Shown here: one piece after another, positions 1-64,000 of the stretch | Layout of the letters: every line of letters starts with the position of its first letter | How positions within the stretch are numbered: position 1 is the stretch's first letter | From: an uncultured Methanosarcinales archaeon | GTDB lineage: Archaea > Nanobdellota > Nanobdellia > Woesearchaeales > GW2011-AR15 | Reading direction: 5' to 3' | Length of the DNA: 64,000 bases | Assembly: GCA_964428335.1 (NCBI GenBank) | Contig: CAYRXW010000003.1 | Location: 150,368 to 214,367, forward strand | Translations under genes and position numbers: made by a program | Notes under the pieces: generated by a model | The model's database searches: none | Told to the model about the DNA's origin: nothing | What the model saw: only the letters and a program-made list of their open reading frames with translations

Positions 1-2727
1 GCAAACCTAGAAAAGGTAACAATAAATGAAAACTATGCAAAGCAGGTTTCAGATTACCTGATAAGATGCCAGTTCATGTTTGAAGACAATGGGAAGGATA
101 AAACAAGATGCTATGAAATGAATGTTGAAACAGGACAGGTAAAAATAAGTGAGACTGAAATAAAGAAAGCACTGGATGAAATAAGAAAAGAGGGTTATAT
201 AAATGAGCCTGGGGACTGCGATGAGCTATGCATTGACAGGGCAAGATGGCTAAAGGGATTATGGAGGCTAAAATTTGAAGATAATGTTATAGAGCCAAAT
301 ACTCCTTTATACATGTGCGAACAGGATACACTGATAGGAGAGACAATATACCTTTCAAGAAAAGAGCAGCATAATGCATGCAAAACTGCAGCCAATACTG
401 AACATAAGCTAGGGATGAGAGTAAAAGATTTCTACATGGAGCAAAAATACGGAAACATGGACAATGTTAACAGGTTTATTCACGGATACAGGCCAAGCAT
501 ACTTTACTATGAAGTTGCTGATGAATCAATAACTGAAGATTTTGAACAGGGTTTATATGAATGGGACTGGGATGAAGTAATATTATGGGAAACTGTCTTT
601 TTTGCATTTGATTTCATGCCAGGGGGAAGCGAGATACTGGAGTTTGTCGGAAAAGCAGTAGGGAAAAATGTTGCTAAAGGAGCAGAGAAAGAAGCTGCTA
701 AGGAATGGATAAAACCATGGATAAAAAAGTTTGTTGAAAACATACCTTTAGGAAAAGATTTTATTGAAACTTTAAGAGGAATCAGAGATTCATTCAGGAC
801 ATTCAATGATTTTTTGGATGAATTGTTCTTGAAATTAAGGCTTGCACCATATAATGCCCTTCTATCAGTTATAGATAGTAAAATAGGTAAAGCTTCAGCA
901 GATAACTTATTAAGACAATATGGGCAGGAATTCTTCGAGAAAAGATTATTTATCAATAATGCAGGTGTTGATTTAATTGAACCTTTTACAAAAAGTCTTG
1001 GCTCAGATTTAACAAGTGAAGTAAAAAATGCTGCAAAGGAAAGCCTGCAGAAAAAATACAGCCAAATACTTGAGGAAGAATTAAAAAATGTTCTAGGCAG
1101 CTCTGAAACAAGAGTACTAACAAAGCAAGAAACTGATATAATCTATTCTAGGCTAAATAGCAGAATTGCAGATTTAAAATCATCTTTGACTGGAATATTA
1201 CCTGAAGAAAAATTAATTTCAATATCTAGCTCAACTTTTATGAATATTAATAAACCTATTTCCGAAGGTCTTGAAGGCTTTTCAATGAGAGGATACAGGC
1301 AATATGTGAAAAGAAATTTAAGGATTATGGGAAGATTCTTAAATTATGTTCAAAGGCCGCTCACAGATCTTACAGATGAGGAAGCAAAAGTAGTTTTAAA
1401 GGAAATTATAGATGATAATCATAAAAGATTATTTAAGGATTTAAACCCAAGGGATACTTTAAGTTTTTTTAGAAAATACGGAACAGATCCTGAAGTTTTA
1501 GAAAAAGAATTTACTTCAAATTTAAATAATGAGGAGCTTGCTAATCTAAAAAAAGTTGCTGAGCAGTTTGGACCAGGTGTTCAAATGTATGATGATTTAG
1601 AAAGATATTACAGGAATAAGCTTAGAGGTGCAGACAGAAAAAGGACTCTTCTTTTAGCTGCTATGTGGATGGTAAGCGCTAAAATGGAAAGTGATTCAGA
1701 GATATTTCATCCTGTAGGCACAAATGCCTTTGGATATAAAAATGCAATCAGTACTCCTGTAATATTTGACGATTCAATGAGAAAGTTCTGGAACTATGAA
1801 TCAGATGAAAGCAAGTATGAAGATTTCTTCAAGCACTATGGAAACAGTAAGCTGGAAGTAGTGGATGAAAAGACAAAAAACACTGAAGAAGAAGAGGATA
1901 CAATCTCTGTTTACGAGACAGAAGCATACCAGGGAAATATTCCAGAACTTTACAATTATTTTGTCGCACTTGAGAAAGACAATAAAGAGATGAATATTTT
2001 TGACCAAAAGCCTGAAAGATTTTATTTAATTGCTCCATGTAAGGCAGATTTGGATGTAAAAATAACACATGTTGAATGCTATGGCAAGCCTTCTCCTGAC
2101 ATTGATGAGACAAGCCTTATTAACAGCTTTTTAGGGAGATACCCAACTTATGAATCAGGAGAAACAAACCCTATTACAGGGGAATTTGTAGAATTTTATG
2201 ATGGGACAAATAAGATGCTTTACAGCCTAGATGATAACGGAGAACCTGTAAAACACTGTTATAACAATGCATGGGCAAAGTTTACCTCTGGTGTTGATAT
2301 AACTGATGGGACAATAAATCCTTTTGAAGAAACCTATTCACCGGTTACAATTACAGTAAATCCTTCGTTAGACAGAGATAAAGTGCCAAATTATTGCTAT
2401 GCTGGTTATGATGGAAAAGAAGCAGTCATCTGGGCGACTTTGAATGTAGGTTTCCCGCTTTTAGGAACTGTTGGCGGAGGGCTTACATGCTCAGCAGTAA
2501 CAGCAGTCGCTACAGGAGGAGCAGGTGTTGCCGCTGCTCCTATATGCCTTGCTGCAGGAAATTTGGCAGGAGGCATTATAGGCGGGCTTATATATGAAGG
2601 ATTGGAAGCAGGATATATGGGTGGAAGGATACACTGGCCTTTCCACACCCAGTCATATAATGACAGGAGTACAGCAGGAATAGTTACAGATGTTTTGGAT
2701 GGAAAAGAAAATGAACAAGGCCCTTAA
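1..2727 (+). CDS. Large hypothetical protein, 5'-partial (reading frame open to window start). C-terminal Gly/Ala-rich hydrophobic glycine-zipper-like segment.
   Basis: Frame 1 is open from nt 1 through the annotated ATG at 76, so the gene probably begins upstream of the window. C-terminus GGGLTCSAVTAVATGGAGVAAAPICLAAGNLAGGIIGGLIY is glycine-zipper/TM-like. No recognisable catalytic motif. Confidence 0.45.
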   Translation, partial: ANLEKVTINENYAKQVSDYLIRCQFMFEDNGKDKTRCYEMNVETGQVKISETEIKKALDEIRKEGYINEPGDCDELCIDRARWLKGLWRLKFEDNVIEPNTPLYMCEQDTLIGETIYLSRKEQHNACKTAANTEHKLGMRVKDFYMEQKYGNMDNVNRFIHGYRPSILYYEVADESITEDFEQGLYEWDWDEVILWETVFFAFDFMPGGSEILEFVGKAVGKNVAKGAEKEAAKEWIKPWIKKFVENIPLGKDFIETLRGIRDSFRTFNDFLDELFLKLRLAPYNALLSVIDSKIGKASADNLLRQYGQEFFEKRLFINNAGVDLIEPFTKSLGSDLTSEVKNAAKESLQKKYSQILEEELKNVLGSSETRVLTKQETDIIYSRLNSRIADLKSSLTGILPEEKLISISSSTFMNINKPISEGLEGFSMRGYRQYVKRNLRIMGRFLNYVQRPLTDLTDEEAKVVLKEIIDDNHKRLFKDLNPRDTLSFFRKYGTDPEVLEKEFTSNLNNEELANLKKVAEQFGPGVQMYDDLERYYRNKLRGADRKRTLLLAAMWMVSAKMESDSEIFHPVGTNAFGYKNAISTPVIFDDSMRKFWNYESDESKYEDFFKHYGNSKLEVVDEKTKNTEEEEDTISVYETEAYQGNIPELYNYFVALEKDNKEMNIFDQKPERFYLIAPCKADLDVKITHVECYGKPSPDIDETSLINSFLGRYPTYESGETNPITGEFVEFYDGTNKMLYSLDDNGEPVKHCYNNAWAKFTSGVDITDGTINPFEETYSPVTITVNPSLDRDKVPNYCYAGYDGKEAVIWATLNVGFPLLGTVGGGLTCSAVTAVATGGAGVAAAPICLAAGNLAGGIIGGLIYEGLEAGYMGGRIHWPFHTQSYNDRSTAGIVTDVLDGKENEQGP

Positions 2728-3367
2728 GATAACACTGATTGCACTTTCTGTAATAGTTTTGCTAGTTTTAGTTCTGTTCCTTTATGACAATATAAAACCA
2801 AAGGTCTACACTTCAAATTATTACTCAGAAGAACCTGAAAAATGGGTTGAGGAAACTCCATATGATAACATTGAGGATAATTACGCTGTAAATGTCCAGA
2901 AAGCCACAAGGGGAAAAGGAAGCTTTGAAACATATAAACTTGAATACATGGATAGTGGTGTCAATACAATATTCTTGAGAGGGTTTTACAACGGGACAGC
3001 ATTCACTTTCAGGATAAATAACACAATAAGCCTGGATAATGAATTAATACCCAATGATGGCATCCCTGAAGGATTTATACTAATGAAAAAAGAGGAAGAA
3101 AAATTTAATTTCTATATCTATATTGATGAGGACTGGAAAAAAAAAATCAAAACAAACATCCTTTGGTCAGACGATTTTGAAAAAGGGATAAGCGAAAAGC
3201 AGTTTGATTTTTCAGGCGGGAAAAACGGGATATATATTGAAAAAATTGAAAATCTGGAATGGTTCAAGAAGAGTCCAAGAACCGGTGGAATCTATGTTGG
3301 AGACTTAACAAAGGATAACTATAAGACACAGAATGTAAGCGGGAAGACTTTCATGTATGCAAGGTGA
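2711..3367 (+). CDS. Membrane-anchored hypothetical protein (N-terminal signal anchor)
   Basis: Internal start MNKALKITLIALSVIVLLVLVLFLY is more plausible than the ORF-track start at 2690. Single N-terminal TM. No known motif. Confidence 0.45.
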   Translation: MNKALKITLIALSVIVLLVLVLFLYDNIKPKVYTSNYYSEEPEKWVEETPYDNIEDNYAVNVQKATRGKGSFETYKLEYMDSGVNTIFLRGFYNGTAFTFRINNTISLDNELIPNDGIPEGFILMKKEEEKFNFYIYIDEDWKKKIKTNILWSDDFEKGISEKQFDFSGGKNGIYIEKIENLEWFKKSPRTGGIYVGDLTKDNYKTQNVSGKTFMYAR

Positions 3368-3370
3368 TTA

Positions 3371-3670
3371 TTGATGAATAAAAAAGGGATGGAACTTGAA
3401 TATGTTGTAAAAGCCATATTGGCTTTGCTTGTGCTGGCTGTAATTGCAGGCCTTCTGTATTTCTTTGTTGTAAAAAAAGCAGGAGGAGGAATAGGCACTG
3501 TGACTGACACAACAACAGAAGAAGGGGACGGTGTTTTAGATAAGCTAAGGGATTTACTTGGGAATTCATGTGATAATGGCGCAACTAAATGCAGCCTTTC
3601 AGGCAAAGAGATGACATGCGAAGACGGCAAATGGGTTATTGGGGAGGATCCTTGTGAATCGGAAAGCTGA
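3371..3670 (+). CDS. Small type-IV-pilin-like protein (class III signal peptide) with Cys-rich C-terminus
   Basis: N-terminus MMNKKG/MELEYVVKAILALLVLAVIAGLL has a short basic leader, Gly at -1, acidic residues just after the putative cleavage site, then a ~20-aa hydrophobic helix. Confidence 0.45.
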   Translation: MMNKKGMELEYVVKAILALLVLAVIAGLLYFFVVKKAGGGIGTVTDTTTEEGDGVLDKLRDLLGNSCDNGATKCSLSGKEMTCEDGKWVIGEDPCESES

Positions 3671-4115
3671 GGAGATTGCAGGTAAGGTGCTTGTTGAAAT
3701 ATTGATTTTTGTAATCATATTTTTTGTTGCACTCCAGATAGGCTCAAAAGTATGGCAGCTCTACATATCAAAGCCGCAGGAAGTTACAGCAAGCTCCATG
3801 TATCTTCTGCAGAAGCACATAAAATATTTTGATGGGACACCAGATACGTTTGCATTACAGGTACATAAAAAGCATACGATTGAAGGTTTTGATGCAGATT
3901 CAGGCAATAAACCAGGTTCATGCGAAGGAAGCTGCATATGCATGTGCAATGGCGAATGCTGTCCTGATAATGAATGCAGCAAAGTCATAAAATGCGTTGA
4001 AGCATTTGATTCAAAAGGGGAAAGTGTAGGATTAAGTTATCCTTTCCTTGTTACTTCAACAGAACCAAAGAATTACCTATTGACAGAATCAGACGATAAG
4101 CTTGTTATAGAATGA
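3639..4115 (+). CDS. Pilin-like protein with Cys-rich C-terminal domain
   Basis: N-terminus RKAEEIAG/KVLVEILIFVIIFFVAL has Glu at +5 after Gly and a hydrophobic helix. CxC-rich tail (CEGSCICMCNGECCPDNEC). Start codon uncertain; overlaps the previous ORF. Confidence 0.4.
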   Translation: MGRILVNRKAEEIAGKVLVEILIFVIIFFVALQIGSKVWQLYISKPQEVTASSMYLLQKHIKYFDGTPDTFALQVHKKHTIEGFDADSGNKPGSCEGSCICMCNGECCPDNECSKVIKCVEAFDSKGESVGLSYPFLVTSTEPKNYLLTESDDKLVIE

Positions 4116-4555
4116 ATAAAAGAGGGGAATTGGAAGTAGAACTTATCTTTTTTATAGACTTAATCATACTTGTAGCTGTTTTCATCGCATTCCTTAATGG
4201 CATAATTGCAGTAGGCCAGAATACGGATTTTAAGATGAAATTTTCTGCAAAAAATGCAGCACTTATGGCAGATTCTGTTGCAACTTCCCCTTATCCGATG
4301 CATCTTTACTATAATGAAAATACTTATGGATATGATTTTTCATTCAAGAAAGAATATGTCGAAGTGATTGATAACTTCCAGAAAGCAACATATCCATATA
4401 TTCCAGACATAAACAAGCAGTTTGAGGAAAAAACAATCTACCCTATTGAGATTGAAGACAAGGAAACTGAGAAGACAACGCCAATAGTTTTTGTATCAGA
4501 CAGAAAGAACCTTGGTTTCATTGCAGCGATACCTTCAGGTGAGAAAAGTGAATAA
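4112..4555 (+). CDS. Pilin-like protein (class III signal peptide)
   Basis: MNKRG/ELEVELIFFIDLIILVAVFIAFL is a basic leader followed by G, then E at +1/+3/+5 and a hydrophobic helix. Start overlaps the upstream gene by 4 nt (operon). Confidence 0.45.
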   Translation: MNKRGELEVELIFFIDLIILVAVFIAFLNGIIAVGQNTDFKMKFSAKNAALMADSVATSPYPMHLYYNENTYGYDFSFKKEYVEVIDNFQKATYPYIPDINKQFEEKTIYPIEIEDKETEKTTPIVFVSDRKNLGFIAAIPSGEKSE

Positions 4556-4565
4556 AAAAGCCCAG

Positions 4566-5045
4566 ATGTTCAAGGCTTTCTGGTACTATATGATAAGGGT
4601 GCCTATAATCATTTTATTATTTGGGCTTTTCATGTATTTCTCAGGAGGTCTCCAGAACCAGGCTCTTGCCAGCCCGAATGTAAGGGAAAAAATAATAGTG
4701 AACAGGCTTTTTTTCTCAGCAAACTCGATTTCTTATGTTGATGAAACTATAGGGAAAGTCTACCCCGGCATAATAGACATTGAAAAATTTGAAAACAATG
4801 TTCTGGATGCATCATTTTTTACAAGGGAAAACAAAGCAGCTGCTGCGAAACTTGACCTGATCAATCTTGACACAAACGAAACAAAGGAAGCCTACATCAA
4901 TAAGGACCTTTATGACAGGTGGAAAAATTATGTGAAATTTGAGCAGTACAGCAGCGTGAAAGACCAGTTTTATGTACTGATAAAAGACGGAGATAATCAG
5001 TACAGCGGATTATTAAAAGTAAACGTGTTGATGCATAATGGGTAG
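4566..5045 (+). CDS. Membrane protein, possible minor pilin-like
   Basis: An internal Met start (MFKAFWYYMIRVPIIILLFGLFMYF) avoids overlap with the upstream gene. N-terminal TM helix. Confidence 0.4.
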   Translation: MFKAFWYYMIRVPIIILLFGLFMYFSGGLQNQALASPNVREKIIVNRLFFSANSISYVDETIGKVYPGIIDIEKFENNVLDASFFTRENKAAAAKLDLINLDTNETKEAYINKDLYDRWKNYVKFEQYSSVKDQFYVLIKDGDNQYSGLLKVNVLMHNG

Positions 5046-5460
5046 AGGGTTTTTTTTGTTAAGCTATTATGACCTTGTTGCAATGATACTTCTGATACTA
5101 ATAGTCCCATTCTGGATAATGGTATTAAAGTCCCCTGGCAACAGGTCTGCAGAGATAACAGAAGAAATAACCTATATTGAAGATGACTTGATTCTTATTA
5201 ACATACTAAAAACCAGGCATGAAAATAAGCTTATACTTGATTATGTGATTGAAAAAGATGAGACAATTAAAGAAAATATCCAGCAGATACTTGAAAAAAG
5301 CTATGGGAAAGTATGCTTTGAACTAAAACTGAATAATGAGATATTCATAAAGGAAAAATGCAATATATTCCAGAAAGACGATGTCCTCAGGTCAAGCGTT
5401 TTAGTCCCTTCTGAAACACCAATAAAAATAGAATTAACCTTACCGGGGTACAGGGAATGA
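5038..5460 (+). CDS. Pilin-like/membrane protein
   Basis: MGRG/FFLLSYYDLVAMILLILIVPFWIMVL has a short leader and a hydrophobic helix with Asp. Confidence 0.4.
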   Translation: MGRGFFLLSYYDLVAMILLILIVPFWIMVLKSPGNRSAEITEEITYIEDDLILINILKTRHENKLILDYVIEKDETIKENIQQILEKSYGKVCFELKLNNEIFIKEKCNIFQKDDVLRSSVLVPSETPIKIELTLPGYRE

Positions 5461-6602
5461 AAGGAAACATACTTATGATTGGCCTTGTAGTTGTTTTCTT
5501 CCTTGTCGTGCTTGTAGGGCTTTATATACAGGTGACAAATAAGGCAAATGATTTTGAGGAAGCAATAGGAAGCCACCAGTCAAAGGTCCTGAATGCATAT
5601 AAAGATGGAGAAAAAGCCCTCTTTTTCATAGAGCTTGCAGGCAGGAATTCTTTTTATGAATCCTTTGAAAAACTAGATACAGAATGCGGAAATTATGAGG
5701 GAGTGCCTCTGTTAAATTCCGAAAGCAAAAGTTGCATGAATGAGATATTTGAAGCGACAGTTGATGGAACAAACAAAAAAACAGAAAAGTTCACAGAACA
5801 AATGCCAAAAATTGATTATGACATAAAAATAGGTGACAAAGGAATATTTTTTTTCGCAAAGAATTCCCTGAGAATGGACATTGGCGGAAAATATAATTTT
5901 GAAATTTCAAAAGCACCAGAATTCAAGAAAACAGAGCCTGAAACTCCGGAACCATCAGTGCCAATAGAAGAGCCCATTGAGAGTCCTGTCCAGCCACCTA
6001 CAACGCCTGTTCAGGGTGGAAGCGGAGGCAAATGTGGATTTATTGCAGATTATGCAAAGCAGTATGTTGCTGCACAATGTCCTTATTCCCTTAGCCTAAT
6101 TTATGGCGCAACTCCACAGACATGCCACGAGAAACCTTTGACATGTGCAACTTTTGTAGCTTCATTATATTACTATACTTTTGGTGAATGGATATATGGC
6201 AATGGAAATACAAAATGTACAGATGGAAAGGTTGTTCCTATGGGAAATAATCCAAACAGCCTTGCTTTCATTAACAAAAACACAGGAAAATCAATTTCAA
6301 CATCGCTTCAGCCAGGAGATATATTCCAGGCTGACCTTATCTCATCAAGAACCGGCCAGCCTACTGCATGGGGACACACAGGAATCTATGTTGGCAGGGG
6401 ATACCTAGACTTAGGTTCATATGATGGTCCATATTGTTTCAGGAGCTATAAGCCGGATGAAAAAGGCAACCTTATATTTGCGCATTCTTACGGATGGCAG
6501 GACTATGGGCAGCCAGGTGTATGTTTTTCAGATTATAAGAACCTATTTGGTGGCGGACAGATAATACCGACAAACTTCTGCAGGTACAGGGGATGCGCAT
6601 GA
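5457..6602 (+). CDS. Pilin-like N-terminus fused to an NlpC/P60-CHAP superfamily (papain-fold) cysteine peptidase domain
   Basis: N-terminus MKG/NILMIGLVVVFFLVVLVGLYI. C-terminal domain has Cys in LTCATFVASLYYYTF and the downstream motif QPGDIFQADLISS...WGHTGIYVGRG, which matches the NlpC/P60 pattern (PGD...hH.GIY.G). Confidence 0.55.
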   Translation: MKGNILMIGLVVVFFLVVLVGLYIQVTNKANDFEEAIGSHQSKVLNAYKDGEKALFFIELAGRNSFYESFEKLDTECGNYEGVPLLNSESKSCMNEIFEATVDGTNKKTEKFTEQMPKIDYDIKIGDKGIFFFAKNSLRMDIGGKYNFEISKAPEFKKTEPETPEPSVPIEEPIESPVQPPTTPVQGGSGGKCGFIADYAKQYVAAQCPYSLSLIYGATPQTCHEKPLTCATFVASLYYYTFGEWIYGNGNTKCTDGKVVPMGNNPNSLAFINKNTGKSISTSLQPGDIFQADLISSRTGQPTAWGHTGIYVGRGYLDLGSYDGPYCFRSYKPDEKGNLIFAHSYGWQDYGQPGVCFSDYKNLFGGGQIIPTNFCRYRGCA

Positions 6603-9600
6603 AAAAAATAATTATACTTTTTTTCCTGCTTCTGCCATTTGCGCATGCTGAACTGCTTGTAAACTTTGGTGAAAGAATAAGTTCAATAGACCAGATTGAG
6701 AAATCCACTTATTATTATGAGTACTACCTAAGCAGTCCACAGGAATCAGAGTATATTTTTGTATTTCATTATAATGATGAAAAAATCAATAAAAATTCTA
6801 CAAACAGCATGTTCATACTTACAGATATAGATGCAAGCCGGCTTTATAGGATAGACTTACTGAAAAATAACGAGCTTAGGGATTCGGTGCTCACTAACTT
6901 CTGCAACCATGATTCAATATGTGAAAACAACCTTACAAAAGGGATATTTGAAAATGAGCTTACATGTTCAGACTGTGAAAAAAGCGCTAAAGATAACTTC
7001 TGCAATATTGAAGATGATGATATCTGCGACCCTGACTGCATAGGATATAATTATGATGAATTTCCTGGAACGTGCCTTGAAGATTATTTCAGGGCAAATG
7101 AATGCTCAAACTACTGCAGTGAAAATGAGATATGCACATCTGATGTTTTTGTATCAGAATTGGGGTTATGCTGTACAGGAGAATGTGTAAAGAACACTGA
7201 AGATTTTTGCGGGGAATACCTTAATGGGACAATATGCATGGGAAATGAAGCATGTAGCGGGCAGGAAGTTGTTTTCGGGACAGAAGGGAAAACATGCTGC
7301 TACGGAGGAACCTGTGAAGAAGATGAAAATGTTGATTACTATAATATAACTTTGATCAATGATACAGCGGAAACAAAGAACCTAAACATTTATTTTATCA
7401 TTGGGATATTTGCATCCCTTGTAATACTTGTCATCGGGCTTCACTATAAGAACCTGAATATTGTGATTGCATCCAGCCTTTTTTTCATACTTATGCTTAG
7501 CTTTCTTCTTTTGGACGCAAGGAATATAATTACAGGAAAGGCAACCTCCAATACCTTGACACAGGAAGAAATAAACCTCATCATGACCACCCCTTCAGTA
7601 TTCAATTACGGGGGGCAAAGTAATACAAACTTATTTTTGGCATTAAAAAGCATTTCATCAGAATTCAGGAAAAGGAATGTCGAATTTTCCGAGAATCTTA
7701 TGATTGCAACAATAACAACGATGGAGAAGGAAGTGGGTGGGTATGGTTTTTTACCAGTAGAAGAATATGGAGACTATTGTGCAGGACCAACTTCAAAATT
7801 TACTATTGCAGGAAAACACAGGAAAACGCCTTATGATGGAGGATGTGACTACAAAGGAAGAGGGTACATGCAGGTAACTCACTATAGCGGATATCTGAAA
7901 TACTGTGGTCCTGATTGTGTTACAAGAAGTACAGCAGGAAACATACTGGATGAATGCAAATGCAAAGGACTTGCATATTGCTCAGTAAAGGACGAAGCAA
8001 AGTGTCCACCAAATAAAGCACTTAGACCTGAATATGCAGGAAGAATTTTTTCTAATTTTTACATTGGAAAAGGATTACTTGGTCTTGTGGATTCAAAAAA
8101 CTATGTTGAAATAGGTACAAGAATTAACGGCGTTAAGTCTTATGGTATTGATTTTGAGAAAAAAGCTAATGCTAAACATAGTTCATATAATAAAGACCAG
8201 GTAAGAAAACTGCTTGCATATTTTAATCAGAGAAGCATTACAACTCCAAGTGCTCCAACTACACCAACAACTCCAAGCACAGGAACAACTGGAGAAGAAC
8301 CTGTTTCAGTAGATACAACTGTCACAACAGATGTCGCTGATGAGATAATTTCAGGGGATAAGCTTGGATATTATTACTTAAATCCTTCATTCAAAATTGA
8401 GACAGAGCTTTCTTTCATTCCAACTTTGGTTGAGGAAGCAAAAGATTATGAAACATTGAAATCAACACTGGAAAAATATGATAAGGAGGAATTATGGATA
8501 ATCGGCGGATGCGGTGAAATAAAGAAAATTGATGAAGAATCAACAAAATTCATTTTCTGCGTTGATGACGGTGTTAAGAAGATAGAATTTGCACTTGACC
8601 TGGAAGGGAAGATTGAACCAAAGATTACTGAAGCAGAACGGCAGGAAACAGCAGAAGCAGGAACAGGGACACAGACAGAAACAGGAACGCAAACAGAGAC
8701 AAACAGCCAAGAAGAGACAGAAGAAGAAATAACAGAAGGGTTTTCTCAATTATTTTCAGGAATACAATATGGGAAATTTTCAGCAGCAGGACCAATTGTA
8801 TATCATGTCACAAAGATTGATCTGAGGAACCAAAATATAAGGTTTTTAGTGACACCGCAAAACCAGCTTGGGCAACCTACTTCTTCGTTTTTCGCTGCAA
8901 ACAGGCCACAGGTTGCAATTAACGGAGACGAATTCAGGACACTTGGAAGCCCTAAAGGTGTTGCTGTTTCAAACGGGAATGTTTATTCTTCATCAGCAGA
9001 GACAGGAGAACAGACAGTATTTATTTCAACAAAGAACGAAGTAAGCATAGGGAACAAGATTCCACAGGGGACATTAAATGCTGTATCTGGCTCACACGTG
9101 TTCTTAGAGAATGGAGTAGTTCCTGAAAGGATTAGATCATGCTCAAAAATCCCATATTGCAATGATATGCATCCAAGGACTTCAATAGGGGTAAGCCAGG
9201 ATGGAAATACCATGATAATAATCACAGTTGATGGCAGGAGAAGCGACTATAGCATAGGAATCAAGCTCCATAGCAACAATCCATCAGATTTGACCTTGGC
9301 AGAACTTCATCTTGCATTTGGTTCATACAACGCAATAAATCTTGATGGGGGAGGTTCAACAACTCTTGTCATGGAAGGAAAAGGGACAGTAAATAACCCA
9401 ACAGATCCACCTGAAGAATACCTTAATGATGCAGCAAAGAAAGCAGAGCTTATCTACTATGACGGCTTTTTGGTGCACCCAAACAAAAATATATTCAGGG
9501 AGAGGTATGTCTCAAACCATCTTGGGATTTATGCAGCAAAAGTAGCAGCAGCACCTGAAAAAACAAATCAGGAAAGCTGCCTAAGCGATGACATGGATAT

Positions 9601-10174
9601 TGTGCTTTTTGGAGACAGCATTACAGAAGGCCATGCAACATATGGGAACAAGGCATTAAGTTCAGAATTTAACAGTAGGATTTCAAAAGATGTAACCATG
9701 TTTTATACAACAGGACTGGGAGGAAAGAGAGCAGATAGCCCAGAATCAATTGATTCATACAATAAGTTCATCCTTCCAAAAAAGCCTGATATTGTGCTTT
9801 TATGGTTCGGAATGAATTCACATGGTTTTGAAGCGTCGCATAAAACCCAGTATATAAATTATATTAATGACATGAAAAAAAAAGGGATAATCCCTGTAAT
9901 CCTTACGACTTCACCTGCATGCGATGCGCTTACAGAAAAAGACATATCTTATCTTGAGGATATCCAGGCAATAAATAAGGATCTGGCGAAGACAGCAGGA
10001 GTTTACCTGATTGATGTCAAAACCAAGCTTGAAAACGAGATGAATGGCAAGTGTAAAGACTATTTCATGGATGCATATCATATGAACCCACAGGCACATT
10101 CAATAGTTGCAAAAATAGTTGTTGACCAGTTCAGTGCATGGAAAAAGGCAAAAACAGGACCTTATTCCTGCTGA
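6593..10174 (+). CDS. Giant multi-domain membrane-anchored hydrolase: Cys-rich N-terminal region, 2 TM helices, GH19-chitinase/lysozyme-like domain, Thr/Pro linker, phosphodiester-glycosidase (NAGPA/DUF2233-like) domain, C-terminal SGNH/GDSL hydrolase
   Basis: Signal peptide MRMKKIIILFFLLLPFAHA. GH19 signature: EKEVGGYGF...GDYCAG...YKGRGYMQVTHYSGY (compare HETTGG and YYGRGPIQLSWNYNY). NAGPA-like: VAINGDEF...INLDGGGSTTLV. SGNH: VLFGDSITEG ... DAYHMNPQAH. Confidence 0.65.
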   Translation: MRMKKIIILFFLLLPFAHAELLVNFGERISSIDQIEKSTYYYEYYLSSPQESEYIFVFHYNDEKINKNSTNSMFILTDIDASRLYRIDLLKNNELRDSVLTNFCNHDSICENNLTKGIFENELTCSDCEKSAKDNFCNIEDDDICDPDCIGYNYDEFPGTCLEDYFRANECSNYCSENEICTSDVFVSELGLCCTGECVKNTEDFCGEYLNGTICMGNEACSGQEVVFGTEGKTCCYGGTCEEDENVDYYNITLINDTAETKNLNIYFIIGIFASLVILVIGLHYKNLNIVIASSLFFILMLSFLLLDARNIITGKATSNTLTQEEINLIMTTPSVFNYGGQSNTNLFLALKSISSEFRKRNVEFSENLMIATITTMEKEVGGYGFLPVEEYGDYCAGPTSKFTIAGKHRKTPYDGGCDYKGRGYMQVTHYSGYLKYCGPDCVTRSTAGNILDECKCKGLAYCSVKDEAKCPPNKALRPEYAGRIFSNFYIGKGLLGLVDSKNYVEIGTRINGVKSYGIDFEKKANAKHSSYNKDQVRKLLAYFNQRSITTPSAPTTPTTPSTGTTGEEPVSVDTTVTTDVADEIISGDKLGYYYLNPSFKIETELSFIPTLVEEAKDYETLKSTLEKYDKEELWIIGGCGEIKKIDEESTKFIFCVDDGVKKIEFALDLEGKIEPKITEAERQETAEAGTGTQTETGTQTETNSQEETEEEITEGFSQLFSGIQYGKFSAAGPIVYHVTKIDLRNQNIRFLVTPQNQLGQPTSSFFAANRPQVAINGDEFRTLGSPKGVAVSNGNVYSSSAETGEQTVFISTKNEVSIGNKIPQGTLNAVSGSHVFLENGVVPERIRSCSKIPYCNDMHPRTSIGVSQDGNTMIIITVDGRRSDYSIGIKLHSNNPSDLTLAELHLAFGSYNAINLDGGGSTTLVMEGKGTVNNPTDPPEEYLNDAAKKAELIYYDGFLVHPNKNIFRERYVSNHLGIYAAKVAAAPEKTNQESCLSDDMDIVLFGDSITEGHATYGNKALSSEFNSRISKDVTMFYTTGLGGKRADSPESIDSYNKFILPKKPDIVLLWFGMNSHGFEASHKTQYINYINDMKKKGIIPVILTTSPACDALTEKDISYLEDIQAINKDLAKTAGVYLIDVKTKLENEMNGKCKDYFMDAYHMNPQAHSIVAKIVVDQFSAWKKAKTGPYSC

Positions 10175-10246
10175 TTTCTTTTAAAAGCCAAACCTAATAT
10201 TTTAAATACACCTATCCTTTCTAACGATACATTAACTTAATGATTT

Positions 10247-11356
10247 ATGGGGTGTTATAACTTGATAAAGATACCAAAAGAAATGCTTATTGAAAAGATA
10301 AAAGAGAAAGGGCTTACTGAAGCGCAGATAAAATCCAAAGTTAAGGATAAACTAGACCAGCTTTCAGGCCTGATTTCAGAGGAAGGGGCTCTACATATAA
10401 TTGCCAATGAGCTTGGAGTGAAGGTCATGGATGAAGGCAAGCTGAAACTGAAGAATGTGCTTTCAGGCATGAGAAGCCTTGACATCACGGCTAAAGTCCT
10501 TAAGATATATGAAGTAAGGGAATTCAACAAGGGAGATAAGAAAGGAAAGGTAGGAAATTTCCTGATAGGCGATGAGACAGGGGTTATGAGAGTAGTTGCC
10601 TGGAATGACAAAGCTGATTTACTTACCAGCTTAAAGGAAGGGACAACAGTAAAGGTTACAGCTGCTTATACAAAGGATAACCAGGGGAAGACTGAGATAC
10701 ACCTTGGAGACAAGTCACAGGTCACTATAAGCGATGAGGAGATAAAGGTTGCCAGCAAGGAAAATGTAAGGAAGAATATCTCAGATTTAAAGGAAAATGA
10801 TGATAATGTTGAAATCATGGGAACAATTGTCCAGGTTTTTGACCCAAGGTTCTGGCCAACTGATCCAACAACAGGAAAAAAGGCTGTTGAAAAAGAAGGG
10901 GAATATTTCTATGAAGACAAGCCAATAACGCCTGATTTTTCATATGTGACAAACATCTTCCTGGATGATGGCACAGAGAACATAAGGGTAGTATTATGGA
11001 AAGCCCAGACAGAAAAACTTTTTGAGATGACCCATGAAGAGATAAAATCAAAAAGGATTGCCGGGTTTGAAGACAAGAAAAATGATCTTTTGGGAAAGAT
11101 AGTGAAATTTTCAGGAAAGACAAGCAAGAACCAGATGTTTGATAGGCTTGAATTCATTGCACAGAATGTTGATATGAACCCAAATCCAGAAGAAGAGATT
11201 GAAAGGCTAAAGGCAATGGAAGCAAAGGAATCAAAGGAAGAAAAAAAGGAAGAGAAAGAAGAAGAGCTTCCAAAGCCAAAAGAGAAAAAACCTGATGTTA
11301 AAACATCTGATGAACTAAATATAGATGATATAGAAGGATTAGAGGATTTGGAATAA
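10247..11356 (+). CDS. rpa: Replication protein A-like ssDNA-binding protein (OB-fold) with KE-rich acidic C-terminal tail
   Basis: N-terminal region (LSGLISEEGALHIIANELGV) is typical of archaeal RPA. Repeated OB-fold-like segments (GKVGNFLIGDETG.MRVVAWND; ENIRVVLWKAQ). Acidic C-terminus DDIEGLEDLE. Confidence 0.75.
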   Translation: MGCYNLIKIPKEMLIEKIKEKGLTEAQIKSKVKDKLDQLSGLISEEGALHIIANELGVKVMDEGKLKLKNVLSGMRSLDITAKVLKIYEVREFNKGDKKGKVGNFLIGDETGVMRVVAWNDKADLLTSLKEGTTVKVTAAYTKDNQGKTEIHLGDKSQVTISDEEIKVASKENVRKNISDLKENDDNVEIMGTIVQVFDPRFWPTDPTTGKKAVEKEGEYFYEDKPITPDFSYVTNIFLDDGTENIRVVLWKAQTEKLFEMTHEEIKSKRIAGFEDKKNDLLGKIVKFSGKTSKNQMFDRLEFIAQNVDMNPNPEEEIERLKAMEAKESKEEKKEEKEEELPKPKEKKPDVKTSDELNIDDIEGLEDLE

Positions 11357-11358
11357 TC

Positions 11359-11910
11359 CTAAACTAACATTTCCTGATATTTCTTTCCTTTTTTTAACAT
11401 TGCAGGCCTTTTATATCCTATAGGATTTGAATAATATAACTGAGGGAAATGGTTGTATTTTTCATTAGGGATTATAATGTTTTTTTCCAGTATAGAAAGA
11501 GTTACTTTAGAATCATCTTTTCCATGGCTTCCTATAGTAAAATCACTACTTACTGAAGAAACCAAAATCCTGGATATATCATCTTTTGGAATGTTTTTAT
11601 CAATTATATCCAATGCTTCAATTAAGGAAGTTCTGGCAATATAGAATTCAACATGGCTTGGCTTATAGCCAAATTTGCTAAAAAAAGCAAGGTCACCAGA
11701 TTTTTTAAATTCATCATGCACAAATATCCCAAACCTATCAAACAATTCATAAGTATGCAGAAAAGGCAGATTTATTCCTGCTTCATTTAATATGAAATTC
11801 ACATAGCCTGAACATGAAAATCCTTCAGTTGCATTTCCGGGTTTTTCTTTTGAGTATCTTTTGCAGGGATAGTTTAGATATTTGAGAGCTATAGGGATTA
11901 ATTGGGACAT
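11359..11910 (-). CDS. NlpC/P60 family cysteine peptidase-like protein
   Basis: EGFSCSGYVNFILNEAG matches the D/E-CSG-h-V catalytic Cys motif. Later His in KPSHVEFYIA. Confidence 0.5.
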   Translation of the reverse strand: MSQLIPIALKYLNYPCKRYSKEKPGNATEGFSCSGYVNFILNEAGINLPFLHTYELFDRFGIFVHDEFKKSGDLAFFSKFGYKPSHVEFYIARTSLIEALDIIDKNIPKDDISRILVSSVSSDFTIGSHGKDDSKVTLSILEKNIIIPNEKYNHFPQLYYSNPIGYKRPAMLKKGKKYQEMLV

Positions 11911-12061
11911 GCAGGTGAAATGAAGATTGAGGTTTAAGAAGGGTTTGACATAAAATATGATTGGAGGTAGATGACAGGAGAGTGGACGTATGACGCAGGA
12001 GCAATTTTAGTTGCGCATGTAAATCATAAAAAACATAAAGAAAGCCTAAATACTATTTAAT

Positions 12062-13042
12062 ATGCAGAGTATTATGAATTACATTAAAAATCCAGTAAGA
12101 CAAGGAGTATACAAAGCTAAAATACACTTTAAGTCAAAAGAATTACTTCTAAGTTTCATCAATTTTCAGAAAAATTGCAGAAAAAAATTTGAGGAACTAA
12201 AAAAGAAGCCAACAATAGGTTTTTACCAAGCAGGGATGTATGAAGAGTATCTAAAAAAAGAAAAATATGAAAACTGGTTATTAGAATCCATATTAGATAA
12301 TTTATTTATGCTTTTAAAGTTTAATAAGGAAGGTGTTTCTAAAGAACTTGAAAATGAATATAATAAGATTTGGCAAGATCTTGAAACAGGTAACTCAGCT
12401 TATTGCAATTTTGGAGATGATAATTACCTTTTAAAATTCAATGATGCCTTTTCAACAGAAATTAAACAACTTGAAACAAAGGATTTTATATTTTTTATAT
12501 ATTCTATAAAAGAATCAACTTTATTGAGTTTTGTAAATATAATAACTCTTGCTTTTGGCGAATCATCATTTAAACTTATTTACCAAATAAATAGTCATGT
12601 AAAAGAAGATGTAATATTTCCTTATATATCTGCAGTTTTTCTATGTTTAGATAATAAATCAGAGTTTATTGAAGATTATTTGATTAATGATTTAGAGGAA
12701 ATTAAAAACAACTATGGACTTGGTTTTTATAGAATGAGCATTCTGTTTATAGGTATTATCTTAGAAGAGATATTAGCTAGAACCTATGAAAATATATTGA
12801 ATGAGGAAGTTCCAAAGGATGCAGGAATTGGATTTTTAATTAAAGCCTTATTTGAAAAAAAAGAGAAAAAATTAGATATACCCAAAGACATCTATTCTAA
12901 TTTATATGATGATGCAAGAGAACTTAGAAATAGCGCAGTTCATCGAGGTAAAAAAGATTTTTCAAGATATGACGTAAAAATAATGTTAAAAGGAGTATTT
13001 AGGCTATACTTATTTTTAAAAGAGAATCAAGTGCGCAACTAA
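12062..13042 (+). CDS. Hypothetical protein with a C-terminal Rx4H (HEPN-type) motif; sits in an AT-richer island
   Basis: C-terminal ~110 aa are helical and carry LYDDARELRNSAVHRGKKDF, which fits the HEPN RN-x3-H motif. Codon usage is markedly more AT-rich than the flanking radA/RPA. Confidence 0.45.
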   Translation: MQSIMNYIKNPVRQGVYKAKIHFKSKELLLSFINFQKNCRKKFEELKKKPTIGFYQAGMYEEYLKKEKYENWLLESILDNLFMLLKFNKEGVSKELENEYNKIWQDLETGNSAYCNFGDDNYLLKFNDAFSTEIKQLETKDFIFFIYSIKESTLLSFVNIITLAFGESSFKLIYQINSHVKEDVIFPYISAVFLCLDNKSEFIEDYLINDLEEIKNNYGLGFYRMSILFIGIILEEILARTYENILNEEVPKDAGIGFLIKALFEKKEKKLDIPKDIYSNLYDDARELRNSAVHRGKKDFSRYDVKIMLKGVFRLYLFLKENQVRN

Positions 13043-13133
13043 AATTGTTGAACATAACGATTCGTCGGGCAGACGACGTGGGAAGACAATTTCTTAAATC
13101 CAAATATTTTAACGAATAGTAAGCCTATAAATT

Positions 13134-13835
13134 TTAATTATTGAGCCATTTACTATAAGCTAACTTATCAATTAATAAGTGAATTGTTGGTGGCCTATTA
13201 TCCCAAGTAATTTTTAAAACATTAGCGTGTTCGACAACCAATAAATTTTCATATTCATCATCAATAATTATTTTATCAATAGTATACTCTCTAAAAGTTA
13301 CACGATCTTCAATAGTCTTTGTTGAATAGAATGCAAAATTCAGAAACATAACAATTAATAGAATATAAAAAAACTCGTTACCTAGACCAGAATTAAATAC
13401 ACCTACACCGGCGACTATTGACAAAAAACCCAACACAAAATTTATAACAGTGAAAGCGGACTTGATTTTTTTTTGTTCCTGCAAAATATTGAGATTTCTT
13501 AATTTTTTATTGTAATCATGCCTAAGTTTTATCGCACGAACTTTTTCATTTAAGTTAGATAACATTTCTACAAAAACCATATGTCTCTTTATTTCGCTAT
13601 TGTCTTGAATATTGTCGCTGTAACCAAAACTGTTTTTATCAATTTTAACAATTTGCTTGCCCTTTAAATTCTTTAGTTTAAGTGTCTTGGTGTCATAAAA
13701 CACATATTTTGGAACAATTTTGGCACTTTTGTCGTTTATTATAACTAAATCACCCATAAGGCAATAGTCTTTGCCTATTTTATGTATAAGATTTTTATGA
13801 GATATAATTTCCAAGCCTTTGATAATTACAGTCAT
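13134..13835 (-). CDS. Hypothetical two-TM membrane protein (island gene)
   Basis: Central hydrophobic pair FTVINFVLGFLSIVAGVGVF / FFYILLIVMFLNFAFY. No known motif. Confidence 0.4.
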   Translation of the reverse strand: MTVIIKGLEIISHKNLIHKIGKDYCLMGDLVIINDKSAKIVPKYVFYDTKTLKLKNLKGKQIVKIDKNSFGYSDNIQDNSEIKRHMVFVEMLSNLNEKVRAIKLRHDYNKKLRNLNILQEQKKIKSAFTVINFVLGFLSIVAGVGVFNSGLGNEFFYILLIVMFLNFAFYSTKTIEDRVTFREYTIDKIIIDDEYENLLVVEHANVLKITWDNRPPTIHLLIDKLAYSKWLNN

Positions 13836-13912
13836 AATAATTACATTATTTTAAAGTATATATTTTTTATTAAAAGTAGAAAACCTACGGTTTTCCACAC
13901 CTTTCCCTAAAT

Positions 13913-14953
13913 TCAAAATAATAAGAAATTATTCCTATATTTTTCAGCGAACAAATCAATTTCTCTATTAAGGATATTCAATTGTCTATCTAAATATTTA
14001 TAATTAATAATATAAATAAACCCTGGGTGAATATAGTTTAACCGAGATAATATTGATGACAATTTTTTATTTGAATCTATCTCAAGAAGTAACTTACTTT
14101 CTTCATTATTTAGTTTCAGAGGTCCAGTCTTATTAAGTTCATCATTAAATTTATTAAAATATTCAAAACCAACATTGTAAACAGCAACTGCTTCTTGATT
14201 ATTACATAGTTTTAGGGTATCGTTTTCTTTTTCTATTTCTTCTAAAGTAATATTTTCTTTTAAGGTATATAAATCAGCTGTTGTAACGATAATTGGAAGT
14301 GTCAATGTACTTAACAATGTGGAAAATTTTGGCTGTTTATATTTTAACAAATATAATACATCAAATAAACATAAATCTCTATAAAGTCGATGCGTTACAA
14401 TAGATCCACAAACAGTTTGAAAGATTGCTCGAATGATAGAATTTGGATTTGCACCCTTTTCAAATATCTCTATCCCTTTATTAACTTCAGGACATGATAA
14501 GATATTTTTTTGGAGCAATTTCAAATTTAAGTTATCATCCTTTTTTTTCTTATCTAAAAGTGATAAGACAGGCGATTCAAATTCTGACAAAATTAGATTT
14601 CCCCCAGAAAAATTTCTAAATCCACTAGGTTCTTCTGGAAACCTTATAAAAAACCAACTATGATTTTTGGTTTTATATTTACATTCAATCACAAGTTGGA
14701 TGCTCAACTCAAGTCTATCAATTAGTATTAGGTTTTTATCTGCATAGATATCTGTTGAAAATAACTTATTTTCCCGATTGTAATGGACTTCTCCTTCGTC
14801 ATTAAAACCAATATTTTGAATCTTTTTAACGACAGAAGATTCAAGAGGAATACCAGATTTCAAAACAAACTCTTTAAAAGATGGATTTACCATAAATTTA
14901 GAATAATTCCTTAATTTATAAAATAAGGCATGGTTTGTCATGCTAATTAACAA
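13913..14953 (-). CDS. Hypothetical protein with possible N-terminal PD-(D/E)xK nuclease-like motif (island gene)
   Basis: TDIYADKNLILIDRLELSIQLVIECKYK has the pattern hhhD ... 10-12 aa ... hhE-x-K characteristic of restriction-endonuclease-fold nucleases. This is speculative from the motif alone. Confidence 0.35.
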   Translation of the reverse strand: MLISMTNHALFYKLRNYSKFMVNPSFKEFVLKSGIPLESSVVKKIQNIGFNDEGEVHYNRENKLFSTDIYADKNLILIDRLELSIQLVIECKYKTKNHSWFFIRFPEEPSGFRNFSGGNLILSEFESPVLSLLDKKKKDDNLNLKLLQKNILSCPEVNKGIEIFEKGANPNSIIRAIFQTVCGSIVTHRLYRDLCLFDVLYLLKYKQPKFSTLLSTLTLPIIVTTADLYTLKENITLEEIEKENDTLKLCNNQEAVAVYNVGFEYFNKFNDELNKTGPLKLNNEESKLLLEIDSNKKLSSILSRLNYIHPGFIYIINYKYLDRQLNILNREIDLFAEKYRNNFLLF

Positions 14954-15204
14954 CTAACGACTACGAACTTGTCTCCCACAAGACGAGATATATTAATAGA
15001 TGTCGCTAACGCTCCTTAGATGTTGCCCAACGAGGTTATTCGGTGGAACAGTAGTTATCTCTAATTCACATTCTCCCACACTGGACACACTGGACATCCC
15101 TGCGTGAGATATTTAAAGGAAGTCAATTTATCATATCCTAACCTGTTTGAAAGAATAGGCCCTCCCGGTTCTGGGAACTAATAATTCCATAATATAAGGA
15201 ACCG

Positions 15205-15513
15205 TTGAAACAAGACCCGAAAGGAATGGAGGCATTAAAAATGCAAACAACAAAACAAACAAAAGAAATAAAGGCAAACACGCCTGAAAAAAAGTTTAGG
15301 GCAGGAACTATAACTGCTACAGTCTGGAAAAACCAGGCAGAAAAAAACGGAAAGGCGTTTGAATACCGCACCGTCTCATTTGAACGAAATTACACAGATG
15401 AGAAAGGTGAATGGAACACAACAAATTCTTTGAGGCTTAATGACTTACCTAAAGCATCATTGGTACTAACAAAAGCTTACGAATACCTTGCAATGAACGG
15501 AGTTGAAGAATAA
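15205..15513 (+). CDS. Small conserved protein, possibly PC4/YdbC-like ssDNA-binding; translationally coupled to radA
   Basis: Stop codon overlaps the radA ATG (TAATG). Core GTITATVWKN...EYRTVSFERNY.DEKGEWNTTNSLRLNDL resembles the PC4/YdbC pattern (W..E.R.W....KGITLS.EE). True start may be the internal Met at 15241. Confidence 0.4.
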   Translation: MKQDPKGMEALKMQTTKQTKEIKANTPEKKFRAGTITATVWKNQAEKNGKAFEYRTVSFERNYTDEKGEWNTTNSLRLNDLPKASLVLTKAYEYLAMNGVEE

Positions 15514-16496
15514 TGGCTAAAGAAAAAGAAACTAAGGAAACAAAAGAAGAAAACATGGAAAATGACGCAATGACTGTCATGGATTTACCAGGAGTAGGAC
15601 CTGCAACAGCAGAAAAACTTGCAATTGCAGGCTATGAGGATTTAATGGCAATAGCTGTCGCAACACCAGGGGAGCTTATAGATGCTTCAGGTGTAACAGA
15701 TGCAACAGCAAAAAAGATAATTGCCGCAGCAAGGGCTGCAATGAGGATGGGCTTTGAATCAGGGATAGATATCCTGAAAAAAAGGCAGAATGTGATGAAA
15801 ATACCTCTTGGTTCGAAAGCATTAAATGAGCTTTTGGGAGGAGGATTTGAATCAGGTGCCATAACCGAGGCATTTGGGGAATTTGGGTCAGGAAAGACCC
15901 AGATTGCGCATTCATTGGCTGTTGAGATACAGAAAATGGATCCTGATGCTTTCGCAGTATTCATCGATACTGAAAACACCTTCAGGCCAGAAAGGATTGT
16001 AGAACTTGCAAAAGGCGCTGGCCTTGACCCTGAAAAAGTTCTTGGAAATATAAAAGTTGCAAGGGCATTTAATTCAGACCACCAGATGCTTTTGGCTGAA
16101 AAGATAAACGACCTGATAACAAAACAGGGCATAAAAGTCAAAGTTGTTGTCGTTGATTCATTGACAGCGCATTTCAGGGCAGAATTCATCGGCCGTGGAA
16201 CATTGGCAGAAAGGCAGCAGAAGCTAAACAAGCACATGCACGAACTTATGAAAGTTGCAGACACACATAATATTGTTGTCTATGTGACAAACCAAGTAAT
16301 GTCAAAGCCTGATGTGTTCTTTGGGGACCCAACCCAGGCAATAGGAGGCCATGTTGTAGCGCATGCATCAACATTTAGGCTATACCTAAGGAAGAGTAAG
16401 AAGAATTCAAGGGTTGCAAAACTTATTGATTCTCCAAACCTGCCAGACGGCGAGGCTGCTTTCATTGTAGAAACGCCAGGAATAAAAGATATTTAA
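15513..16496 (+). CDS. radA: DNA repair and recombination protein RadA
   Basis: N-terminal HhH (LPGVGPATAEKLAIAGY). Walker A GEFGSGKTQIAH. Walker B VVVVDSLTAHFR. Full RecA/Rad51 core of 327 aa. Confidence 0.95.
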   Translation: MAKEKETKETKEENMENDAMTVMDLPGVGPATAEKLAIAGYEDLMAIAVATPGELIDASGVTDATAKKIIAAARAAMRMGFESGIDILKKRQNVMKIPLGSKALNELLGGGFESGAITEAFGEFGSGKTQIAHSLAVEIQKMDPDAFAVFIDTENTFRPERIVELAKGAGLDPEKVLGNIKVARAFNSDHQMLLAEKINDLITKQGIKVKVVVVDSLTAHFRAEFIGRGTLAERQQKLNKHMHELMKVADTHNIVVYVTNQVMSKPDVFFGDPTQAIGGHVVAHASTFRLYLRKSKKNSRVAKLIDSPNLPDGEAAFIVETPGIKDI

Positions 16497-16497
16497 T

Positions 16498-16520
16498 TTT
16501 TTTATCTTTTTTGTCAACTT
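16498..16520 (+). terminator. T-rich tract after radA (archaeal oligo-T terminator candidate)
   Basis: tttaatttttttatcttttttgtc lies immediately 3' of the radA stop. Coordinates are approximate. Confidence 0.3.
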
Positions 16521-16590
16521 CTACCATATATTTAAATACTAAATTACTTTTTCCAAGCCTTAAATAAAATAAATATAGGTGTAAATAAAT

Positions 16591-16935
16591 ATGATGAACG
16601 GAAATAACATGGCCCCTGTATCAGAAGGGGAAGAATTGGATGTTAGGATTGAAGCCATCGGAGAAAAAGGCGATGGAATAGCCAAGAAGAACGGCTTTGT
16701 ACTGGTAATCCCAGGGACACAGATAAATGACGAAGTAAGAATAAAAGTCACAAAAGTCCTAAGGAAAGTCGGTTTTGCTGAAGTTGTTGGAAAAGCAGAG
16801 AATGCCCCAAAGGCAGATGAAGAAAAACCAGCAAAAGCTTCAAAAGCAAAAAGCAAAAGAAAAGCCCCTCAGGAAGAAGAAATGGAAGCTGAGGAATCAG
16901 AAACAGAACCAGCAGAAGATTCAGAAGACTTCTAG
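16591..16935 (+). CDS. TRAM-domain RNA-binding protein with K/E-rich acidic C-terminal tail
   Basis: EELDVRIEAIGEKGDGIAKKNGFVLVIPGTQINDEVRIKVTKV is the beta-barrel TRAM pattern. Confidence 0.65.
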   Translation: MMNGNNMAPVSEGEELDVRIEAIGEKGDGIAKKNGFVLVIPGTQINDEVRIKVTKVLRKVGFAEVVGKAENAPKADEEKPAKASKAKSKRKAPQEEEMEAEESETEPAEDSEDF

Positions 16936-16940
16936 AGGTT

Positions 16941-17438
16941 ATGAGGCTTTTTTTAGCGGTTGATTTCCCAAGGGAAGTCAATGATTATCTTTTTTTTCTA
17001 CAAACTTTCTTTAAGGATTCAGAGAACATACATTTGGTTTCTTCTTTTCATCTTACCCTGAAATTTTTTGGAGAATATGACAAGGAAGAGATAATAAAAA
17101 AAGCTGAAAGCATAAAAGAAAAAAAATTCAGATTACATTTAACAGGGTTTGGAGTTTTCCCAAATGAGAAATTCCCAAAATTAATCTGGGTAGGCGTAAA
17201 TAACGAGCCAGGCCTGAATGCCTTATCAGAGAAGATAAATTCACTGTTTCCAGATTTCAAGCCAGATTTTGATTTCCATCCACATATAACTTTGGCTAGA
17301 TGCAGCACAAAAGTAACCTTGCCAGATTTAAAGATTAAACCAATGGAGTTTGAAGTATCAGGATTCAGGCTTTACCAAAGCATACTGACAAGAGAAGGGC
17401 CAATATATAAAGAAATAAGAAAAATAAATCTTACATGA
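16941..17438 (+). CDS. thpR: RNA 2',3'-cyclic phosphodiesterase / 2'-5' RNA ligase (2H phosphoesterase, LigT/ThpR)
   Basis: Two H-x-T-x motifs: FHLTLKFFGE and HPHITLARC. Confidence 0.8.
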   Translation: MRLFLAVDFPREVNDYLFFLQTFFKDSENIHLVSSFHLTLKFFGEYDKEEIIKKAESIKEKKFRLHLTGFGVFPNEKFPKLIWVGVNNEPGLNALSEKINSLFPDFKPDFDFHPHITLARCSTKVTLPDLKIKPMEFEVSGFRLYQSILTREGPIYKEIRKINLT

Positions 17439-18087
17439 TTTTCAACAGTTCAAAAGCAAGCCTTGAAGATGCCCTTAATAGTTCCTGAGGATCTTTCCCT
17501 TCTACTACAATGCATCCTAGCTCATCGCTTATCCTTGTCTCGTTTGAAAGCCTTAATTCAACTACCCTTACACCTTCGCCATAATCACTGCATGTTATAA
17601 CAGGAGCATCTGTCTTATTGCTTGGAATTGTAACAGCTGCTTTCACATCCATTTCATAGACCTGGCCAAGTATCTTTGCAACTTCAACACCAGAAAGAAC
17701 AACACTTGCCGGATAGGTCGGATCCATTGTTATGTAAATCTTCCTTCCTCCGATTATGAGTATTTTTGGAGAAGTAGCTTCACCAAGTGAATTTGTGATT
17801 GTAGGGACATCCTCAACCTGACTTGGATTATAATGGAAATAAAGATTGTATTGCCTTTCCCACCCTTTTATCTTATCTTTTATTGAAAGCTCAGTATACC
17901 ACAGTTCCCCTCGCTTTGCAAAAGTATATCCCTTATACATGACATTCTCTTCCTGTACAGGCTCTACTTTATTATTTTTCAGAACTATCAAAATACCTGC
18001 AAAAATGACAAATATCGCAAGCAGACTGATAATGAGTATCTTGTCATTTGATGATGATTTTTCTGTTTTTTTCTTTTCTTTGCTCAT
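17431..18087 (-). CDS. Membrane-anchored hypothetical protein
   Basis: N-terminal K-rich leader followed by TM ILIISLLAIFVIFAGILIVL. Confidence 0.45.
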   Translation of the reverse strand: MSKEKKKTEKSSSNDKILIISLLAIFVIFAGILIVLKNNKVEPVQEENVMYKGYTFAKRGELWYTELSIKDKIKGWERQYNLYFHYNPSQVEDVPTITNSLGEATSPKILIIGGRKIYITMDPTYPASVVLSGVEVAKILGQVYEMDVKAAVTIPSNKTDAPVITCSDYGEGVRVVELRLSNETRISDELGCIVVEGKDPQELLRASSRLAFELLKIM

Positions 18088-18698
18088 ATCTCAACACCAT
18101 TTAAAACATAAACCAATGAATCCCTGACCTGAAGGGCAGACTGGCTGTTAAGCTCAATATTAATGCATGAATTCAAGTTCTCAACTTTTGTGACATTTGA
18201 AGATTTGACAATTATGACTGGCGCAATAACAGTTGAATTTTGGCATGTTACCTTCGGCAGATTATACAATGTTGAATTGTCAACCAATGAATCAAAGAAA
18301 AATTTCCCTGTGGGAAGATTGTTCCTTAAATCAAATCTTAGATAATCCATCAACTGAACGCTTTCATCATTAGGGTCAAATGCAAAATAGAAATAGTTCG
18401 CATTTTTTATGATGCTTTTTGTGTTATCGTCAAAAGTCAATGCCAGACTTTCAGGAAGAAAAAATGTTGTGAATTTTTCATCCTTATAGCTGACTTCATA
18501 AAACCTATTTCCTAATTCATCACTTTTTGACATGAACTTATACTTATTCTCCCCGTATGTCCTTGTCAAAGTCTCCTCGCCATTTGAATAATAAATGACA
18601 ACGCTTCCAACAGTTGAAAGCACGAAAACAACAAGCATGAACATGACAAGCACTTTATTTTTCCTATCTTTCTTTTTCATTTTCCTAAAAAAAGGCAT
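18084..18698 (-). CDS. Membrane-anchored hypothetical protein (start trimmed to avoid overlap with AMMECR1 gene)
   Basis: Starting at the internal Met (MPFFRKMKKKDRKNKVLVMFMLVVFVLSTV) removes a 130-nt overlap with 18730..19311. Confidence 0.45.
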   Translation of the reverse strand: MPFFRKMKKKDRKNKVLVMFMLVVFVLSTVGSVVIYYSNGEETLTRTYGENKYKFMSKSDELGNRFYEVSYKDEKFTTFFLPESLALTFDDNTKSIIKNANYFYFAFDPNDESVQLMDYLRFDLRNNLPTGKFFFDSLVDNSTLYNLPKVTCQNSTVIAPVIIVKSSNVTKVENLNSCINIELNSQSALQVRDSLVYVLNGVEI

Positions 18699-18729
18699 TT
18701 TGTTTAAAAATCTTCCTAAATAAGCAGGA

Positions 18730-19311
18730 TTAATTAGCAAGTTTTGCAACATTTCCCCCAGGCTCTTCTTCATGAAATATCTCGGCTGAAAATGTATAGA
18801 TCTCAGCGTTTTCAGTCCAGTCTTCAAAATCAAGACCTGCTTTTTCGCATACCATCCCAAGAGCTTCCAACGGAGTGCATTCCTGCTCAGAAAAAACCTG
18901 CGGAAGCAGTAGCCCTGATTTCCATTCTTTTTTTATTATCAGCCCATGCTTTCCAATCTCTATCTTATCAAGATATTCACTTGAATCCTTAACTTCTAGG
19001 AGCTCAGGGACTGAAAGAACAGAGATTTCTATTGTGATATCATCCATGTCTTCTTTAGATACAGGATGGAACCTTGGGTCCTTAAATGCAGCAGCCCTTG
19101 CTGCTTCAATAATTGCCCTTTGTAATGGATATATTGGTGTAGGAAAGCCAATACACCCTCTCAACTTATCATATAACTTTAGCGTTACAAAAACACCCTG
19201 CTTTCCGCTGAATTTCTCGCTATCTGCAAGGCTTAACTTTTTTGAGGTAAAGATACTATTTATTGAATTCCTTGCAAGATCAATGAGAATTTTCCCGTCT
19301 TCTATTTCCAT
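18730..19311 (-). CDS. AMMECR1 domain protein
   Basis: Signature LRGCIGFPTP is the AMMECR1 CxG motif. Length 193 aa is typical. Confidence 0.8.
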   Translation of the reverse strand: MEIEDGKILIDLARNSINSIFTSKKLSLADSEKFSGKQGVFVTLKLYDKLRGCIGFPTPIYPLQRAIIEAARAAAFKDPRFHPVSKEDMDDITIEISVLSVPELLEVKDSSEYLDKIEIGKHGLIIKKEWKSGLLLPQVFSEQECTPLEALGMVCEKAGLDFEDWTENAEIYTFSAEIFHEEEPGGNVAKLAN

Positions 19312-19351
19312 AGTTTAATCATAATCAAAAACAGGTTTATAAATTTATACG

Positions 19352-19819
19352 CTAATATCTTTTCCTATCCGGCCTCTTTTTAACAGCGGTATTTTTATAC
19401 CATTCTTCAATCAGATTCATCTGCGAATCATCAATTGGCAGCATGAAAAGATAAGGCGTCCTTCCACCATACTTCGGCTGGTTTTCTGCCCTTTTCACAA
19501 GCTTTGTTTTCCTCTCAAGATATTGTCTAGCATTCTGGATTTCCTGATGTGTTGGCAGGTTTTCATATCCCAGTTTGCGTTGTTCAAGGGAATCTATTAT
19601 CTCATATAATGGCTGAAAAGTGAATAACCCCTCTTTTGCAAGCTCAAACCTATCACCTTTTCTCTTTCTTTCATGGTAAATAACAGAAATGTATTCCTTG
19701 AGGAAATACCTGGTAAGCTCAACATCCGGAAGCTTTTCTTTTAAAGAACCAAGGTGTTTAGTAATCTTTTTTTTAACAATTTCGGTTTCATCTCTTATTT
19801 TCTCTTCTAGACTAACCAC
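19352..19819 (-). CDS. Conserved hypothetical basic protein
   Basis: 155 aa, K/R-rich, no recognised motif. Adjacent to and co-oriented with rpoL. Confidence 0.4.
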   Translation of the reverse strand: MVSLEEKIRDETEIVKKKITKHLGSLKEKLPDVELTRYFLKEYISVIYHERKRKGDRFELAKEGLFTFQPLYEIIDSLEQRKLGYENLPTHQEIQNARQYLERKTKLVKRAENQPKYGGRTPYLFMLPIDDSQMNLIEEWYKNTAVKKRPDRKRY

Positions 19820-19864
19820 TAAACAAGGGAAAATAAGGAAATATTTAAATTAAATTTAAAAGAA

Positions 19865-20122
19865 TCACTTAAAGGATTTCAGGACTTCATTGTTCCTTTT
19901 CTTAAGCCTTGAAATGGCGTCCTTTACAGAAGCTTTTGGGTCTTCAGCTTCAACAATGAACTTTGGAACCCCAATCATAGGGTGGCTGATGTTATATGCT
20001 GCAACTGTTACAGACTTATCATTCCATAATTCTTCCCTAAGCGCATTGCATAGGGTATGGTCTTCCCCTTTAATCTCAAAAACCAGCCTTTTCTTCTTAT
20101 CCTCTAAAATTGTGACTTCCAT
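19865..20122 (-). CDS. rpoL: DNA-directed RNA polymerase subunit L (Rpo11, Rpb11-like)
   Basis: From the internal Met: MEVTILEDKKKRLVFEIKGEDHTLCNALREELWNDKSVTVAAYNISHPMIGVPKFIVEAED. The 27 aa upstream in the ORF-track call are hydrophobic junk. Confidence 0.85.
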   Translation of the reverse strand: MEVTILEDKKKRLVFEIKGEDHTLCNALREELWNDKSVTVAAYNISHPMIGVPKFIVEAEDPKASVKDAISRLKKRNNEVLKSFK

Positions 20123-20210
20123 AAAAACAAGAAAATAAGGGTGCTTTAAAAAGGTTTTCATGGCCTTAAAAAAAATAAGGTATATAAAGGAGTAATTCAT
20201 TTTTCTGGAA

Positions 20211-21461
20211 ATGAAATTTTACCCAATTTCAGCTTTCATGCTTTTTTTCATGCTATCTTCAGCTTTTTCATTCGAGATAACAGAGATAATGCATACTCCA
20301 AGCGATGGCAACGAATGGATTGAGTTTTACACAGGAAGCGAGATAAATTTTTCGGGATATGAGTTAATTGACAATCTGCATACTGATCAATTGGTATGCT
20401 GCGGGTTAAGCTGTAATTATATTGTTCCTTCAGGTTCTTTTTTCCTTGTTCTTGACCAGGATTCAACATTAAATTATTCAGGAATAAGATTCTGTGTTGA
20501 TGATTTTACAATCGGAAATACGCTTGGAAATACCAATGATAAAATCGTAATTACAAAAAATTTAGTAACTTACGTAAACACATCATATCAAAAAGCAGTA
20601 ACTTCAGGAAACTCAATAACCTTTATCAATAATTCATGGGTTGAAACTGAACCAACTATTGGATATGGTGTCATTGTTATAGATAATGAAACTGAAATCA
20701 ATGACACTATAAATGAGACATATGTCAATGAGACAGAGACAAATGAAACAGCTAATGAAACAGCTAATGAAACAGGTAACGAAACCTGCAGCGTATGCAC
20801 AAATACAACTATAACAGTCTATATCAATAATTCATGCAACTATGAGAACTTTACTTTAATGATAAATGAGCTAAGTTTACTTCTTAATGAATCAAGGGAA
20901 ACAATAAACGAGCTGGAAAATGAATCAGATTCAAAAGATGAAACAATCTTTATGCTGGAATCAAAGATAATCAACCTGACCAATAAACTGGAGCAGTTTA
21001 ATGGATGCAATTTCAACAATCCAGTGTGCGGCGATAATTATGTATGCATGAATAACCAATGTGTTTTGAAAGAAGGGTGCAGCTTTAGCAATCCAAGTTG
21101 CGATGAAGGATATATATGCAAGGAAAACATATGCGTGGCAAAAAAACAGGTGATTTTCAGGACAAACATCAATGACGGCAATTATTACTCAAAAGAAGGA
21201 GAGATTGCAATAGATGGGAACAATGACGAAACTTTGGACTGTTATAAATCTGAATCATTCAGCATGTTTTACTTTGCCCAGTTCACAAAGAAGCTTGGGA
21301 AGACAATGGAGCTTTACCCGGTAGAAAAGCTGCCACTTAATAGGATAATAGTAAGGGATAAAAAAAGAAATCCAATCTACAGGCTTTCAGACAGCTGCAG
21401 CCTGCCTTTGGCAGCAGATGAGCATCAGGGTTACATCGGAATGGAAGTCTATAAGCAATAG
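20211..21461 (+). CDS. Secreted Lamin-Tail-Domain (LTD) protein with NET glycosylation-sequon repeats and Cys-knot modules
   Basis: Signal peptide. FEITEIMHTPSDGNEWIEFYTGSEINFSGYELIDN...IVPSGSFFLVL matches the LTD pattern (EImynP.g..EWIEL.N...LsGw.L.D). NETYVNETETNETANETANETGNET repeat. CxxxxxC motifs. Confidence 0.6.
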   Translation: MKFYPISAFMLFFMLSSAFSFEITEIMHTPSDGNEWIEFYTGSEINFSGYELIDNLHTDQLVCCGLSCNYIVPSGSFFLVLDQDSTLNYSGIRFCVDDFTIGNTLGNTNDKIVITKNLVTYVNTSYQKAVTSGNSITFINNSWVETEPTIGYGVIVIDNETEINDTINETYVNETETNETANETANETGNETCSVCTNTTITVYINNSCNYENFTLMINELSLLLNESRETINELENESDSKDETIFMLESKIINLTNKLEQFNGCNFNNPVCGDNYVCMNNQCVLKEGCSFSNPSCDEGYICKENICVAKKQVIFRTNINDGNYYSKEGEIAIDGNNDETLDCYKSESFSMFYFAQFTKKLGKTMELYPVEKLPLNRIIVRDKKRNPIYRLSDSCSLPLAADEHQGYIGMEVYKQ

Positions 21462-21529
21462 AGAACTTTGAAAAACCCAATTATATCATACTTTAATTCT
21501 GATCCAGATGAGATTCAAAGTTCTTCTTT

Positions 21530-21570
21530 GAGAGGTTTGCAGGTTTTTCAAAACCTCTCAATAGTTTTTC
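21530..21570 (+). terminator. Hairpin (9-bp stem gagaggttt/aaacctctc, 12-nt loop) followed by T-tract
   Basis: Seen directly in the sequence, ~70 nt downstream of the LTD gene stop and upstream of leuS. Confidence 0.3.
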
Positions 21571-21682
21571 AGCAAAACTTTAAATATTTAATACTTTATT
21601 CTAAATAAGAATGAGAAACCTGCTCCTCCTATAAAGCCGGAAGTTTCATAGTTCTCTCAATATTTGCTTTGGGTGATAAAAA

Positions 21683-24499
21683 ATGAAGACAGAAGAAAAA
21701 TGGGTCAAGAAATGGCAAGAGTCTAAAGTATTTGAGGCAAAGCCAGACAAAAGAAAAAAGTTCTTTGGAACGTTTCCTTATCCTTATGTAAATTCATACC
21801 TTCATCTGGGGCATTTCTATTCATCGATGAGGCTTGAAGCGCTTTCCAGGTACAAGAGGATGAAAGGCTTCAATGTACTATATGCGCAGGGCTGGCACTG
21901 CACAGGAAGCCCAATAGTCAGCGCTGCAAAAAGAATAGAGGAAAATGAGCCAAAACAGGTAGGGATATTGAAGATGCAAGGATTTTCCGATGAAGAGATA
22001 AAAGAGTTTTCCAATCCGAAAAAATGGATTGAATTTTTCCCAAAAGAAGCAAAAAAAGACTTCACAGACATGGGATACTCGATTGATTTTAGAAGATCAT
22101 TCATCACAACAGACATGAACCCAAGCTATGATAAGTTCATCAGGTGGCAGTTCAATAAACTAAAAGAAAAAGAGTATGTATTGAAAGGGCATTTTCCTGT
22201 TGTGTGGGATCCAAAAGACAATTGCCCTGTAGGAGACCATGACAGGATTGAAGGAGAAGGGGAAGTTCCGCAGGAATATGTAATCTATAAGCAGCCCCTA
22301 AAAGACGGAAGGTATGTAATCTCTGCAACATTAAAGCCTGACACAGTCCTTGGGATAACAAATATGTTTGTAAACCCGAAATCAGAGCTTGTTGAAGCAA
22401 GGGTCAACAGAGAAATATGGATATTATCTGAAAAATCTGCAAGGGAACTTGGTTTTCAGGACAGGAAGGTAGAAATAATAAAAAAAATAGCAGGCAAGGA
22501 ACTTATTGGGAAGACTGTTCGGCAGTTCAATGGCTTAGATGTTCCGATACTTCCTGCAGATTTTGTTGCAACAGAAGTAGGGACTGGAATTGTGCACAGC
22601 TGCCCAAGCGATTCAGCTGATGATTTAATTGCTTTAATGGATCTAATAAAAAACGAGAAATACCAAAAGGAATTCGGGCTAAAAAAAGAAGACCTGGAAA
22701 AAATAAAGCCAATTCCAATAATAGATATTGAAGGCTATTCAAAAATACCTGCAGAAGACATAATAAAAAAATTCAAGATAACAGACCAAAATGACTTAGG
22801 GAAGCTAAAAGAAGCAAAAAAAGAGCTTTATGGAGATGGGTATTACAAAGGAAAATTCAATGAAAAATACACAACAAAATTTTTCAAGAAAAAATATTTT
22901 GGTCTTAATGTAATAGACCATAAGGATGAAATAAAGCTTGAACTTATAGACAAAGGCTTTGCTGAAATCTATTTCCAGCTTACAGGAAGGGTTCTTGCAA
23001 GATCATTATCTGAATGCGTTGTAAAGATAGTAGATGACCAGTGGTTCATGGCATATGGAAGCGAAGAATGGAAAAAGCTTGCACATGAATGCCTGGACAA
23101 CATGAAATTATATCCTGAAAAAACAAGATCACAGTTCAATTATGTCCTGGACTGGCTGAGGAACTGGGCATGCACCCGTGAATTCGGCCTTGGGACAAGG
23201 CTTCCATGGGATGAGAAATGGCTTATAGAATCATTAAGCGATTCAACAATCTATATGGCTTATTATACAATTGCGCATAAGATACAAAATGTTGATGCAG
23301 AAAAACTGGATGATAACTTCTTTGATTACGTGTTATTAGGCAAGGGAGACTTAGCCAAAATAAAAATAGATAAGAAACTGACTGTGGAACTTAGGGAAGA
23401 ATTCGATTACTGGTATCCTATGGACTTTAGGACTACAGGAAAAGACCTGATACAGAACCACATGAGCTTCTCAATATTTAACCATGTTGCAATATTCCCA
23501 AAAGAAAAATGGCCAAGAAGCTTTGGCTCAAACGGCCATGTCTTAGTAGATGGGGACAAGATGTCAAAATCAAAAGGGAATTTTGTGACAATGAGGCAGG
23601 CTTATCTTGATTATGGCGCAGATGCATCAAGATTCACAGCGCTTTCTGGTGGAGAAGGGATTGACGATGCCAACTTTGATCGGGAAATGGCAAAAGCTAT
23701 GATACCAAAACTTGCACAGCTAAATGAGTTTGCAAAAGAATATTACAACAAGGGAAGGAAGGACAAGCTTTCAATAGACAAATGGCTTATGGCAAAGGTC
23801 AGTAGGATAATAATGGAAACAGAAAAATGCTACGAGGAAACAATGTTTAGGTCAGCTCTTCAGGTATGCTATTTTGAGATGCAGAATTCCTTAAAGTGGT
23901 ACATGAGAAGATGTCTCAATAACCCGAACAAGGAAGCAATAAACTATTTCATTGAGACACAGGCATTATTGCTTGCTCCTATCACTCCTTTCATAAGTGA
24001 GGAGATCTGGGAAGCAATAGGAAAAAAAGGATTTATTGCTGCTGCAGATTGGCCACAGGCAACACATCTTGAAGACATAAATTCAGAAGAATTCATAAAA
24101 AGCACAATGGAAGATATAAATTCCATCCTAAAGCTTGTGAAAACCAAGCCAAATAAAATAACTCTGTTTGTTTCAGAATACTGGAAATACGGCTTTTACA
24201 ATGAACTGAAAAAAGAGATGGCAAAGTCAAGGGATTTCAAGATGCTTATGCAGGCAATGATGCAAAAAAGTGAATTCAAGAAGCATGGGCAGGATGTACC
24301 TAAGATGATTGAAAAAGCATTGAAATCAGGGATCAAGGAATTCTCAAGTCAAAATGATGAATTTACATCATTAAAAGAGTGCCTGGGTTTCCTTGGAGAG
24401 GAATTCAACTGCGCTTTGGAAGTCAAGAAAGCAGAAGAAAGCAAAGAAGCAAAGGCAAAAATGGCAATTCCTGGAAAAGTTGCGATACTTGCAGAATAA
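21683..24499 (+). CDS. leuS: Leucyl-tRNA synthetase (archaeal/eukaryotic type)
   Basis: HIGH-region HLGHFYS. KMSKS motif DKMSKSKGN. 938 aa with archaeal-type editing-domain insertion. Confidence 0.95.
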   Translation: MKTEEKWVKKWQESKVFEAKPDKRKKFFGTFPYPYVNSYLHLGHFYSSMRLEALSRYKRMKGFNVLYAQGWHCTGSPIVSAAKRIEENEPKQVGILKMQGFSDEEIKEFSNPKKWIEFFPKEAKKDFTDMGYSIDFRRSFITTDMNPSYDKFIRWQFNKLKEKEYVLKGHFPVVWDPKDNCPVGDHDRIEGEGEVPQEYVIYKQPLKDGRYVISATLKPDTVLGITNMFVNPKSELVEARVNREIWILSEKSARELGFQDRKVEIIKKIAGKELIGKTVRQFNGLDVPILPADFVATEVGTGIVHSCPSDSADDLIALMDLIKNEKYQKEFGLKKEDLEKIKPIPIIDIEGYSKIPAEDIIKKFKITDQNDLGKLKEAKKELYGDGYYKGKFNEKYTTKFFKKKYFGLNVIDHKDEIKLELIDKGFAEIYFQLTGRVLARSLSECVVKIVDDQWFMAYGSEEWKKLAHECLDNMKLYPEKTRSQFNYVLDWLRNWACTREFGLGTRLPWDEKWLIESLSDSTIYMAYYTIAHKIQNVDAEKLDDNFFDYVLLGKGDLAKIKIDKKLTVELREEFDYWYPMDFRTTGKDLIQNHMSFSIFNHVAIFPKEKWPRSFGSNGHVLVDGDKMSKSKGNFVTMRQAYLDYGADASRFTALSGGEGIDDANFDREMAKAMIPKLAQLNEFAKEYYNKGRKDKLSIDKWLMAKVSRIIMETEKCYEETMFRSALQVCYFEMQNSLKWYMRRCLNNPNKEAINYFIETQALLLAPITPFISEEIWEAIGKKGFIAAADWPQATHLEDINSEEFIKSTMEDINSILKLVKTKPNKITLFVSEYWKYGFYNELKKEMAKSRDFKMLMQAMMQKSEFKKHGQDVPKMIEKALKSGIKEFSSQNDEFTSLKECLGFLGEEFNCALEVKKAEESKEAKAKMAIPGKVAILAE

Positions 24500-24502
24500 A
24501 GA

Positions 24503-24862
24503 ATGAAAAAAATAAACCTGGATGAAAAATTCAAGCTATTCAAGGAGACATGGAGCCCAAAATTAATAGGAGAATTGAATGACTGCAATTTCCAGCTGGT
24601 TAAATGCAAAGGCGAACTGCCATGGCATCATCATGATGATGAGGATGAAGTATTTCTGACAGTCAAAGGTGAATTTATAGTAAGGACAAAAGAGCAGGAA
24701 TTTAGGTTAAAGAAAGGCGAGTGTTTATTCATGCCCCGCATGATTGAGCACCAGACAGCAGCTGAGAAACTTACTGAGATAATATATATCTCTAGAAAAG
24801 GGTCTGTAAACACAGGAAATGTGAAAGAAAAAAGGACTGTTGAAAGACCAGAAAAGATTTAA
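24503..24862 (+). CDS. Cupin-domain protein
   Basis: GELPWHHHDDEDEVFLTVKGEFIV ... MPRMIEHQ has the cupin two-motif pattern. Confidence 0.65.
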   Translation: MKKINLDEKFKLFKETWSPKLIGELNDCNFQLVKCKGELPWHHHDDEDEVFLTVKGEFIVRTKEQEFRLKKGECLFMPRMIEHQTAAEKLTEIIYISRKGSVNTGNVKEKRTVERPEKI

Positions 24863-24924
24863 CAGGTTTAATTTCTTAATTTTATCCGACAGCTTTATAA
24901 ACCCTGCTTTTTTCCTTTTCCCCT

Positions 24925-25125
24925 ATGATAATCCCAATCAGATGCTGGTCATGCGGAAAGCCAATAGCCCATTTATGGGAAGACTTCCTTGCAAGGACAA
25001 ACAACAGGAAGCAAAATGTCAAAGAGACACTGGATGATTTAGGTGTTGAAAGATACTGCTGCAGAGCACAGTTCCTGGGTCATGTTGATTTAATGGATAC
25101 AGTATCAGCATTCAAGAAATTCTGA
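24925..25125 (+). CDS. rpoN: DNA-directed RNA polymerase subunit N (Rpo10)
   Basis: MIIPIRCWSCGKPI...ERYCCR zinc-binding motifs. 66 aa. Confidence 0.9.
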   Translation: MIIPIRCWSCGKPIAHLWEDFLARTNNRKQNVKETLDDLGVERYCCRAQFLGHVDLMDTVSAFKKF

Positions 25126-25145
25126 TTAGGCTCTTAGGTTTTAAT

Positions 25146-26087
25146 TTATTTTAGCCTTATCTTCTTAATCTTTATATCTGGTTGCTTTTCCTTGATATAA
25201 ACATAATCCTGATGCCACACATTCTTTTTTTCCTTAAATGAGTCAACGCCAGTAGTTCCGCCGAAATGGTCATTCCTGCCAAGAGCTATATGCAGTCCAA
25301 GCTTTTCATCAAGTAACGTACGACCGCATGGCTTTATCCCGTATTTTCCTAAAACACCCATTGCAAGTTCAGCAATATTTCCTACAGCATAATCCTCTTT
25401 TATCCTGTCCATAAGCAGATGAGGCTTATCTGAAGAGATGATATGATTATCTTCAACCCTAAATACAACAACATTTCCCTCCAGCTGTATCGGTAGTTCC
25501 CCTCTTGTCCCGCTATCTTTGTCTTTTGGAGAGATGAATGTTTCCCCACTTGGAAGGTTGATTATTTTTCCAGTCTTTGTGCATGAGCCATCATCTCTAA
25601 GCACTTTCATCCCTCTCAGGTCGAAGAACATCTTATATTCCTTTCCTTTTACTTCAAAAACAATCTGTGCATCCTCTCCAAAATCAATCATGTCAACATC
25701 TTTTTTCAGCTCTTTAAAGTCGATATCAAGTGCAGGGAGCATCTCCTTAGTAAATCCTGGCATGCTTGCCCCTCTAAAACTATGCTTCTTTGCAAGCTTT
25801 GACAAAGGAGCTGTAGCTGAAAATTCAGTAAGTGCTATTATAATATCAAACTTAGACAACACAGATTTAAAATCCTGTTTTTTACCCTGAAAAATGCATT
25901 CTTTTGGAAGGTCTGAATTATTTGCGTAAGTTGCATCATAAGAAGCATAAGGAAGCTTAAGGCTTTCTGCAAGTTTCCTTCTATATTCCCAGTCAGGATT
26001 GTCACTTTTTGGGATATCATAGATAACAAGGACTGTCTCATCCTTTTTTTTATTGAAAACTTCTTTCAAGATTTTTTTTATGTTCAT
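25146..26087 (-). CDS. M29 (AmpS/aminopeptidase T)-like peptidase family protein
   Basis: PSGETFISP ... AELAMGV ... RTLLDEKLGLHIALGRNDHFGG ... VWHQDYV parallels M29 conserved blocks (PsGEvf..P; LlDEKiGgtvHlAlG; HwD). Confidence 0.55.
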   Translation of the reverse strand: MNIKKILKEVFNKKKDETVLVIYDIPKSDNPDWEYRRKLAESLKLPYASYDATYANNSDLPKECIFQGKKQDFKSVLSKFDIIIALTEFSATAPLSKLAKKHSFRGASMPGFTKEMLPALDIDFKELKKDVDMIDFGEDAQIVFEVKGKEYKMFFDLRGMKVLRDDGSCTKTGKIINLPSGETFISPKDKDSGTRGELPIQLEGNVVVFRVEDNHIISSDKPHLLMDRIKEDYAVGNIAELAMGVLGKYGIKPCGRTLLDEKLGLHIALGRNDHFGGTTGVDSFKEKKNVWHQDYVYIKEKQPDIKIKKIRLK

Positions 26088-26173
26088 AAAAGCAATTTCA
26101 TCTCCTGATTTTTATATATCTTTGGTTGTTTCATTTAAATTTATAATTAACCAACAATTTCCGGGTTTGGAAA

Positions 26174-26872
26174 ATGGATTCAAAAAACCTGGAAGAGCGC
26201 GTCTTGCTTAATTCAGTAAGGGATTTTGCTGTAGTTGCATCTACAGCGTTTGCAAGCATACCATTCGCTTTCATAAGTTTCGTATCTTTAAGCTTACTTG
26301 ACAATCCACCATATCTTCATCAAAGGAAGGTTATAGGAAAAAACGGAGAGAATATCATCATATATAAGTTTAGGACTCTTCACCCAGATTCTGAACCCAA
26401 CTATGTTCCAGGACAAAAGCAAGATGATCCAAGGCAAACCAAAGTCGGGAAATGGCTTAGGATATTAAAATGGGATGAAATCCCGCAGCTATATAATGTC
26501 CTGAAAAGAGAATTGAACGTTTTTGGATATCGGCCCTTTGATGAGGAGCAGCTTCAAAGAGCAAGGACTCTATTAGGTGAGGATGTAGATAAATATATTT
26601 TAAAGACCACTCCTGGCTTGGTTGCGTATCCCCAGGGATTGTCCCTTCTTTATCCAGAGTGTCCAGAAAGGGAAGAACTATATTTTAGAAATGTAAGGGA
26701 TTACTGCAGATATAGGCTCGAGCATCCCTTTAAATCACACTTAAAAGACTATAAAGACATGTTCTTAATTTCAGCAGCTATCTTCTTAAGCCTAAAAACA
26801 GCAGTTGCAAAAAAGCAGATGGATTACGAAAAAAAATCAGTACAATTTTTAAGAAAAAGGCTTCTAGCTTAA
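26174..26872 (+). CDS. Polyprenyl-phosphate hexose-1-phosphate transferase (bacterial sugar transferase family, WbaP/EpsL C-terminal domain-like)
   Basis: N-terminal TM then YKFRTLHPDSE ... DPRQTKVGKWLRILKWDEIPQLYNVLKRELNVFGYRP matches KFRTM...DpRiT.vGrfLRktslDELPQL.NVLkGdMS.VGPRP. Confidence 0.7.
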   Translation: MDSKNLEERVLLNSVRDFAVVASTAFASIPFAFISFVSLSLLDNPPYLHQRKVIGKNGENIIIYKFRTLHPDSEPNYVPGQKQDDPRQTKVGKWLRILKWDEIPQLYNVLKRELNVFGYRPFDEEQLQRARTLLGEDVDKYILKTTPGLVAYPQGLSLLYPECPEREELYFRNVRDYCRYRLEHPFKSHLKDYKDMFLISAAIFLSLKTAVAKKQMDYEKKSVQFLRKRLLA

Positions 26873-26909
26873 CCATAATTTTTTATACCTGTAACCATTC
26901 AATAATGGT

Positions 26910-27716
26910 ATGGATTCAAAGATACTCTTTTTAGGAACAGGTGGGGATGCTTTTGTCATCGGAAAGCAAAAAAGAGCATCAGGCGGGATAATATTCAGCT
27001 ATGGAGAAAACCAGTTCCATATTGACCCAGGCCCAGGCTCTTTAGTCATGGCGAAACTAACTAACGCTAACCTTAGGGGAAACACGGGAATCTTAGTTAC
27101 AGGTAATGACTTATTTAGGGCAAATGACGTAAATGCAGTCATATTTGCAATGACACACGACGGGCTTGATAAAAGAGGTGTTTTAATCTGCCCTTCAAAA
27201 GTCATATCTGATGATGAGAAAGGGAGCTTTGCAAACAGGCATTACCTGAATTTCCTGGAAAGGGTAATAATCACGACAAACACAAAAAGGATTGGGATAA
27301 ATGATATAGATATAGAAGTGATAGACCTGGAAGAAGATAACTGCGGCTATAAGCTTCTGACTCCAAAATTCAACATGGCTTATATCCCGCACACAATCAA
27401 AACAGAAGAGCTTCTCAATTTAGAAGACATTGACATACTTATCCTTAGCATAAAGGATTCAGTTGAGGTAAAAGATTCGCTTAATGCAGAGCAGGCTCAA
27501 AAGATAATATCAAAACTTGCACCGCAGATTGCAATAATTACAGGTTTTGGGGCAAGAATGCTAGAAAATGAGGCATTATATGAGTGCAGGGAGATACAAA
27601 AGAACACAGGTATACAGGTAATCTCGGCAAAAGACGGCATGACCATAAACCCTGCTTCTTTTTCAGCGGTTGTCAGGCAGAAGAAACTGCATGGTGTGGA
27701 ATCCCCACAAGCTTAA
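26910..27716 (+). CDS. Metallo-beta-lactamase-fold-like protein (degenerate)
   Basis: ILFLGTGGDAFVIG ... IIFSYGENQFHIDPGPGS resembles the RNase Z/MBL N-terminal blocks, but no clear HxHxDH. Confidence 0.35.
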   Translation: MDSKILFLGTGGDAFVIGKQKRASGGIIFSYGENQFHIDPGPGSLVMAKLTNANLRGNTGILVTGNDLFRANDVNAVIFAMTHDGLDKRGVLICPSKVISDDEKGSFANRHYLNFLERVIITTNTKRIGINDIDIEVIDLEEDNCGYKLLTPKFNMAYIPHTIKTEELLNLEDIDILILSIKDSVEVKDSLNAEQAQKIISKLAPQIAIITGFGARMLENEALYECREIQKNTGIQVISAKDGMTINPASFSAVVRQKKLHGVESPQA

Positions 27717-27767
27717 GTTTCATATTTTTAAGTAACTTTTTTAAACCATTTATTATTCATATTTCCT

Positions 27768-28103
27768 ATGATGCCAGGAATGAATCCAAGGGATATGGAA
27801 AAAGCCATGAAACGCTTAGGTATAAAGCAGCATGAGATCGAAGCTATAGCAGTCATAATCAGGACAAAAACTGAAGACATTATCATAAGGAATCCGTCAG
27901 TACAGAAGATTGATATGATGGGAAACAATTCTTACCAGGTTTCAGGAACTGAAGAGATAAGGAAAATCGAGCCTGAAATAAGTGAGGAAGACATAAAAAC
28001 AGTTATGGAGCAGGCAAAAGTTTCAAAAGAGAGAGCAACCAAAGCGTTAAAAGAGAGCAATGGAGAACTGGCAGCAGCCATAATTTCACTGCAAAATGCA
28101 TGA
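27768..28103 (+). CDS. nac: Nascent polypeptide-associated complex protein (alpha-NAC, NAC + UBA domains)
   Basis: MNPRDMEKAMKRLGIKQHEIEAIAVIIRTKTEDIIIRNPSVQKIDMMG ... C-terminal UBA-like EQAKVSKERATKALKESNGELAAAIISL. Confidence 0.85.
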   Translation: MMPGMNPRDMEKAMKRLGIKQHEIEAIAVIIRTKTEDIIIRNPSVQKIDMMGNNSYQVSGTEEIRKIEPEISEEDIKTVMEQAKVSKERATKALKESNGELAAAIISLQNA

Positions 28104-28497
28104 TTCAAAAAAACATATAGATCTTGCTGAAAACCTGGTTTTAAGAACCTATACATTGACAGGAAGCCCAAAAATCTTAAAAATAGCGATGAATAACCTA
28201 TACACAGGTCTTAAGTTCCTGATGAAAGAAGCCACAAAATCAGAAACAGAAGATTTTTCAGAACTGGTTGATTTATCAGAAAAGGAGTTTAAGAAAAGAG
28301 GTATAAATAAAAACTTCATAACCTATTTAAGGGACATCCACAGCTTAAAGATGCACCAAAAAGAGTCAAACATTGAATTTTCAAGAAAAGATAAGTATAT
28401 ATTTGCATCTGAATCATATGATTTGGAAGTATTAAGCGAAAAAGAAGTGAAAGATTATATACTTAAAGCAAAACTACTATTAAACCTGGTGATATAA
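28096..28497 (+). CDS. Hypothetical helical protein (paralogous to next gene)
   Basis: Shared N-terminal pattern with the downstream ORF (IDLAENLVLRTYTLTG vs IDHLIYVTLKYTRT). Confidence 0.4.
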   Translation: MHDSKKHIDLAENLVLRTYTLTGSPKILKIAMNNLYTGLKFLMKEATKSETEDFSELVDLSEKEFKKRGINKNFITYLRDIHSLKMHQKESNIEFSRKDKYIFASESYDLEVLSEKEVKDYILKAKLLLNLVI

Positions 28498-28943
28498 TGC
28501 TGGAATCGTTAGAAAACGCAAAAGAAGAGTTAAAAAGGATTGACCACTTAATCTATGTCACTTTAAAATATACAAGAACTGTTGATGTTTTAATAAGCGT
28601 AGTTGAAAGGATGATAAACTGCTATGAATTCATGATAGATGCCTTAATAAAAAAAGCAGTAAGCGAAGGAAAACTTAGCGATGAACCGGACAACCCCATT
28701 GCAAAAGGGCATGAAATTGTCAAGCTGTATCCATCAAAAGCAATCAAGGCAAATATAGAGAAATACCTGATGTTTCGAAAGCTTAGAAGGGTTGCACATG
28801 ACAAGATGAATGAGTTCAGAAGGCACGTCACTTTGACAGCAGAAGTTGACGGAAAAGAAATCAAGGTTCATATTGATAATATCACAGAAGACTTTCATGA
28901 TATAAAAAAATTCATGGAGCTTGTTGAAAAGACTGTAAAATAG
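28497..28943 (+). CDS. Hypothetical helical protein (paralogue of upstream gene)
   Basis: Stop/start overlaps the upstream gene. Similar N-terminal helix pattern. Confidence 0.4.
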   Translation: MLESLENAKEELKRIDHLIYVTLKYTRTVDVLISVVERMINCYEFMIDALIKKAVSEGKLSDEPDNPIAKGHEIVKLYPSKAIKANIEKYLMFRKLRRVAHDKMNEFRRHVTLTAEVDGKEIKVHIDNITEDFHDIKKFMELVEKTVK

Positions 28944-28950
28944 GTTTTTT

Positions 28951-29727
28951 ATGACAAAGTTCATTGTAATTGCTTCAAGTAAAGGAGGAGTAGGAAAAAC
29001 TACTACTGCCATAAATCTAGGGACTGCCCTTACTTTGTTTGGAAAAGATGTTGTTGTTGTTGACTGCAACCTGAACACGCCAAATGTTTCTTTGTATCTT
29101 GGAGCTGCTTCTGTCCCTGTGACTTTGCATGATGTATTGAATAAAAACAAGAAAATAACAGATGCAATGTATATGCACAGCCACGGCCTGAAGATAATAC
29201 CTGCAAGCAATGCTTTTAAGGACAGGCATAAGATAGATTATGAAAAGCTTTCAAGAACCCTTAAGGAACTATCAGGAAAAACAGATTATGTGATCATTGA
29301 CAGTGCTGCCGGTGTTGGAGAGGGAGCGATAACCAGCATGAAAATGGCTGATGAACTTTTGGTTGTCTCAACCCCCGAACTTCCTGCAGTTGCAGATGCG
29401 CTAAAGACAATGAAGCTTGCAAAAGAGCATGGAAAGAATGTAAGGGGAATAATACTTACAAGGGCTTATGAAGATGAACTGGAACTTAGCAGGAAAGATG
29501 TTGAAGCAATGCTTGAGACTAAAGTTATAGGGATAATACCTGAAGACGAGACAATGAGGGAAGCAGTAAAAATGAAAAACCCTGTAATGCATACTCACCC
29601 AAATTCCCCAGCATCACAGGGATATAAGAAACTTGCCTCTGAACTAATAGGGGAAAAATATGTGGAAAGCATTGAAAAAGAGGAATCAGGTATGGATACC
29701 TTCATGAAAAAACTGGGGCTGAAATGA
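28951..29727 (+). CDS. minD: MinD/ParA-family P-loop ATPase (archaeal MinD-like)
   Basis: Deviant Walker A IVIASSKGGVGKTTTAINLG. D-I-D-S-A-A-G switch region. Confidence 0.85.
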   Translation: MTKFIVIASSKGGVGKTTTAINLGTALTLFGKDVVVVDCNLNTPNVSLYLGAASVPVTLHDVLNKNKKITDAMYMHSHGLKIIPASNAFKDRHKIDYEKLSRTLKELSGKTDYVIIDSAAGVGEGAITSMKMADELLVVSTPELPAVADALKTMKLAKEHGKNVRGIILTRAYEDELELSRKDVEAMLETKVIGIIPEDETMREAVKMKNPVMHTHPNSPASQGYKKLASELIGEKYVESIEKEESGMDTFMKKLGLK

Positions 29728-30125
29728 TGGAACTTATAGAATGGGCATCTCATTATATTGACTATGCAAATTCCTTTAAAAAAGACCTTCTAAGCAAAAA
29801 AAATGAAGGGAATAAAATTGAATGCGAATACAAGGCAAAAGGAAAAGTTACTTATGTCATTGCAGAACATCTTGATGAAAATACAGTAAAAGAATCATTA
29901 AATGGAAACATTGTAATTGTGACATTAAACAAAAAAGAAAATGCAAAATATATGCTTGAAAAATGGCAGGACTACATAAAAAATAAGGCACTAAAGATTA
30001 TGTTTTCAAACCCAACATTAAACCTGCAATGGACTGTCATACCTTATCTTCACAATAATTTTACAGATCCAGCAGCCTTAAAGACAGGGATAAAAACATT
30101 ATTTGAAAGCATCCCGGAAGCCTGA
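29724..30125 (+). CDS. Hypothetical protein, translationally coupled to MinD-like ATPase
   Basis: ATGA overlap with the minD stop. No motif recognised. Confidence 0.4.
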   Translation: MMELIEWASHYIDYANSFKKDLLSKKNEGNKIECEYKAKGKVTYVIAEHLDENTVKESLNGNIVIVTLNKKENAKYMLEKWQDYIKNKALKIMFSNPTLNLQWTVIPYLHNNFTDPAALKTGIKTLFESIPEA

Positions 30126-30153
30126 AAAAATTAACTCAATCTAAAAAATTAAA

Positions 30154-31986
30154 ATGAAACTAAATCCTAAGGAAATCAAGACAGAATGGAATCTATCTGT
30201 CCTGTTTAAAAATGAAGATGACAATGATATAAAAGAAGAGAGAAAAAGGATAGAAAAATCAAGCTATGATTTCATAAAAAAATGGAAAGACAACAAGGAA
30301 TACCTAAACAATCCTTTAATCCTAAGAAAAGCGCTTGATGAATTTGAGGAACTCGAAAATAATTTTGGGAATGCAGGAAAGGAAGGATTATATTTTATGC
30401 TCAGGTCATCCATTGACCAGGACGACCCAAAACTAAAGGCAAAACTTTCAAAGCTCAATGAATTCTGGCAGAAAATAGAAAACGAGATGCAGTTCTTTGA
30501 GCATTCCATTGCAAAGATAGCAAAAGAGCAGCAGAACATATTTCTGGCTCACAAAGAGCTTGAAAAATACAGGCATTTTTTAGAGGGGCTTTTTGAGAAT
30601 GCAAAATACATGCTTAGCGAAAAAGAAGAAAAAATCCTGAACCTAAAAAACCAATCTTCATATGCGAACTGGGTTAAGATGACTTCAGGATTCCTATCAA
30701 AAGAAGAAAGAAAAGTCCTAATGGAAAATGGAAAAATACAAACAAAGAATTTTTCTGAAATAATCTCATTGATGGACAGCCATGATAAAAAAACAAGGGA
30801 TTGCGCAGCAGAAGCATTTAATGACATACTAAAAAAGCATGCAGAAGTTGCAGAAGCAGAACTTAATTCAATCCTTGAAGATAAAAAAGTAGACGATGAG
30901 CTTAGAGGCTTAAACAGGCCAGACCTATCAAGGCATATAGCAGATGATATAGAAAGCAGTGTCATAGATTCGCTTAGGGCTTCTGTCTCAAAAGGATACA
31001 GGATATCAAATAGGTATTATGAATTAAAAGCAAAGATGCTTGGGCTAAAAAAACTGAAATATCATGAAAGAAACATACCTTATGGCAAGCTTACAAAAAA
31101 GTACCCTTATGCAAAAGCTGTTGAATTAGTCTATAATACTTTTCTCAAGCTTGATACGGAATTCGCAGAAATGTTCATATCATTCTGCAAAAATGGCCAG
31201 ATAGATGTTTATCCAAAAAAAGGGAAAAACAGCGGAGCTTTCTGTGCCGGCTCAAATAAGCTGCTGCCTTCATATGTCCTTCTTAACCATGATGAAAGCC
31301 TTAATGATGTACTAACAATTGCACATGAGATGGGGCATGCAATAAACAACGAACTCATGAAAAAAAAAGTCAATGCATTGTATTATGAAACACCGCTTTC
31401 AACAGCTGAAGTCGCAAGCACATTCATGGAAGATTTTGTGCTCGAGGAGCTATTAAGGGATGCAAATCCAGAGCTAAAGCTTTCAATACTTATGATGAAA
31501 CTGAATTCAGACATCTCCTCGATTTTCAGGCAGGTAGCATGCTATAATTTTGAATTGGAGATGCATGAAAATTACAGGAAAACAGGGTACCTGTCAAAAG
31601 AAGACATAGGCAAGATATTTCAGAAGCACATGTCCTTATACATGGGGAAAAGTGTTGAACTTTCAGAAGGTTCTGAAAACTGGTGGGTATATTGGGGGCA
31701 TATAAGGAATTATTTTTATGTTTATTCCTATGCATCAGGACAGCTTATTTCAAAATCACTACAAAACAGCGTAAAAAAAGACCCTAGGTTCATATTAAAA
31801 GTAAAAGAGTTTCTGTCAATGGGAGAATCAGATTCCCCAAAAAATATATTTCAAAAACTAGGGATCGAAATAACAAAAAAAGAATTCTGGGACAAGGGAC
31901 TGGGGGAAATCGAGCAGCTTTTGGATGAGACTGAAAACCTTGCAAAAAACATCAGAAAAAACGAGAAAACTAGAATCAATAACTAA
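30154..31986 (+). CDS. pepF: Oligoendopeptidase F (M3B family zinc metallopeptidase)
   Basis: HEMGHAINNE (HExxH) at the expected position. ~610 aa with M3B-like layout. Confidence 0.8.
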   Translation: MKLNPKEIKTEWNLSVLFKNEDDNDIKEERKRIEKSSYDFIKKWKDNKEYLNNPLILRKALDEFEELENNFGNAGKEGLYFMLRSSIDQDDPKLKAKLSKLNEFWQKIENEMQFFEHSIAKIAKEQQNIFLAHKELEKYRHFLEGLFENAKYMLSEKEEKILNLKNQSSYANWVKMTSGFLSKEERKVLMENGKIQTKNFSEIISLMDSHDKKTRDCAAEAFNDILKKHAEVAEAELNSILEDKKVDDELRGLNRPDLSRHIADDIESSVIDSLRASVSKGYRISNRYYELKAKMLGLKKLKYHERNIPYGKLTKKYPYAKAVELVYNTFLKLDTEFAEMFISFCKNGQIDVYPKKGKNSGAFCAGSNKLLPSYVLLNHDESLNDVLTIAHEMGHAINNELMKKKVNALYYETPLSTAEVASTFMEDFVLEELLRDANPELKLSILMMKLNSDISSIFRQVACYNFELEMHENYRKTGYLSKEDIGKIFQKHMSLYMGKSVELSEGSENWWVYWGHIRNYFYVYSYASGQLISKSLQNSVKKDPRFILKVKEFLSMGESDSPKNIFQKLGIEITKKEFWDKGLGEIEQLLDETENLAKNIRKNEKTRINN

Positions 31987-31987
31987 T

Positions 31988-32371
31988 TCATATCTCTTTT
32001 TTTGCCAATGATTTAAAGACAGTCCTGATAAGTTTTTCATTATCAAATGGTTTAGTAATATAATCCAAAGCATTAAGCTTCCTTAGATAGCTTTTATCAA
32101 CAACCGACAAGCTTAGTGCAGTCAAAAATATCACTTTTAGTTTGCTGGTTTTTGTGGTTGATCTTATTTTTTCACAGACATCAAACCCAGACATGCCCGG
32201 CATCATAATATCAAGCATAAGCAGGTCAGGCTTTTCAGAATTCAATTTTTCTAACGCTTCTGTTCCACTGCCTGCAGTGATAACTTCAAGCTCATTTAGT
32301 TTAAGTATTGCGCTGAGAAGTTCAAGAACATTTGGCTCGTCATCTACAATCATTACTTTTTCTTTTTTCAT
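31988..32371 (-). CDS. Stand-alone response-regulator receiver domain protein (CheY-like)
   Basis: From the internal Met: MKKEKVMIVDDEPNVLELL ... DLLMLDIMMPGMSGFDVCEKIR ... KVIFLTA shows the receiver DD/D/T/K pattern. No output domain. Confidence 0.75.
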   Translation of the reverse strand: MKKEKVMIVDDEPNVLELLSAILKLNELEVITAGSGTEALEKLNSEKPDLLMLDIMMPGMSGFDVCEKIRSTTKTSKLKVIFLTALSLSVVDKSYLRKLNALDYITKPFDNEKLIRTVFKSLAKKEI

Positions 32372-32455
32372 TCTAATCCTGCATTTTTTAATATGCCTTT
32401 CTTTAAGGATATAAACCTTGCTATTAGGTATAGAATCACTTTTAATTAGCAAAAA

Positions 32456-32775
32456 AGTGTAGAGCAGCTATAAGCCACCTTTTGTACGCCTTCTCACTTT
32501 CGCAAGAACAGGCATCCTTGACATTCAACTAAGCCTCTCTAAGGAGTTGCACAAGCCAGGACTCACCGTTTCATCCGTTCCATCTACGACGTCAGGAGGT
32601 TAACTCTCTTTTGTCGCCAAAAGATTCGCATCCATCATCCCATTAATAGATGGTGGTCTCGTTTCTGAGTGGTTGCCCTCAGTTTCCCGTTAGCTGGCTT
32701 TGGCCAGTGGCTGCATTAGTGGGTGGACTTTCCTCAATGCTTACGCACCGAAAGTCAAGCACTGCCCTACAACCA
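32456..32775 (-). ncRNA. rnpB: RNase P RNA (archaeal type A-like)
   Basis: Minus strand contains GAGGAAAGUCCAC (universal CR-I GGAAAGUCC), GGAUGAAACGGUG (CR-II-like), and GGCUUAUAG near the 3' end (CR-V GGCUUA). The 5' GUAGGGCAG can pair with 3' CUGCUCUAC as P1. The region is GC-rich relative to the genome, and the two ORF-track ORFs over it are incoherent. Confidence 0.75.
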
Positions 32776-32783
32776 ACTGAGAA

Positions 32784-33104
32784 CTATCTCTTCTTATTTA
32801 ACTTTTTCTCAATCCTATCCAGCCTTTCGACTATCTCAAGGATATATGGATTGTTCCCTGAAGTCTTCCTCTGCTCTTGCTCATAGAAAAACCTGTATTC
32901 AAGATAGCCGAAAAGGAGCATTCCAAGGAGAGAAACAACAAACAAAGGCAAGATAAAATCCTTTATCTCAACATCAATGCCATATTTTTCTAAGTTTGAA
33001 AGGAATAAAAACAGGATCATCCCAGTATTTAATAGGCCAATATAGCTTGCTGTCCTTGCCATATAAACTTTTAGGTTTATTATAAAATCCCTGAATTTTT
33101 TCAT
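32784..33104 (-). CDS. Small membrane protein, hypothetical
   Basis: Two hydrophobic segments. Overlaps the next gene by ATGA. Confidence 0.4.
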   Translation of the reverse strand: MKKFRDFIINLKVYMARTASYIGLLNTGMILFLFLSNLEKYGIDVEIKDFILPLFVVSLLGMLLFGYLEYRFFYEQEQRKTSGNNPYILEIVERLDRIEKKLNKKR

Positions 33105-33361
33105 AATTCTTCCTCAAGACAAGCTATTTTTTTTGATAGTGACCTGTTTATCATGACAAAATACAGCAGGTACATGAAAGGTATAATCAGGCAGATAACA
33201 GCTAAAAAAACAGAATGCTTTCCGTTGATCAAGGCATAAAAGAAATAAAATATCTCAGAAACAAAAGATACTGCTATTGAATGCAGAAGATAAATCATCT
33301 TGTCTTTTTTATACTGGTCAATCCTGAATCTTACTTCTTCTTTTTTCATAGTTAACTTCAA
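33101..33361 (-). CDS. Small membrane protein, hypothetical
   Basis: Two TM helices. Divergent from the ArsR-like regulator. Confidence 0.4.
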   Translation of the reverse strand: MKLTMKKEEVRFRIDQYKKDKMIYLLHSIAVSFVSEIFYFFYALINGKHSVFLAVICLIIPFMYLLYFVMINRSLSKKIACLEEEL

Positions 33362-33415
33362 TCCATATTGCAGCTATCCAATTATTTAAATATATGGGTA
33401 AATATCTTTTAAGCT

Positions 33416-34015
33416 ATGGCAGATGAACCTTACCTATTAGTTAGCCTGGAAGAAGAGAAATCAAAAAAGCTTGCCCAGGTACTCAGCAATGACACTTCAA
33501 GAAAAATACTTGACTATATGTCAAAAAAGGAATATGTAACAGAGACAGAAGTAGCAAAAGAATTGAAAATACCACTTTCGACAGCGCACTATAACCTTGA
33601 TTTGCTGCTAAAAACAGACTTAATAAACGGGGATCAGTATAAATATTCAGAAAAAGGCAAAAAAATAGTCCATTACATGCTTTCAAATAAATACGTTATA
33701 ATCGCGCCAAGGAAATCAACTGCAATATTTGAAAAATTAAAGGAATTCCTGCCTGTTGTCATATTAAGCGGGATTGCAACTTATGGCGTAAATTATTTTT
33801 TCATGCCAAAACCTCCGCAACCAGAAGCTTTTGGGCTTATGATTGCTGCAGAAGAAGCAGCGCAGGATGCTGCAGGGGCATCACTTAAGGTGGCAGCAGA
33901 AGCAGTTCCTGTTGTAAATGAGCCAAACATAGCGCTTTGGTTCCTGATAGGATGCATATTTTCCGCTGTGGCATACTTATTGATATCAATCATCAGGAAG
34001 AAAAAAGACAACTGA
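33416..34015 (+). CDS. ArsR-type winged-helix transcriptional regulator with C-terminal TM anchor
   Basis: LAQVLSNDTSRKILDYMSKKEYVTETEVAKELKIPLSTAHYNLDLLLKTDLI is an HTH. C-terminal TM helix NIALWFLIGCIFSAVAYLLISII. Confidence 0.6.
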   Translation: MADEPYLLVSLEEEKSKKLAQVLSNDTSRKILDYMSKKEYVTETEVAKELKIPLSTAHYNLDLLLKTDLINGDQYKYSEKGKKIVHYMLSNKYVIIAPRKSTAIFEKLKEFLPVVILSGIATYGVNYFFMPKPPQPEAFGLMIAAEEAAQDAAGASLKVAAEAVPVVNEPNIALWFLIGCIFSAVAYLLISIIRKKKDN

Positions 34016-34073
34016 GCCTTTACTGTTTATTTTTAATAAAAATTATAAGCTGTGGCTGTTTTATCAAAATGCA

Positions 34074-35042
34074 ATGAAAGCAACAGCCATAGCAAATTCA
34101 AATATTGCTTTTGTAAAATACTGGGGAAAGAAAGATGAATCCCTCAACATTCCATTTAACCCAAGCATATCAATGACCCTTGATGAGAAAATAAGCACAA
34201 AAACAACAGTCGAATTCTCAGAAAAATATGAATCAGACATACTGATATTAAACAATGAAAAACTAAGCGACAATAAGCTTATCAGGGTATCAAATTTTCT
34301 TGACATGATAAGGAAAAAATCAGGCTGCATATATCATGCAAAGGTAATCTCAAAAAACACATTCCCGACAGGATGCGGAATCGCAAGTTCAGCATCAGGC
34401 TTTGCAGCGTTGGCAGCAGCAGCAGCAAGAGCATCAGGTCTTAATCTGAAAGATGAAGAGCTCTCAAAACTTGCAAGAATGGGCTCAGGAAGCGCAGCAA
34501 GGTCTGTTTATGGCGGGTTTGCAATATGGGACAATGAATCTGCAACACAGATAAAAGATGAAACTTTCTGGCCGGAATTAACAGATATAATCGCAATAAC
34601 AGATGACCAGCAAAAAAAAATCAGCTCAAGGGAAGCCATGAAAATAACAGTGAAGACAAGCAAAAAATATAGAGAAAGGCTACAAAAAGTTGATGAAAAA
34701 ACCTCACTCATGAAACAAAGCATACTGGCTAAAGATTTTCCCAACATGGCAAAACTTATAATGTCTGAATCAGACAACCTTCACGAATGCATGCATGATA
34801 GCGTTCCTGAAATAGAATACCTAAACGAAAACTCATACAGGATAAAAGAATTAATCAATGAAATGAATAAGGAAAAACCAATAGCCGCATATACCTTTGA
34901 TGCAGGTCCCAATGCGCATATAATAACTTTAAAAAAGCATTCTTCAAAAATAAAAAAGGAGCTTTTGAAGATATTCGGGCTAAGGCTGATTGAATCAAAA
35001 ATAGGAAAAGGGATAAGGTATACAGAGGAACACATGATATGA
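34074..35042 (+). CDS. mvd: Diphosphomevalonate decarboxylase family protein (GHMP superfamily; could be the phosphomevalonate/bisphosphomevalonate decarboxylase variant)
   Basis: AIANSNIAFVKYWGKKDE ... GCGIASSASGFAALAAAAA ... MGSGSAARSVYGGFAIWD are conserved MVD-family blocks. Confidence 0.85.
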   Translation: MKATAIANSNIAFVKYWGKKDESLNIPFNPSISMTLDEKISTKTTVEFSEKYESDILILNNEKLSDNKLIRVSNFLDMIRKKSGCIYHAKVISKNTFPTGCGIASSASGFAALAAAAARASGLNLKDEELSKLARMGSGSAARSVYGGFAIWDNESATQIKDETFWPELTDIIAITDDQQKKISSREAMKITVKTSKKYRERLQKVDEKTSLMKQSILAKDFPNMAKLIMSESDNLHECMHDSVPEIEYLNENSYRIKELINEMNKEKPIAAYTFDAGPNAHIITLKKHSSKIKKELLKIFGLRLIESKIGKGIRYTEEHMI

Positions 35043-36082
35043 AAGCGAAAGCATACGGAAAAATACTCCTTTTTGGAGCATATGGCATACTTGAGCCAGG
35101 AAACATAGGGCTTGTGCTAAATGTCAATAAAGGGACTACAACAGAGACAAAAGAGACAGAAAGCGGGAAGATAATATTTGACATGAAAAATTTCAAGATA
35201 AATGCGGAGGTCAAGCTTGACCTCCTTCACCTGTTTAAAAATCCAGGAATGATTTATGTAAAAAACGCTGTGCAATACTCATTTGAATATTTAAGGTCCA
35301 AAGACATAAAGGTAAAAGACATAAAGATAACTACAGTAAATGATGCTGAGTTCCAGATCGGAAGACATAAGACAGGGTTTGGCAGCAGTGCAACATCAAC
35401 AGTTTCAGCTGTAGCAGCAATATTAAAGCTTCATGACATTGATGACAGGGAGACAGTCTATAAGATATCAAGGTATTCCCATTATAAAAGCCAGGGTGAC
35501 TTAGGTTCAGGATTTGATGTCTTCTCTGCGTGCTTCGGCAGCCACTTTTTTACTTCGCAGGAAGAGAGGATAGAAGGATTTTTGGATTATATGAAAAATT
35601 CCAGGCTTCCTCAATCAGAGAGTTACATCTGGCCAAGCCAGTTTAGCTATATCTTGGCTTTCAGCGGAAAATCAGCAAGCACAGAAAAACTAATTAAAAA
35701 GGTAAATGCATTCAAAAAGCAAAAACCCAGTGTTTACAACGAACTGATGAAAAAATATTCAATTGCAAATAATCATGCGGCATTAGCTTTCAAAGGAGAA
35801 GACATGAAAGAAATAATCTCTTCTCTGGACTTATCTTTTGAGCTTAGGAGAAAGCTTGGAGAGTTATCAGGTGCAGATATAGAAAGCCCTAAATTAAGCA
35901 GCTTATTGAAAGAGACAAGAAATAACGGGGCATACATTTCAGGCTTAGTTGGTGCAGGAGGAGGGGATACTATCTTTTCAATCTGTGAAAACAAGGAGAA
36001 ATTAACTGAATTCCTGGATGAAAAAGGATATGCAGTCATTGATGACATTGAGATTTCTTCACAGGGATACGAATTCCAATAA
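35039..36082 (+). CDS. GHMP kinase of mevalonate pathway, phosphomevalonate kinase (ERG8-type)-like
   Basis: AYGKILLFGAYGILEP N-terminal block. GHMP motif GFGSSATSTVSAVAAI. Translationally coupled to the MVD-family gene. Confidence 0.6.
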   Translation: MKAKAYGKILLFGAYGILEPGNIGLVLNVNKGTTTETKETESGKIIFDMKNFKINAEVKLDLLHLFKNPGMIYVKNAVQYSFEYLRSKDIKVKDIKITTVNDAEFQIGRHKTGFGSSATSTVSAVAAILKLHDIDDRETVYKISRYSHYKSQGDLGSGFDVFSACFGSHFFTSQEERIEGFLDYMKNSRLPQSESYIWPSQFSYILAFSGKSASTEKLIKKVNAFKKQKPSVYNELMKKYSIANNHAALAFKGEDMKEIISSLDLSFELRRKLGELSGADIESPKLSSLLKETRNNGAYISGLVGAGGGDTIFSICENKEKLTEFLDEKGYAVIDDIEISSQGYEFQ

Positions 36083-36114
36083 TATTTTATATCCCTAAAC
36101 TTTTTCTAGATGCC

Positions 36115-37416
36115 ATGGAAGCCAAAACAGGAGATAAAATCAGGATAATAACAGATGAAGAAAGTTATGAAGGGACTCTTATGCCTTCTTTGGAAGAGAC
36201 AGGAAAGGATACAACAATCCTGAAGCTAGTGAATGGATATAACATAGGCATACAAAAAAAAAGGATAAAAAAAACAGAAATCATCGAATCATTTAAGGAA
36301 ACAAAGAAACACCTAAAAAAAAGCAGCCAGGATAAAGAGCTTCCTGTGATTTCTATTTTACATACAGGCGGGACAATAGCATCAAAAATAGATTATAGGA
36401 CAGGCGCTGTCTATAGCTCATTTGAGCCTGAAGAACTTCTAAATATGTTTCCAGAACTTTCCAAGATTGCAACTCTTAGATCAAACCTAATCTCAAAAAT
36501 GTGGTCAGATGACTTAAGGTTTGGGCATTTTAAGCTGATAGCAGAAGCAATAAAAAAAGAGATAGAGAAAGGATGTGAAGGAATCATAATAGGGATAGGG
36601 ACAGATAACATGGCAGTTGCAGCAGCAGCAATGGCTTTTATCCTTGAAGAGCTTCCTGTGCCTGTGATTTTTGTCGGCGCACAAAGAAGTTCTGACAGAG
36701 GGAGCAGCGATGCAGCGATGAACCTGATATCTGCAGCTGAATTCATAACAAAAACAGATTTTTCAGGAGTCGGAATATGCATGCATGAGAATATGGATGA
36801 TGAAACCTGTGTCATCCTTCCAGCAGTAAAAACCTATAAGCTTCATTCATCACGAAGGGATGCATTCAAGCCGGTAAATGATGTTGCTATAGCAAGAATA
36901 AATCATTCTACAAAAAAAATTGAGTTCCTCTATGAAAATTATAGCAAAAAAGACAAGACAAGAAAACTTGTCATAAAACCAAAAATGGAAGAAAAAGTAG
37001 GATTACTAAAAATTCATATCAACATGTTTCCTGAGCAGTTTGAGTTTTTTAAAGGATATAAAGGATTAATAATCGAAGGAACTGGCCTTGGGCATACTCC
37101 GGGGCAGGTGCCAAATGAAATATGTGAAATACATAAGAAAATATACCCAGCAATAAAAAAAGTTGTTGAATCAGGGTGCATTGTTGTGATGACAACCCAG
37201 ACAATATTTGGCTCTGTCAACATGCATGTCTATGATAAGGGAACTGATCTTACAGGACTTGGAGTCATACCTGGAAAAGACATGCTTGCAAATACAGCAT
37301 TAGTTAAATTGTCATGGCTTTTAGGGAACCATACAAAAGATGAAGCAAAAAAAATGATTTCTGAAAACATAAGAGGAGAAATCAACGAACGAATAACAGG
37401 GGAGATGTACCTATAA
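36115..37416 (+). CDS. gatD: Glutamyl-tRNA(Gln) amidotransferase subunit D
   Basis: GatD-specific N-terminal domain (GDKIRIITDEESYEGTLMP) plus asparaginase-like domain ISILHTGGTIASK ... GTDNMA. Confidence 0.85.
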   Translation: MEAKTGDKIRIITDEESYEGTLMPSLEETGKDTTILKLVNGYNIGIQKKRIKKTEIIESFKETKKHLKKSSQDKELPVISILHTGGTIASKIDYRTGAVYSSFEPEELLNMFPELSKIATLRSNLISKMWSDDLRFGHFKLIAEAIKKEIEKGCEGIIIGIGTDNMAVAAAAMAFILEELPVPVIFVGAQRSSDRGSSDAAMNLISAAEFITKTDFSGVGICMHENMDDETCVILPAVKTYKLHSSRRDAFKPVNDVAIARINHSTKKIEFLYENYSKKDKTRKLVIKPKMEEKVGLLKIHINMFPEQFEFFKGYKGLIIEGTGLGHTPGQVPNEICEIHKKIYPAIKKVVESGCIVVMTTQTIFGSVNMHVYDKGTDLTGLGVIPGKDMLANTALVKLSWLLGNHTKDEAKKMISENIRGEINERITGEMYL

Positions 37417-37429
37417 TTTTATTAATTCT

Positions 37430-38899
37430 CTACTTCATTCCACTGTCTCCATAACCCGAAAGTTCTCCAGGCTTAAGACAATATTTTGCCAATTGTTCAT
37501 ATGCACCAGGGACACAGAAGGCAGCATCTTTTACCATCTGCTCAGTGCATCCTGTCCTGGTAAGCATTAGGTCTGCAGCATCCTGTGCCAGCATTTTTCC
37601 TTTTTCCATTACAAATCCATAATATGTGCTTCCTGAATAATATTCAGGACCCCATTCTTTCAATGCTGTTGCATCAGATGGACAGCCATTATTATTTTGC
37701 TGTATATTATGTGCTATTTCATGCCTAAATAGCTTATTTTTTTCTTCATTGGAAATACTGTTTACAACACCTGTGCAATACACAGCAGCTGGAGAGCACA
37801 TATTAGATGCACCAACCCAGCAATATGCTCCTTTTGGAACACAATCAGGAACAACAGCTAAATCATATGTCCCACCCATCTCATTTTTTATCTGATAGAA
37901 TATTTTTTCAACGTCTCCATTTACCATCTCATAACCAATTTCAGGAGCAGTAGAACCTACTAATCCTCCTGAAGTGGAAAACTCACTTGAGTCTGAAGGA
38001 ATTGCCTCATTTAATCCCTGATGCACATCTTCTGTTGAAAGCATTGGAACTCCGGAAGGCAAAGGGGCTTCTTTTATAAGTCCGTAATTAGTTGAATAGT
38101 GAACATCTGCAGTAATATAGCCATCTTCCACAGAAGTATCAGAAAAATAATACCATTTTTCTGAAAATGGATTCTGCCATGCCAGCCTTATTTTTTCAAT
38201 GCCTAAAGAATCATGATAAATATTATCTACATACAGCTTTATCTGGATAGGATTCTCTGAAAAATATCCGATAGGGTAAATCCCATACACAAGATTCCCT
38301 TCAAGTCCCTCTCCGTTTACTTCCCTTTTATCAGACACTTTTATATAAATCTCTTTTGCAGGCTTTCCTTTTATATCTTTTAACTCAATTTCATCGCCAG
38401 ATTCAATAATCATATTTTTATCTTCTGAAAATACAGCATTTTCTAAGACCTCCTCAGGCTTAAACCTTGTAATCTTCTCAAAAGTCTGAGTATACCCCTG
38501 GAAAGTATAATCAAAACTTTTGTATTTAATTGAAACAGGATAATCAATTTTTACAATTGCATTAACTTCATTAATGTCAAGAGTGACAATTGCTCCTGCA
38601 TCCTTTACACTCATTCCTTTTTCCTTTAATTTTTCTAAGTACTCAAATGAACACTCTCTTATCTTCAGGGAAACATAATCCTGATATTCTTCTTTTATAG
38701 TTTCATGGATCCCAATCCTTGTGTTTGCGTCAAGGACAATAATCCTGCTGCATTCAGAGAAATATGATTCAAATTCCTTAACATCCAAAGACACGTCAAT
38801 ATCATTATCTTTTATTATTTTTTTCGGAAGCATTATGAATAAAACAAGCAGCAGGACAATACCAATTATTATGGAAATCGTTGCCTGGGACTTTTTCAT
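37430..38899 (-). CDS. Membrane-anchored secreted protein with HExxH zinc-metallopeptidase motif
   Basis: N-terminal signal anchor. KLFRHEIAHNIQQNN near the C-terminal third. Family not assignable by eye. Confidence 0.45.
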   Translation of the reverse strand: MKKSQATISIIIGIVLLLVLFIMLPKKIIKDNDIDVSLDVKEFESYFSECSRIIVLDANTRIGIHETIKEEYQDYVSLKIRECSFEYLEKLKEKGMSVKDAGAIVTLDINEVNAIVKIDYPVSIKYKSFDYTFQGYTQTFEKITRFKPEEVLENAVFSEDKNMIIESGDEIELKDIKGKPAKEIYIKVSDKREVNGEGLEGNLVYGIYPIGYFSENPIQIKLYVDNIYHDSLGIEKIRLAWQNPFSEKWYYFSDTSVEDGYITADVHYSTNYGLIKEAPLPSGVPMLSTEDVHQGLNEAIPSDSSEFSTSGGLVGSTAPEIGYEMVNGDVEKIFYQIKNEMGGTYDLAVVPDCVPKGAYCWVGASNMCSPAAVYCTGVVNSISNEEKNKLFRHEIAHNIQQNNNGCPSDATALKEWGPEYYSGSTYYGFVMEKGKMLAQDAADLMLTRTGCTEQMVKDAAFCVPGAYEQLAKYCLKPGELSGYGDSGMK

Positions 38900-38945
38900 C
38901 AGCTTTTTTTTAATTAGTAAGAATAAAAATGTTATGGTGCCTTCC

Positions 38946-38963
38946 TTAACATCGTTCTAGGGA
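38946..38963. repeat. Direct repeat copy (aacatcgttctagggaa) duplicating the 3' end of asnS
   Basis: 17/18-nt match to 39057..39074, which encodes the asnS C-terminus (PFPRTM). Confidence 0.45.
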
Positions 38964-39043
38964 ATGCTATCGCACAAGGCTTTTAAGAAAAGCCTTGAGG
39001 TAAAACATATTAAGGACTACCTCGCAATGCTCAGTAGTCCGAA

Positions 39044-40354
39044 TTACGGTGCTTTTCTAAGCATCGTTCTAGGGAAAGGAATTGCATCCTTGATATTCTC
39101 AAACCCGCAAATCCACCTTACAACCCTTTCAACCCCAAGACCATAGCCTGAATGAGGGACTGAGCCATATTTTCTCAGGTCAAGATACCAGTCATAATGC
39201 TCAGGTTTCTCACCTTGTAGTTTCAGGTATTTCTGTAGCTCTTTGATATCTGTATCCCTTTCACTTCCTCCTATTATCTCGCCATAGCCTTCAGGTGCAA
39301 GCATGTCAAAGCATAATGCAACATCATCATTCGCTTCACTTGGCTTTGGAAGCTTTCTTTTCTTATAGAATGCCATTATCTCTTTTGGGTATTCAGTCAC
39401 AACAATAGGCGTATCAAATAATTCCATGACCGTTTCTTCTTCTATAGTCCGTAAGTCTTTTCCCCATTCAACTTCCATCCCTTTCTTTTCTTTCAATAGC
39501 CTTAGAACTTCTGTATAAGTGACAGTAGGGATTTCTTTTTCAGCAGTTGCCTTTAATTTTGAAATATCCCTCTCAAGGATCTTCAGTTCCTTTTCATTGT
39601 TCTCAAGAACTTTTTTCACAATGAATTTTATCTCGTCTTTTGCAACCTGGGTGCACTCGTCAAGATGCATCCATGCAGATTCCATTTCAGCCATCCAGAA
39701 TTCTGCGAGGTGCCTTGAAGTCTTTGATTTTTCAGATCTGAATGTAGGACTCATGTTATAGATTTTTTCTAATGCGAAAACTCCTGCTTCAGCATAAAGC
39801 TGCCAGGACTGTGAAAGATAAACAGTATCCTCAAAAAACTTCACAGAAAATAATGTCGAACCTCCTTCGCAGGCATTAGGCTGGAAGATAGGTGCTTCAA
39901 ACTCATAATATCCTTTATTCCTGAAAAACTCGTGAATTGCGCCTGTAATAGTGCTCCTTATCTTAAGCATTGCAACCATCTTCCTGCTCCTAATCCATAA
40001 GTGTCTGTTATCCAGTAGATACTCAGTTGAGAAATCCTTAGTTATTGGGAAAGGTTCAGAGGAATGCACTATTTTAAGGTCATGAACATCAACCTCAAAT
40101 CCTGTAGGTGCCCTTTCATCCTTTTTTATAGTTCCTGAAAGCTCTAATGATGATTCCATCCCTAATTTTGATGCTGCTTCAAAAATCTCCTTTTTATCTT
40201 CCTTCACAACGCACTGTATTATGTCTGAACTGTCCCTAATGACAATAAAAACAAACTTATTGCTCATCCTTATCCTATAGACCCAGCCTCTTATAGAGAC
40301 TTCGCCTGAGCCTTTTTGCATTGCATCTGAAATTGAGATAAATTTTTGTTCCAT
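39044..40354 (-). CDS. asnS: Asparaginyl-tRNA synthetase (class IIb)
   Basis: N-terminal OB anticodon-binding domain. Motif 2 region TFRSEKSKTSRHLAEFWMAEME (compare E. coli AsnRS RHLAEFWM). Motif 3 GSERDTD... GLGVERVV. AspRS cannot be fully excluded. Confidence 0.75.
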   Translation of the reverse strand: MEQKFISISDAMQKGSGEVSIRGWVYRIRMSNKFVFIVIRDSSDIIQCVVKEDKKEIFEAASKLGMESSLELSGTIKKDERAPTGFEVDVHDLKIVHSSEPFPITKDFSTEYLLDNRHLWIRSRKMVAMLKIRSTITGAIHEFFRNKGYYEFEAPIFQPNACEGGSTLFSVKFFEDTVYLSQSWQLYAEAGVFALEKIYNMSPTFRSEKSKTSRHLAEFWMAEMESAWMHLDECTQVAKDEIKFIVKKVLENNEKELKILERDISKLKATAEKEIPTVTYTEVLRLLKEKKGMEVEWGKDLRTIEEETVMELFDTPIVVTEYPKEIMAFYKKRKLPKPSEANDDVALCFDMLAPEGYGEIIGGSERDTDIKELQKYLKLQGEKPEHYDWYLDLRKYGSVPHSGYGLGVERVVRWICGFENIKDAIPFPRTMLRKAP

Positions 40355-40421
40355 ACCTTACAGGATAAATTATGATTTTATAAAATTGGCGAAATATATA
40401 TATAACCCGCATCCATAATCC

Positions 40422-40931
40422 TTGAATATGAAAAAGAGGGGACAGTTTTCAGTAGAATATATTATGATAATCACAATCTCCCTTCTTATACTTTTACCTG
40501 GAATCTATATTTTCAGAAACTATGCATTTGAATCAAATGACAGGTTGATGGAAACCAGGCTAGATGAGGTTGCAAATTCAATACTTTTGAGGGCAAAAAA
40601 AATGCATTACTTTGGCCCGCCATCCAAATCAGTTGTTGAAGTGGAGATGCCTTCCGGTATAAGCAGCATGTATGTCTATAATGAAGGGACAGAGTATTTT
40701 TTGGGTTTTTTAGTTCTCACTTCTTCAGGAGAGAAAGAATTTCTTTTTGATTCTGATATACCCATACGTGTGGATTCCCCAGTAGCCTGCAAAAACCCAT
40801 GCAGTTCCTGCTCGTGTTTCCCTGAAAATGCGTATGGTGAAGGGCTAAAAAACATCAAAGTTGAATCAGCAAAAGACACCATGTTTTATGTCAGGATAAA
40901 AGAGGATTCAGAGGCAGTTGCAAATGGCTAA
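40422..40931 (+). CDS. Archaeal type IV pilin-like protein (class III signal peptide)
   Basis: MNMKKRGQFSVEYIMIITISLLILLPGIYIF matches the KRGQ-x-S-x-EY class III signal peptide consensus. Confidence 0.6.
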   Translation: MNMKKRGQFSVEYIMIITISLLILLPGIYIFRNYAFESNDRLMETRLDEVANSILLRAKKMHYFGPPSKSVVEVEMPSGISSMYVYNEGTEYFLGFLVLTSSGEKEFLFDSDIPIRVDSPVACKNPCSSCSCFPENAYGEGLKNIKVESAKDTMFYVRIKEDSEAVANG

Positions 40932-41409
40932 GGCCCAGATAATCAGCATGGATTTCATCATGGCTTTCATAATCTTCATGGGGGCGATATCTATTTTTTT
41001 TTATTCATACCAAAGCAATATCAGGTCTTCAAACTTTAAAATAGATCCGAAAGCAACTTTCTCTAAGCTTACAAACATGGAGAATTCTTTTCTTTCAGGA
41101 GCAAAACTTGTCAATTTTGATGAATACATAACAGAATATGAGCCGTTAACACTTCATGAAATATTAAAAGGCACAGAGAATGCAAACTACTGCATCTATC
41201 TTCAGAATGGCACGAAAATACTGAGAAATTTTGAAGCTGTTGATAGTGACAATAATATTTTTTTTGGAGCGAAAAAATGCGGGGAAGTCAGGTTTACACC
41301 AACTTTAGAAGAGCCTATATGCAGGGGAAAAGAGGCAATCATTATCACAAAACCAGTTGTTTTTAACGGTGGGATAATGTCTCTGAATGTGCTTGCATGT
41401 GAAAAATGA
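40918..41409 (+). CDS. Pilin-like protein
   Basis: MQMAKAQIISMDFIMAFIIFMGAISIFF has a short leader and an acidic residue early in a hydrophobic helix. Overlaps the upstream gene. Confidence 0.45.
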   Translation: MQMAKAQIISMDFIMAFIIFMGAISIFFYSYQSNIRSSNFKIDPKATFSKLTNMENSFLSGAKLVNFDEYITEYEPLTLHEILKGTENANYCIYLQNGTKILRNFEAVDSDNNIFFGAKKCGEVRFTPTLEEPICRGKEAIIITKPVVFNGGIMSLNVLACEK

Positions 41410-41921
41410 AAAAAGGATATTTTTTCTTAATTGATGGGATATTTGCAATAGTCATACTTGTAATAGGCTTTTTGCTTGTATCAACAGAAAAGCCATATAA
41501 AGAGCAGACAATGCCAGTAGAATTCTCAGCGGACAATTTCATAGACATATTATCAACAGTCAAGCTTAGTGACATCTGTGAAAATTCAGTGTGCACAAAC
41601 AAGAAAATAGAACAATATATTGGACAGACAAATAATCGTGAACAGACTATTATTGATTTTCTCGGGGAGTTATATTCAGCAGGGAAAAAAAATGAAGCAA
41701 AGATCATTTTCACAAACTTAACATACATAGTCAGAAACGACATATATGGTGTTTCCCTCTCCATAAATAATGAAGAACTCTATTCCGACGCCGGAAAAAT
41801 CCAAAGCAGAGAATTAATAGCATCCAAAAAGATGGTTTTTGGCTTTGCAGAAAACCAGGCAAATGGGAAAGTAAGATACTGGGGACCATATCTTGCAGAG
41901 GTCATGATATGGGAAAAATGA
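41406..41921 (+). CDS. Pilin-like protein
   Basis: MKKG/YFFLIDGIFAIVILVIGFLLV. ATGA overlap with the upstream gene. Confidence 0.5.
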   Translation: MKKGYFFLIDGIFAIVILVIGFLLVSTEKPYKEQTMPVEFSADNFIDILSTVKLSDICENSVCTNKKIEQYIGQTNNREQTIIDFLGELYSAGKKNEAKIIFTNLTYIVRNDIYGVSLSINNEELYSDAGKIQSRELIASKKMVFGFAENQANGKVRYWGPYLAEVMIWEK

Positions 41922-42727
41922 TCCTTTCAAACAATGGGAAATTAAGAAAAAGAGCAATCTTCTTTTCCATAATGAGCATGTTCATCATTATCCTATTTGT
42001 TTCACTCTCTACGATATTATCAAAATTCAGGGTTGAGGAAACAGAACTTGACATAACAAGGGATAGGGTCAGCGTATTAAATTCGGTTGTAAGCGACATG
42101 GAAGAGGTTTATTTTGAAAAAATGGTATATGTGGCTGCAAAAAACTCTTTAATAGGGCTTTCAAAATACTATCACGAAAACCAATACGGAAGCAGGGTAA
42201 AGAGGACCGCAGAGGCAAATATGAGAACGCTTCTTTATGAAGGGATATTGGTTGAGCCAAACGGTGAAAAAATCAACCTTACAGTGCTTAGATTTAATGA
42301 TGACAACCAGCCTTATATCAACAGAAGCTATACAATAAAAGGGCTGAAGGAAGGGGTTGTTTTAATGTTTAATGACCTTGGTGTAAATGTGAACGAGTTC
42401 TCCATAAACATCTCAACAGGAAATATGGACCAGATTGACCCATGGACAATGCAGATAAAAGCAGACATCTACTATGATTTTGAAGATAAGACAAAAATTG
42501 TATCATGGTCAGGATTTACTGAAAAAACAGTAAAAGTGCCAATATATGGGATGTATTCATATGATCTTCAGAATGGAAAAGGAAACTTTGAAATCATTAC
42601 AAGAAACTGGAAAGAAGACAAATTCACAAAGACAGAGCCATCTGTACTTTCAAAATTGAGCAATTACAATAATCCAAAGCAAAACGGGATATGTTCGCCA
42701 AGCGCAACATGTGATGCAAATGTCTAA
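41909..42727 (+). CDS. Membrane-anchored hypothetical protein of pilin operon
   Basis: N-terminal TM AIFFSIMSMFIIILFVSLSTIL. Overlapping starts and stops with neighbours. Confidence 0.4.
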   Translation: MGKMILSNNGKLRKRAIFFSIMSMFIIILFVSLSTILSKFRVEETELDITRDRVSVLNSVVSDMEEVYFEKMVYVAAKNSLIGLSKYYHENQYGSRVKRTAEANMRTLLYEGILVEPNGEKINLTVLRFNDDNQPYINRSYTIKGLKEGVVLMFNDLGVNVNEFSINISTGNMDQIDPWTMQIKADIYYDFEDKTKIVSWSGFTEKTVKVPIYGMYSYDLQNGKGNFEIITRNWKEDKFTKTEPSVLSKLSNYNNPKQNGICSPSATCDANV

Positions 42728-43613
42728 GTCACAGGTTTCCTTTGAATTTATAATGATCTTTGTACTTGTGCTTTTTGCATTATCAGGGTTTATCTATATA
42801 ATAAACCAGAGAATTTTTGAACTAAGCAAAAAACAGGAAAATCTTGTTTTAGTGCATCTTTCAAACAGCATAATAAACGAGGCAATAATAGCATCAAGCG
42901 CCAACAACAATTATGTAAGGAAGTTTGATATCCCGCAAAAATTGTTCGGAAAAGATTATAGGATGAGCATTGAAAACTCAGAGCTTTCTATAGTTGTACT
43001 GGAGAATAACCAGACCTATCTAGAGCATCTGGCAGTTTTTCCAATCCCTGTAAAAGGTAGCTTCATACAGCAGATAACAGAGAACACGACAGAGCACTGC
43101 GTCTCAAGAAGCACAGACGGCATAAGATTTTCAAGGACACAGGCAAGCATCGACCCGAATGTCACAAATCCAGGACTAGGAGATGTATTTGACGTTTTCA
43201 TAAGCCTTCACTGCGTGACAGATGTCGCTAGCGCAAGATTCACGATAAAATATGATCCAGAAGCGCTTGAGCTTATGGATATGGAAGCAGTTCCAGTGAT
43301 ATTTCAAAAACAGGAATTTCGGAAAAAAAATCCTCTGTTCGAAAACGTCCTTACTGAATTTCCTATAAATGATCCGGAACTAATAAATGAAGATATTGCA
43401 AGATTCACGTTTGGCTACATCGGGACAACATGCGAATCAGGTTCAGGAAACTTTGCTAGGATGAAATTCAGGGCATTAAAGGCAGGGGAAACAGAGATAA
43501 AATTTGATGAGGATGTAAACGAATACATAAACATCCTTGACTGCAACACTAATCCAACAACAGAATTCGCACTGCCTGATTCAAGGAACAATGCCAGGAT
43601 TGTTATAGAGTAG
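42711..43613 (+). CDS. Pilin-like (class III signal peptide) protein with C-terminal cohesin-like domain
   Basis: N-terminus MSKSQVSFEFIMIFVLVLFAL (SQ-x-S-x-EF). C-terminal ~140 aa (nt ~43160-43580) carry ARFTIKYDPEALELMDMEAVPVIF and GNFARMKFRALKAGETEIKF, which align with cohesin blocks (a.F.h.YDP..L.v ... G.fA.i.Fkv...G). Confidence 0.5.
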   Translation: MMQMSKSQVSFEFIMIFVLVLFALSGFIYIINQRIFELSKKQENLVLVHLSNSIINEAIIASSANNNYVRKFDIPQKLFGKDYRMSIENSELSIVVLENNQTYLEHLAVFPIPVKGSFIQQITENTTEHCVSRSTDGIRFSRTQASIDPNVTNPGLGDVFDVFISLHCVTDVASARFTIKYDPEALELMDMEAVPVIFQKQEFRKKNPLFENVLTEFPINDPELINEDIARFTFGYIGTTCESGSGNFARMKFRALKAGETEIKFDEDVNEYINILDCNTNPTTEFALPDSRNNARIVIE

Positions 43614-43668
43614 AAAAGTTTATATAGCAGTAAACCGGTAAGAAAACCAAGGAAAAGAGGGGTTTTTA

Positions 43669-44151
43669 ATGAAAAAAGCACTAATCTTAATGGTAACACT
43701 TATAATATTTCTAAGCGCATGCACAATAAAAAAAGAAGAAAATGGATGTTTTGCTTTGTCTGGGGAAGATAGGGCAAAATGTTTTTCTGCTCAAGCTGCA
43801 GAAACTTTAAATATAGAATTTTGTGAAAACCTCCAAGAACAGGAGCTAAAAAAAGAATGCATTGAAGGGAGCATTAATGCAAGATTATCTCCAGAGGATT
43901 GTTCAATGCTTGATGAAACAGGCGACGTTGATTTTTGTGTGTACACAGTAGCGAAGAAAACAAAGGATATGGGTGTCTGTGAAAAAATAAGTGCCCTGAT
44001 TACGAAGGACAGTTGTTATCTTGATATGGTTAGTATCTATGGATTAGATGCATGCAAAAGCATTACAGGTTCTGGCTTAAAGGAACTATGTGAAAAAACT
44101 GCTAACAAAGAAGAAAATATTAACCTTGATGGTGTAAACGTTGTCAATTAA
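43669..44151 (+). CDS. Cys-rich lipoprotein-like protein
   Basis: Signal peptide with lipobox-like LSAC. Repeated C-x(n)-C modules. Confidence 0.45.
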   Translation: MKKALILMVTLIIFLSACTIKKEENGCFALSGEDRAKCFSAQAAETLNIEFCENLQEQELKKECIEGSINARLSPEDCSMLDETGDVDFCVYTVAKKTKDMGVCEKISALITKDSCYLDMVSIYGLDACKSITGSGLKELCEKTANKEENINLDGVNVVN

Positions 44152-47100
44152 AATGAAAAACAACCTAAAGCGAACTTTATTTGTTTTTTTCGGATTAATT
44201 TTATTAACTTTTTTTGCAAAATTAACTCTTGCTATTTGTTGGGGTGTTGAGTGTCCACCAGGCAGTCCAGGATGTAAAGATGACTGGTGCGATGATTTGT
44301 ATGATGCTGAATGTGTTGCATGTGATGATCCTGCAGAAGAGAATCAAGATCCACCTTGCGAACCTTCATGTGGTTCCAATGAATGCGGTGGAAACGGTTG
44401 CGGGGGATCATGTGGATCGTGTGATGCTGAACCATACACAACAGGTTGTACAAACGGAGCATGTATGTTCCAGCCAGCAACTCTAACAGCAAGTTCAAAC
44501 ACACCTTGCATAGATGAGACTGCAGCATCAAAAAAAATAATAGTAACTGGGACAAGCGGATACTGCGGGGATGTTTCTATAAAATTGCCATGGAATGCAA
44601 ACTTAGTACCTGTTGAAACAACAAAAACTTTCGAGACTTATAATTTTCAAAAAGAAATAACAATACCAGACGATGTTGCTTTAGCAAACACTCCTTTTGT
44701 AGTTGAAGTATGGGGGAACAGGGAAGCAAAGGACTCATCAAAAGATGAAGTTGATTATGTGCCTGTGTGTTATAAGGAGATTCTTGTTGAACTTAACTAC
44801 CTTAATTTTTTCTATTGCCCAGATTCTGAAAATTTGCAGATAGCAGCAGATGGCAGGTTTGATTACTACAATGAAACAGCACAATATATTTTTGATTCAT
44901 TTACTTATGTGAAATGGGATGAATGCGTAAGCAGCTTAACAGTCACAGCATGCTCCCCAAACCCAACAGACTGCGTTGATAATTCAGGAACTTCAAAAAG
45001 CCAGAACAGCGTTTTCAACGGTGATACTGATTCAGAGACAGAGGTCTGCTGGTCAAAAGAAGGCATACAGGGTGCCTGGACAGATGCTGATATCAGCCCT
45101 AATGTATGTGCAAAAATAACAGGGGCAGACTGGTATGACTGCAATCCTTCAGCAGAATGTGATAATGGTGTTGATGATGTAACTGGTACAAACAACCTGG
45201 ACATTGACGGACTTTGCTGTGGCGATGACAACAGTGAAAACAACCTTCAGACAAAGGTCAAATATGCAGGAAATACGGCTTTTATTCCAAACATTAATTA
45301 CAATGCATGTTGCGATGATGGGTTTACCTGTGCAACAGAATACGGAAGCTGCATAAGAAGCGGAGATACTTATTGTTTAGAAATAGAAAACTACAGGGCT
45401 ACATGCAAGGCTGAAGGTCATATAGAAATCAGCCAGGATACAAGATGCAAGTCAGACTGTCAAATATGCAACATAAATGATGAAGAACAGTCTTTTGGGG
45501 TAATAGATGATATTGATCTAAATGCAATAAATTCTTTTATTGAGAATTCACCAGGAGATTATGATCCTTTGTATGACACTAACAGGGATAATAATGTAAA
45601 TGAAGATGACATATTGTTCTGCAGGTCAATGTATGGTGAAGCATGTGTTACATGCTTAAGATTAGCTGAAGAAGGAAGAGATGTGTGCGCAGAAACAGAT
45701 GACGGAATCGTGTTTGGGCAAAACAAGCCTTTCAGATGCTCACCAAACGAAAACAATTTCACTGTTGAATTAAGAAATGATGATTACTGCGGTGAAGTCT
45801 GCGACTATACTTTTGAGAAAGCAGCATGCGATGTAAACAAGTGCGGTGGCTGCGCAGTAGATAGTGACTGTGGTTCTGACCAGTATTGTGATGTATCAAG
45901 ATGCTCATGCGAGCCAAGGATGTGCAATGACGATATATGTTCAGACTTTGACTGTAGTGTCTGTGGAGGAACAGGAGACTGTGGAACATGCCCTCCACCA
46001 TGCACTAAAACAGAAAACAATGAATATACCTTGGATGACAACAAAGATAATGATTGTGATGGTTTGGTTGATGAACCAATCTTCGAAGAAGAAGGGACGT
46101 ATATTTGGGAATCTTCCTGTAACTATTATGTATGTGAATTTACAGATTCAGTAAAAAAGAAGAAAGCAGAAGTCACTTTGAAAGGAAGTGTTAGTGCAGC
46201 TACAAAAGTTTTGAGTGAACTTGATGATGTAGTAGCAAGAACAGCAATAAAGACTTCTTTTGTTTCTCATTTAAACAATTCAGATAATATAGACTGCATG
46301 CTTTTCAAATCAGGAGAAGTACTTGAATATTTTGTAAACTTTTCAGGCAGTACAAATACAGCACAGATATTTTTAGGAGACACATTAAGAAACCCAATAT
46401 CAAATCCTTTCAGTTATGCTTCACCTTCCTGTGCACTAGGTTGTTCATCACCTGGAAATTGCCAGAGGCTGAGCTGTGATCCTGCAGAATGCCTGTTTGA
46501 TTGCGGAGGATATTTTGTTGACACTTCAACAGATTATTGTGCAGCATGCCAGGAATCTACTGTATGCTCAAATTATACAGACAGATATTCATGCTATTAT
46601 GATCCATGTTCAGGGGCAATGACAAACAAAGGATGCTCTTGGAATGAGACCAACAAGCAATGCTCAGACTCTTTTAACTATTGCCCTCCAGGCACTGCTC
46701 TTTGCACAGATGGAAGCTGCAGCGTTAATTGCAAAGACAGCGAGTTTCAGGGATGTGTCCAGAGTGTTATAGACTATTCAAAAATAAAAGACAAGGCAGG
46801 AACAAATAACGGAAAAGTTGTCGGTTCTGAGATATACGAAGATGGAAGGATCAACGAAGGCTTTGAATTTGATGGAAATGATTTCATCAGTGTTCCAGAT
46901 AAAGCCATATTTGACCTTGATTATTTCACAATATCTTTTTATGTCAACCCTTCAGATGTAGATATAAAAAACGAATATGTAAGTAAAAGACTATCATGCG
47001 GAAACAGCAACTATTTTGACATATGGGGGAATGACAGCATATATCTTGAGGTGAACAAAGGCTCAAGGGCATATGTTGTAAAGACTTCCAGAGTGAAGGA

Positions 47101-48796
47101 AAATTCATGGGATTTTGTAACATTTGTAAAAGAAGGAGATAAAATCAAGGCGTACACAAATGGCAGATTATCATCTGAAGTTTCACTAAATGAGAACTTC
47201 AAGATAATTAATGATGCAAACATAACAATAGGTTCAAGCCCATGTGTAGGCCAGAATGGGATGTATAGATTAAAGGGAATAATGGATGATTTCAGAATAT
47301 ACAAAACAGCCCTTTCAGCAACAGAGGTAAGCAGGCTTTACAATAAAACCTACTCAAACACACAAGTTCCAATACTTCATTACACATTTGATTATGACAG
47401 TTTCGATAGCACTGTTGTAGGTTCTGAAGGAGATGAAAACGGCATCTGTGAGGTTGGTGAAGGGTGCGCATGTGATGATTGCCTAAATAAAAGAGACAGC
47501 TGTACAGCAGGTGCACTTTGTTCAGAGGAAGGATTATGCGGATGTCCAATTGGCACAACCTTATGTAAGGATATGACTTGCAGTAGCGATTGCTCAAAAA
47601 ATCAGGGGATGAAAGCATGTGTTGGGCTTCCAAACGGAAGATGCGAATTATATGAAGGATGTGACTGTGTTGACTGTAAAGGAAGACAGGACAGCTGCAT
47701 GTCAGGGCTTTTATGCGTTGATGATTTTTGTGGAAAACCAGGAAAGCCAGAATGCAAAGTTGGAGAAGCGCTGTGTAAGGATTTGACTTGTGATAAAACT
47801 TGCGAGTTACATGGCGGAAAAATGGGCTGCGATGGACAGGCAAACGGAGTTTGTGAATACCTTGAAGGCTGTGCATGCCCTGATTGCGATGGTAAAAGAG
47901 ACAGCTGCACGGAACTTGGCGTGTGCGAAATTGATAATATGCTTTGTGTATCAAAAGCTCCTGGTGGAACCATATATGAGGAATGTGTTGATACAGATTT
48001 GGACGGTTATTATAAGATAAGTTCACTATGCGAAGGCAGCAATGATTGTAACGACAACGACCCAGAAGTCAATCCAGGCGCAATAGAAATCAAAGGAAAC
48101 CAGAAAGATGATGATTGCGATCTTGAAGTAGATGAGGATTCCTACCAAGGCATAACTATTGAAAGCCTGACAAAAAGGGTGGAACCATTTACAAAGCTCA
48201 CTTTGAATGTCAATGTAGAGAATGAACTTGAAAACGAACTTCAGAATGCCAGGATATCTCTAGCAGGCCCAGGCGGAATCAGGATAATAGAATCAAGCAA
48301 GAGCGTGTCAGTCCCTGCAAAAAGTTCAGAGACAATCACATTTGAACTGTTTATCAAAGATTACAATGAGGATTATGCGGATTTAACCATGGACTTTGTG
48401 TTTGGAGAACTTAGCAAATCCCAGGTATTATCCTTGGATATCGATTCTCCAAATTTCCTTATAGCTGCAGATCCAGAGGACCTTGATGAAAACAAGGAAT
48501 GTGTGGATATATATTATATGTCAAAAGGCAGCGGAAATGCAGATATTGAAATGAATATAATAGATCCAAATGCATTCAGCCAGACTGTCATAGTTGATTA
48601 CATCTCTTCAGCAAGATTGGGAGAAACAGCAGAAATGCTTTCAAATCCATATTGCCTGCCAAATGATAAGGATTATTTAATAAAAGGATACTTATATAAG
48701 TCAGTTCCAGGCAGATTTGTAGATGTGGCTGATTCAAGCGAAAGAGACATGAATCCGGTTGAGGATAGCATGGTTGTAAGTATCAAGGTGAGGTAA
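44141..48796 (+). CDS. Giant secreted Cys-rich surface protein with dockerin-like Ca-binding module, LamG/ConA-like domain and MopE-type DNDCDG motifs
   Basis: Signal peptide. YDTNRDNNVNEDDILF (D-x-N-x-D-x-x-V-N-x-x-D, dockerin/EF-hand-like; nt ~45494-45640). LamG hallmark GIMDDFRIYKTALSATEVSRLYN (nt ~47280-47345). DNDCDGLVDE and DDDCDLEVDE MopE-like motifs. Confidence 0.6.
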   Translation: MSIKMKNNLKRTLFVFFGLILLTFFAKLTLAICWGVECPPGSPGCKDDWCDDLYDAECVACDDPAEENQDPPCEPSCGSNECGGNGCGGSCGSCDAEPYTTGCTNGACMFQPATLTASSNTPCIDETAASKKIIVTGTSGYCGDVSIKLPWNANLVPVETTKTFETYNFQKEITIPDDVALANTPFVVEVWGNREAKDSSKDEVDYVPVCYKEILVELNYLNFFYCPDSENLQIAADGRFDYYNETAQYIFDSFTYVKWDECVSSLTVTACSPNPTDCVDNSGTSKSQNSVFNGDTDSETEVCWSKEGIQGAWTDADISPNVCAKITGADWYDCNPSAECDNGVDDVTGTNNLDIDGLCCGDDNSENNLQTKVKYAGNTAFIPNINYNACCDDGFTCATEYGSCIRSGDTYCLEIENYRATCKAEGHIEISQDTRCKSDCQICNINDEEQSFGVIDDIDLNAINSFIENSPGDYDPLYDTNRDNNVNEDDILFCRSMYGEACVTCLRLAEEGRDVCAETDDGIVFGQNKPFRCSPNENNFTVELRNDDYCGEVCDYTFEKAACDVNKCGGCAVDSDCGSDQYCDVSRCSCEPRMCNDDICSDFDCSVCGGTGDCGTCPPPCTKTENNEYTLDDNKDNDCDGLVDEPIFEEEGTYIWESSCNYYVCEFTDSVKKKKAEVTLKGSVSAATKVLSELDDVVARTAIKTSFVSHLNNSDNIDCMLFKSGEVLEYFVNFSGSTNTAQIFLGDTLRNPISNPFSYASPSCALGCSSPGNCQRLSCDPAECLFDCGGYFVDTSTDYCAACQESTVCSNYTDRYSCYYDPCSGAMTNKGCSWNETNKQCSDSFNYCPPGTALCTDGSCSVNCKDSEFQGCVQSVIDYSKIKDKAGTNNGKVVGSEIYEDGRINEGFEFDGNDFISVPDKAIFDLDYFTISFYVNPSDVDIKNEYVSKRLSCGNSNYFDIWGNDSIYLEVNKGSRAYVVKTSRVKENSWDFVTFVKEGDKIKAYTNGRLSSEVSLNENFKIINDANITIGSSPCVGQNGMYRLKGIMDDFRIYKTALSATEVSRLYNKTYSNTQVPILHYTFDYDSFDSTVVGSEGDENGICEVGEGCACDDCLNKRDSCTAGALCSEEGLCGCPIGTTLCKDMTCSSDCSKNQGMKACVGLPNGRCELYEGCDCVDCKGRQDSCMSGLLCVDDFCGKPGKPECKVGEALCKDLTCDKTCELHGGKMGCDGQANGVCEYLEGCACPDCDGKRDSCTELGVCEIDNMLCVSKAPGGTIYEECVDTDLDGYYKISSLCEGSNDCNDNDPEVNPGAIEIKGNQKDDDCDLEVDEDSYQGITIESLTKRVEPFTKLTLNVNVENELENELQNARISLAGPGGIRIIESSKSVSVPAKSSETITFELFIKDYNEDYADLTMDFVFGELSKSQVLSLDIDSPNFLIAADPEDLDENKECVDIYYMSKGSGNADIEMNIIDPNAFSQTVIVDYISSARLGETAEMLSNPYCLPNDKDYLIKGYLYKSVPGRFVDVADSSERDMNPVEDSMVVSIKVR

Positions 48797-49831
48797 ATGA
48801 TAATATTTGGTGTCAATCTTCCATTAGCAGAGATTTTTTTTATATTGGTTATGCTATTCTTGGTTTTTTTAGTGATGATTATTCTGCAGCTTCAGAAGCT
48901 TCAGAAAATGACAGAAGATGAAAAGAAAGACCTTGAAGAGCTGGAAAGAATAGCACAGGATGAGAAAAAAGACCTTGAAGATATTAAAGCATTTGAACAG
49001 AGGGAGTCTCAGGATATATCCAAATTTGAGAAAGACATAATGGATTTGGAAGAAGATACAGACACACTTTACCTGAAAAAACTTGCTCCTGACCTATATA
49101 AAATTCAGAATTATACACTTTGGGCACTTAAAAAAGGCATGGATCCAAAGCAGATCAAGGAAACTTTAATCAGCAAGGGATGGAAAGACAAAAAACTAGT
49201 TGAGATGATTGTTGAAGACACATTAAAATATTCAGGATATTATTCCGGAAGAAAAGGAGATGTGCAGATACCGGATATAAAGATTGAAGAAGAGAAAAAA
49301 GTGATTGAAAAACCTATAAATATAGTTAAGGTTGTCCAGCCTGAAGCTCAAAAAGAAGAGAAAAAGGAAACAACTACCAAGGTTCTTCTTTTAAAAGAGC
49401 CAAAAGAAGAGAAGCCAATTGCACAAAAGAAGAGTGTAAAACCAAAAAAACTGAAATTAAAGCCAGTTAAGAAGGAAATTAAACCTGTTAAGCTTAAAAA
49501 AGCAGTTACAGCAAAACTTCCTGAAGATAGCTTTGGTGCAATAGAAAAAGAGCTGACAAAGCTTGAAAAAGACTTGAAGTCAAAGGAAAAGAAAACAGAA
49601 GAGAAAAAAACAAGTCCAAAGAAGCAGGATAAAAAGCCGGAAGCTAAAAAAGCACAAGTGAAAAAGCCTGAAACTAAAAAAGTAGCAACTGTTCCAAAAA
49701 AAGAGCAGAAAGCTTCAAAATCGAGCAGCTCAAAGAAAGCTCCAGATAAAAAATCTGGGAAAAAAGGAAAAGAGGATACAGTCCATATTGAAGCTAAAAA
49801 AGGAACAGAGGTAAAGGTTACTTATAAATAA
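48797..49831 (+). CDS. Membrane protein with coiled-coil region and lysine-rich (histone-H1-like) C-terminal tail
   Basis: N-terminal TM. EDEKKDLEELERIAQDEKKDLEDIK repeats. KKPEAKKAQVKKPETKK tail. Contains the recurrent GxxxxQIKxxLxxxGW motif described in the findings. Confidence 0.5.
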   Translation: MIIFGVNLPLAEIFFILVMLFLVFLVMIILQLQKLQKMTEDEKKDLEELERIAQDEKKDLEDIKAFEQRESQDISKFEKDIMDLEEDTDTLYLKKLAPDLYKIQNYTLWALKKGMDPKQIKETLISKGWKDKKLVEMIVEDTLKYSGYYSGRKGDVQIPDIKIEEEKKVIEKPINIVKVVQPEAQKEEKKETTTKVLLLKEPKEEKPIAQKKSVKPKKLKLKPVKKEIKPVKLKKAVTAKLPEDSFGAIEKELTKLEKDLKSKEKKTEEKKTSPKKQDKKPEAKKAQVKKPETKKVATVPKKEQKASKSSSSKKAPDKKSGKKGKEDTVHIEAKKGTEVKVTYK

Positions 49832-49853
49832 TGTTTAAGGAGGACAGGATAGT

Positions 49854-49863
49854 TTTATAAATA
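49854..49863 (+). promoter_or_regulatory. TATA-box-like element (tttataaata) ~27-36 nt upstream of aIF5A start
   Basis: AT-rich octamer at the canonical archaeal promoter distance for a short or leaderless transcript. Confidence 0.3.
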
Positions 49864-49889
49864 CCTATAAAATCCAAAAGGTAGTAAAA

Positions 49890-50288
49890 ATGGCAGGAAC
49901 AAAACAAGTAAGCGTAAGTAGTCTGAAGAAAGGAAGTTATGTCTGCATTGAAGATGCAGCATGCATCGTCAAGGATATCCAGGTATCAAGGCCTGGAAAA
50001 CATGGACATGCAAAGATTAGGGTCAGTGCTACAGGAATTATGGACGGCAGAAGAAGAGAGACAGTCATGCCAGGACACGATAACATCGACGTTCCTATAA
50101 TTGACAAGCTTAATGCGCAGGTGCTTTCTGTTTCCGGAGACACTGCAAATTTGATGGACATGGAATCATATGTCACATTTGATCTGAAAATACCTGAGGA
50201 ATTAAAGGACACAGTAAAAGATGGAGCTACAATAGTCTACTGGGATATTTTGGGAGAAAAAGTAATGAAACAGTTAAAAGGAGAGTAA
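49890..50288 (+). CDS. eif5a: Translation initiation factor 5A (aIF5A)
   Basis: Hypusination loop SRPGKHGHAKIRV. 132 aa. Confidence 0.9.
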   Translation: MAGTKQVSVSSLKKGSYVCIEDAACIVKDIQVSRPGKHGHAKIRVSATGIMDGRRRETVMPGHDNIDVPIIDKLNAQVLSVSGDTANLMDMESYVTFDLKIPEELKDTVKDGATIVYWDILGEKVMKQLKGE

Positions 50289-50292
50289 AAAC

Positions 50293-50454
50293 ATGGTTAA
50301 GTTCCCAGAAGCAGATGCAAGGATAATGAAGGGTGTGTTTTGTTGCAGAGGATGCAAGTCAAAAACAAGGACATCAAACCTAAAGGTACTTGCAGGAAAA
50401 GTCACATGCAAAAAATGTGGCGGGCACAATTTTAGGCCACTTAGGAAGAAATGA
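50293..50454 (+). CDS. rpl40e: Ribosomal protein L40e (53 aa; below ORF-track length cutoff)
   Basis: MVKFPEADARIMKGVFCCRGCKSKTRTSNLKVLAGKVTCKKCGGHNFRPLRKK has the L40e pattern (FPEAeARI...C.rC....K.C..C....LRPkK). 4-nt overlap with the next gene. Confidence 0.65.
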   Translation: MVKFPEADARIMKGVFCCRGCKSKTRTSNLKVLAGKVTCKKCGGHNFRPLRKK

Positions 50455-51629
50455 TGAGTTTTTTTTCTGAATATTTTAGTGTTATTCTATTTTATAGTGC
50501 TATAGTCTTGCTTGTTTATGTCAACAGGAACAGGTTTGAAAAGCAGGCAGCGTTCATGTATCTGTATAAGACCAAATTTGGCCTTAAGTTCATGGACAAT
50601 TCTGGCAAAAAGTTTGGTAGCATAATAAGATTTTTAGGATATGTTGGCATAATAGTTGCATATGCAGGCTTTTTTTTAGTCACTTATGCACTTTTAAACA
50701 ATGCTTATGACCTTATCATCAATAAGCCTGGAGCAGTAGGCGGTTCTCCGGTCATTCCAGGTCTTCCTATAGCAGGGTTAGGCATAAGATTTCCACTAAT
50801 TATAGGCTGGATTAGCCTTTTTATAATCATGATTGTGCACGAATTTGCGCATGGGATGGTTGCCAGGGCACATAATGTGAAAGTAAAGAGTTCAGGGATA
50901 GCTTTCTTTGGGCCAATTTTAGGGGCTTTTGTGGAGCCAGATGAAAAAGAGATATCAAAAAAATCACATAAGGTGCAGCATTCAATATTTGCAGCAGGGC
51001 CTTTTTCAAATGTCTTGCTGTGGCTGGTTTGCCTGGGGTTATTGTTCATGACAGTGCCATTCACAAACACTTTCACTCTAAGCCAGGGTGTAAAAATAGG
51101 GGTTATGCAGGAGAATCTTCCAGCATTTGAAGCAGGAATTAAAGAAGGAGCTGTAATTACAGGAATTAATAATGACATAATTACAAATATCTCCTCACTT
51201 GAAAAAGCATTGCAGAAGATTAAACCAGGAGAAGAACTGGTTTTAAAAACAAGAAATGAGACATATGAATTAAGAGCAGCAAAAAACCCGAACAACGAAA
51301 CAAGAGCTTACTTAGGAATATGGCTATATGGAGAAGAAAAGAAATTAAAGGATGAGAGCAAGAATTGGCAATATAAGATTATGCTTTGGATAATAGAACT
51401 TCTGACATGGACAGGGTTCATCAGCATAAACATAGGTCTAATCAACTTATTCCCAATATTTATTACTGATGGTGCAAGGATGCTAAAACTTAATTTTGAC
51501 TATCTTTTCAAGAAAAAAGGGTTTGAATACTGGAAAACCGTTAACATGGTATCACTTTTTATAATACTTATAATCATCTTCCTTCCTCTGTTGAGATCAG
51601 TCCTGTCATCATTAGTTTCATTGTTCTAA
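50451..51629 (+). CDS. Site-2 protease family (M50) intramembrane zinc metalloprotease with PDZ domain
   Basis: HEFAHGMVARAH within a TM helix. PDZ-like GVKIGVMQENLPAFEAGIKEGAVITGINND. Multiple TM helices. Confidence 0.8.
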   Translation: MMSFFSEYFSVILFYSAIVLLVYVNRNRFEKQAAFMYLYKTKFGLKFMDNSGKKFGSIIRFLGYVGIIVAYAGFFLVTYALLNNAYDLIINKPGAVGGSPVIPGLPIAGLGIRFPLIIGWISLFIIMIVHEFAHGMVARAHNVKVKSSGIAFFGPILGAFVEPDEKEISKKSHKVQHSIFAAGPFSNVLLWLVCLGLLFMTVPFTNTFTLSQGVKIGVMQENLPAFEAGIKEGAVITGINNDIITNISSLEKALQKIKPGEELVLKTRNETYELRAAKNPNNETRAYLGIWLYGEEKKLKDESKNWQYKIMLWIIELLTWTGFISINIGLINLFPIFITDGARMLKLNFDYLFKKKGFEYWKTVNMVSLFIILIIIFLPLLRSVLSSLVSLF

Positions 51630-51674
51630 TTTTTTGGATACTAATTTAAATAAAACAACATATACCAGGTACCA

Positions 51675-52358
51675 ATGATTTCCGTAGTTTTGCTAAGGCC
51701 ACAAAATGCTGAAAACCTGGGATTTATCTCTAGAGCCATGGCAAATTTCGATTTTGAAAACCTTGTCTTAGTTAATCCAACATGCAGCAATCTTTCAGAC
51801 CAGGCTATGAGAACAGCAATGCATTCCAAAGAAATACTGAAAAAAGCAAAAGTAAGGAAAAAGCTTCCTAACTATGACCTTGTAGTTGGCACAACTTCAG
51901 CTTTAGGAACAGACTATAATATACCTAGAGTGCCTATGACAGCAGAGGAATTTGCAAAAAAATATGATGCTAACCAAAATGTTGCACTTGTATTTGGAAA
52001 TGAGGGCACAGGGCTTACTAATAAGGAACTGGCACTTTGTGATTTCATAATAACAATACCAACATCAAAAAAATACCCGGCAATGAACCTAAGCCATGCA
52101 GTGTCACTTGTCCTTTATGAGATATATAAAAAACATGGAAAAAATAAGATTGGAGAAAACATAAAGAAAGCAACAAAGATTGAAAAGCAGATAATCCTTG
52201 GGCTTCTTAATGATATAATTGATAACACCGAATTTTCAACAAAAGAAAAAAGGGAAACCCAAAAGATAGTATGGAAAAAGATAATTGAAAAATCAATGCT
52301 GTCTAAAAGAGAAGCTTTTGCAGTGCTTGGCCTTTTAAGGAAGCTTAACAGGACTTAA
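51675..52358 (+). CDS. SpoU/TrmH-family RNA 2'-O-methyltransferase (SPOUT class)
   Basis: AENLGFISRAMANFDFENLVLVNP ... ALVFGNEGTGLTNKEL ... TIPTSKKYPAMNLSHAVSLVLYEI are SPOUT motifs. Confidence 0.75.
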   Translation: MISVVLLRPQNAENLGFISRAMANFDFENLVLVNPTCSNLSDQAMRTAMHSKEILKKAKVRKKLPNYDLVVGTTSALGTDYNIPRVPMTAEEFAKKYDANQNVALVFGNEGTGLTNKELALCDFIITIPTSKKYPAMNLSHAVSLVLYEIYKKHGKNKIGENIKKATKIEKQIILGLLNDIIDNTEFSTKEKRETQKIVWKKIIEKSMLSKREAFAVLGLLRKLNRT

Positions 52359-52977
52359 TGCTGCTGAAAGATATCATCTTATCTTTGCAAACGTACTTTT
52401 TTCCTCCTTCAACAATACCAGGAGTCAATTCAACAGCATATATTTCACCAATTCCATAGTCAACCACGTTTGTTGAAACATCTTCAGGAAGCAGGTTCAA
52501 ATTTTCTATAGTTTCTTCAAAATCCTTCTTTAGGATGCCTGTATCAGTGCCAACTACTTTAACTTTGACAAAATTGATATTGCTTTCCCCGCTATTTTTT
52601 ACTATCATCTGTATCTTTGAATTATCAGGGAATGAGCAGATTATTTTTTCACCATTTAATTCATGGACATCTAATTTAACTTCATCGCAGCCAGCACTGA
52701 TTGATGGCATCTGCAGCTTTAATATCAAAACTACAAGAACACATAAGACAAGGATATGGACCCAGATAGGAATCTTTCTTTTCTTAACTGCTTTTTTTTC
52801 CTGCAATTTTGGCTGGTTCGGAACAGGAGGAACAATAGGCGTGGCTATCTGCTTGAATGCTTCAGTTACCATCTCATCACTGTATCCGTTAGCAAGCAGA
52901 TGCTCTTTTATATCGCTGTCTTTAAATCCCTGTGCCCTTACCTGCTTAATGTAATTAACCAGTTCTTCACTTGCCAT
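52345..52977 (-). CDS. Single-pass membrane protein with N-terminal cytoplasmic recurrent motif domain
   Basis: LVNYIKQVRAQGFKDSDIKEHLLANGYSDEMV, then TM IPIWVHILVLCVLVVLIL, then an extracellular domain. Confidence 0.5.
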   Translation of the reverse strand: MASEELVNYIKQVRAQGFKDSDIKEHLLANGYSDEMVTEAFKQIATPIVPPVPNQPKLQEKKAVKKRKIPIWVHILVLCVLVVLILKLQMPSISAGCDEVKLDVHELNGEKIICSFPDNSKIQMIVKNSGESNINFVKVKVVGTDTGILKKDFEETIENLNLLPEDVSTNVVDYGIGEIYAVELTPGIVEGGKKYVCKDKMISFSSIKSC

Positions 52978-53269
52978 TTTGTACTAATATCCCTTTAGGA
53001 GAGGCGTTCTTCCCAAGCCTGTAATATATTTTTTCAGCTGTCTCTCCCCAGGAATATTCCCCTTTTTCCTTTTCTATTTTTTCTATCTCAAATTCAGCAG
53101 TGTCAAGGCCTTTTTTCAGATGATAATAGATTGATCTAAGTGTGACTTTTGGAAATTTTTCAACATAAGTCTTATAGATATCATAACCGTAAGCATTGCC
53201 AAGAGTAAAGAGAATTTCAACCATATTCTGTCTGATAACTGAATTTATAGGTCTTCCTCTCTTTCCCAT
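52967..53269 (-). CDS. PadR-like winged-helix transcriptional regulator
   Basis: ILFTLGNAYGYDIYKTYVEKF...VTLRSIYYHLKKGLDTAEFEIEKIEKEKGEYSWGETAEKIYYRLGKN parallels the PadR blocks (G.hGYeI ... lYp.L.rLe.eGli ... k.Y.lT). Confidence 0.5.
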   Translation of the reverse strand: MGKRGRPINSVIRQNMVEILFTLGNAYGYDIYKTYVEKFPKVTLRSIYYHLKKGLDTAEFEIEKIEKEKGEYSWGETAEKIYYRLGKNASPKGILVQNGK

Positions 53270-53352
53270 AATGCTTTTTTATACCAGCCTGTTTAAATAT
53301 TTTGCTTTATAGAAAAGAATCTTTTCTAATAATCTGGCTTTTGCCTGATATA

Positions 53353-53377
53353 TTGAAAATAATTATATTATTTTCAA
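53353..53377. promoter_or_regulatory. 25-bp perfect palindrome ttgaaaataat-tat-attattttcaa (candidate operator of the PadR-like regulator)
   Basis: 11-bp arms are exact reverse complements. Related half-sites (tgaaattaatttca at 53403-53416; attgaaaatgatt at ~53452) occur in the same divergent intergenic region. Confidence 0.45.
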
Positions 53378-53527
53378 AGAGTTAAGATAAACTTTAACCT
53401 ATTGAAATTAATTTCATTATTTTCAAATAATCAAGCAAAAAATACTTTGATATATTGAAAATGATTCTCTTTTTTTCATACAAAAATCAATAAATCTATT
53501 AATACGGATTTTCCCATATACCTTAAA

Positions 53528-54451
53528 ATGAAAATCATCCTTCAATTATCAAAAGAAAACCTAAGCCTAGCAATAGACGAAGCAATAGCATTAACAAAAA
53601 AAAAATATGCGCTATACGAGAATTTTCTTATAACTTCATACCTTAAAAACATGGAAAAAAGGCTTGGCTTTTCACATAACCTATATGAATTCCTATTTGC
53701 GTGCAAGCGTGTTGAACTAGACCAAAAAATAGGCCTTTTTGACTGGCAGAGAAAATATGCTACTAATTTTTCAGCAAGGGCACATGGTCTTGATGAAAAA
53801 GAGATAGCTAAAAAAGTATTCAAGAAGCTTAAGAATCCTACAGTTAAGCTTAGGAATTCAGATTCAGAATTTCATTTTTTCCTTATAGATGATAATGTAA
53901 TATGCGGAAAATTCCTCTATGAAGTAGATAAAACCCACCTAAAGCGAAAAGCTCACCTTAGGCCCAGCCTTCATCCAACTTCAATGAACCCGGCTTTGGC
54001 AAAAGCATGCATAAACCTTACAGGGCTAAAAAAAGGCAGCATATTGGATCCATTCTGCGGTTCAGGAGGCATACTCATTGAAGCAGCAATAATGGGATTT
54101 AATGCTATTGGGTATGATATAGATGAGATGCAAATCAAAAGGGCAGGAAAAAACCTTGAATATTACCAAGCAAAGGCGGAACTTCAGACTGTTGATGCAT
54201 TAACTTCTAAAGTAAAAGTAAATGCAATAGTTACAGATATTCCCTATGGAAAAAGCTCTAAAGCAGGGAATGTAAGCACTCTTGCAAATAAATTCTTAGC
54301 CCATGCAAAGAACCTTACAGACAATATGGTCATTATCTACCCGGATTTTATTAACCCAGATTTTTATGGGTGGAAAGTTGAAAAAGAATATTCAGTATAT
54401 ATCCACAAGTCTTTGACAAGAAAGATTGCTAAGCTTCATTCTGTTCATTAA
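53528..54451 (+). CDS. tRNA (guanine-N2)-methyltransferase, Trm11/Trm-G10 family (THUMP-associated class I MTase)
   Basis: SAM-binding motif I ILDPFCGSGGILIEAA. Motif IV DIPYG (DPPY-type). N-terminal region compatible with THUMP. Confidence 0.65.
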   Translation: MKIILQLSKENLSLAIDEAIALTKKKYALYENFLITSYLKNMEKRLGFSHNLYEFLFACKRVELDQKIGLFDWQRKYATNFSARAHGLDEKEIAKKVFKKLKNPTVKLRNSDSEFHFFLIDDNVICGKFLYEVDKTHLKRKAHLRPSLHPTSMNPALAKACINLTGLKKGSILDPFCGSGGILIEAAIMGFNAIGYDIDEMQIKRAGKNLEYYQAKAELQTVDALTSKVKVNAIVTDIPYGKSSKAGNVSTLANKFLAHAKNLTDNMVIIYPDFINPDFYGWKVEKEYSVYIHKSLTRKIAKLHSVH

Positions 54452-57400
54452 TCCTCTTTGCTCTTATTGTAATAAACACTGCAAAAATAGCTAGTACAAT
54501 GAAGCTTATTAAAATCGGCCTGAAGTAAGGTATTTCGCTTATCTTTATTGCCCATGCAAGCGGGCTGTCATTTTTTAGCTTGCTCTTGCTTACCAGGTTC
54601 TTGCAGCCCTGGATGACTGAGTCAATAATAATCTGTGCTTCTTCATAGTTCCCTTGTTCTGTATGCTCAAGGGCTTTTTTAAGATATTCATTAAGTTCCA
54701 TGCATTCGGGATTACTGCTAAGTAAATCTTTTGCAAAAGTTATTTTTGTCTGCGTTAATGTGTCATCTCCCTTGCTTTTTTCTAGTGCATTAATGTATAT
54801 CACAGCCTTATCCTTATAAAATGGAGAAGTAACATTTGCATAAATGGTTATCACATAATTATTATAAAGCCTGTAGTCTTTTACTATTAAATCAACTTTT
54901 TCTTCAGAATTTGGCTCAAGATTCGCTAAGAAAACATTGGAAAAAGTTATGTCTGCTGTTGATGAGTTTGTCAGGGCAGAAAGCTTTATTCCATGTAAAG
55001 TCTTATTTCCGCTGTTTAATATCACAATTTTTTGCCTTAATGTATTATTATTGTATATAACAGCTGGTTCAGGGTTTAATATGTCTAAAAATACTTCTTT
55101 TTCCACTTCAACCTGCTCAAATACAGGATATGGGACTGATTTTTTCCTGGTCCTTGTACTGGATGACTGAGGAGTATCAGATTCAGGAATTTCAGTAACA
55201 TTAATTGTGACGTTATTACTTATCTTTGTATCTGTTCCATCATCTGCTGTGAAAATAACAGTTTCAGAGCCAACTGCAAGAGGCGTAAATATGACATCAT
55301 TTCCATCATACTCAATGTCGACTTTTGTTGTTTCTGTATTTGTATATGTCAGTGTGTCATTATCTGGATCATTAAACCTGACATTTCCAGATCCACCAGT
55401 CAGATAATTTGTCCACCTGAATGCCTGTGTTATATTTGTGACGTTTGGAAGGCTACTATTTAGTAATGGAATTCTGTTCTTATTATGTATTGTTAGATAC
55501 CATGTAAAATTAATATCATGTGCCATAAGTCCAGATACATTATCATAAACAATTAAGACAACAGTATATGTCCCGTTTTCAGCAAATCCAAAATACCTTG
55601 AATAGTTTCTTGAGCTACTGACAATGCTTCCATCTAATGTCCAATTATATTCAAGCTGGTCTCCATCTGGGTCATATGTCTCATGCGCAAAATATATTGT
55701 AGTGTTTTCAGTTGTATTTGTATATGTATAATTTTCTCCAATTGAAGATACTAAAACAAAACTGGTATTTATTGGCCTGTCATAAGGTGTAATATTCTGA
55801 ATTATCGGAGCATATGTCCTATTGATTATTGTTATATTAAATAGCACAGAATCAGTAAGCCCATACAAGTCTCTTACTGTTACATTAATTCTATATTCTC
55901 CGTCTGCAGTAGAATTTGGTGTAAATGATATAATTCCATTTGCAGATATGTTGAAAAGAGCTGCTGAGCCAATAAACCTTGAAGTGAATGTCTTATTATC
56001 ATTTTCAAAACATGTGGTATCAGGGTCAGTAGTCTGGCTGCCGATATCAAGATAGTACAAATAGCTTTCAATTATTGTTGAATTTAGAACATTTGGAAGA
56101 ATAGGGGCATCAGCAGTATTTTGTATTTCAAGAGTAAATATGCTTGAATTCTCCCCGCCATTTGTATCGTTTATCCTTATGTATACTGAATAATTTCCAT
56201 CTATTGAGCAGTTTGGTGTGAAATTTATAAGGCCTGAACTTGATATTACAAAAAATGATGAATTATCTATAAATGTATCAAAAGCTCCATCTGGGTCTGT
56301 TGCATTTATCTTATATGTGAAAAGAGAGTCTTCATATGCAGTTTGATTTTGTGGAACTTGGTTAAAATAAGGTGGATAGTTTTGAAGTATAGTAATATTA
56401 AATATTTCAGTATCAGTTTTTCCACCATCATCTGTAACAGTGATTAGATAATAATAATTTCCAGTGAAACTTGAATTAGGCATGAACGTAACTGTTCCTG
56501 TAGATGAATTTATTGAAAGGTGCGGACAGTTAGCTAAACAATTACTTGAATTTGTAGCGTAGGACAATGATTCACTAAAATTCACCAAAGAATCCATGTC
56601 AGTTGCATTAATTCTGTATACAAACCTTATATCTGTATAAGCTGTAAGATTATTTATTTTCTTGTTATCTAGGTAGTTACCAGAATATAGGCTGTTTCTA
56701 TGTATTAAAGGATTATCATTCCTATTGCTTAAATTAAGATACACATTTTGACTAACTGTAACTTTTGTATCTGTTATATAAACTGTAAAATTAGCGCAAT
56801 ATATATGAGTATTATTTAAAGTTACATTGATTAAAGCTGTTGCATTTTCATTCCCATGCTCAATTGTTGTTAAGTTCCATATATTTAATCCACAATCTTC
56901 AGTTATGCTGAAATTTATCTGATCTGGATCTACATCGCTCGCATTAATCCTTAATGTAAACCTTTGGTTCTGCACACCTGATTTATTAGGAATTACCTCT
57001 ATTTCAGGAGCATGATTTATTGATATGACTTCCAAATTAAATGAATCAGAAACACAAAGAGCATTATCTTCAGGATCACAAGCAGTAATAGTAACAGTAT
57101 GATTTCCTTCATCAGTATAATTAGCTTTTCTGTTATCAAAAAACTGAATTGTAAAAATATACTCGTTAGCAGTTGTGTTTTCAATCCTTTCAGGATTATA
57201 TGATGAATTTACAGAAAACAAGAAAGGCCCTGTTGAATTTTCTTCATCACCAACAGTTATTATATATTGCAAAGTTTCGTTTTCTTCAACTGACTGGTTT
57301 GCAATTGATGTAATAAAATAAGGAACGTCATTTACAGGTGTTACATTAAACTCAATTGACATTCCAACAATATTTGTTCCGTCTCTGACTAGAAAATCAT

Positions 57401-58019
57401 ACTCATCATTAATGCTTAAATCAGGTTCGTCTTCAGGGGAACAGGTAACTATGCCTGAACCAGAATTTATCGTACAGTAATCATCCCCAGTTATAAAACT
57501 CTTTGAATAAATTAATGTATCAGAATCAGCATCTGTTGTTTGCAAGGTAAATGAATAATTATAGCCTTCTGTTAAAGTTTCATAGCTTCCAATATTTATG
57601 TTTGAAGAGTTCTTTAAAAAAGGAGTAGTTGGAGGGGAATTTTGGATAGTAATCCTACTGCTTTCAATATCAAATGTAAGGTCTGTTGAATTTTCTGCCC
57701 TTACAGTGCAATTCCACTTCTGGCCTTTCTTTGTGTAAGTATGCGAAAGCACATCAGGGCTTGTCGAATTAATTGTAGTCCTGAACAATACTGAATTATT
57801 ATACCATGAAACATTCACCTGAGTATGGCCTGATACTGTGAAATAACATGATAAATTGCTGGAAGTTGTTGCATTAACTGGTGAAATTGAGATACTGGAA
57901 AGATTTAATGAGTTTATGAATATGGAGAATAGTATTACAAGAATTCCGATGATTGCTATTTTTTTATATCTCATTTTAAATAAGGGCCAGACACGCTTGT
58001 TTTGGGGGTGCATATCCAT
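54429..58019 (-). CDS. Giant surface adhesin-like protein with tandem Ig/cadherin-like repeats, very high N-x-S/T sequon density and C-terminal TM anchor
   Basis: Likely true start at the internal Met MRYKKIAIIGILVILFSIF (nt 57974). Repeated ~100-aa modules with DADSD/DPDGD calcium-binding-like motifs. C-terminal TM ILISFIVLAIFAVFITI plus basic tail. Confidence 0.6.
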   Translation of the reverse strand: MDMHPQNKRVWPLFKMRYKKIAIIGILVILFSIFINSLNLSSISISPVNATTSSNLSCYFTVSGHTQVNVSWYNNSVLFRTTINSTSPDVLSHTYTKKGQKWNCTVRAENSTDLTFDIESSRITIQNSPPTTPFLKNSSNINIGSYETLTEGYNYSFTLQTTDADSDTLIYSKSFITGDDYCTINSGSGIVTCSPEDEPDLSINDEYDFLVRDGTNIVGMSIEFNVTPVNDVPYFITSIANQSVEENETLQYIITVGDEENSTGPFLFSVNSSYNPERIENTTANEYIFTIQFFDNRKANYTDEGNHTVTITACDPEDNALCVSDSFNLEVISINHAPEIEVIPNKSGVQNQRFTLRINASDVDPDQINFSITEDCGLNIWNLTTIEHGNENATALINVTLNNTHIYCANFTVYITDTKVTVSQNVYLNLSNRNDNPLIHRNSLYSGNYLDNKKINNLTAYTDIRFVYRINATDMDSLVNFSESLSYATNSSNCLANCPHLSINSSTGTVTFMPNSSFTGNYYYLITVTDDGGKTDTEIFNITILQNYPPYFNQVPQNQTAYEDSLFTYKINATDPDGAFDTFIDNSSFFVISSSGLINFTPNCSIDGNYSVYIRINDTNGGENSSIFTLEIQNTADAPILPNVLNSTIIESYLYYLDIGSQTTDPDTTCFENDNKTFTSRFIGSAALFNISANGIISFTPNSTADGEYRINVTVRDLYGLTDSVLFNITIINRTYAPIIQNITPYDRPINTSFVLVSSIGENYTYTNTTENTTIYFAHETYDPDGDQLEYNWTLDGSIVSSSRNYSRYFGFAENGTYTVVLIVYDNVSGLMAHDINFTWYLTIHNKNRIPLLNSSLPNVTNITQAFRWTNYLTGGSGNVRFNDPDNDTLTYTNTETTKVDIEYDGNDVIFTPLAVGSETVIFTADDGTDTKISNNVTINVTEIPESDTPQSSSTRTRKKSVPYPVFEQVEVEKEVFLDILNPEPAVIYNNNTLRQKIVILNSGNKTLHGIKLSALTNSSTADITFSNVFLANLEPNSEEKVDLIVKDYRLYNNYVITIYANVTSPFYKDKAVIYINALEKSKGDDTLTQTKITFAKDLLSSNPECMELNEYLKKALEHTEQGNYEEAQIIIDSVIQGCKNLVSKSKLKNDSPLAWAIKISEIPYFRPILISFIVLAIFAVFITIRAKRINEQNEA

Positions 58020-58066
58020 TAATAGAACCGGACCAGGTCCTATGTAAGCGTGACTGGCTTTCCTTT

Positions 58067-58192
58067 TTACTTTTTTAATTTCTCCTCTATTGCCTTAATG
58101 ACAAAATCCTTTATTGACATCTCTTCAATAGCGCATTTTACCTTGGCTTTCTTATGAAGCTCATCAGGGATTTCGATATTTATATTGGTCAT
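58067..58192 (-). CDS. Ribbon-helix-helix (CopG/Arc/MetJ-like) DNA-binding protein, 41 aa (not in ORF track)
   Basis: MTNINIEIPDELHKKAKVKCAIEEMSIKDFVIKAIEEKLKK has the pattern of an N-terminal beta-strand followed by two helices, as in RHH regulators and antitoxins. Confidence 0.5.
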   Translation of the reverse strand: MTNINIEIPDELHKKAKVKCAIEEMSIKDFVIKAIEEKLKK

Positions 58193-58337
58193 TAGAGAAA
58201 ACTATATGTGTGGTGGTTTAAATACTTATTTATTTAATTTAAATTAATAAGTTTACTTATTTTACTTACTTTACTTAATTAACTTAATTTTAACTAGCTT
58301 TAGAAAATATCAGTTTTTAAATCATGTATTTAAGCAC

Positions 58338-58925
58338 TCATTTAAGACGCCAACAACCAAAATAGCCTGTAAATTCTCCAGATTTCAATACTCCGTCACT
58401 TAATGCTTTTTCAGTTGTATAAATAGTTGAAGCGTAATTTCCAAAAATTATTGCGCCATTGATTTCAATTGGATTTCCCTTGTAAAATGTATTCTCAGCA
58501 TCATTTTTTATTTGAATGGCTGCTTGGCAGTTTTTATGGTTTGGATAAAAATACCCTCCTGCTAATCCAGCAATGAGTCCCAGGGAAACTGCAAATATTG
58601 TTGTGTTAAATGCAACCTGCTTCCAATATGTTGAGGTTCTTCTATGAATAGTCACCGGCTGAAATGGCATATGATTATCATGTGCCTTAAAAGAATCAAT
58701 AAATCTTTTATAGGTTCTTTCAAATTTCTCTAGATTTTCATAAATGAGATCTTTAGCTGATTCAATTGCCTCGTAAAAACTATCTGCAGCTTTTTTCCTA
58801 GTATCTTTAAATCCGGAATTTAATTCTGATTTTAAGTAAGCAATATCATAATTAATACCAGCTTTTGCAAGAAAATAGTAATATTCAAGGCTATCAATAA
58901 TTTCAGGAAGTGAAGGATGAGACAT
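58338..58925 (-). CDS. Hypothetical membrane protein
   Basis: Internal TM IFAVSLGLIAGLAGGYFY. No motif. Confidence 0.4.
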   Translation of the reverse strand: MSHPSLPEIIDSLEYYYFLAKAGINYDIAYLKSELNSGFKDTRKKAADSFYEAIESAKDLIYENLEKFERTYKRFIDSFKAHDNHMPFQPVTIHRRTSTYWKQVAFNTTIFAVSLGLIAGLAGGYFYPNHKNCQAAIQIKNDAENTFYKGNPIEINGAIIFGNYASTIYTTEKALSDGVLKSGEFTGYFGCWRLK

Positions 58926-58936
58926 TTTCTAAAAAA

Positions 58937-59323
58937 CTAATTACAATTTCCGTTTGCATCCGGAAAATAGGGCATATCTAGATAAGCACCAATATCTCTT
59001 CTGTCCTGAATTATGCCATTTTGCATAGCTGGAGAGCCATTATTTCTTTTAATTATTTCCTGTTGCAACAAATCCCATTCAAGATCAGACATTGGTGCTT
59101 TATATTGTGCTCTTAACTCATTTAAACCCATTCCTGCAGTAACCGGCAATTGATAATTAGTTGGACATGCGTATCTTGGAATAGCAGTTGGCTGTGGTTC
59201 AGGGGGAAAAGACACTTGTGTTGAACCTAAAGCAAAAGTGCATGCGTAAGATAACAAACTAACAAAAGTAATTCCACCAACGATGATTCTTCCTATTGCA
59301 GTTTTTGGACTATTAGTAGACAT
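58937..59323 (-). CDS. Small secreted/membrane hypothetical protein
   Basis: N-terminal hydrophobic segment IIVGGITFVSLLSYACTFALG. Confidence 0.4.
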   Translation of the reverse strand: MSTNSPKTAIGRIIVGGITFVSLLSYACTFALGSTQVSFPPEPQPTAIPRYACPTNYQLPVTAGMGLNELRAQYKAPMSDLEWDLLQQEIIKRNNGSPAMQNGIIQDRRDIGAYLDMPYFPDANGNCN

Positions 59324-59468
59324 TAATCAGTGGTTAAAACCTTCTATTTTTAAATGTTTTCAGTAATATTCAAGTTTTTCACCTAAAAATACCTTTTTTA
59401 GCATATTAACACTCTCGAAAATTATTTATACCCATTTCACAAAAGATCATTTAAAAGGTGAGTGGGTC

Positions 59469-62243
59469 ATGAAAAAATTGCTTATTCTTATGGTTTTATT
59501 TGTTATATCTTCAGTTTCTGCAGTATTTGCTGAGGGAGAATCTCCTGATTCTTTGCCTTTACAGGATAGCACAGGGTGCAGGCTTATAACAGCTGACTAT
59601 ACTTTGGAGGAAGATTATACAGCAAATGGAGATTGCCTAGTCATAGGAAGCAGCAATATAATACTAGATGGAAATGGCCATACTATAACAGGTGATGGTA
59701 CAGGGATAGGAATAACAGCAATAGGGACAACAGGCATCACAATAAAAAATTTCAAGATAAGAGGATTTAAGACCTCCATCTCAATCCAAGATGCAGATAA
59801 TTCTATAATTGAGAATAACGATATTGTAAGCACAAACGACTATTCTAAAGGAATTTCTTCAGTCTCATCAGACAATGTAATCTTCAAGGATAACAATGTG
59901 GTGATGGAGAATCAAGAAAGCGCAGGAATGTATCTTACAGGCCACAAGAACATGGTTTTTGACGGAAACAAGGTCACCTGCAAAAGCAAAATATTTTTAG
60001 AGAAAACATCTTGTGTGAGTTTAGCAAGCATATCAGATTCTGAAATAAAAAATAATGAAGTAGAGTACAAATCGGGCAATTTTCATATCAAAGGAGAATG
60101 CATCAAACTAAGCACAGGACAGAACAACAAGTTCCATGATAACACAATTAAAGGCTACTGTCTGGCACTGACATCTTCAGGAATAAGCAATTCAGAATTT
60201 TATTCAAACTTTATAGCAACTGACGGAGCATATTACGGCTCATATTCAAGAGGATTCACATTTGCAGATGGTGCAAATAACCTGATTAGAGATAATGAGA
60301 TTAGTGCTTCTGCACAGGTTTTTAACATAAATACTGCATACAGCACAAGCAGTCCTGCAGGATATGTTGTAACCAATCTTAAGATGGATAATGGCTTAAT
60401 CTTTTCTGCTAGCAAAGTCACACAAATCAATGTGTATGGAAGCAAGATTCCTAATGTAGTTGTTCCGGATTATGTTTCAAAAATTGGGTTAGGAAAATTT
60501 GGAATCCATACTTATACAAATACGCCAGGCTATATTGAATTTTCAGTGAAATATGACCCGACAGATGAAGTAGATGAAGACACAATAGGATTATACTATT
60601 ATTATTCAAATAAATGGATTCCTTTTCCAGGGAGCAGAGTTGACAAAGAAAATGATGTCCTCTATGTAGATTACATAAAATTCCCTACAGCTTTTAGTGG
60701 AAACAGTCTTAACTTAGGTATATGGGCAGAGGTTAAAGAGCCAGAACCTGAACCAACTGACTTATGCCAATCTGATTGCACAAGAGGGGATAATATTGCT
60801 TATCTTGAATGCGAATCACATGAAGGCTGCCAGGATGTCCAGATGAATTTTCTTGATCCTTCAGGAACAGGAAAGGTAGTTGCTGACTGCGATAATAGGA
60901 CATTAGACAGCAATTATTATTTTTCAGATTCGTACTGCATTGGCAATTTAGTCTATGAACAATATTCATGCAAAAAGAATCAAGGAGTAAGCGGCACTAT
61001 TGTTAATGTAAATCCAGCAGGCAGAACTTGTGAGAATGGGTGTGAAAACAGAGCATGCGTAAATGAAATTTTGAATGATACTATGCCAATTGAGGGAATC
61101 TGCCAGAAAAACCGTATCTTAATTTGCCATAATGAGAACAATCCTCATGAACTTTGCGTTGCAAATGAAAGCATAAGTGTCCATCTTGCCCATGCAGATT
61201 ATCTAGGTGTTTGTGTTTCAGATGATGAGGAAATTCAGCAAAACAAAACAATAGAACTTAACGAGAGCATAGAAAATGAGGAAAACGAGACTAAAGAAGA
61301 AACTGAGGCTGAGGAAGAAACAAAAACTGATGAAGAAGAACCAACAAATGGAAGCTGTCCTACTGAAAAAGCCTTCATCTGCCACGTAAAAAATAAAGAG
61401 CATGAACTTTGTGTTTCCATATCTGCACTGAGTTCACATCTTGCCCATGGGGATTATGAAGGGCGTTGCATAAACGAAAAAAAAGAAGAAAAGATTATTG
61501 ATTTGGTTTCACAGGATAAAAAAGCAGAGATTCTTTCAGAAGGTACAGTAAGAAAAATAGAGTTCAAAACAAAGAAAGAAAAAAAAGATATCAAAGTAAC
61601 AGTCAAAACAAGGAATACAGCACCACCGCAGGTAAAGGAGCATGAGAGAAAAGTCTATAATTATATTACGATAGATCATCCGGATATATCAAATGATGAG
61701 ATTGAAGATTCAAAAGTCGAATTTAGTGTTGAGAAAAAATGGGTTGCTTTAACAGGAAAGCCTGAGGATGTTGTCTTAAGCAAGTTTGAGAACGATTGGA
61801 GAGACCTAAAGACAAGATATAATAGAAGCGATGATACTCATTATTATTTTGAGTCAGATACAGATGGATTCTCAGAATTTGCAATTAACATGCAGTCAAC
61901 AGTTTCTGAGCCAATTCCAACAATTAATGAAACAATTGCACTCAATGAGAACACAGCCAAAGAAAATATAATTCCTAAAAATTCATACATTGATGTTGCA
62001 AAGAGAATATGGCCCATATTTTTATTGGCAGCATTGATACTTTACCTAACAATATTTTATACAACAAGAAATAAACTTAACGCTGAAGAAAAAGAAAAAA
62101 AAGAAAGAGAGCCCTACAAGATATTAATAGAATATGTAGCTGACCTAAAGAAAAAAGGAAATTCAACAGATCAGATAAAAGCTAAACTGAATGAGGCAGG
62201 ATGGGAAAAAGAGGATGTTGAGAAAGTCTTGAAATTTTCATAA
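59469..62243 (+). CDS. Secreted right-handed parallel beta-helix (pectin-lyase-fold/NosD-like) surface protein with Cys-rich region, duplicated Cys/His module, C-terminal TM and cytoplasmic recurrent motif
   Basis: Signal peptide. PbH1-type repeats (NIILDGNGHTITGDGTGIGITAIGTTGITIKNFKIRGF...IENNDIV...FKDNNVV). Duplicated ICHxxNxHELCV...SxHLAHxDYxGxC modules. TM IWPIFLLAALILYLTIFY. C-terminal DLKKKGNSTDQIKAKLNEAGWEKEDV. Confidence 0.6.
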   Translation: MKKLLILMVLFVISSVSAVFAEGESPDSLPLQDSTGCRLITADYTLEEDYTANGDCLVIGSSNIILDGNGHTITGDGTGIGITAIGTTGITIKNFKIRGFKTSISIQDADNSIIENNDIVSTNDYSKGISSVSSDNVIFKDNNVVMENQESAGMYLTGHKNMVFDGNKVTCKSKIFLEKTSCVSLASISDSEIKNNEVEYKSGNFHIKGECIKLSTGQNNKFHDNTIKGYCLALTSSGISNSEFYSNFIATDGAYYGSYSRGFTFADGANNLIRDNEISASAQVFNINTAYSTSSPAGYVVTNLKMDNGLIFSASKVTQINVYGSKIPNVVVPDYVSKIGLGKFGIHTYTNTPGYIEFSVKYDPTDEVDEDTIGLYYYYSNKWIPFPGSRVDKENDVLYVDYIKFPTAFSGNSLNLGIWAEVKEPEPEPTDLCQSDCTRGDNIAYLECESHEGCQDVQMNFLDPSGTGKVVADCDNRTLDSNYYFSDSYCIGNLVYEQYSCKKNQGVSGTIVNVNPAGRTCENGCENRACVNEILNDTMPIEGICQKNRILICHNENNPHELCVANESISVHLAHADYLGVCVSDDEEIQQNKTIELNESIENEENETKEETEAEEETKTDEEEPTNGSCPTEKAFICHVKNKEHELCVSISALSSHLAHGDYEGRCINEKKEEKIIDLVSQDKKAEILSEGTVRKIEFKTKKEKKDIKVTVKTRNTAPPQVKEHERKVYNYITIDHPDISNDEIEDSKVEFSVEKKWVALTGKPEDVVLSKFENDWRDLKTRYNRSDDTHYYFESDTDGFSEFAINMQSTVSEPIPTINETIALNENTAKENIIPKNSYIDVAKRIWPIFLLAALILYLTIFYTTRNKLNAEEKEKKEREPYKILIEYVADLKKKGNSTDQIKAKLNEAGWEKEDVEKVLKFS

Positions 62244-62268
62244 AAATAGATTTTTTTATTATATTTTA

Positions 62269-62922
62269 CTAGTAATATTTTATGTTGCCTTCAGAATGGA
62301 TGCCTTTCTTAAGCTCAATAGGTCTCCATTCATCCTCAATAAGCTCAGCATTCAGCCATTTTGCCAATTCTTTAGGGTTGCCGATTGTTGCAGAAAGCCC
62401 GATTATCTGGGCATTCTTCAGTATGCTTTTTAGTATTGTTATGACTATCTCCAGTGTAGGACCTCTTGTTGGGTCATTAAGAAGGTGAATCTCGTCAAAT
62501 ATTATGGTAGAAATATGTCTTATGAATGCAGCCTTATGCCTAATCAATGAATCAAGCTTTTCAGAGACAGTGATTATAATATCAAATTTCTCAAGAAAAG
62601 CATCGCTTGAGTCTGTGTCCCCAATTGAAATTGCAACCCTTAAATCGGGATATTTTTCTTTAAAATAGTCAAACTTTTCTGAAGCCAATGCTTTTAAGGG
62701 CACAACATAGACAGCTTTCCCAATCTTATTATAAATACCCTGAAGCATGGCTATTTCGGCAATTAGTGTCTTTCCTGAGGCAGTTGGAGTGCAGACAAGA
62801 AGGTTTTTTCTTTCAAGCAGGCCGGCATTAATTGCTTTTGACTGTGCGGGACGGAATTCTTTTATGTTCAGCTTTGAATAGAGGGAAGGATGAATCAAGG
62901 ACTTTACTGATGAAATTTCCAT
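62269..62922 (-). CDS. Hel308/Ski2-like helicase N-terminal RecA domain only (3'-truncated; possible pseudogene or split gene)
   Basis: Motif I TPTASGKT. Motif II FDEIH. Motif III LSAT. Ends after ...EDEWRPIELKKGIHSEGNIKYY, where Hel308 normally continues into RecA2/WH/ratchet domains. Stop abuts the convergent gene. Confidence 0.5.
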   Translation of the reverse strand: MEISSVKSLIHPSLYSKLNIKEFRPAQSKAINAGLLERKNLLVCTPTASGKTLIAEIAMLQGIYNKIGKAVYVVPLKALASEKFDYFKEKYPDLRVAISIGDTDSSDAFLEKFDIIITVSEKLDSLIRHKAAFIRHISTIIFDEIHLLNDPTRGPTLEIVITILKSILKNAQIIGLSATIGNPKELAKWLNAELIEDEWRPIELKKGIHSEGNIKYY

Positions 62923-63012
62923 AGGCAGCAATAAAACACCCAGCTTTAAAAAATTAGTTTTCTTTTTGGATTTAAAGCAAAATTTATTAACCACAATACA
63001 TATAATAAAAAA

Positions 63013-63357
63013 ATGAACATCCTAATATTAATTTTAATAATCGTTGCTGTGTTTATCGGCCTTAAGCTACTAAAAAAAGTATTAAAGCTAGCGTTATTTA
63101 TCCTAGGCTCGGTTTTGCTGATTTCTATAGTCTGCAGCTTTCTGATAGTCAGGGACTTTAGAGCAATGGATGATGAAAAGATAGTCTTCCTGTCATATAA
63201 TGAAAACACAACAGAACAGGCAGATAGGTATGTTATCTTCTATTCAGAGGAAAAATCAAATCTTTCAAACTCCCAGATTGTAAAATATTATTGGAATGAG
63301 GATATTGAAGTTATCCCAGAAACGCCGCTTTTTAGGATAATTAAGATATTAAGATGA
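63013..63357 (+). CDS. Small two-TM membrane protein, hypothetical
   Basis: MNILILILIIVAVFIGL ... LALFILGSVLLISIVCSFLIV. Confidence 0.4.
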   Translation: MNILILILIIVAVFIGLKLLKKVLKLALFILGSVLLISIVCSFLIVRDFRAMDDEKIVFLSYNENTTEQADRYVIFYSEEKSNLSNSQIVKYYWNEDIEVIPETPLFRIIKILR

Positions 63358-64000
63358 GAAAACAAATCTTATTTTTACTTTTTGCAAGCCTTTTTGTTTC
63401 ATCAGTATCAGGGATAACAGATGCTTACAGCGGCTGGATATACAACAACAATGAATTCTCGTTTGACGGCATAGATTATGATGTCGTCATTTCAAAAGGT
63501 GGCTCTTCAATAGTTCTAGTATCAGAAGATTCAATAAATATAGAACTAAATAGCTGCAGACACCAAGATTTCAGGAAATTCTGCTACAACACATCATTTT
63601 ATGACACGCAGCTTAAAGAATACAAAGCTTACCTGAACATCTATTACCTAAAGCCGGAAATCACAGTCGAAAGAACAATCTCAGATGCTAGTTTGGAAGT
63701 CGGAGAAACCTCAGAGATAACTATTGAACTTGAGAATACAGGGGATGAGGAAGCAACTGTTGAATTCTATGATGAACTGCCGAAAAATGTGAAAATAACA
63801 AGTGCTGACAATGCAGAGATATCAGGAAATTCAATAATATGGGAAGGAGAGATTGAGCCGGATGAGATATATGAGATAACATATGAAATAAAGAGCATTG
63901 GAAGCTTTGACATATATACCAAAGCAAGGGCAAAGTACTTTGATGGTGTTAATGAAATCACCGTATTCTCAGAGCAGGCAAACCTTGTTTCCCTAGAACC
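63354..64000 (+). CDS. Secreted protein with CARDB/DUF11-like beta-sandwich domain, 3'-partial (runs off window end)
   Basis: ATG at 63354, signal peptide MRKQILFLLFASLFVSSVSG. SLEVGETSEITIELENTGDEEATVEFYDELP is typical of CARDB/DUF11 repeats. No stop before nt 64000. Confidence 0.5.
   Translation, partial: MRKQILFLLFASLFVSSVSGITDAYSGWIYNNNEFSFDGIDYDVVISKGGSSIVLVSEDSINIELNSCRHQDFRKFCYNTSFYDTQLKEYKAYLNIYYLKPEITVERTISDASLEVGETSEITIELENTGDEEATVEFYDELPKNVKITSADNAEISGNSIIWEGEIEPDEIYEITYEIKSIGSFDIYTKARAKYFDGVNEITVFSEQANLVSLE

Follow-up and report, generated by a model that had tools for sequence, protein, structure and literature searches.

Woesearchaeota and Pacearchaeota are among the most widespread uncultured archaea, and to our knowledge, their hosts and lifestyle are unknown. 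Enzymes of the NlpC/P60 family (MEROPS C40, PF00877; clan CA), such as CwlO, MepS/Spr, SagA, and Acd24020, are built on a papain-like fold in which a Cys lies at a helix N-terminus and a His and a third polar residue lie on adjacent strands. In Pacearchaeota and Woesearchaeota, large extracellular murein lytic-transglycosylase proteins have been reported (Castelle et al. 2021, PMC8204110; Vigneron et al. 2022, PMC9723730); in the passages searched they are single large proteins, and a pilin-like cluster, an N-terminal carrier module, or a C40-type member is not described there. In bacterial modular type IV pilins, such as PilB and PilC of S. sanguinis, a small class III-type N-terminal module is followed by a linker and an exchangeable functional module, so that one carrier serves many architectures, and one of these pilins bears a peptidase module (Raynaud et al. 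2021, PMC8179133). Class III signal peptides also occur on functional proteins of archaea (bioRxiv 10.64898/2026.04.22.720090), and the non-pilin protein used here as a comparator, a binding protein whose gene adjoins an ABC transporter, is assumed to become part of a type IV filament-like structure.

The locus described here places murein-lytic enzymes, earlier noted as single large proteins, within a conserved cluster of ~15 genes for surface proteins. The window, that is, the whole 64-kb stretch of DNA analysed, carries at 3374-6602 on the forward strand six real ORFs, which are co-directional, overlap their neighbours by 4-17 nt, and have homologues in the same order at six other related loci; the best-supported starts are 3374 (ATG), 3654 (GTG), 4112, 4539 (GTG), 5038, and 5457. 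A sequence-only reading of this DNA had regarded these six as an operon of their own, and while the genes themselves stand, its boundaries were incomplete, as these genes are the 3' portion of a conserved cluster that is far larger. The same overlapping series also includes 1-2727, 2711-3367, and 6593-10174, and the operon reaches 10174. Frame 1 is already open at the first base, so part of the cluster lies upstream of the window. The cluster members found in the window around gene 6, the last of the six, are as follows (a slash marks the predicted signal peptide site).

1-2727, forward strand: 3' part (908 codons) of a conserved ~1020-aa cluster protein, truncated at the window edge, aligning with the L001 and L002 orthologues
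2711-3367, forward strand: 218-aa single-pass membrane protein of the cluster, N-termini compared among orthologues
3374-3670, forward strand: gene 1, 98 aa, MNKKG/MELEYVVKAILALLVLAV, with a small Cys-rich C-terminal knot
3654-4115, forward strand: gene 2, 153 aa, GTG start, VNRKA/EEIAGKVLVEILIFVIIFFVAL
4112-4555, forward strand: gene 3, 147 aa, MNKRG/ELEVELIFFIDLIILVAVF
4539-5045, forward strand: gene 4, 168 aa, GTG start, VRKVNKKA/QMFKAFWYYMIRVPIIILLFGLF
5038-5460, forward strand: gene 5, 140 aa, MGRG/FFLLSYYDLVAMILLILIV
6593-10174, forward strand: 1193-aa multi-domain hydrolase, next gene of the overlapping series, overlapping gene 6 by 10 nt

The order of the ~15-gene cluster, followed by RPA and RadA, is kept in loci L001-L004, L007, L009, and L010, and the cluster is a translationally coupled unit with conserved gene order in Woese-/Pacearchaeota-type DPANN archaea. 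When the large cluster protein served as query, a contig scan matched a single locus. This ~1020-aa protein has a hydrophobic Gly-rich C-terminus and no match in Pfam or the PDB. Gene 1 is a paralogue of two small upstream proteins (D/E) of related loci (hhalign of the E-group against gene 1: 93% probability, 70 columns), and among the cluster proteins hhalign found paralogy only between the small ones. A CBM_19 match of gene 1 has E=0.027 in the window protein and 6.6e-5, above the cut-off, in the L003 orthologue. The small upstream proteins also gave a marginal Pfam match, to PF25052 (a plant defensin-like family), which was set aside as probably an artefact of Cys pattern and signal peptide.

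Gene 6 (5457-6602) is the second-to-last gene of the cluster. As judged by sequence comparison and structure prediction, its product consists of an N-terminal helix and module, a Pro-rich linker, and a divergent C40 domain with a predicted Cys230-His307-His343 triad, laid out as follows.

5457-5912, forward strand: N-terminal carrier module, residues 1-152, MKG/NILMIGLVVVFFLVVLVGL
5913-6020, forward strand: Pro/Glu/Thr-rich flexible linker, residues 153-188 (pLDDT 33-40 in the full-length model)
6021-6602, forward strand: divergent NlpC/P60 (C40) cysteine peptidase domain, residues 189-381
6144-6146, forward strand: codon of Cys230 (LTCATFV), predicted nucleophile, first residue of helix 230-242
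6375-6377, forward strand: codon of His307 (WGHTGIYVG), predicted general base, at the start of strand 307-317
6483-6485, forward strand: codon of His343 (IFAHS), predicted third triad residue, within strand 338-346

A papain-fold domain had been proposed from the Cys in LTCATFV and the His in WGHTGIYVG, and structure, profile, and conservation all bear this out. The predicted structure of the C-domain has a papain-like alpha+beta fold (pLDDT 80-92), and its Foldseek matches ranked 1-6 in the PDB, comprising Acd24020, MepS, MepS/NlpI, and SagA, are all NlpC/P60 murein peptidases (probability 0.99-1.0, target TM 0.58-0.68). With a profile of the C-module alone (27 sequences), CwlO was matched at E=9.2e-5. 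Of the 18 PDB matches listed (E up to 1), 15 are cysteine peptidases or lysins of the NlpC/P60/CHAP type; the weak remaining ones include 2if6 YiiX (0.5) and thermolysin (0.81). The full-length family profile gave a partial PDB match only, across the His motif. Cys230 and His307, invariant in both the 11 and the 27 sequences, align with the C of fDCSSFV and the H of GHVGIYLG in CwlO, and His343 is conserved in at least 90% of sequences. In the model, a helix begins with Cys230 and adjacent strands hold His307 and His343, an arrangement that resembles known NlpC/P60 enzymes, with which the xxC(S/A)xFV and GHxGIYxG motifs align.

Unlike the known members, the gene 6 domain belongs to an archaeal host, bears extra conserved non-catalytic Cys and a C-terminal FCRxxxC tail, and is too divergent for the Pfam models: a scan of the window protein returned no NlpC/P60 (PF00877) or CHAP (PF05257) match at E<=1, and the best scores among 11 homologues (CHAP 3.7e-4, NLPC_P60 0.018) are both below the cut-off. 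Five non-catalytic Cys (193, 208, 223, 375, and 380) recur in at least 90% of homologues; Cys254 does not vary at all. The family profile gave an uninformative hhalign result (probability 0.1) against the window's canonical NlpC/P60 protein (11359-11910, a single sequence). In giant proteins, the C-module co-occurs with SLT, muramidase, M15, and canonical NlpC/P60 domains, and since it stands beside the canonical domains in the same chains, it represents a separate subfamily. These giant proteins and the 6593-10174 product belong to the same kind as the large murein-lytic proteins of PMC8204110 and PMC9723730, with which the cluster shares its lineages and a presumed bacterial murein target.

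The N-terminal module of gene 6 bears the motifs IGxxQ and GEKxLFxI as well as a conserved Cys77/Cys93 pair, and its AF2 model, which is of high confidence (pLDDT 90.7, 74 sequences), shows a four-stranded sheet. It is N-terminal in 132 of 132 homologues, and the linker that follows varies in length and sequence. No pilin or other fold was matched when the model was searched with Foldseek against the PDB and BFVD (predicted viral structures). A census of relatives (n=77) found the module joined to M23 (11), VanY (9), M15 (8), SLT (5), C39_2 (5), Amidase_2 (3), Amidase_3 (3), NlpC/P60 (3), CHAP (1), and glucosaminidase (1) domains. The module is family-specific, and its partners in relatives span nearly all known types of murein hydrolase of bacteria; it has been combined repeatedly with different enzymes of this kind, and it offers a marker for metagenome searches for these systems. 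In having one small class III-type carrier, a linker, and many exchangeable cargoes, gene 6 is like the bacterial modular pilins; those, however, bear the IPR012902 motif with Glu5 and have a proven pilin fold and cleavage, whereas the gene 6 carrier shows no detectable pilin fold and its cargo is almost exclusively murein hydrolases. The IPR012902 Glu5 is not a feature of this family, as an acidic residue falls within +1 to +8 in only 18 of 120 protein 6 homologues.

These fusions also bear on the substrate. The pseudomurein that had been offered as an alternative target is unlikely, because the partners of this carrier in relatives include MurNAc-L-Ala amidases, D-Ala-D-Ala carboxypeptidases, M23, SLT, and glucosaminidase domains, which are specific to the D-amino-acid and MurNAc chemistry of bacterial murein. 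Bacterial peptidoglycan is thus the most likely target of the peptidase. Depending on lineage, the neighbouring gene encodes GH25, SLT, or NAGPA plus GDSL domains. There are hints that the cluster serves the attack on, or feeding on, bacteria by these tiny symbiotic archaea.

How the enzyme may be held at the cell surface is suggested by its N-terminus. In all six proteins, [KR][GA] directly precedes a hydrophobic stretch of ~20 residues: KKG/MELEY in gene 1, RKA/EEIAGKVLVEILIF in gene 2, KRG/ELEVELIFF in gene 3, KKA/QMFKAFWYYMIRVPIIIL in gene 4, GRG/FFLLSYYDLV in gene 5, and MKG/NILMIGLVVV in gene 6. A basic leader and a ~20-aa hydrophobic helix, as anticipated from the letters alone, are present in six of six, but the accompanying details held in part: Gly is at -1 in four genes and Ala in the other two (genes 2 and 4), and the acidic residue expected at about +5 is exactly there in gene 3 only. 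Genes 1, 2, and 5 have acidic residues elsewhere within +1 to +11, and genes 4 and 6 have none.

Across orthologues, leader length ranges from 3 to 24 residues while the [KR][GAS] boundary keeps its position, and this constant placement is seen in 11 orthogroups. No conserved site occurs in two further membrane proteins from the cluster, those of ~1020 and 218 aa; orthologues of the latter begin MDKKILF or MKKKLLI, with no small residue at the boundary, and the 218-aa protein thereby serves as an internal negative control. Among protein 6 homologues at most 50% identical, G, A, or S directly follows the last K or R in 120 of 142, where ~20% would be expected. Given the boundary kept despite a varying leader, its absence from the two membrane proteins, and this excess, the motif is not a product of chance. 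Upstream in the cluster, the genes often have Gln at +1, as EppA substrates typically do. The criterion applied was the published minimum for an archaeal class III signal peptide, which asks, at the extreme N-terminus, for a charged residue at -2 followed by G/A/S at -1 and then, beyond the site, a hydrophobic domain of ~20 residues (PMC4371748); all six window proteins and their orthologues conform to it. Gene 6 resembles the archaeal functional class III protein in its basic leader, small -1 residue, and hydrophobic helix; it differs in that its cargo is a lytic enzyme and in that it lies inside ~15 pilin-like genes. Pilin and class III HMMs from Pfam and NCBIfam (PF04021, PF07790, and archaeal pilin N-terminal models) matched none of the six proteins at E<=1. 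The FlaFind regular expression, in its strict form [KRDE][GA][ALIFQMVED][ILMVTAS]x3, fails in all six genes and in most of a second operon in the window. That second operon has a weak PF04021 match (0.0014, below the cut-off). A signal-arrest-release (SAR) endolysin anchor was rejected, because the helices, with mean Kyte-Doolittle values of 2.2-3.3, are strongly hydrophobic and not Gly/Ala-rich.

The best explanation of the locus as a whole, which we give an even chance, is a three-part C40 protein directed at bacterial murein and held by a class III, type-IV-filament-like fibre or stalk. The gene 6 protein would be exported, as its conserved non-catalytic Cys (including Cys77/Cys93) and N-terminal helix suggest. 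The helices of the cluster proteins, once cleaved, would pack into a type-IV-filament-like fibre or short stalk, with the gene 1 protein and its small upstream paralogues, D/E, as probable bulk subunits, and the hydrolase would hang from this structure by its linker, comparable to bacterial modular pilins and archaeal bindosome proteins. At contact with a bacterial host or prey, the peptidase may cut stem peptides or cross-links of the peptidoglycan, presumably working with the 1193-aa glycosidase/esterase and the pilin-like proteins encoded upstream. Delivery of the peptidase on a pilus, as the sequence-only reading had envisaged, remains a hypothesis.

It is possible, if doubtful, that the helices are instead ordinary type II membrane anchors that stay uncleaved, giving a membrane-bound surface complex and no fibre; the C40 peptidase would then act in tight cell-cell contact, tethered to the archaeal membrane by helix and linker. 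The unmatched pilin HMMs and pilin fold would fit such anchors, as would the break that separates the membrane helix (3-31) from the globular part in the N-module model and the hydrophobic helices that differ from one cluster protein to another, in contrast to the pilins of many single systems. To the same side belong the filament assembly genes: inspection of the 64-kb window by eye turned up no pilus ATPase, platform protein, or prepilin peptidase, and none is listed around the cluster at six related loci (mostly ~10 kb on each side; L003 by eye). Type IV pilus components have been stated to be missing in DPANN genomes (bioRxiv 2020.05.14.094862), which would also suit anchors, and another preprint reports type IV filament systems in some DPANN. 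Uncleaved anchors leave unexplained, however, why a small residue follows the last basic one in so many gene 6 homologues, why the site occurs in 11 cluster orthogroups yet not in two others, and why leaders vary freely upstream of a fixed boundary.

Two further readings concern the purpose of the enzyme. However anchored, the hydrolases might digest wall debris of dead bacteria and supply a metabolically poor cell with amino acids and amino sugars, no living partner being breached. Pacearchaeota have been proposed to take amino acids from the peptidoglycan of dead bacteria (PMC11537232), and the fused enzymes, carboxypeptidases and amidases included, span complete murein breakdown; yet they are membrane-linked inside a conserved multi-protein surface cluster, not free secreted enzymes beside transporters, and an uptake system is not visible in the cluster, so that such scavenging is unlikely. 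Self-directed wall hydrolases such as FlgJ, VirB1, and CwlO are established in bacteria, whose assembly clusters commonly hold specialised hydrolases, and CwlO, an autolysin, is the closest solved relative by sequence profile. That the gene 6 peptidase remodels the archaeon's own wall polymer for insertion of a surface structure or for cell division is nevertheless very improbable: inspection by eye of the ORFs listed for the 64-kb window revealed no genes for murein or pseudomurein synthesis, DPANN archaea are usually described as having no such walls, and the fused domains suit bacterial chemistry.

The preferred reading, a filament-like fibre or stalk bearing murein hydrolases, yields predictions of the catalytic residues, the signal peptidase cut site, the fibre-forming small proteins, and a bacterial wall polymer as target, and if the pilin part is true, the modular pilin idea would extend to archaea and to lytic enzymes. 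A bolder and tentative extension is that the cluster may be a lineage-specific, type-IV-filament-derived wall-breaching organelle of Woese-/Pacearchaeota, in which the carrier presents interchangeable murein hydrolases to a bacterium. The hydrolases on offer in such an organelle would be C40, M23, M15/VanY, SLT, amidases, and glucosaminidase. Were this true, the cluster would give these archaea their first defined host-attack apparatus and show directly, at the molecular level, that their hosts or prey are bacteria.

The putative partner of gene 6, the 1193-aa protein, has Pfam matches to NAGPA phosphodiester glycosidase (1e-25) and GDSL_2 (GDSL/SGNH hydrolase, 2.8e-13), together with a Sec-type-like N-terminus (by eye), a Cys-rich region, and hydrophobic segments. 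A GH19-like middle, guessed from the motif KGRGYMQVTHY, found no support. Its orthologues carry a GH25 muramidase domain in L002 (7.4e-44) and a weak SLT match in L001 (0.0044). In L010, an Amidase_3 domain is encoded by the gene directly before the gene 4 and gene 5 orthologues, a slot that corresponds to gene 3 by position alone.

The six pilin-like open reading frames on the + strand are real genes, and the last of them, gene 6, encodes a predicted membrane-linked, exported peptidase of the C40 type within a conserved multi-gene surface cluster. The window, with a G+C content of ~36%, encodes RadA, an RPA-like protein, archaeal-type synthetases and mevalonate-pathway enzymes, and the named relatives of the studied proteins all belong to Candidatus Pacearchaeota or Woesearchaeota. 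The sequence-only reading had placed the series at 3371-6602; it counted six genes correctly, but the series extends beyond both ends, as frame 1 is open from the very first base, where it codes for the C-terminal 908 residues of a conserved protein of ~1020 aa, and a further gene follows gene 6. Overlaps of 4-17 nt run through the series of genes 1-6.

Genes of the cluster in the window; the starts of genes 1-6 were set from the called genes in L007, a close relative (92% identical), and from the sequence around the starts.
2711-3367, + strand: 218-aa membrane protein, after the ~1020-aa protein
3374-3670, + strand: gene 1
3654-4115, + strand: gene 2, GTG start
4112-4555, + strand: gene 3
4539-5045, + strand: gene 4, GTG start
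5038-5460, + strand: gene 5
5457-6602, + strand: gene 6
6593-10174, + strand: 1193-aa gene, overlapping gene 6 by 10 nt

Against Pfam, the gene 6 protein gave no NlpC/P60 or CHAP match. The AlphaFold model has pLDDT values of 80-92 over residues 190-381, in which Cys230 (LTCATF) opens a helix, and His307 (GHTG) and His343 (IFxHS) lie on adjacent strands; among 11 homologues, the former two residues are invariant and the third is conserved in at least 90%. In a Foldseek search of the PDB, ranks 1-6 were occupied solely by NlpC/P60 murein peptidases (Acd24020, MepS, MepS-NlpI and SagA; probability 0.99-1.0), followed at lower ranks by Tse1/Tae1 and bleomycin hydrolase. A profile built from 27 diverse domains of this type matched CwlO (E=9.2e-5), with ltCatFv aligned on fDCSSFV and GHtGiYvGkG on GHVGIYLGNG, as well as Trichomonas NlpC_A, a lysin, Acd24020, Spr/MepS, RipC, LysK CHAP and LytE. 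These results place the C-terminal domain within the NlpC/P60 superfamily, as a divergent member, and bear out the papain-like fold initially proposed from motifs. In addition, the conservation of non-catalytic cysteines (193, 208, 223, 254, 375 and 380) suggests disulfides and an extracellular location.

An exhaustive profile search with gene 6 retrieved 1479 proteins at E<=0.001, among which the two halves of gene 6 are matched separately. In each of its 132 carriers, the N-terminal module (residues ~1-170) begins no later than residue 25, and it either makes up a standalone protein of 166-200 aa or precedes other domains. In 77 carriers that lack the C40 domain, Pfam identified Peptidase_M23 (11), VanY (9), Peptidase_M15 (8), SLT (5), Peptidase_C39_2 (5), Amidase_2, Amidase_3 and NlpC/P60 (3 each), along with CHAP, glucosaminidase, 3D, M99 and phage lysozyme in 1-2 cases each. 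The C40 domain, in turn, also forms part of large proteins (1100-2100 aa) that contain SLT, N-acetylmuramidase, canonical NlpC/P60 and M15 domains as well. In two related loci (L009 and L010), the corresponding final position of the cluster before RPA is taken by M23/fn3 and glucosaminidase variants, and in L010 an Amidase_3 domain is encoded by the gene immediately before the orthologues of genes 4 and 5. The N-terminal module is thus a carrier attached to the whole murein hydrolase toolkit in this lineage. As the partner domains of both modules target MurNAc and D-amino-acid linkages in bacterial murein, their specificities argue for peptidoglycan as the likely substrate of gene 6 and disfavour pseudomurein, which the sequence-only reading had offered as an alternative.

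Comparison of the contigs encoding gene 6 homologues and one GTDB genome locus revealed a cluster of ~15 genes whose order is kept: up to eight further genes, including the small paralogues D and E, precede the ~1020-aa and ~220-aa membrane proteins, genes 1-6 and a large multi-domain hydrolase. RPA and RadA come after the cluster in every long locus compared, and this synteny is unusually stable for lineages with a protein identity of only 20-40%. In the window (10247-17438), L001, L004, L007, L009 and L010, the cluster adjoins the RPA gene and RadA lies downstream; TRAM and LigT after them were seen only in the window and L010.

Across 11 of the cluster's orthogroups, a fixed boundary before the hydrophobic helix is marked by a basic residue with G, A or S directly after it, and the leader preceding this [KR][GAS] boundary has 3 to 24 residues across orthologues. 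Because most orthologues of the ~1020-aa and ~220-aa proteins lack the motif, it is not a feature that the membrane proteins of these genomes share in general. In 142 protein 6 homologues that carry a hydrophobic helix at the N-terminus, drawn from a library with clustering at 50% identity, the last K/R is directly followed by G in 57 cases, by A in 45 and by S in 18, against a combined G+A+S background of ~20%. For most of the exceptions, [KR][GAS] occurs earlier in the sequence or the gene call is truncated. Given such strong conservation of a small residue after basic ones, a class III signal peptidase site at this boundary is probable. The cluster N-termini also fit the minimal rule for archaeal prepilin peptidase substrates, namely G/A/S at -1, a charged residue at -2 and Glu5 in a subset only (PMC4371748). 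Of the pilin-like features initially ascribed to all six proteins, G at -1 is present in genes 1, 3, 5 and 6, with Ala in genes 2 and 4, and the acidic residue at about +5 is found exactly there in gene 3 only; an acidic residue within +1 to +8 is rare in the protein 6 family (18/120).

The probable class III site gives rise to the idea that the N-terminal helices would assemble into a structure resembling a type IV filament, on which the enzyme may be held by a 36-residue flexible linker (pLDDT 33-40). In the main rival explanation, the helices serve as simple anchors that keep the complex in the membrane. Neither the Pfam and NCBIfam pilin models nor fold comparison gave a pilin match, and no pilus ATPase, platform protein or prepilin peptidase was seen among the window ORFs or in the stretches around the cluster in related loci (mostly ~10 kb on each side). 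Class III signal peptides have recently been shown to be widespread on archaeal substrate-binding proteins (bioRxiv 10.64898/2026.04.22.720090). According to one preprint, DPANN genomes are without type IV pilus components (bioRxiv 2020.05.14.094862), although the 2026 census finds that some DPANN do carry type IV filament systems (bioRxiv 10.64898/2026.04.22.720090).

As for its purpose, the cluster may serve in the attack on living bacteria or in the scavenging of wall debris. Large murein lytic-transglycosylase proteins of Pace- and Woesearchaeota are already known and have been taken to point to bacterial hosts or to predation (PMC8204110, PMC9723730); bacterial modular pilins, including one class with a peptidase module, are known as well (PMC8179133). 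No description of the pilin-like cluster, of the carrier module or of hydrolases as cargo of archaeal class III-type proteins was found in the open-access literature searched.

Further members and neighbours of the cluster are also of note. The D proteins, candidates for the bulk subunits, are encoded upstream in relatives (L003 7866-8141, L007 2251-2520) and outside the window; they have ~90 aa, N-termini of the form KKAQ/SISINTIV and a Cys-rich tail, and their marginal match to plant defensin-like PF25052 (8.4e-6, 26.4 bits versus a cut-off of 25) is probably an artefact of the Cys pattern. The 1193-aa protein and its orthologues (L001 11131-13884, L002 11167-13773, L003 16716-19448) keep a Cys-rich N-terminal part and hydrophobic segments, with lineage-specific catalytic domains: NAGPA and GDSL in the window, a weak SLT match and GDSL in L001 and L003, and GH25 in L002. 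Directly after the RPA gene, as in L007, lies a gene for a canonical NlpC/P60 protein of 183 aa (11359-11910, - strand; PF00877, 7.6e-8) without an obvious signal sequence. The following ~3 kb (12000-15000) are lower in G+C (0.265 at 12001-14000 versus ~0.36) and look like an insertion, because they are missing between the NlpC/P60 gene and RadA in L007; their three genes gave no significant Pfam match (only DUF4225, E=0.0017, below cut-off), and one has an RNSAVH (Rx4H, HEPN-like) motif by eye.

Elsewhere in the window, two large surface proteins are predicted, one of 1196 aa with Big_9, PKD and He_PIG Ig-like repeats (54429-58019, - strand) and one of 924 aa without a Pfam match (59469-62243, + strand). 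A second operon (40422-43613, + strand) comprises five pilin-like genes, of which the first product (MNMKKRGQFSVEYIM...) matches PF04021 Class_IIIsignal below cut-off (E=0.0014) and the fifth contains a Cohesin domain (PF00963, 3.4e-9); after it come two Cys-rich proteins, one of 160 aa and one of 1551 aa that has a Laminin_G_3 domain (44141-48796). A 489-aa protein without a Pfam match (37430-38899, - strand) starts with MKKSQ/ATISIIIGIVLLLVLFIML, the same basic-small-hydrophobic pattern, and has a zincin-like HEIAH motif near its C-terminus; it may be another enzyme with a class III-type N-terminus.

Follow-up and report, generated by a model that had tools for sequence, protein, structure and literature searches.

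A predicted wall-degrading surface protein encoded with pilin-like proteins in an archaeon of probable DPANN affiliation

A nine-gene operon of pilin-like proteins

The stretch of DNA analysed here (the window; 64,000 nucleotides of contig CAYRXW010000003.1) carries nine closely packed genes that form an operon of pilin-like proteins, with the gene g1193 at its 3' end; all features described below lie on the forward strand. The first gene, g883 (1..2727), is cut by the window edge, its frame being open to base 1, and encodes more than 883 amino acids (aa), with orthologues of 998-1000 aa. Its product has a Gly-rich, hydrophobic C-terminus and finds no family match in Pfam or NCBIfam. Six small genes follow between 2690 and 5460, abutting or overlapping one another, with N-termini that resemble the archaeal class III signal peptide. 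Five of them (2690-3367, 3374-3670, 4112-4555, 4566-5045, and 5038-5460) encode [KR][GA] at the N-terminus, running into a hydrophobic helix, and the remaining one (3639-4115) presents RKA and a helix if read from a TTG start.

The pilin-like designation of these genes stems from an ad hoc rule (N-terminal [KR][GA], then a hydrophobic helix), which is not a curated model. In its simple form, the rule flags six of the eight genes upstream of g1193, leaving out the gene at 3639-4115 with its TTG start, and 14 of 65 genes window-wide, six of these in a second cluster. Curated models of pilins or class III signals give no Pfam or NCBIfam match to the operon genes. The [KR][GA] motifs are kept in the orthologues of the small pilin-like genes at L025, one of two distant relatives in which the operon recurs. 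The original prediction had placed g1193 beside a pilin-peptidase operon, and this description holds for the pilin-like proteins and for a cell-wall peptidase; a prepilin peptidase, a pilus ATPase, and a platform protein are found neither in the operon nor among the window genes scanned, which are a subset of its ORFs.

The peptidase is predicted in g381 (5457..6602), the gene directly upstream of g1193, whose stop overlaps the g1193 start. This pilin-like protein begins MKG/NILMIGLVVVFF... and continues in a long N-terminal helix, modeled at aa 3-71 and followed by strands at 121-152, a part of the structure in which pLDDT reaches only 40-80. Pfam NLPC_P60 does not detect the C-terminal portion, and g381 as a whole has no Pfam or NCBIfam match. 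A profile of its family reaches the C40 peptidase 6biq (E=0.0024), one of its relatives is named a C40 family peptidase by NCBI, and the top six Foldseek matches are NlpC/P60 murein hydrolases (including 7cfl, MepS, and SagA; probability 0.99-1.0, TMt 0.58-0.68). The candidate catalytic residues are C230, H307, and H343, the first two invariant in the family and the third present in at least 90% of its members. Sequence and model are consistent with an NlpC/P60-type cysteine peptidase with a papain-like fold and a Cys-His-His triad.

Architecture and predicted enzyme modules of g1193

The last gene of the operon, g1193 (6593..10174, ATG start), is a single ORF of 1193 aa, as originally described, and is predicted to encode a surface-anchored protein with three enzyme modules. 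Gene callers place its start at 6599 on a near-identical contig, two codons downstream and overlapping the upstream stop. Full-length relatives exist in P0001 (89% identity, 1186 aa), P0003 (35%, 1188 aa), and L025 (31%, ~1278 aa), and g1193 is therefore a real gene. Its stop is followed by a T-rich tract, and a TTTAAATA box lies 5' of the next gene.

Hydropathy and cysteine positions bear out the earlier description of a signal peptide, a Cys-rich module, and two transmembrane helices. A hydrophobic, signal-like segment at aa 4-18, ending ...PFAHA/ELL with an AxA-type site, points to a Sec-type signal peptide (6593..6649; aa 1-19, MRMKKIIILFFLLLPFAHA/ELL), which is also kept in the L025 orthologue. 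The N-terminal ectodomain that follows (6650..7381; aa 20-263) contains 20 of the 36 cysteines of the protein within aa 104-241 and has no Pfam match; it is kept in P0003 and L025, is a separate neighboring gene in L005, and is possibly a binding part or stalk. Two adjacent hydrophobic helices inside aa 261-315 form a putative membrane hairpin (7382..7525; aa ~264-311), likewise kept in P0003 and L025, which is predicted to put both flanking parts of the protein outside the cell. Export via a Sec-type signal and retention by the hairpin, as read from the sequence, would therefore render the Cys-rich head and all three enzyme modules extracellular. The first two enzyme modules are separated by a Thr/Pro-rich linker (8237..8347; aa 549-585), a conserved middle domain (8348..8662; aa ~586-690, GYYYLNPS...W-x-x-GGC), and a Thr/Glu/Gln-rich linker (8663..8827; aa 691-745), the linkers being recognized by sequence composition. 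The middle domain has no Pfam match and is kept in P0002, P0003, L025, and L033. Pfam recognizes no peptidoglycan-binding domain (LysM, SH3, PG_binding) in the protein.

The first enzyme module (7580..8236; aa 330-548) is predicted to be a divergent GH19 lysozyme-like domain with an endolysin-type Glu-Glu-Thr core. The GH19 signature of the original prediction stands in part: Pfam Glyco_hydro_19 (PF00182) gives no match even at E<=10, with either the whole of g1193 or the isolated segment, and a profile of the archaeal family reaches both GH19 structures and GH19 proteins. In the PDB, this profile matches GH19 chains at E=1.8e-6 to 0.05, with 9ms7 best (E=1.8e-6) and the endolysins and chitinases 8p8e, 9eoi, 4ok7, 1dxj, and 9hqw also among the matches. 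The archaeal clade defined by this module is rare, comprising ~42 clusters in a set of 1.84 billion representatives. In an exhaustive search, the closest relatives beyond it are Pfam GH19 proteins; of ten proteins tested from this nearest outgroup, eight score above the Pfam GH19 gathering threshold. Alignment of the archaeal core to Pfam-positive bacterial GH19 proteins by hhalign gives 99.87% probability (E=1.2e-31), and the reverse HMM matches g1193 alone (77.6 bits) among 258 window ORFs. The clade thus appears to be invisible to Pfam, with only the archaeal-family profile bridging g1193 to GH19. AF2 models the module with moderate confidence (pLDDT 72 and pTM 0.73; pLDDT of the central insert falls below 50), and with this model Foldseek ranks GH19 endolysins first, weakly (E 0.08-0.35, TM 0.38-0.48).

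The catalytic residues of g1193 were mapped to E49/E58/T130 of GH19 via motif and HMM alignment, with roles drawn from PMC8547705 and PMC12329726. The predicted acid is E380, within the EKEVGG motif at aa 378; the predicted base is E391 or E390, and T429, within GRGYMQVT at aa 422, would hold the water. Further core residues are G422-R423-G424, Q427, and N512. Across 34 family members, E380, E391, and GRG are invariant (34/34), Q427 and T429 occur in 33, N512 in 32, and E390 in 31, in agreement with the GH19 core E49/E58/G123-R124-G125/Q128/T130/N191. Homology to GH19 endolysins, for which the SPN1S enzyme (4OK7) serves as reference and PaGH19Lys (9EOI) is a proven muramidase, is evident at the profile level and extends to the Glu/Glu/Thr core, GRGxxQxT, a C-terminal ...ING motif, and the water-holding Thr. 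Unlike these endolysins, the archaeal module spaces its two Glu residues by 10-11 residues instead of 9, falls below PF00182 detection, has Lys and Val in place of H48 and S50 of the GH19 core, and carries a family-specific six-cysteine insert between the lobes (aa 438-471). It is also archaeal and set in a membrane-anchored multi-enzyme protein, whereas the GH19ED endolysin groups are described as bacterial and viral only, with archaea never mentioned (PMC8547705).

GH19 also includes chitinases (PMC8547705), and the family profile touches the plant enzymes 1dxj and 3w3e, such that g1193 could in principle degrade chitin or other GlcNAc polymers for nutrition, with its third module acting as a deacetylating esterase. 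We regard this role as quite improbable. The water-holding residue is Thr, which occupies this position in 99% of GH19 endolysins, as opposed to Ser in 84% of chitinases (PMC8547705); the best structural and sequence matches of the module are endolysins; Pfam finds no chitin-binding module in g1193; and the domains that accompany the module elsewhere are murein peptidases and amidases.

The other two modules are recovered by Pfam, in keeping with the original prediction, and are predicted enzymes with intact catalytic motifs. A NAGPA/DUF2233 phosphodiester glycosidase domain (8906..9412; aa 772-940) matches PF09992 at E=1e-25 (91.3 bits, cut-off 25) and aligns with 3ohg (E=1.6e-16) and NAGPA 6pku (2.6e-5), both alignments spanning DGGGS (aa 918-922), a motif critical for NAGPA catalysis (PMC13474241). 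The C-terminal SGNH/GDSL esterase domain (9599..10117; aa 1003-1175) matches Lipase_GDSL_2 (PF13472) over aa 1005-1170 (E=2.8e-13, 51.2 bits against 32.9) and a second model, PF00657 (45.4 bits against 23.6), and aligns end to end with 1yzf (E=4.7e-5). All four SGNH blocks are present: GDS (S1009, within GDSITEG at aa 1007), GLGG (1041), GMNS (1073; N1075), and DAYH (1160; D1160, H1163). The nearest solved relatives of both domains are generic, and neither is murein-specific; the SGNH domain, which matched generic SGNH relatives only, may act as an O-acetyl-murein esterase (Ape-type).

Conservation of the operon and its probable target

An RNase P RNA of archaeal type (138 bits) lies in the window, as do RadA, GatD, and an RPA-like protein, and the carrier of g1193 is therefore an archaeon, as first supposed; it is probably a DPANN archaeon of the Woese-/Pacearchaeota type, and probably a tiny symbiont. 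Two distant relatives, L025 and the P0003 contig, have the operon as well, and in both of them Amidase_2, a muramoyl-alanine amidase, is found on the pilin-like protein orthologous to g147. The C-terminal enzyme cassette of g1193 is exchanged among orthologues, the observed combinations being NAGPA+SGNH, NAGPA+unassigned, SGNH+unassigned, and beta-lactamase-like+C39-like. In other family members, the GH19-like module is fused to Amidase_3, M23, SLT, or NlpC/P60; in L005 and L007, GH19-like, SGNH, Cys-rich, and NlpC/P60 parts are joined as fused domains or neighboring genes, including a Woesearchaeota protein of L007 in which a g381-type NlpC/P60 domain is fused to the GH19-like module.

GH19 lysozymes are typical of phage endolysins, and the modular multi-enzyme layout of g1193 resembles mycobacteriophage LysA (PMC3314691), features that would suit a lysin, acting as an endolysin or carried on the virion, that is encoded by an integrated archaeal virus or another mobile element and does not serve the cell. 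Such an origin is highly improbable: no relative occurs in 2.9 million IMG/VR viral contigs or, by tblastn, in 50,697 phage genomes, the flanks are devoid of phage genes, and the operon keeps the same chromosomal neighbor, RPA, in three lineages. An endolysin of an archaeal virus would, moreover, find no murein to cut.

The co-occurrence of Amidase_2, Amidase_3, M23, SLT, and NlpC/P60 points to bacterial murein rather than an archaeal partner as the target. We think it rather probable, from the sequence, that g1193 is an archaeal cell-surface enzyme that breaks down bacterial peptidoglycan, along with its decorations, where the archaeon touches a bacterium, and the best reading of the operon is a contact-dependent apparatus that would open this polymer. 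The GH19-like module would cut the MurNAc-GlcNAc backbone, and the SGNH esterase may strip the O-acetyl groups that shield MurNAc C6 from muramidases. The NAGPA-like domain might hydrolyze GlcNAc-1-phosphodiester links, which attach teichoic acids or other wall polymers to MurNAc C6 or decorate them. For the SGNH and NAGPA domains, the suggested roles draw on general knowledge of both families. A short fiber of pilin-like proteins would present the stem-peptide hydrolases, and all parts could jointly breach the sacculus, allowing the archaeon to attach, take up nutrients, or kill. The cell-wall-attack locus suggested at the outset gains from the NlpC/P60-type domain of g381 and from conservation of the operon with other murein hydrolase domains. 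That suggestion had left the partner as bacterial or archaeal; the accompanying domains favor the former.

To our knowledge, the hosts of all DPANN cultivated so far are archaea, which counts against a bacterial target and raises the prospect that pseudomurein, methanochondroitin, sheath, or S-layer glycans of an archaeal host are stripped at the attachment site. The GH19-like module is also found on contigs binned as Methanothrix or Methanosarcinales, which could reflect episymbionts or shared habitats, and NAGPA and SGNH domains are not specific to murein. This target is nonetheless improbable, as the partner domains Amidase_2, Amidase_3, M23, SLT, and NlpC/P60 act, where characterized, on murein stem peptides or MurNAc. 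Pseudomurein, with its beta-1,3 links and L-amino acids, is lysozyme-resistant, which further disfavors an archaeal envelope. The chemical distinctness of pseudomurein is noted in PMC12352652.

The hydrolase domains that underlie the proposed attack on bacterial walls are identical to those expected of a scavenger, in which surface enzymes would digest free peptidoglycan fragments or necromass and thereby provide a biosynthesis-poor cell with amino acids and amino sugars. Recycling of microbial biomass by DPANN has been proposed (PMC9723730), and Pfam and NCBIfam reveal no toxin, pore-former, or secretion machine in the operon. We consider scavenging unlikely, though deserving of some weight. 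The membrane anchor and pilin-like presentation favor action in cell-cell contact, the exchange of cassettes among orthologues resembles conflict-driven diversification, and the operon is not linked to any uptake transporter.

Relation to known systems and significance

Breaching of bacterial walls by g1193 and its operon would have several partial precedents. CwlT, PrgK, and TraG of pIP501, cell-wall hydrolases of Gram-positive conjugation and type IV secretion systems, are membrane-anchored proteins in which an NlpC/P60 or CHAP peptidase is combined with a muramidase or a transglycosylase. They are encoded together with filament or secretion genes and perforate murein locally, an arrangement to which the g1193 locus may be likened. 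These enzymes cut the producer's own wall, whereas an archaeon has no such wall, and the g1193 operon encodes no VirB4- or VirD4-type ATPase. Human NAGPA, the "uncovering enzyme", and bacterial DUF2233 (3OHG) belong to the same domain family as the second module and share its DGGGS catalytic loop. Unlike in the human enzyme, mannose-6-phosphate glycans are excluded as the substrate in g1193, a propeptide and an EGF stalk are both missing, and the domain would be one module of a wall-degrading enzyme. A further parallel is offered by the Bacillota conflict proteins that combine TelC, NAGPA, and sometimes NlpC/P60 (PMC12419801). These are likewise extracellular multi-domain proteins that diversify and pair NAGPA with murein peptidases; g1193 differs in having GH19-like and SGNH domains instead of TelC, an archaeal producer, and a membrane hairpin anchor.

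Among archaea, large murein-lytic surface proteins of Woese- and Pacearchaeota have been proposed to bind or degrade bacterial walls (PMC8204110, PMC9723730). Their fam00969 lytic-transglycosylase members also place a bacterial-type glycan-strand-cleaving domain on the DPANN surface, from which g1193 is set apart by a GH19-like rather than a GH23/SLT domain, by two further enzyme domains, and by a defined operon in which pilin-like proteins carry hydrolases. Bactericidal peptidoglycan hydrolases of archaea have also been described (Strock et al. 2025, PMC12352652), and secreted archaeal murein hydrolases are reported to be prominent in Nanoarchaeota. Like these modular enzymes, g1193 is a predicted secreted archaeal protein with a bacterial murein hydrolase domain; unlike them, it has no recognized binding domain and would be membrane-anchored rather than released. 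The survey targeted "recognizable modular PGHs", with catalytic plus peptidoglycan-binding domains, and a protein such as g1193, with no binding domain and a Pfam-invisible glycosidase, may escape a search of this type.

Because murein-degrading enzymes are already described in archaea, including DPANN, the locus is a variant and not a first case, and most likely extends a recently recognized archaeal habit, the breaking of bacterial walls, and does not establish a new one. Standard domain libraries miss this archaeal clade of GH19 lysozymes, and library-based surveys of archaeal murein hydrolases may therefore undercount. The pairing of a backbone cutter with two enzymes that possibly remove MurNAc-protecting C6 decorations offers a hypothesis for how decorated walls are breached, and the conserved operon, with its pilin-like hydrolase carriers and exchanged cassettes, provides experimenters with a defined gene set. 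Enzymes of the g1193 type could also supply new antibacterial lysins. Evidence that DPANN archaea interact with, parasitize, or kill bacteria so far consists of genomic hints and one experimental study of haloarchaeal enzymes. A further and rather doubtful proposal is a contact-dependent device for breaching bacterial walls that would evolve in the manner of polymorphic toxins, in which a pilus-like fiber would carry interchangeable murein-hydrolase warheads (NlpC/P60, Amidase_2) alongside the anchored GH19-like enzyme and its lineage-swapped cassette. If this proposal is true, bacteria are the hosts or prey of these DPANN archaea.

The multi-enzyme protein and its GH19-like module

The last gene of the nine-gene operon, g1193, is a single 1193-codon ORF spanning 6593-10174 on the + strand, and every motif quoted for its product in the original prediction is present at the expected position. 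Hydropathy analysis shows a signal-like N-terminus, ending ...PFAHA/ELL, and two neighbouring hydrophobic helices within aa 261-315. If the N-terminus is exported, this two-helix hairpin would bring the chain back outside, placing both the Cys-rich head (aa 20-263, with 20 of the 36 cysteines falling in aa 104-241) and everything beyond aa 312 in a predicted extracellular location. Of the ORFs whose exact products were looked up, the three of more than 1000 aa (6593-10174, 44141-48796, and 54429-58019) are absent from a 15-billion-protein collection, as is the 883-aa ORF truncated at the edge of the window; the other eight tested products (326-938 aa) are present. A 1191-aa version of the g1193 product is missing as well, whereas products of neighbouring genes are found. 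The missing entries may reflect differing gene calls or incomplete coverage by the collection.

Two of the predicted enzymatic domains are recovered directly by Pfam: NAGPA (PF09992) at aa 772-940 (E=1e-25, 91 bits against a cut-off of 25) and Lipase_GDSL_2 (PF13472) at aa 1005-1170 (51 bits against 32.9). The NAGPA segment is similar to a solved bacterial DUF2233 protein, 3ohg (E=1.6e-16), also matches vertebrate NAGPA structures (6pku, E=2.6e-5), and retains at aa 918-922 the DGGGS loop, described in a 2026 structural study as invariant and critical to substrate recognition and catalysis (PMC13474241). In the SGNH domain each of the four blocks is in place (GDS at 1007, GLGG at 1041, GMNS at 1073, and DAYH at 1160), and the domain can be aligned with the lipase/acylhydrolase 1yzf from end to end; because its relatives are generic, the sequence does not reveal its substrate.

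The third predicted domain, a GH19 enzyme, escaped Pfam's own model, which, with the threshold relaxed to E<=10, matched neither the whole protein nor the segment taken alone; judged by the strict test set in the original prediction, the GH19 call fails. Pfam and NCBIfam together found no match in the GH19-like segment, the Cys-rich head, or the middle domain. The GH19-type identity nevertheless held, via an archaeal-family profile, an outgroup HMM, and the catalytic residues. Database searching delimits a conserved module of ~215 aa (aa ~330-548) that is 43-50% identical to counterparts in multidomain proteins of DPANN archaea. The lone module sequence finds only 9ms7 in the PDB, weakly (E=0.95), and a family profile is required: one built from eight modules matches GH19 chains in the PDB significantly and little else, the matches including 9ms7 (E=1.8e-6), 8p8e, the proven muramidase 9eoi, the SPN1S endolysin 4ok7, the plant chitinases 1dxj and 3w3e, and mycobacteriophage LysA. 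When 1.84 billion cluster representatives were searched exhaustively with HMMER, just 42 scored at E<1e-30, followed by a drop to ~1e-13. For ten proteins directly under this drop, Pfam Glyco_hydro_19 was the best match in every case, with its gathering score surpassed in eight and LysM present in several. Alignment of 34 modules from this archaeal core with 99 proteins of the GH19 outgroup by hhalign gave a probability of 99.87% (E=1.2e-31), and an outgroup-only HMM run against 258 window ORFs matched g1193 alone (77.6 bits), two tests that are partly dependent because the outgroup was picked with the archaeal profile, its Pfam assignment being independent.

The shared GH19 core comprises, in SPN1S numbering, the proton donor E49, the base E58, G123-R124-G125, Q128, the water-holding T130, and N191 (PMC8547705, GH19 Engineering Database); the water-holding residue is Thr in 99% of endolysins and Ser in 84% of chitinases (PMC8547705). 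Across 34 family members, E380, E391, and the GRG motif are conserved in all, Q427 and T429 in 33, N512 in 32, and E390 in 31. The module departs from the GH19 core in three notable respects: H48 is replaced by Lys, S50 by Val, and a six-cysteine insert occupies aa 438-471. These comparisons establish homology to GH19 and retention of the catalytic residues at the level of sequence. The GH19 fold is only suggested by an AF2 model of moderate quality (pLDDT 72, below 50 in the insert), for which Foldseek ranks GH19 endolysins first in the PDB and in a viral structure library with weak scores. We conclude that the module is a divergent endolysin-like GH19 domain with predicted activity.

After the module comes a conserved domain (aa 586-690; 8348-8662) of the pattern GYYYLNPS...W-x-x-GGC, which has no Pfam match. 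It is common to g1193, its database relatives P0002 and P0003, and the contigs L025 and L033, and a similar stretch occurs in P0007.

A pilin-like operon with swapped catalytic cassettes

The operon comprises nine same-strand genes from base 1/76 to 10174, their ends abutting or overlapping. A T-rich tract lies 3' of the g1193 stop, and the next gene, which encodes an RPA-like protein, has a TTTAAATA box in front of it. The first gene, g883 (1-2727, +), encodes more than 883 aa with a Gly-rich hydrophobic C-terminus in a frame open to base 1; its orthologues are 998-1000 aa, and it is the operon's largest unexplained part. Neither g883 nor the small upstream proteins match any family. The products of the seven genes after g883 open with [KR][GA] and then a hydrophobic helix, resembling archaeal class III (pilin-type) signal peptides, and this motif is kept in orthologues. 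Curated pilin models do not match these pilin-like proteins, and the operon contains no prepilin peptidase or pilus ATPase.

Directly upstream of g1193, g381 (5457-6602, +) belongs to a family in which Cys230 and His307 are invariant and His343 nearly so, and one relative is annotated as a C40 peptidase. The family profile reaches the NlpC/P60 structure 6biq at E=0.0024. In the AF2 model of g381, a long N-terminal helix accompanies a well-predicted C-terminal domain, and the best six Foldseek matches are NlpC/P60 murein hydrolases, including Acd24020, MepS, and SagA (probability 0.99-1.0). In a woesearchaeotal protein (L007), the GH19-like module shares a single polypeptide with a pilin-like N-terminus, a g381-like domain, and a canonical NlpC/P60-like motif. 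The opposite strand also encodes, two genes 3' of g1193, a 183-aa NlpC/P60 protein without an evident signal peptide (11359-11910, -).

The nine-gene order, followed by RPA, recurs on the P0003 contig and on two metagenome contigs, L025 and L035; for the metagenome contigs, identity is 29-54% gene by gene and reaches 62% in RPA. The counterpart of g147, itself a small pilin-like gene, is ~390-416 aa and bears Amidase_2 both on the P0003 contig and on L025 (5644-6822). Orthologues of g1193 retain the signal peptide, Cys-rich head, hairpin, GH19-like module, and middle domain, and diverge thereafter. The C-terminal cassette is NAGPA plus SGNH in g1193 and P0001; NAGPA plus a domain with a Cys...His motif and no assigned family in P0002 (62% identity); SGNH plus a domain of no assigned family in P0003; and a beta-lactamase-like domain (Beta-lactamase2) plus Peptidase_C39_2 in L025 (8906-12739). 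An SLT-like lytic transglycosylase, guessed for the P0003 C-terminus from 'ES...GGICQ', found no support in PDB or Pfam.

Elsewhere the module is fused to Amidase_3 (P0005), M23 and SLT (P0007), M23 (P0009), NlpC/P60 (P0027, L005, and L007), Peptidase_C39_2, or SGNH (P0003 and P0004), and to adhesion-type repeats such as CARDB, PKD, fn3, and beta-helix. On L005, distinct adjoining genes with pilin-like N-termini encode the GH19-like, Cys-rich, and SGNH parts; the module there sits in a pilin-like operon with NlpC/P60, C39_2, and SGNH. From this fusion, fission, and swapping, we argue that the parts act jointly and diversify.

Distribution and genomic setting

In genome and metagenome scans, the core module turned up in Micrarchaeota, Woesearchaeota, Nanoarchaeota, and unclassified archaea, and on three further contigs binned as Methanothrix or Methanosarcinales. 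These contigs (L004, L005, and L006) have a GC content of 0.48-0.52 and may stem from methanogens or from episymbionts; with them the module extends beyond DPANN-labelled genomes. The same scans found no bacterial core members, only distant bacterial matches (L013 and L014). With the full g1193 protein as query, the metagenome scan returned no relatives; with the module alignment it recovered them. A viral origin is unsupported, no relative having been found in IMG/VR viral contigs or 50,697 phage genomes.

The window itself is archaeal, with a GC content of 36% and genes for RNase P RNA, RadA, an RPA-like protein, GatD, and aminoacyl-tRNA synthetases. The archaeal RNase P RNA lies at 32459-32770 (-, 138 bits); ARAGORN found no tRNA genes in the whole 64 kb. 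The labels of the closest relatives, such as a Pacearchaeota relative of g381, point to a DPANN affiliation.

Between the RPA and RadA genes, an AT-rich stretch (12001-14953; GC 0.265 versus ~0.36 elsewhere) contains three ORFs (326, 233, and 346 aa), none of which matches a family, and possibly represents an inserted island. A second cluster at 40428-48796 (+) includes five genes with clear class III signal-like N-termini (e.g. MKKRG/QFSVEYIMII...), one of them carrying a cohesin domain (42711-43613), followed by a 1551-aa Laminin_G_3 protein (44141-48796); this cluster may represent a further locus for a pilus or for adhesion. The 1196-aa protein of Ig-like repeats (Big_9, PKD, and He_PIG) at 54429-58019 (-) is probably a surface adhesin.

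Proposed mechanism and relation to known systems

From the observed architecture, catalytic motifs, operon, and partners, we infer a set of enzyme actions for which degradation of bacterial murein at the cell surface is the somewhat favoured outcome. Bacterial peptidoglycan is preferred as the target mainly because the catalytic partners, as characterised, act on bacterial murein. The GH19-like module would hydrolyse the MurNAc-GlcNAc backbone. The NAGPA-like domain may cleave GlcNAc-1-phosphodiester links, through which teichoic acids and other polymers are joined to MurNAc C6. The SGNH domain may remove O-acetyl groups at MurNAc C6, which block lysozymes, as stated for phage depolymerases (PMC9862828). 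Confidence in these individual roles of SGNH and NAGPA is considerably lower. NlpC/P60 (elsewhere Amidase_2) displayed on pilin-like proteins would cut the stem peptides.

Large murein lytic-transglycosylase proteins of Woese- and Pacearchaeota have been read as tools for binding or degrading bacterial walls (PMC8204110, PMC9723730). Killing of bacteria by archaeal peptidoglycan hydrolases has been demonstrated, and such enzymes are described as prominent in Nanoarchaeota (PMC12352652); in addition, Bacillota conflict proteins combine NAGPA with NlpC/P60 (PMC12419801). The concept is, given these archaeal and Bacillota examples, already known. What is new here is an archaeal GH19 clade missed by Pfam's GH19 model, together with the GH19-NAGPA-SGNH fusion and a conserved pilin-like operon with swapped cassettes.

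Follow-up and report, generated by a model that had tools for sequence, protein, structure and literature searches.

The interval between the RPA and radA genes of this Woesearchaeota (DPANN) archaeon looks like a 3.7-kb, AT-rich insertion of foreign DNA. It is probably a variable insertion spot holding separate accessory genes and no single system: gene A would encode a stand-alone HEPN RNase of abortive-infection (Abi) type, gene C a stand-alone PD-(D/E)xK DNase, and gene B an orphan membrane protein. The window, that is, the whole stretch of DNA analysed, comprises 64,000 nucleotides, and all positions refer to it. The features discussed are listed below, with strand in parentheses.

11357..15078 (no strand): variable gap from the RPA stop codon to the conserved p102-radA promoter motif; content absent in related Woesearchaeota (comparison of 35 loci).
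11359..11910 (minus): accessory gene for an NlpC/P60-family peptidase, 183 aa, GC 0.31 (Pfam NLPC_P60, E 7.6e-8; NCBIfam NlpC/P60 matches).
12002..12017 (no strand): left arm of a perfect 16-bp inverted repeat, CAATTTTAGTTGCGCA, 45 nt 5' of the ATG of A, where GC falls; equalled in 0 of 300 shuffles.
12062..13042 (plus): gene A, 326 aa; N-terminal alpha/beta domain and C-terminal HEPN (DUF4145-like) domain, predicted RNase (homologues, model, Foldseek).
12926..12943 (plus): codons of R289-N-S-A-V-H294, putative catalytic Rx4H motif of the HEPN domain (alignment).
13032..13047 (no strand): right arm of the 16-bp inverted repeat, TGCGCAACTAAAATTG, overlapping the stop codon of A (repeat scan).
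13134..13835 (minus): gene B, 233 aa; orphan with a central two-helix transmembrane (TM) hairpin (hydropathy scan; homologue searches).
13876..13898 (minus): 10-bp terminator-like hairpin followed by TTTT, directly 3' of the stop codon of C and 5' of an A/T-rich promoter-like stretch for B (sequence).
13913..14893 (minus): gene C, 326 aa; N-terminal PD-(D/E)xK-type core and C-terminal alpha/beta domain, predicted DNase (homologues, model).
14678..14752 (minus): codons D68 to K92 (numbering of the 346-aa frame), D...E-x-K putative metal-binding or catalytic motif (alignment, model).

Composition and setting of the gap

Pfam identifies an RPA-like OB-fold protein and RadA at the flanks, in agreement with the initial annotation of this stretch. 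For the 102-aa protein p102, labelled PC4-like in the initial annotation, neither Pfam nor PDB gives a significant match that would bear out this label; it adjoins radA in 76 of 80 related loci. The conserved promoter block of the p102-radA operon begins at 15079 and marks the right edge of the gap. Genes A and B point towards each other, and C shares the minus strand with B, so that the 'divergently oriented pair' described earlier is in fact co-directional.

The three genes had been called AT-richer than their flanks, and the numbers bear this out. They have the lowest three GC values among the 63 ORF-genes of the window (0.26-0.28 vs 0.36), namely 0.258 for A (z -3.1), 0.267 for C (z -2.8), and 0.279 for B (z -2.5). 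In 1-kb windows, GC is 0.255-0.278 at 12-15 kb vs ~0.36 elsewhere; in 100-nt windows, its edges are abrupt near 12000 and 14950, and a GC bump appears at 13000-13150, in the A/B interval. Two further low-GC ORFs of 133 aa (28096-28497 and 29724-30125) are not paralogues.

In 35 related loci, RPA, p102, and radA retain their synteny, with a gap of 160-4899 bp. Homologues of NlpC, A, B, or C are found in none of these 35 syntenic loci; since the relatives are distant (RadA <=80% identical), this absence could partly reflect general decay of gene order. Orthologous loci free of the island, a check suggested by the initial annotation, do exist: in 5 of the 35 the gap measures 160-325 bp and is ORF-free. 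Deviant composition and absence at a conserved syntenic site together characterize a horizontally acquired islet, as had been proposed. The NlpC/P60 gene, previously regarded as genomic context, does lie beside the three genes, but itself belongs to the segment missing from relatives. What relatives carry in the gap is mostly ordinary genes (YdjM, transporters, metabolic enzymes), which argues against the dedicated defence island suggested earlier; the RPA-radA spot is best read as a general variable site.

Gene A and its inverted repeat

The protein consists of a new alpha/beta domain (~aa 1-180) and a HEPN (DUF4145-like) domain (~aa 185-326). The family is rare, with 25 homologues in an exhaustive phmmer search. 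An alignment of its 26 members shows E235, E243, G257, and R289 to be invariant, with H294 kept in no fewer than 90%; where the consensus has N-x-A-R-I-x-A-V-H-R-G, the protein of the window reads RNSAVH (within LRNSAVHRG). Together with the match of the model to solved HEPN domains, this upholds the HEPN Rx4-6H motif recognized in the initial annotation.

Profile matches are scattered over the family: DUF4145 is matched by 4 of 26 members (best E 6e-5), PF05168 HEPN likewise by 4 of 26 (E 1.5e-3), and HepT-like and HEPN_Swt1 models are also matched by members. Against Pfam DUF4145 (PF13643), the protein of the window reaches 12.2 bits (E 0.2), below the gathering threshold of 23.1 bits, and A is thus a related, divergent family outside Pfam DUF4145 as now defined. 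In the predicted structure (pLDDT 91), residues ~188-323 are all helical. Foldseek aligned the model with 2hsb (prob 0.99, TM-target 0.69, 119 columns), 4nqf (prob 0.98), 2q00, and Csm6'; whole-query E values against HEPN structures are 0.65-1.9 and hence non-significant. The Rx4H motif and the superposition of the modelled helical bundle both support assignment of A to the HEPN superfamily.

The N-terminal domain (~180 aa) bears a conserved NPxxxGV[YF] motif, contains isolated Cys only and no CxxC pairs, and has no match in Pfam, PADLOC, or PDB. No member of the family matches an Abi Pfam model, and nothing significant was retrieved for A from PADLOC-DB v2. By analogy with characterized HEPN proteins, we infer that A is an RNase of abortive-infection type. 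In another genome, its nearest homologue stands alone between NAC and PolB and is AT-rich as well (GC 0.257 vs 0.38); other homologues are solitary too, beside an N6/N4 methylase and HATPase or near RHH/PIN genes.

The 16-bp inverted repeat brackets A alone. Its 16-mer has no further copy in the window and 13 single occurrences in IMG/VR, a number within a rough, uncomputed chance expectation; no target-site duplication is seen at the arms. A weaker repeat of the same geometry accompanies the nearest A homologue; at more distant A-family loci no flanking repeat is significant. The left arm lies 5' of an A/T-rich promoter-like box, which makes a role of the repeat in mRNA 5'-3' pairing unlikely.

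Gene B

The two TM helices of B lie where the initial annotation had placed them (aa 128-146 and 151-169, nt 13329-13454, by hydropathy scan); its label 'effector-like' derives from these two helices and from nothing else. A word-indexed search of 5.8 billion proteins returned B itself and no homologue, and no match was found in plasmids, phages, PDB, Pfam, NCBIfam, or PHROGs. With a hairpin resembling a terminator behind C, B may be a lineage-specific two-TM orphan transcribed separately from C.

Gene C and the neighbourhoods of its homologues

The ORF of C reaches TTG 14953, which gave the 346 aa reported previously; ATG 14893 is the most likely start and yields 326 aa, as in the database protein P0001. 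The family is rare (15 homologues, 28 metagenome loci, and a homologue on a Leptospira plasmid, hhalign 99.1%) and patchy, spanning archaea and bacteria. Invariant in 16 sequences are E38, R60, D68, E90, K92, W100, Q179, and the stretch PIIVTTA; D68, E90, and K92 are retained in the Leptospira homologue as well. The predicted structure (pLDDT 84.8) has a core of the order alpha-beta-beta-beta-alpha-beta, in which D68 opens strand 69-78, E90 and K92 end strand 81-92, and E38 and Q179 sit in the helices before and after, respectively.

Of the PD-(D/E)xK core proposed earlier, the conserved D...ExK (FSTD...LVIECKY) stands, whereas the fold matches are weak and local. The best Foldseek match has E 0.06, with prob <=0.6, and the majority of matches are PD-(D/E)xK nucleases (R2 RLE, Hjc, AF1548, SPARDA, MspJI, EcoRV, viral resolvases). 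No Pfam or PADLOC profile matches C. When the C family was compared as a profile with PDB sequences, the sole match was an mRNA-capping enzyme, through 'IECKF..W.F', which was rejected as spurious. As no structural or profile match is significant, the nuclease fold is deduced from motif, topology, and enrichment among weak matches; on these grounds of sequence and model, C would be a metal-dependent DNase of restriction-endonuclease fold. Neither the A family nor the C family is described in Pfam or PADLOC.

Neighbourhoods of C homologues lend some credit to the defence and mobile-element character that had been ascribed to the locus. One clade sits between hsdM and hsdS of a type I restriction-modification (R-M) operon (hsdM-hsdS-hsdR); others lie beside DUF2290 with a helicase, NurA/HerA, MADS, or PIN genes. 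One homologue is part of an archaeal conjugative-type element, with a VirB4/TraC ATPase on one side and a TrbC pilin on the other, and further sites are near an integrase, on the Leptospira plasmid, and near relaxase, TraG, and transposase genes. PADLOC models matched by the neighbours are MTase_I, MADS, and HerA. Because many neighbours are metabolic genes and the gap in relatives holds ordinary genes, this defence context is suggestive, not strong.

Neighbour clustering at 28 C loci yielded no recurring family except on duplicate contigs. One contig (L127) was left out as an independent context, being from the same genome and 100% identical over 1693 bp. A TM protein downstream of C was considered as a non-homologous partner and dismissed: it occurs in ~4 of 15 co-directional cases, roughly the background share.

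Alternative explanations

The initial annotation had grouped A, B, and C into one candidate module, in which a HEPN RNase, a PD-(D/E)xK nuclease, and a membrane effector would cooperate in defence. The genes are compact, adjacent, and alike in anomalous composition, and the predicted activities of A and C are typical for defence; a C homologue in a Methanomassiliicoccales MAG is flanked by a weak HEPN protein (PF05168, E 9.5e-4) and a MauJ-like protein, and small TM proteins are encoded downstream of some C homologues (L005, L101, L123), the share noted above being no higher than background. We nevertheless judge a three-gene system improbable. No A or B homologue lies beside C in ~28 independent loci, no C or B homologue beside A in four loci, and the neighbours are not recurrent; B is an orphan, and the nearest A homologue is solitary. 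A is transcribed towards B and C, and therefore belongs to a separate operon; the terminator-like hairpin divides C from B, and the GC bump and the inverted repeat set A apart, so that the segment looks composite, with A as a cassette of its own beside B and C. PADLOC, proposed as a check, reports no known or candidate system at the locus, the sole match being B with PDC-M47B at a weak E of 0.0012. The lack of co-occurrence is compatible with a functional interaction peculiar to this lineage, which may exist. We hold it quite improbable either that A, B, and C form such a newly combined RNase-DNase-membrane system or that A with its promoter, within the repeat (12002-13047), is a new type of self-contained, mobile single-gene HEPN cassette hopping among housekeeping intergenic sites of DPANN archaea.

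The segment might instead be what is left of a plasmid or virus that integrated and then decayed, its genes serving the element as addiction toxin, in entry exclusion, or in DNA processing during transfer. Its low, foreign GC would fit, as would the conjugative-type, plasmid, and relaxase/TraG/transposase settings of C homologues and the frequent role of HEPN proteins as toxins of mobile elements (PMC3710099). We regard this as unlikely: the four gap ORFs include no integrase or transposase (Pfam, NCBIfam, and PHROGs scans) and no replication, transfer, or capsid gene (Pfam, PHROGs), the window has no tRNA, convincing direct repeats flanking the gap were not found, relatives of A and C are missing from 50,697 phage records and the 2.9 million viral contigs of IMG/VR, and the composite look, with A apart from B and C, also speaks against a single element. 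Recruitment of host factors beside RPA and RadA, with C as a recombination or repair nuclease and A in RNA processing, would suit a site amid recombination genes and the Holliday-junction resolvases among the weak fold matches of C; absence from 35 of 35 syntenic relatives, whose gaps hold unrelated contents, the strongly deviant composition, and the rarity and patchiness of both families over archaea and bacteria make it very improbable.

Proposed function and significance

Under the preferred reading, that of an insertion spot with separate accessory genes, the RPA-radA site would have gathered separate single-gene conflict elements. By analogy with RAZR-like DUF4145/HEPN proteins, the N-terminal alpha/beta domain of A would sense or gate, and two C-terminal HEPN domains would pair to form a composite Rx4H site (R289, H294); this site might cut single-stranded RNA, so that translation would halt upon detection of an invader. 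C, which appears to travel on plasmids, on conjugative elements, and inside R-M operons, would most likely cut foreign DNA or act in mobile-element conflicts.

DPANN archaea have tiny genomes, and their viruses and immune repertoires are poorly known. The locus yields two rare families outside the profile libraries, a HEPN/DUF4145-like family with a new N-terminal domain and a protein family of probable restriction-endonuclease fold; A and C are candidates for single-gene immunity or for functions in mobile-element conflict. It also cautions that adjacency and common odd composition in a variable hotspot do not make a system. The value is incremental, since current concepts of defence are unchanged.

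Comparison with known systems

The best local matches of the C core are to Hjc (1ob8, 25% identity over 63 columns) and AF1548 (1y88, prob 0.6), and viral Hjc-like proteins are also among its weak fold matches. These matches are non-significant (E ~0.7-4), and C differs in being threefold larger, with extra domains, in its lack of conservation in relatives, and in its mobile distribution.

Shedu SduA and Hachiman HamA are stand-alone defence nucleases of PD-(D/E)xK fold. Genes of PrrC/RloC type, which encode RNases and not PD-(D/E)xK proteins, are inserted into operons for type I R-M. C resembles the former in its E...D...ExK...Q residues on an alpha-beta-beta-beta-alpha-beta core and the latter in the insertion of one clade between hsdM and hsdS. 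It has no detectable sequence similarity and no significant structural similarity to any of the four, and differs further in its N-terminal core, its C-terminal domain of ~115 aa, and its lack of a helicase partner.

In the Abi-type HEPN proteins AbiJ, AbiD/F, and AbiU2, an N-terminal sensor or adaptor is joined to a C-terminal HEPN toxin [Anantharaman et al. 2013; PMC3710099]. The N-terminal domain of A is neither AbiJ-NTD nor DpnII-NTD, as far as Pfam shows; A shares with these proteins the domain principle, the stand-alone gene, and the patchy distribution (PMC3710099).

DUF4145 is part of the HEPN superfamily (PMC3710099), and RAZR (PD-T7-4) is a single-gene DUF4145 RNase of abortive-infection defence that requires Arg and His (PMC13017515). 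PADLOC gives no PD-T7-4 match for A, which differs from RAZR in having a ~180-aa alpha/beta fold at the N-terminus in place of a Cys4 zinc ribbon, in its Rx4H motif spacing, in its score below the DUF4145 gathering threshold, and in its DPANN host. Like RAZR, A combines in one polypeptide an N-terminal non-catalytic part and a C-terminal divergent HEPN domain with conserved Arg and His, and like RAZR and other single-gene DUF4145 proteins it is a solitary gene in a variable region (PMC13017515, PMC3710099).

The RPA-radA interval

The stretch between the RPA-like gene and the operon of radA and p102 (the 102-aa gene directly upstream of it) is best described as a variable insertion site with single genes that are independent of one another, were acquired horizontally and are candidates for a role in immunity or mobile-element conflict. 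The candidates, A and C, belong to two rare, undescribed families; beside them sit an orphan membrane protein (B) and an NlpC/P60 peptidase, and these four ORFs occupy the interval. A converges on B, which shares its orientation with C. For C, the database copy and the family alignment place the start at ATG 14893 (326 aa); C residues are numbered here in the 346-aa frame from TTG 14953.

Features of the interval and host marker (coordinates, strand, description)
10247-11356, +, RPA-like OB-fold gene (Pfam tRNA_anti-codon, 2.2e-12)
11359-11910, -, NlpC/P60 peptidase gene (7.6e-8)
12062-13042, +, gene A, 326 aa
13134-13835, -, gene B, 233 aa
13913-14953, -, gene C ORF
15205-15513, +, p102, 102-aa gene; abuts radA
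15513-16496, +, radA (Rad51, 2.5e-83)
32459-32770, -, archaeal RNase P RNA (Rfam RF00373, 138 bits, full length)

The RNase P RNA and the relatives of RadA (closest match, 80% identity) show the source to be a Woesearchaeota (DPANN) archaeon. A scan of the whole 64-kb window found no tRNA genes.

The AT-rich island of the initial annotation is borne out: A (GC 0.258, z -3.1), C (0.267, z -2.8) and B (0.279, z -2.5) have the lowest GC of 63 non-overlapping ORF-genes, with GC3 of about 0.19-0.26 against a mean of 0.33, and 1-kb windows over 12-15 kb range from 0.255 to 0.278 against about 0.36 in the rest of the 64 kb. In 100-nt windows the GC content drops from 0.42 to 0.25 near 12000 and climbs from 0.24 to 0.44 near 14950, with a bump of 0.34-0.36 between A and B (13000-13150).

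The RPA gene is adjoined by a 1193-aa Cys-rich protein (6593-10174, +) with an N-terminal signal-like segment; its only relatives are weak ones (E 4e-8, 6e-11), encoded 5' of RPA in two of the related loci. In this episymbiont-type archaeon it may function at the cell surface or in contact with the host. Its presence, along with that of the NlpC/P60 gene, suggests that accessory functions acting on the cell wall are encoded close to the islet.

Synteny in related genomes

The 102-aa gene lies immediately 5' of radA in 76 of 80 related DPANN loci; its product has no significant Pfam or PDB sequence match, which leaves the 'PC4-like' label of the initial annotation without support from these searches, and is probably a conserved RadA partner in this lineage. 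A same-strand RPA is also present upstream in 35 of the 80, with an RPA-p102 gap of 160 to 4899 bp. Absence of the island from relatives was confirmed: the gap is ORF-free at 160-325 bp in five loci (L015, L016, L022, L041, L063), and no homologues of NlpC/P60, A, B or C were found in that of the 35 loci (E<1e-5). The gaps of relatives hold chiefly a YdjM membrane protein (21 loci) and assorted transporters and enzymes, with single occurrences of TIR, LAGLIDADG and an Hjc-related endonuclease. This marks the site as generally variable, not as a dedicated defence island.

Alignment of the relatives' short gaps with the window revealed a conserved promoter block upstream of the p102-radA operon (15079-15117: tandem CACTGGACA CACTGGACA, then TATTTAAA 13 nt on), kept in five Woesearchaeota relatives in otherwise diverged surroundings. 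Its start at 15079 sets the right-hand limit of the variable segment. ACTGGACA has no other occurrence in the 64 kb, and the block may combine a regulator-binding site with the TATA box of the radA operon.

Gene C

A word-indexed search returned 15 homologues of C (E 7e-52 to 1e-6), to which 28 metagenome loci and a Leptospira interrogans plasmid gene (tblastn 2e-3; hhalign probability 99.1%, E 6e-19) were added. Invariant are L31-K-x-G-I-P-L-E38, R60, F65, D68, E90-C-K92-Y, W100, F102, Q179 and I221...T-T-A226. In the model (pLDDT 84.8, pTM 0.85) E38 lies in a helix, D68 opens strand 69-78, E90 and K92 close strand 81-92, an additional strand spans 99-103, Q179 is within the long helix 171-205, and PIIVTTA is in strand 212-224; the predicted order, alpha-beta-beta-beta-alpha-beta, is that canonical for PD-(D/E)xK nucleases, and a further alpha/beta domain comes after it. 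About one-third of the top 50 PDB matches are PD-(D/E)xK enzymes (R2 restriction-like endonuclease, Hjc, AF1548, SPARDA, MspJI, EcoRV, BsmI), and BFVD matches show the same bias (Hjc-like resolvases, Vsr/DUF559, Cas4, proteins annotated PD-(D/E)xK). No structural match is significant (best E 0.06), and the family is represented by no Pfam or PADLOC model. On this footing the proposed PD-(D/E)xK nuclease assignment is well motivated and quite probable, though not proven. E38, D68 and E90 would coordinate Mg2+, K92 would act as general base or position water for DNA cleavage, and the C-terminal domain may give specificity or regulation.

One C clade is embedded in a type I R-M operon (L009 169-4482; L007 1-6186), with the homologue between hsdM and hsdS, a SLFN/AlbA-HATPase-Fic protein between hsdS and hsdR, and start and stop codons overlapping those of neighbours; a 270-aa uncharacterised protein precedes the homologue (L009 2387-3199). 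This compound R-M-linked defence locus merits separate study. Other homologues adjoin DUF2290 and a UvrD-like helicase; NurA and HerA; or, on the Leptospira plasmid, an FRG protein and Rpn nucleases. In an archaeal conjugative-type element that also carries hsdR, one homologue sits between genes for a VirB4/TraC ATPase and a TrbC pilin. Another, at L004 5160-8018 in a Methanomassiliicoccales MAG, has an integrase nearby and is flanked upstream by a 210-aa protein with a borderline PF05168 HEPN match (E 9.5e-4) and downstream by a 281-aa protein that matches MauJ weakly and contains an RHRLHH stretch; this is possibly a second instance of the C family beside HEPN-like genes, the L004 proteins not being homologous to A. 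Pooled neighbours matched PADLOC models (MTase_I, MADS, DUF2290/helicase, HerA) and Pfam families (PIN, HTH_3, Ymh, relaxase, TraG, DDE transposase), and included several metabolic enzymes; the family occurs in no viral contig or phage record searched. Taken together, this points to C as a stand-alone gene with a conflict or mobile-element role.

Gene B and the proposed module

B is a 233-codon ORF in 28%-GC DNA, by rough estimate far too long to stay open by chance. Its two central TM helices, predicted earlier, were recovered as a hairpin (aa 128-146 and 151-169). No homologues were found in the searches run; the sole lead is a weak match of residues 8-90 to the PADLOC candidate-system component PDC-M47B (E 0.0012, 16.7 bits).

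The domain predictions of the initial annotation largely hold; the reading of A, B and C as one three-gene module was not upheld. Six-frame ORFs of all loci with C or A homologues contained neither B homologues nor the A and C families together. Clustering the genes around 28 C loci groups duplicate contigs only, which leaves no recurrent partner family, and TM proteins (about 4 of 15 co-directional genes downstream of C homologues) are near background. A relatives are solitary. Within the window the genes are separated by a 10-bp hairpin and TTTT after the C stop codon (then an A/T-rich stretch and B's ATG), by A/B convergence and by an inverted repeat around A.

Gene A

A word-indexed search with protein A returned itself only; exhaustive phmmer against 1.84 billion representatives gave 25 relatives, mostly full-length at 320-380 aa. 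E235, E243, G257 and R289 are invariant, P251, L259, V293, H294 and R295 near-invariant; the Rx4H motif lies inside the consensus N-x-A-R-I-x-A-V-H-R-G, and an N-terminal NPxxxGV[YF] is conserved. The window protein reaches only E 0.2 against Pfam DUF4145; four relatives match DUF4145 (best 6e-5), four PF05168 HEPN (1.5e-3), and single members HepT-like and HEPN_Swt1. The AlphaFold model, of high confidence (pLDDT 91, pTM 0.89), has an N-terminal alpha/beta domain (about aa 1-180), covered by no Pfam, PADLOC, PHROG or PDB match, and an all-helical C-terminal domain. Foldseek against PDB gave no significant whole-protein E-values, and HEPN domains at high probability: 2hsb (0.99, TM-target 0.69), 4nqf (0.98), 2q00, Csm6' and AbiA. 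The HEPN Rx4-6H reading given at the outset is supported, and we take A to be a divergent HEPN protein whose N-terminal domain is new.

The gene for the relative P0019 (40% identity), flanked by NAC and PolB, again forms an AT-rich islet (GC 0.257 against 0.38); P0022 adjoins an N6/N4 methyltransferase and a HATPase_c_3 protein; P0027 is near RHH/PIN genes. In the window a perfect 16-bp inverted repeat (arms 12002-12017 and 13032-13047; 0 of 300 shuffles) brackets A and its upstream region exactly where GC drops, with the left arm 45 nt upstream of the ATG and the stop codon inside the right arm. The locus of the closest A homologue (L012) has an 11-nt core only, in the same geometry (5948-5958 / about 6975-6985; 12 of 300 shuffles). 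No target-site duplication was found at the repeat; cassette ends, a recombination site and an operator are candidates. This inverted-repeat-bracketed, AT-rich single-gene HEPN cassette is the only unusual loose end.

In the mechanism we propose, two HEPN domains would dimerise into a composite Rx4H site gated by the N-terminal domain, and sensing of an invader would lead to ssRNA cleavage and translation arrest or dormancy. DUF4145 has been assigned to the HEPN superfamily (Anantharaman et al., PMC3710099), and RAZR/PD-T7-4 is a single-gene zinc-ribbon and DUF4145 abortive-infection ssRNA nuclease whose activity requires a conserved Arg and His (PMC13017515).
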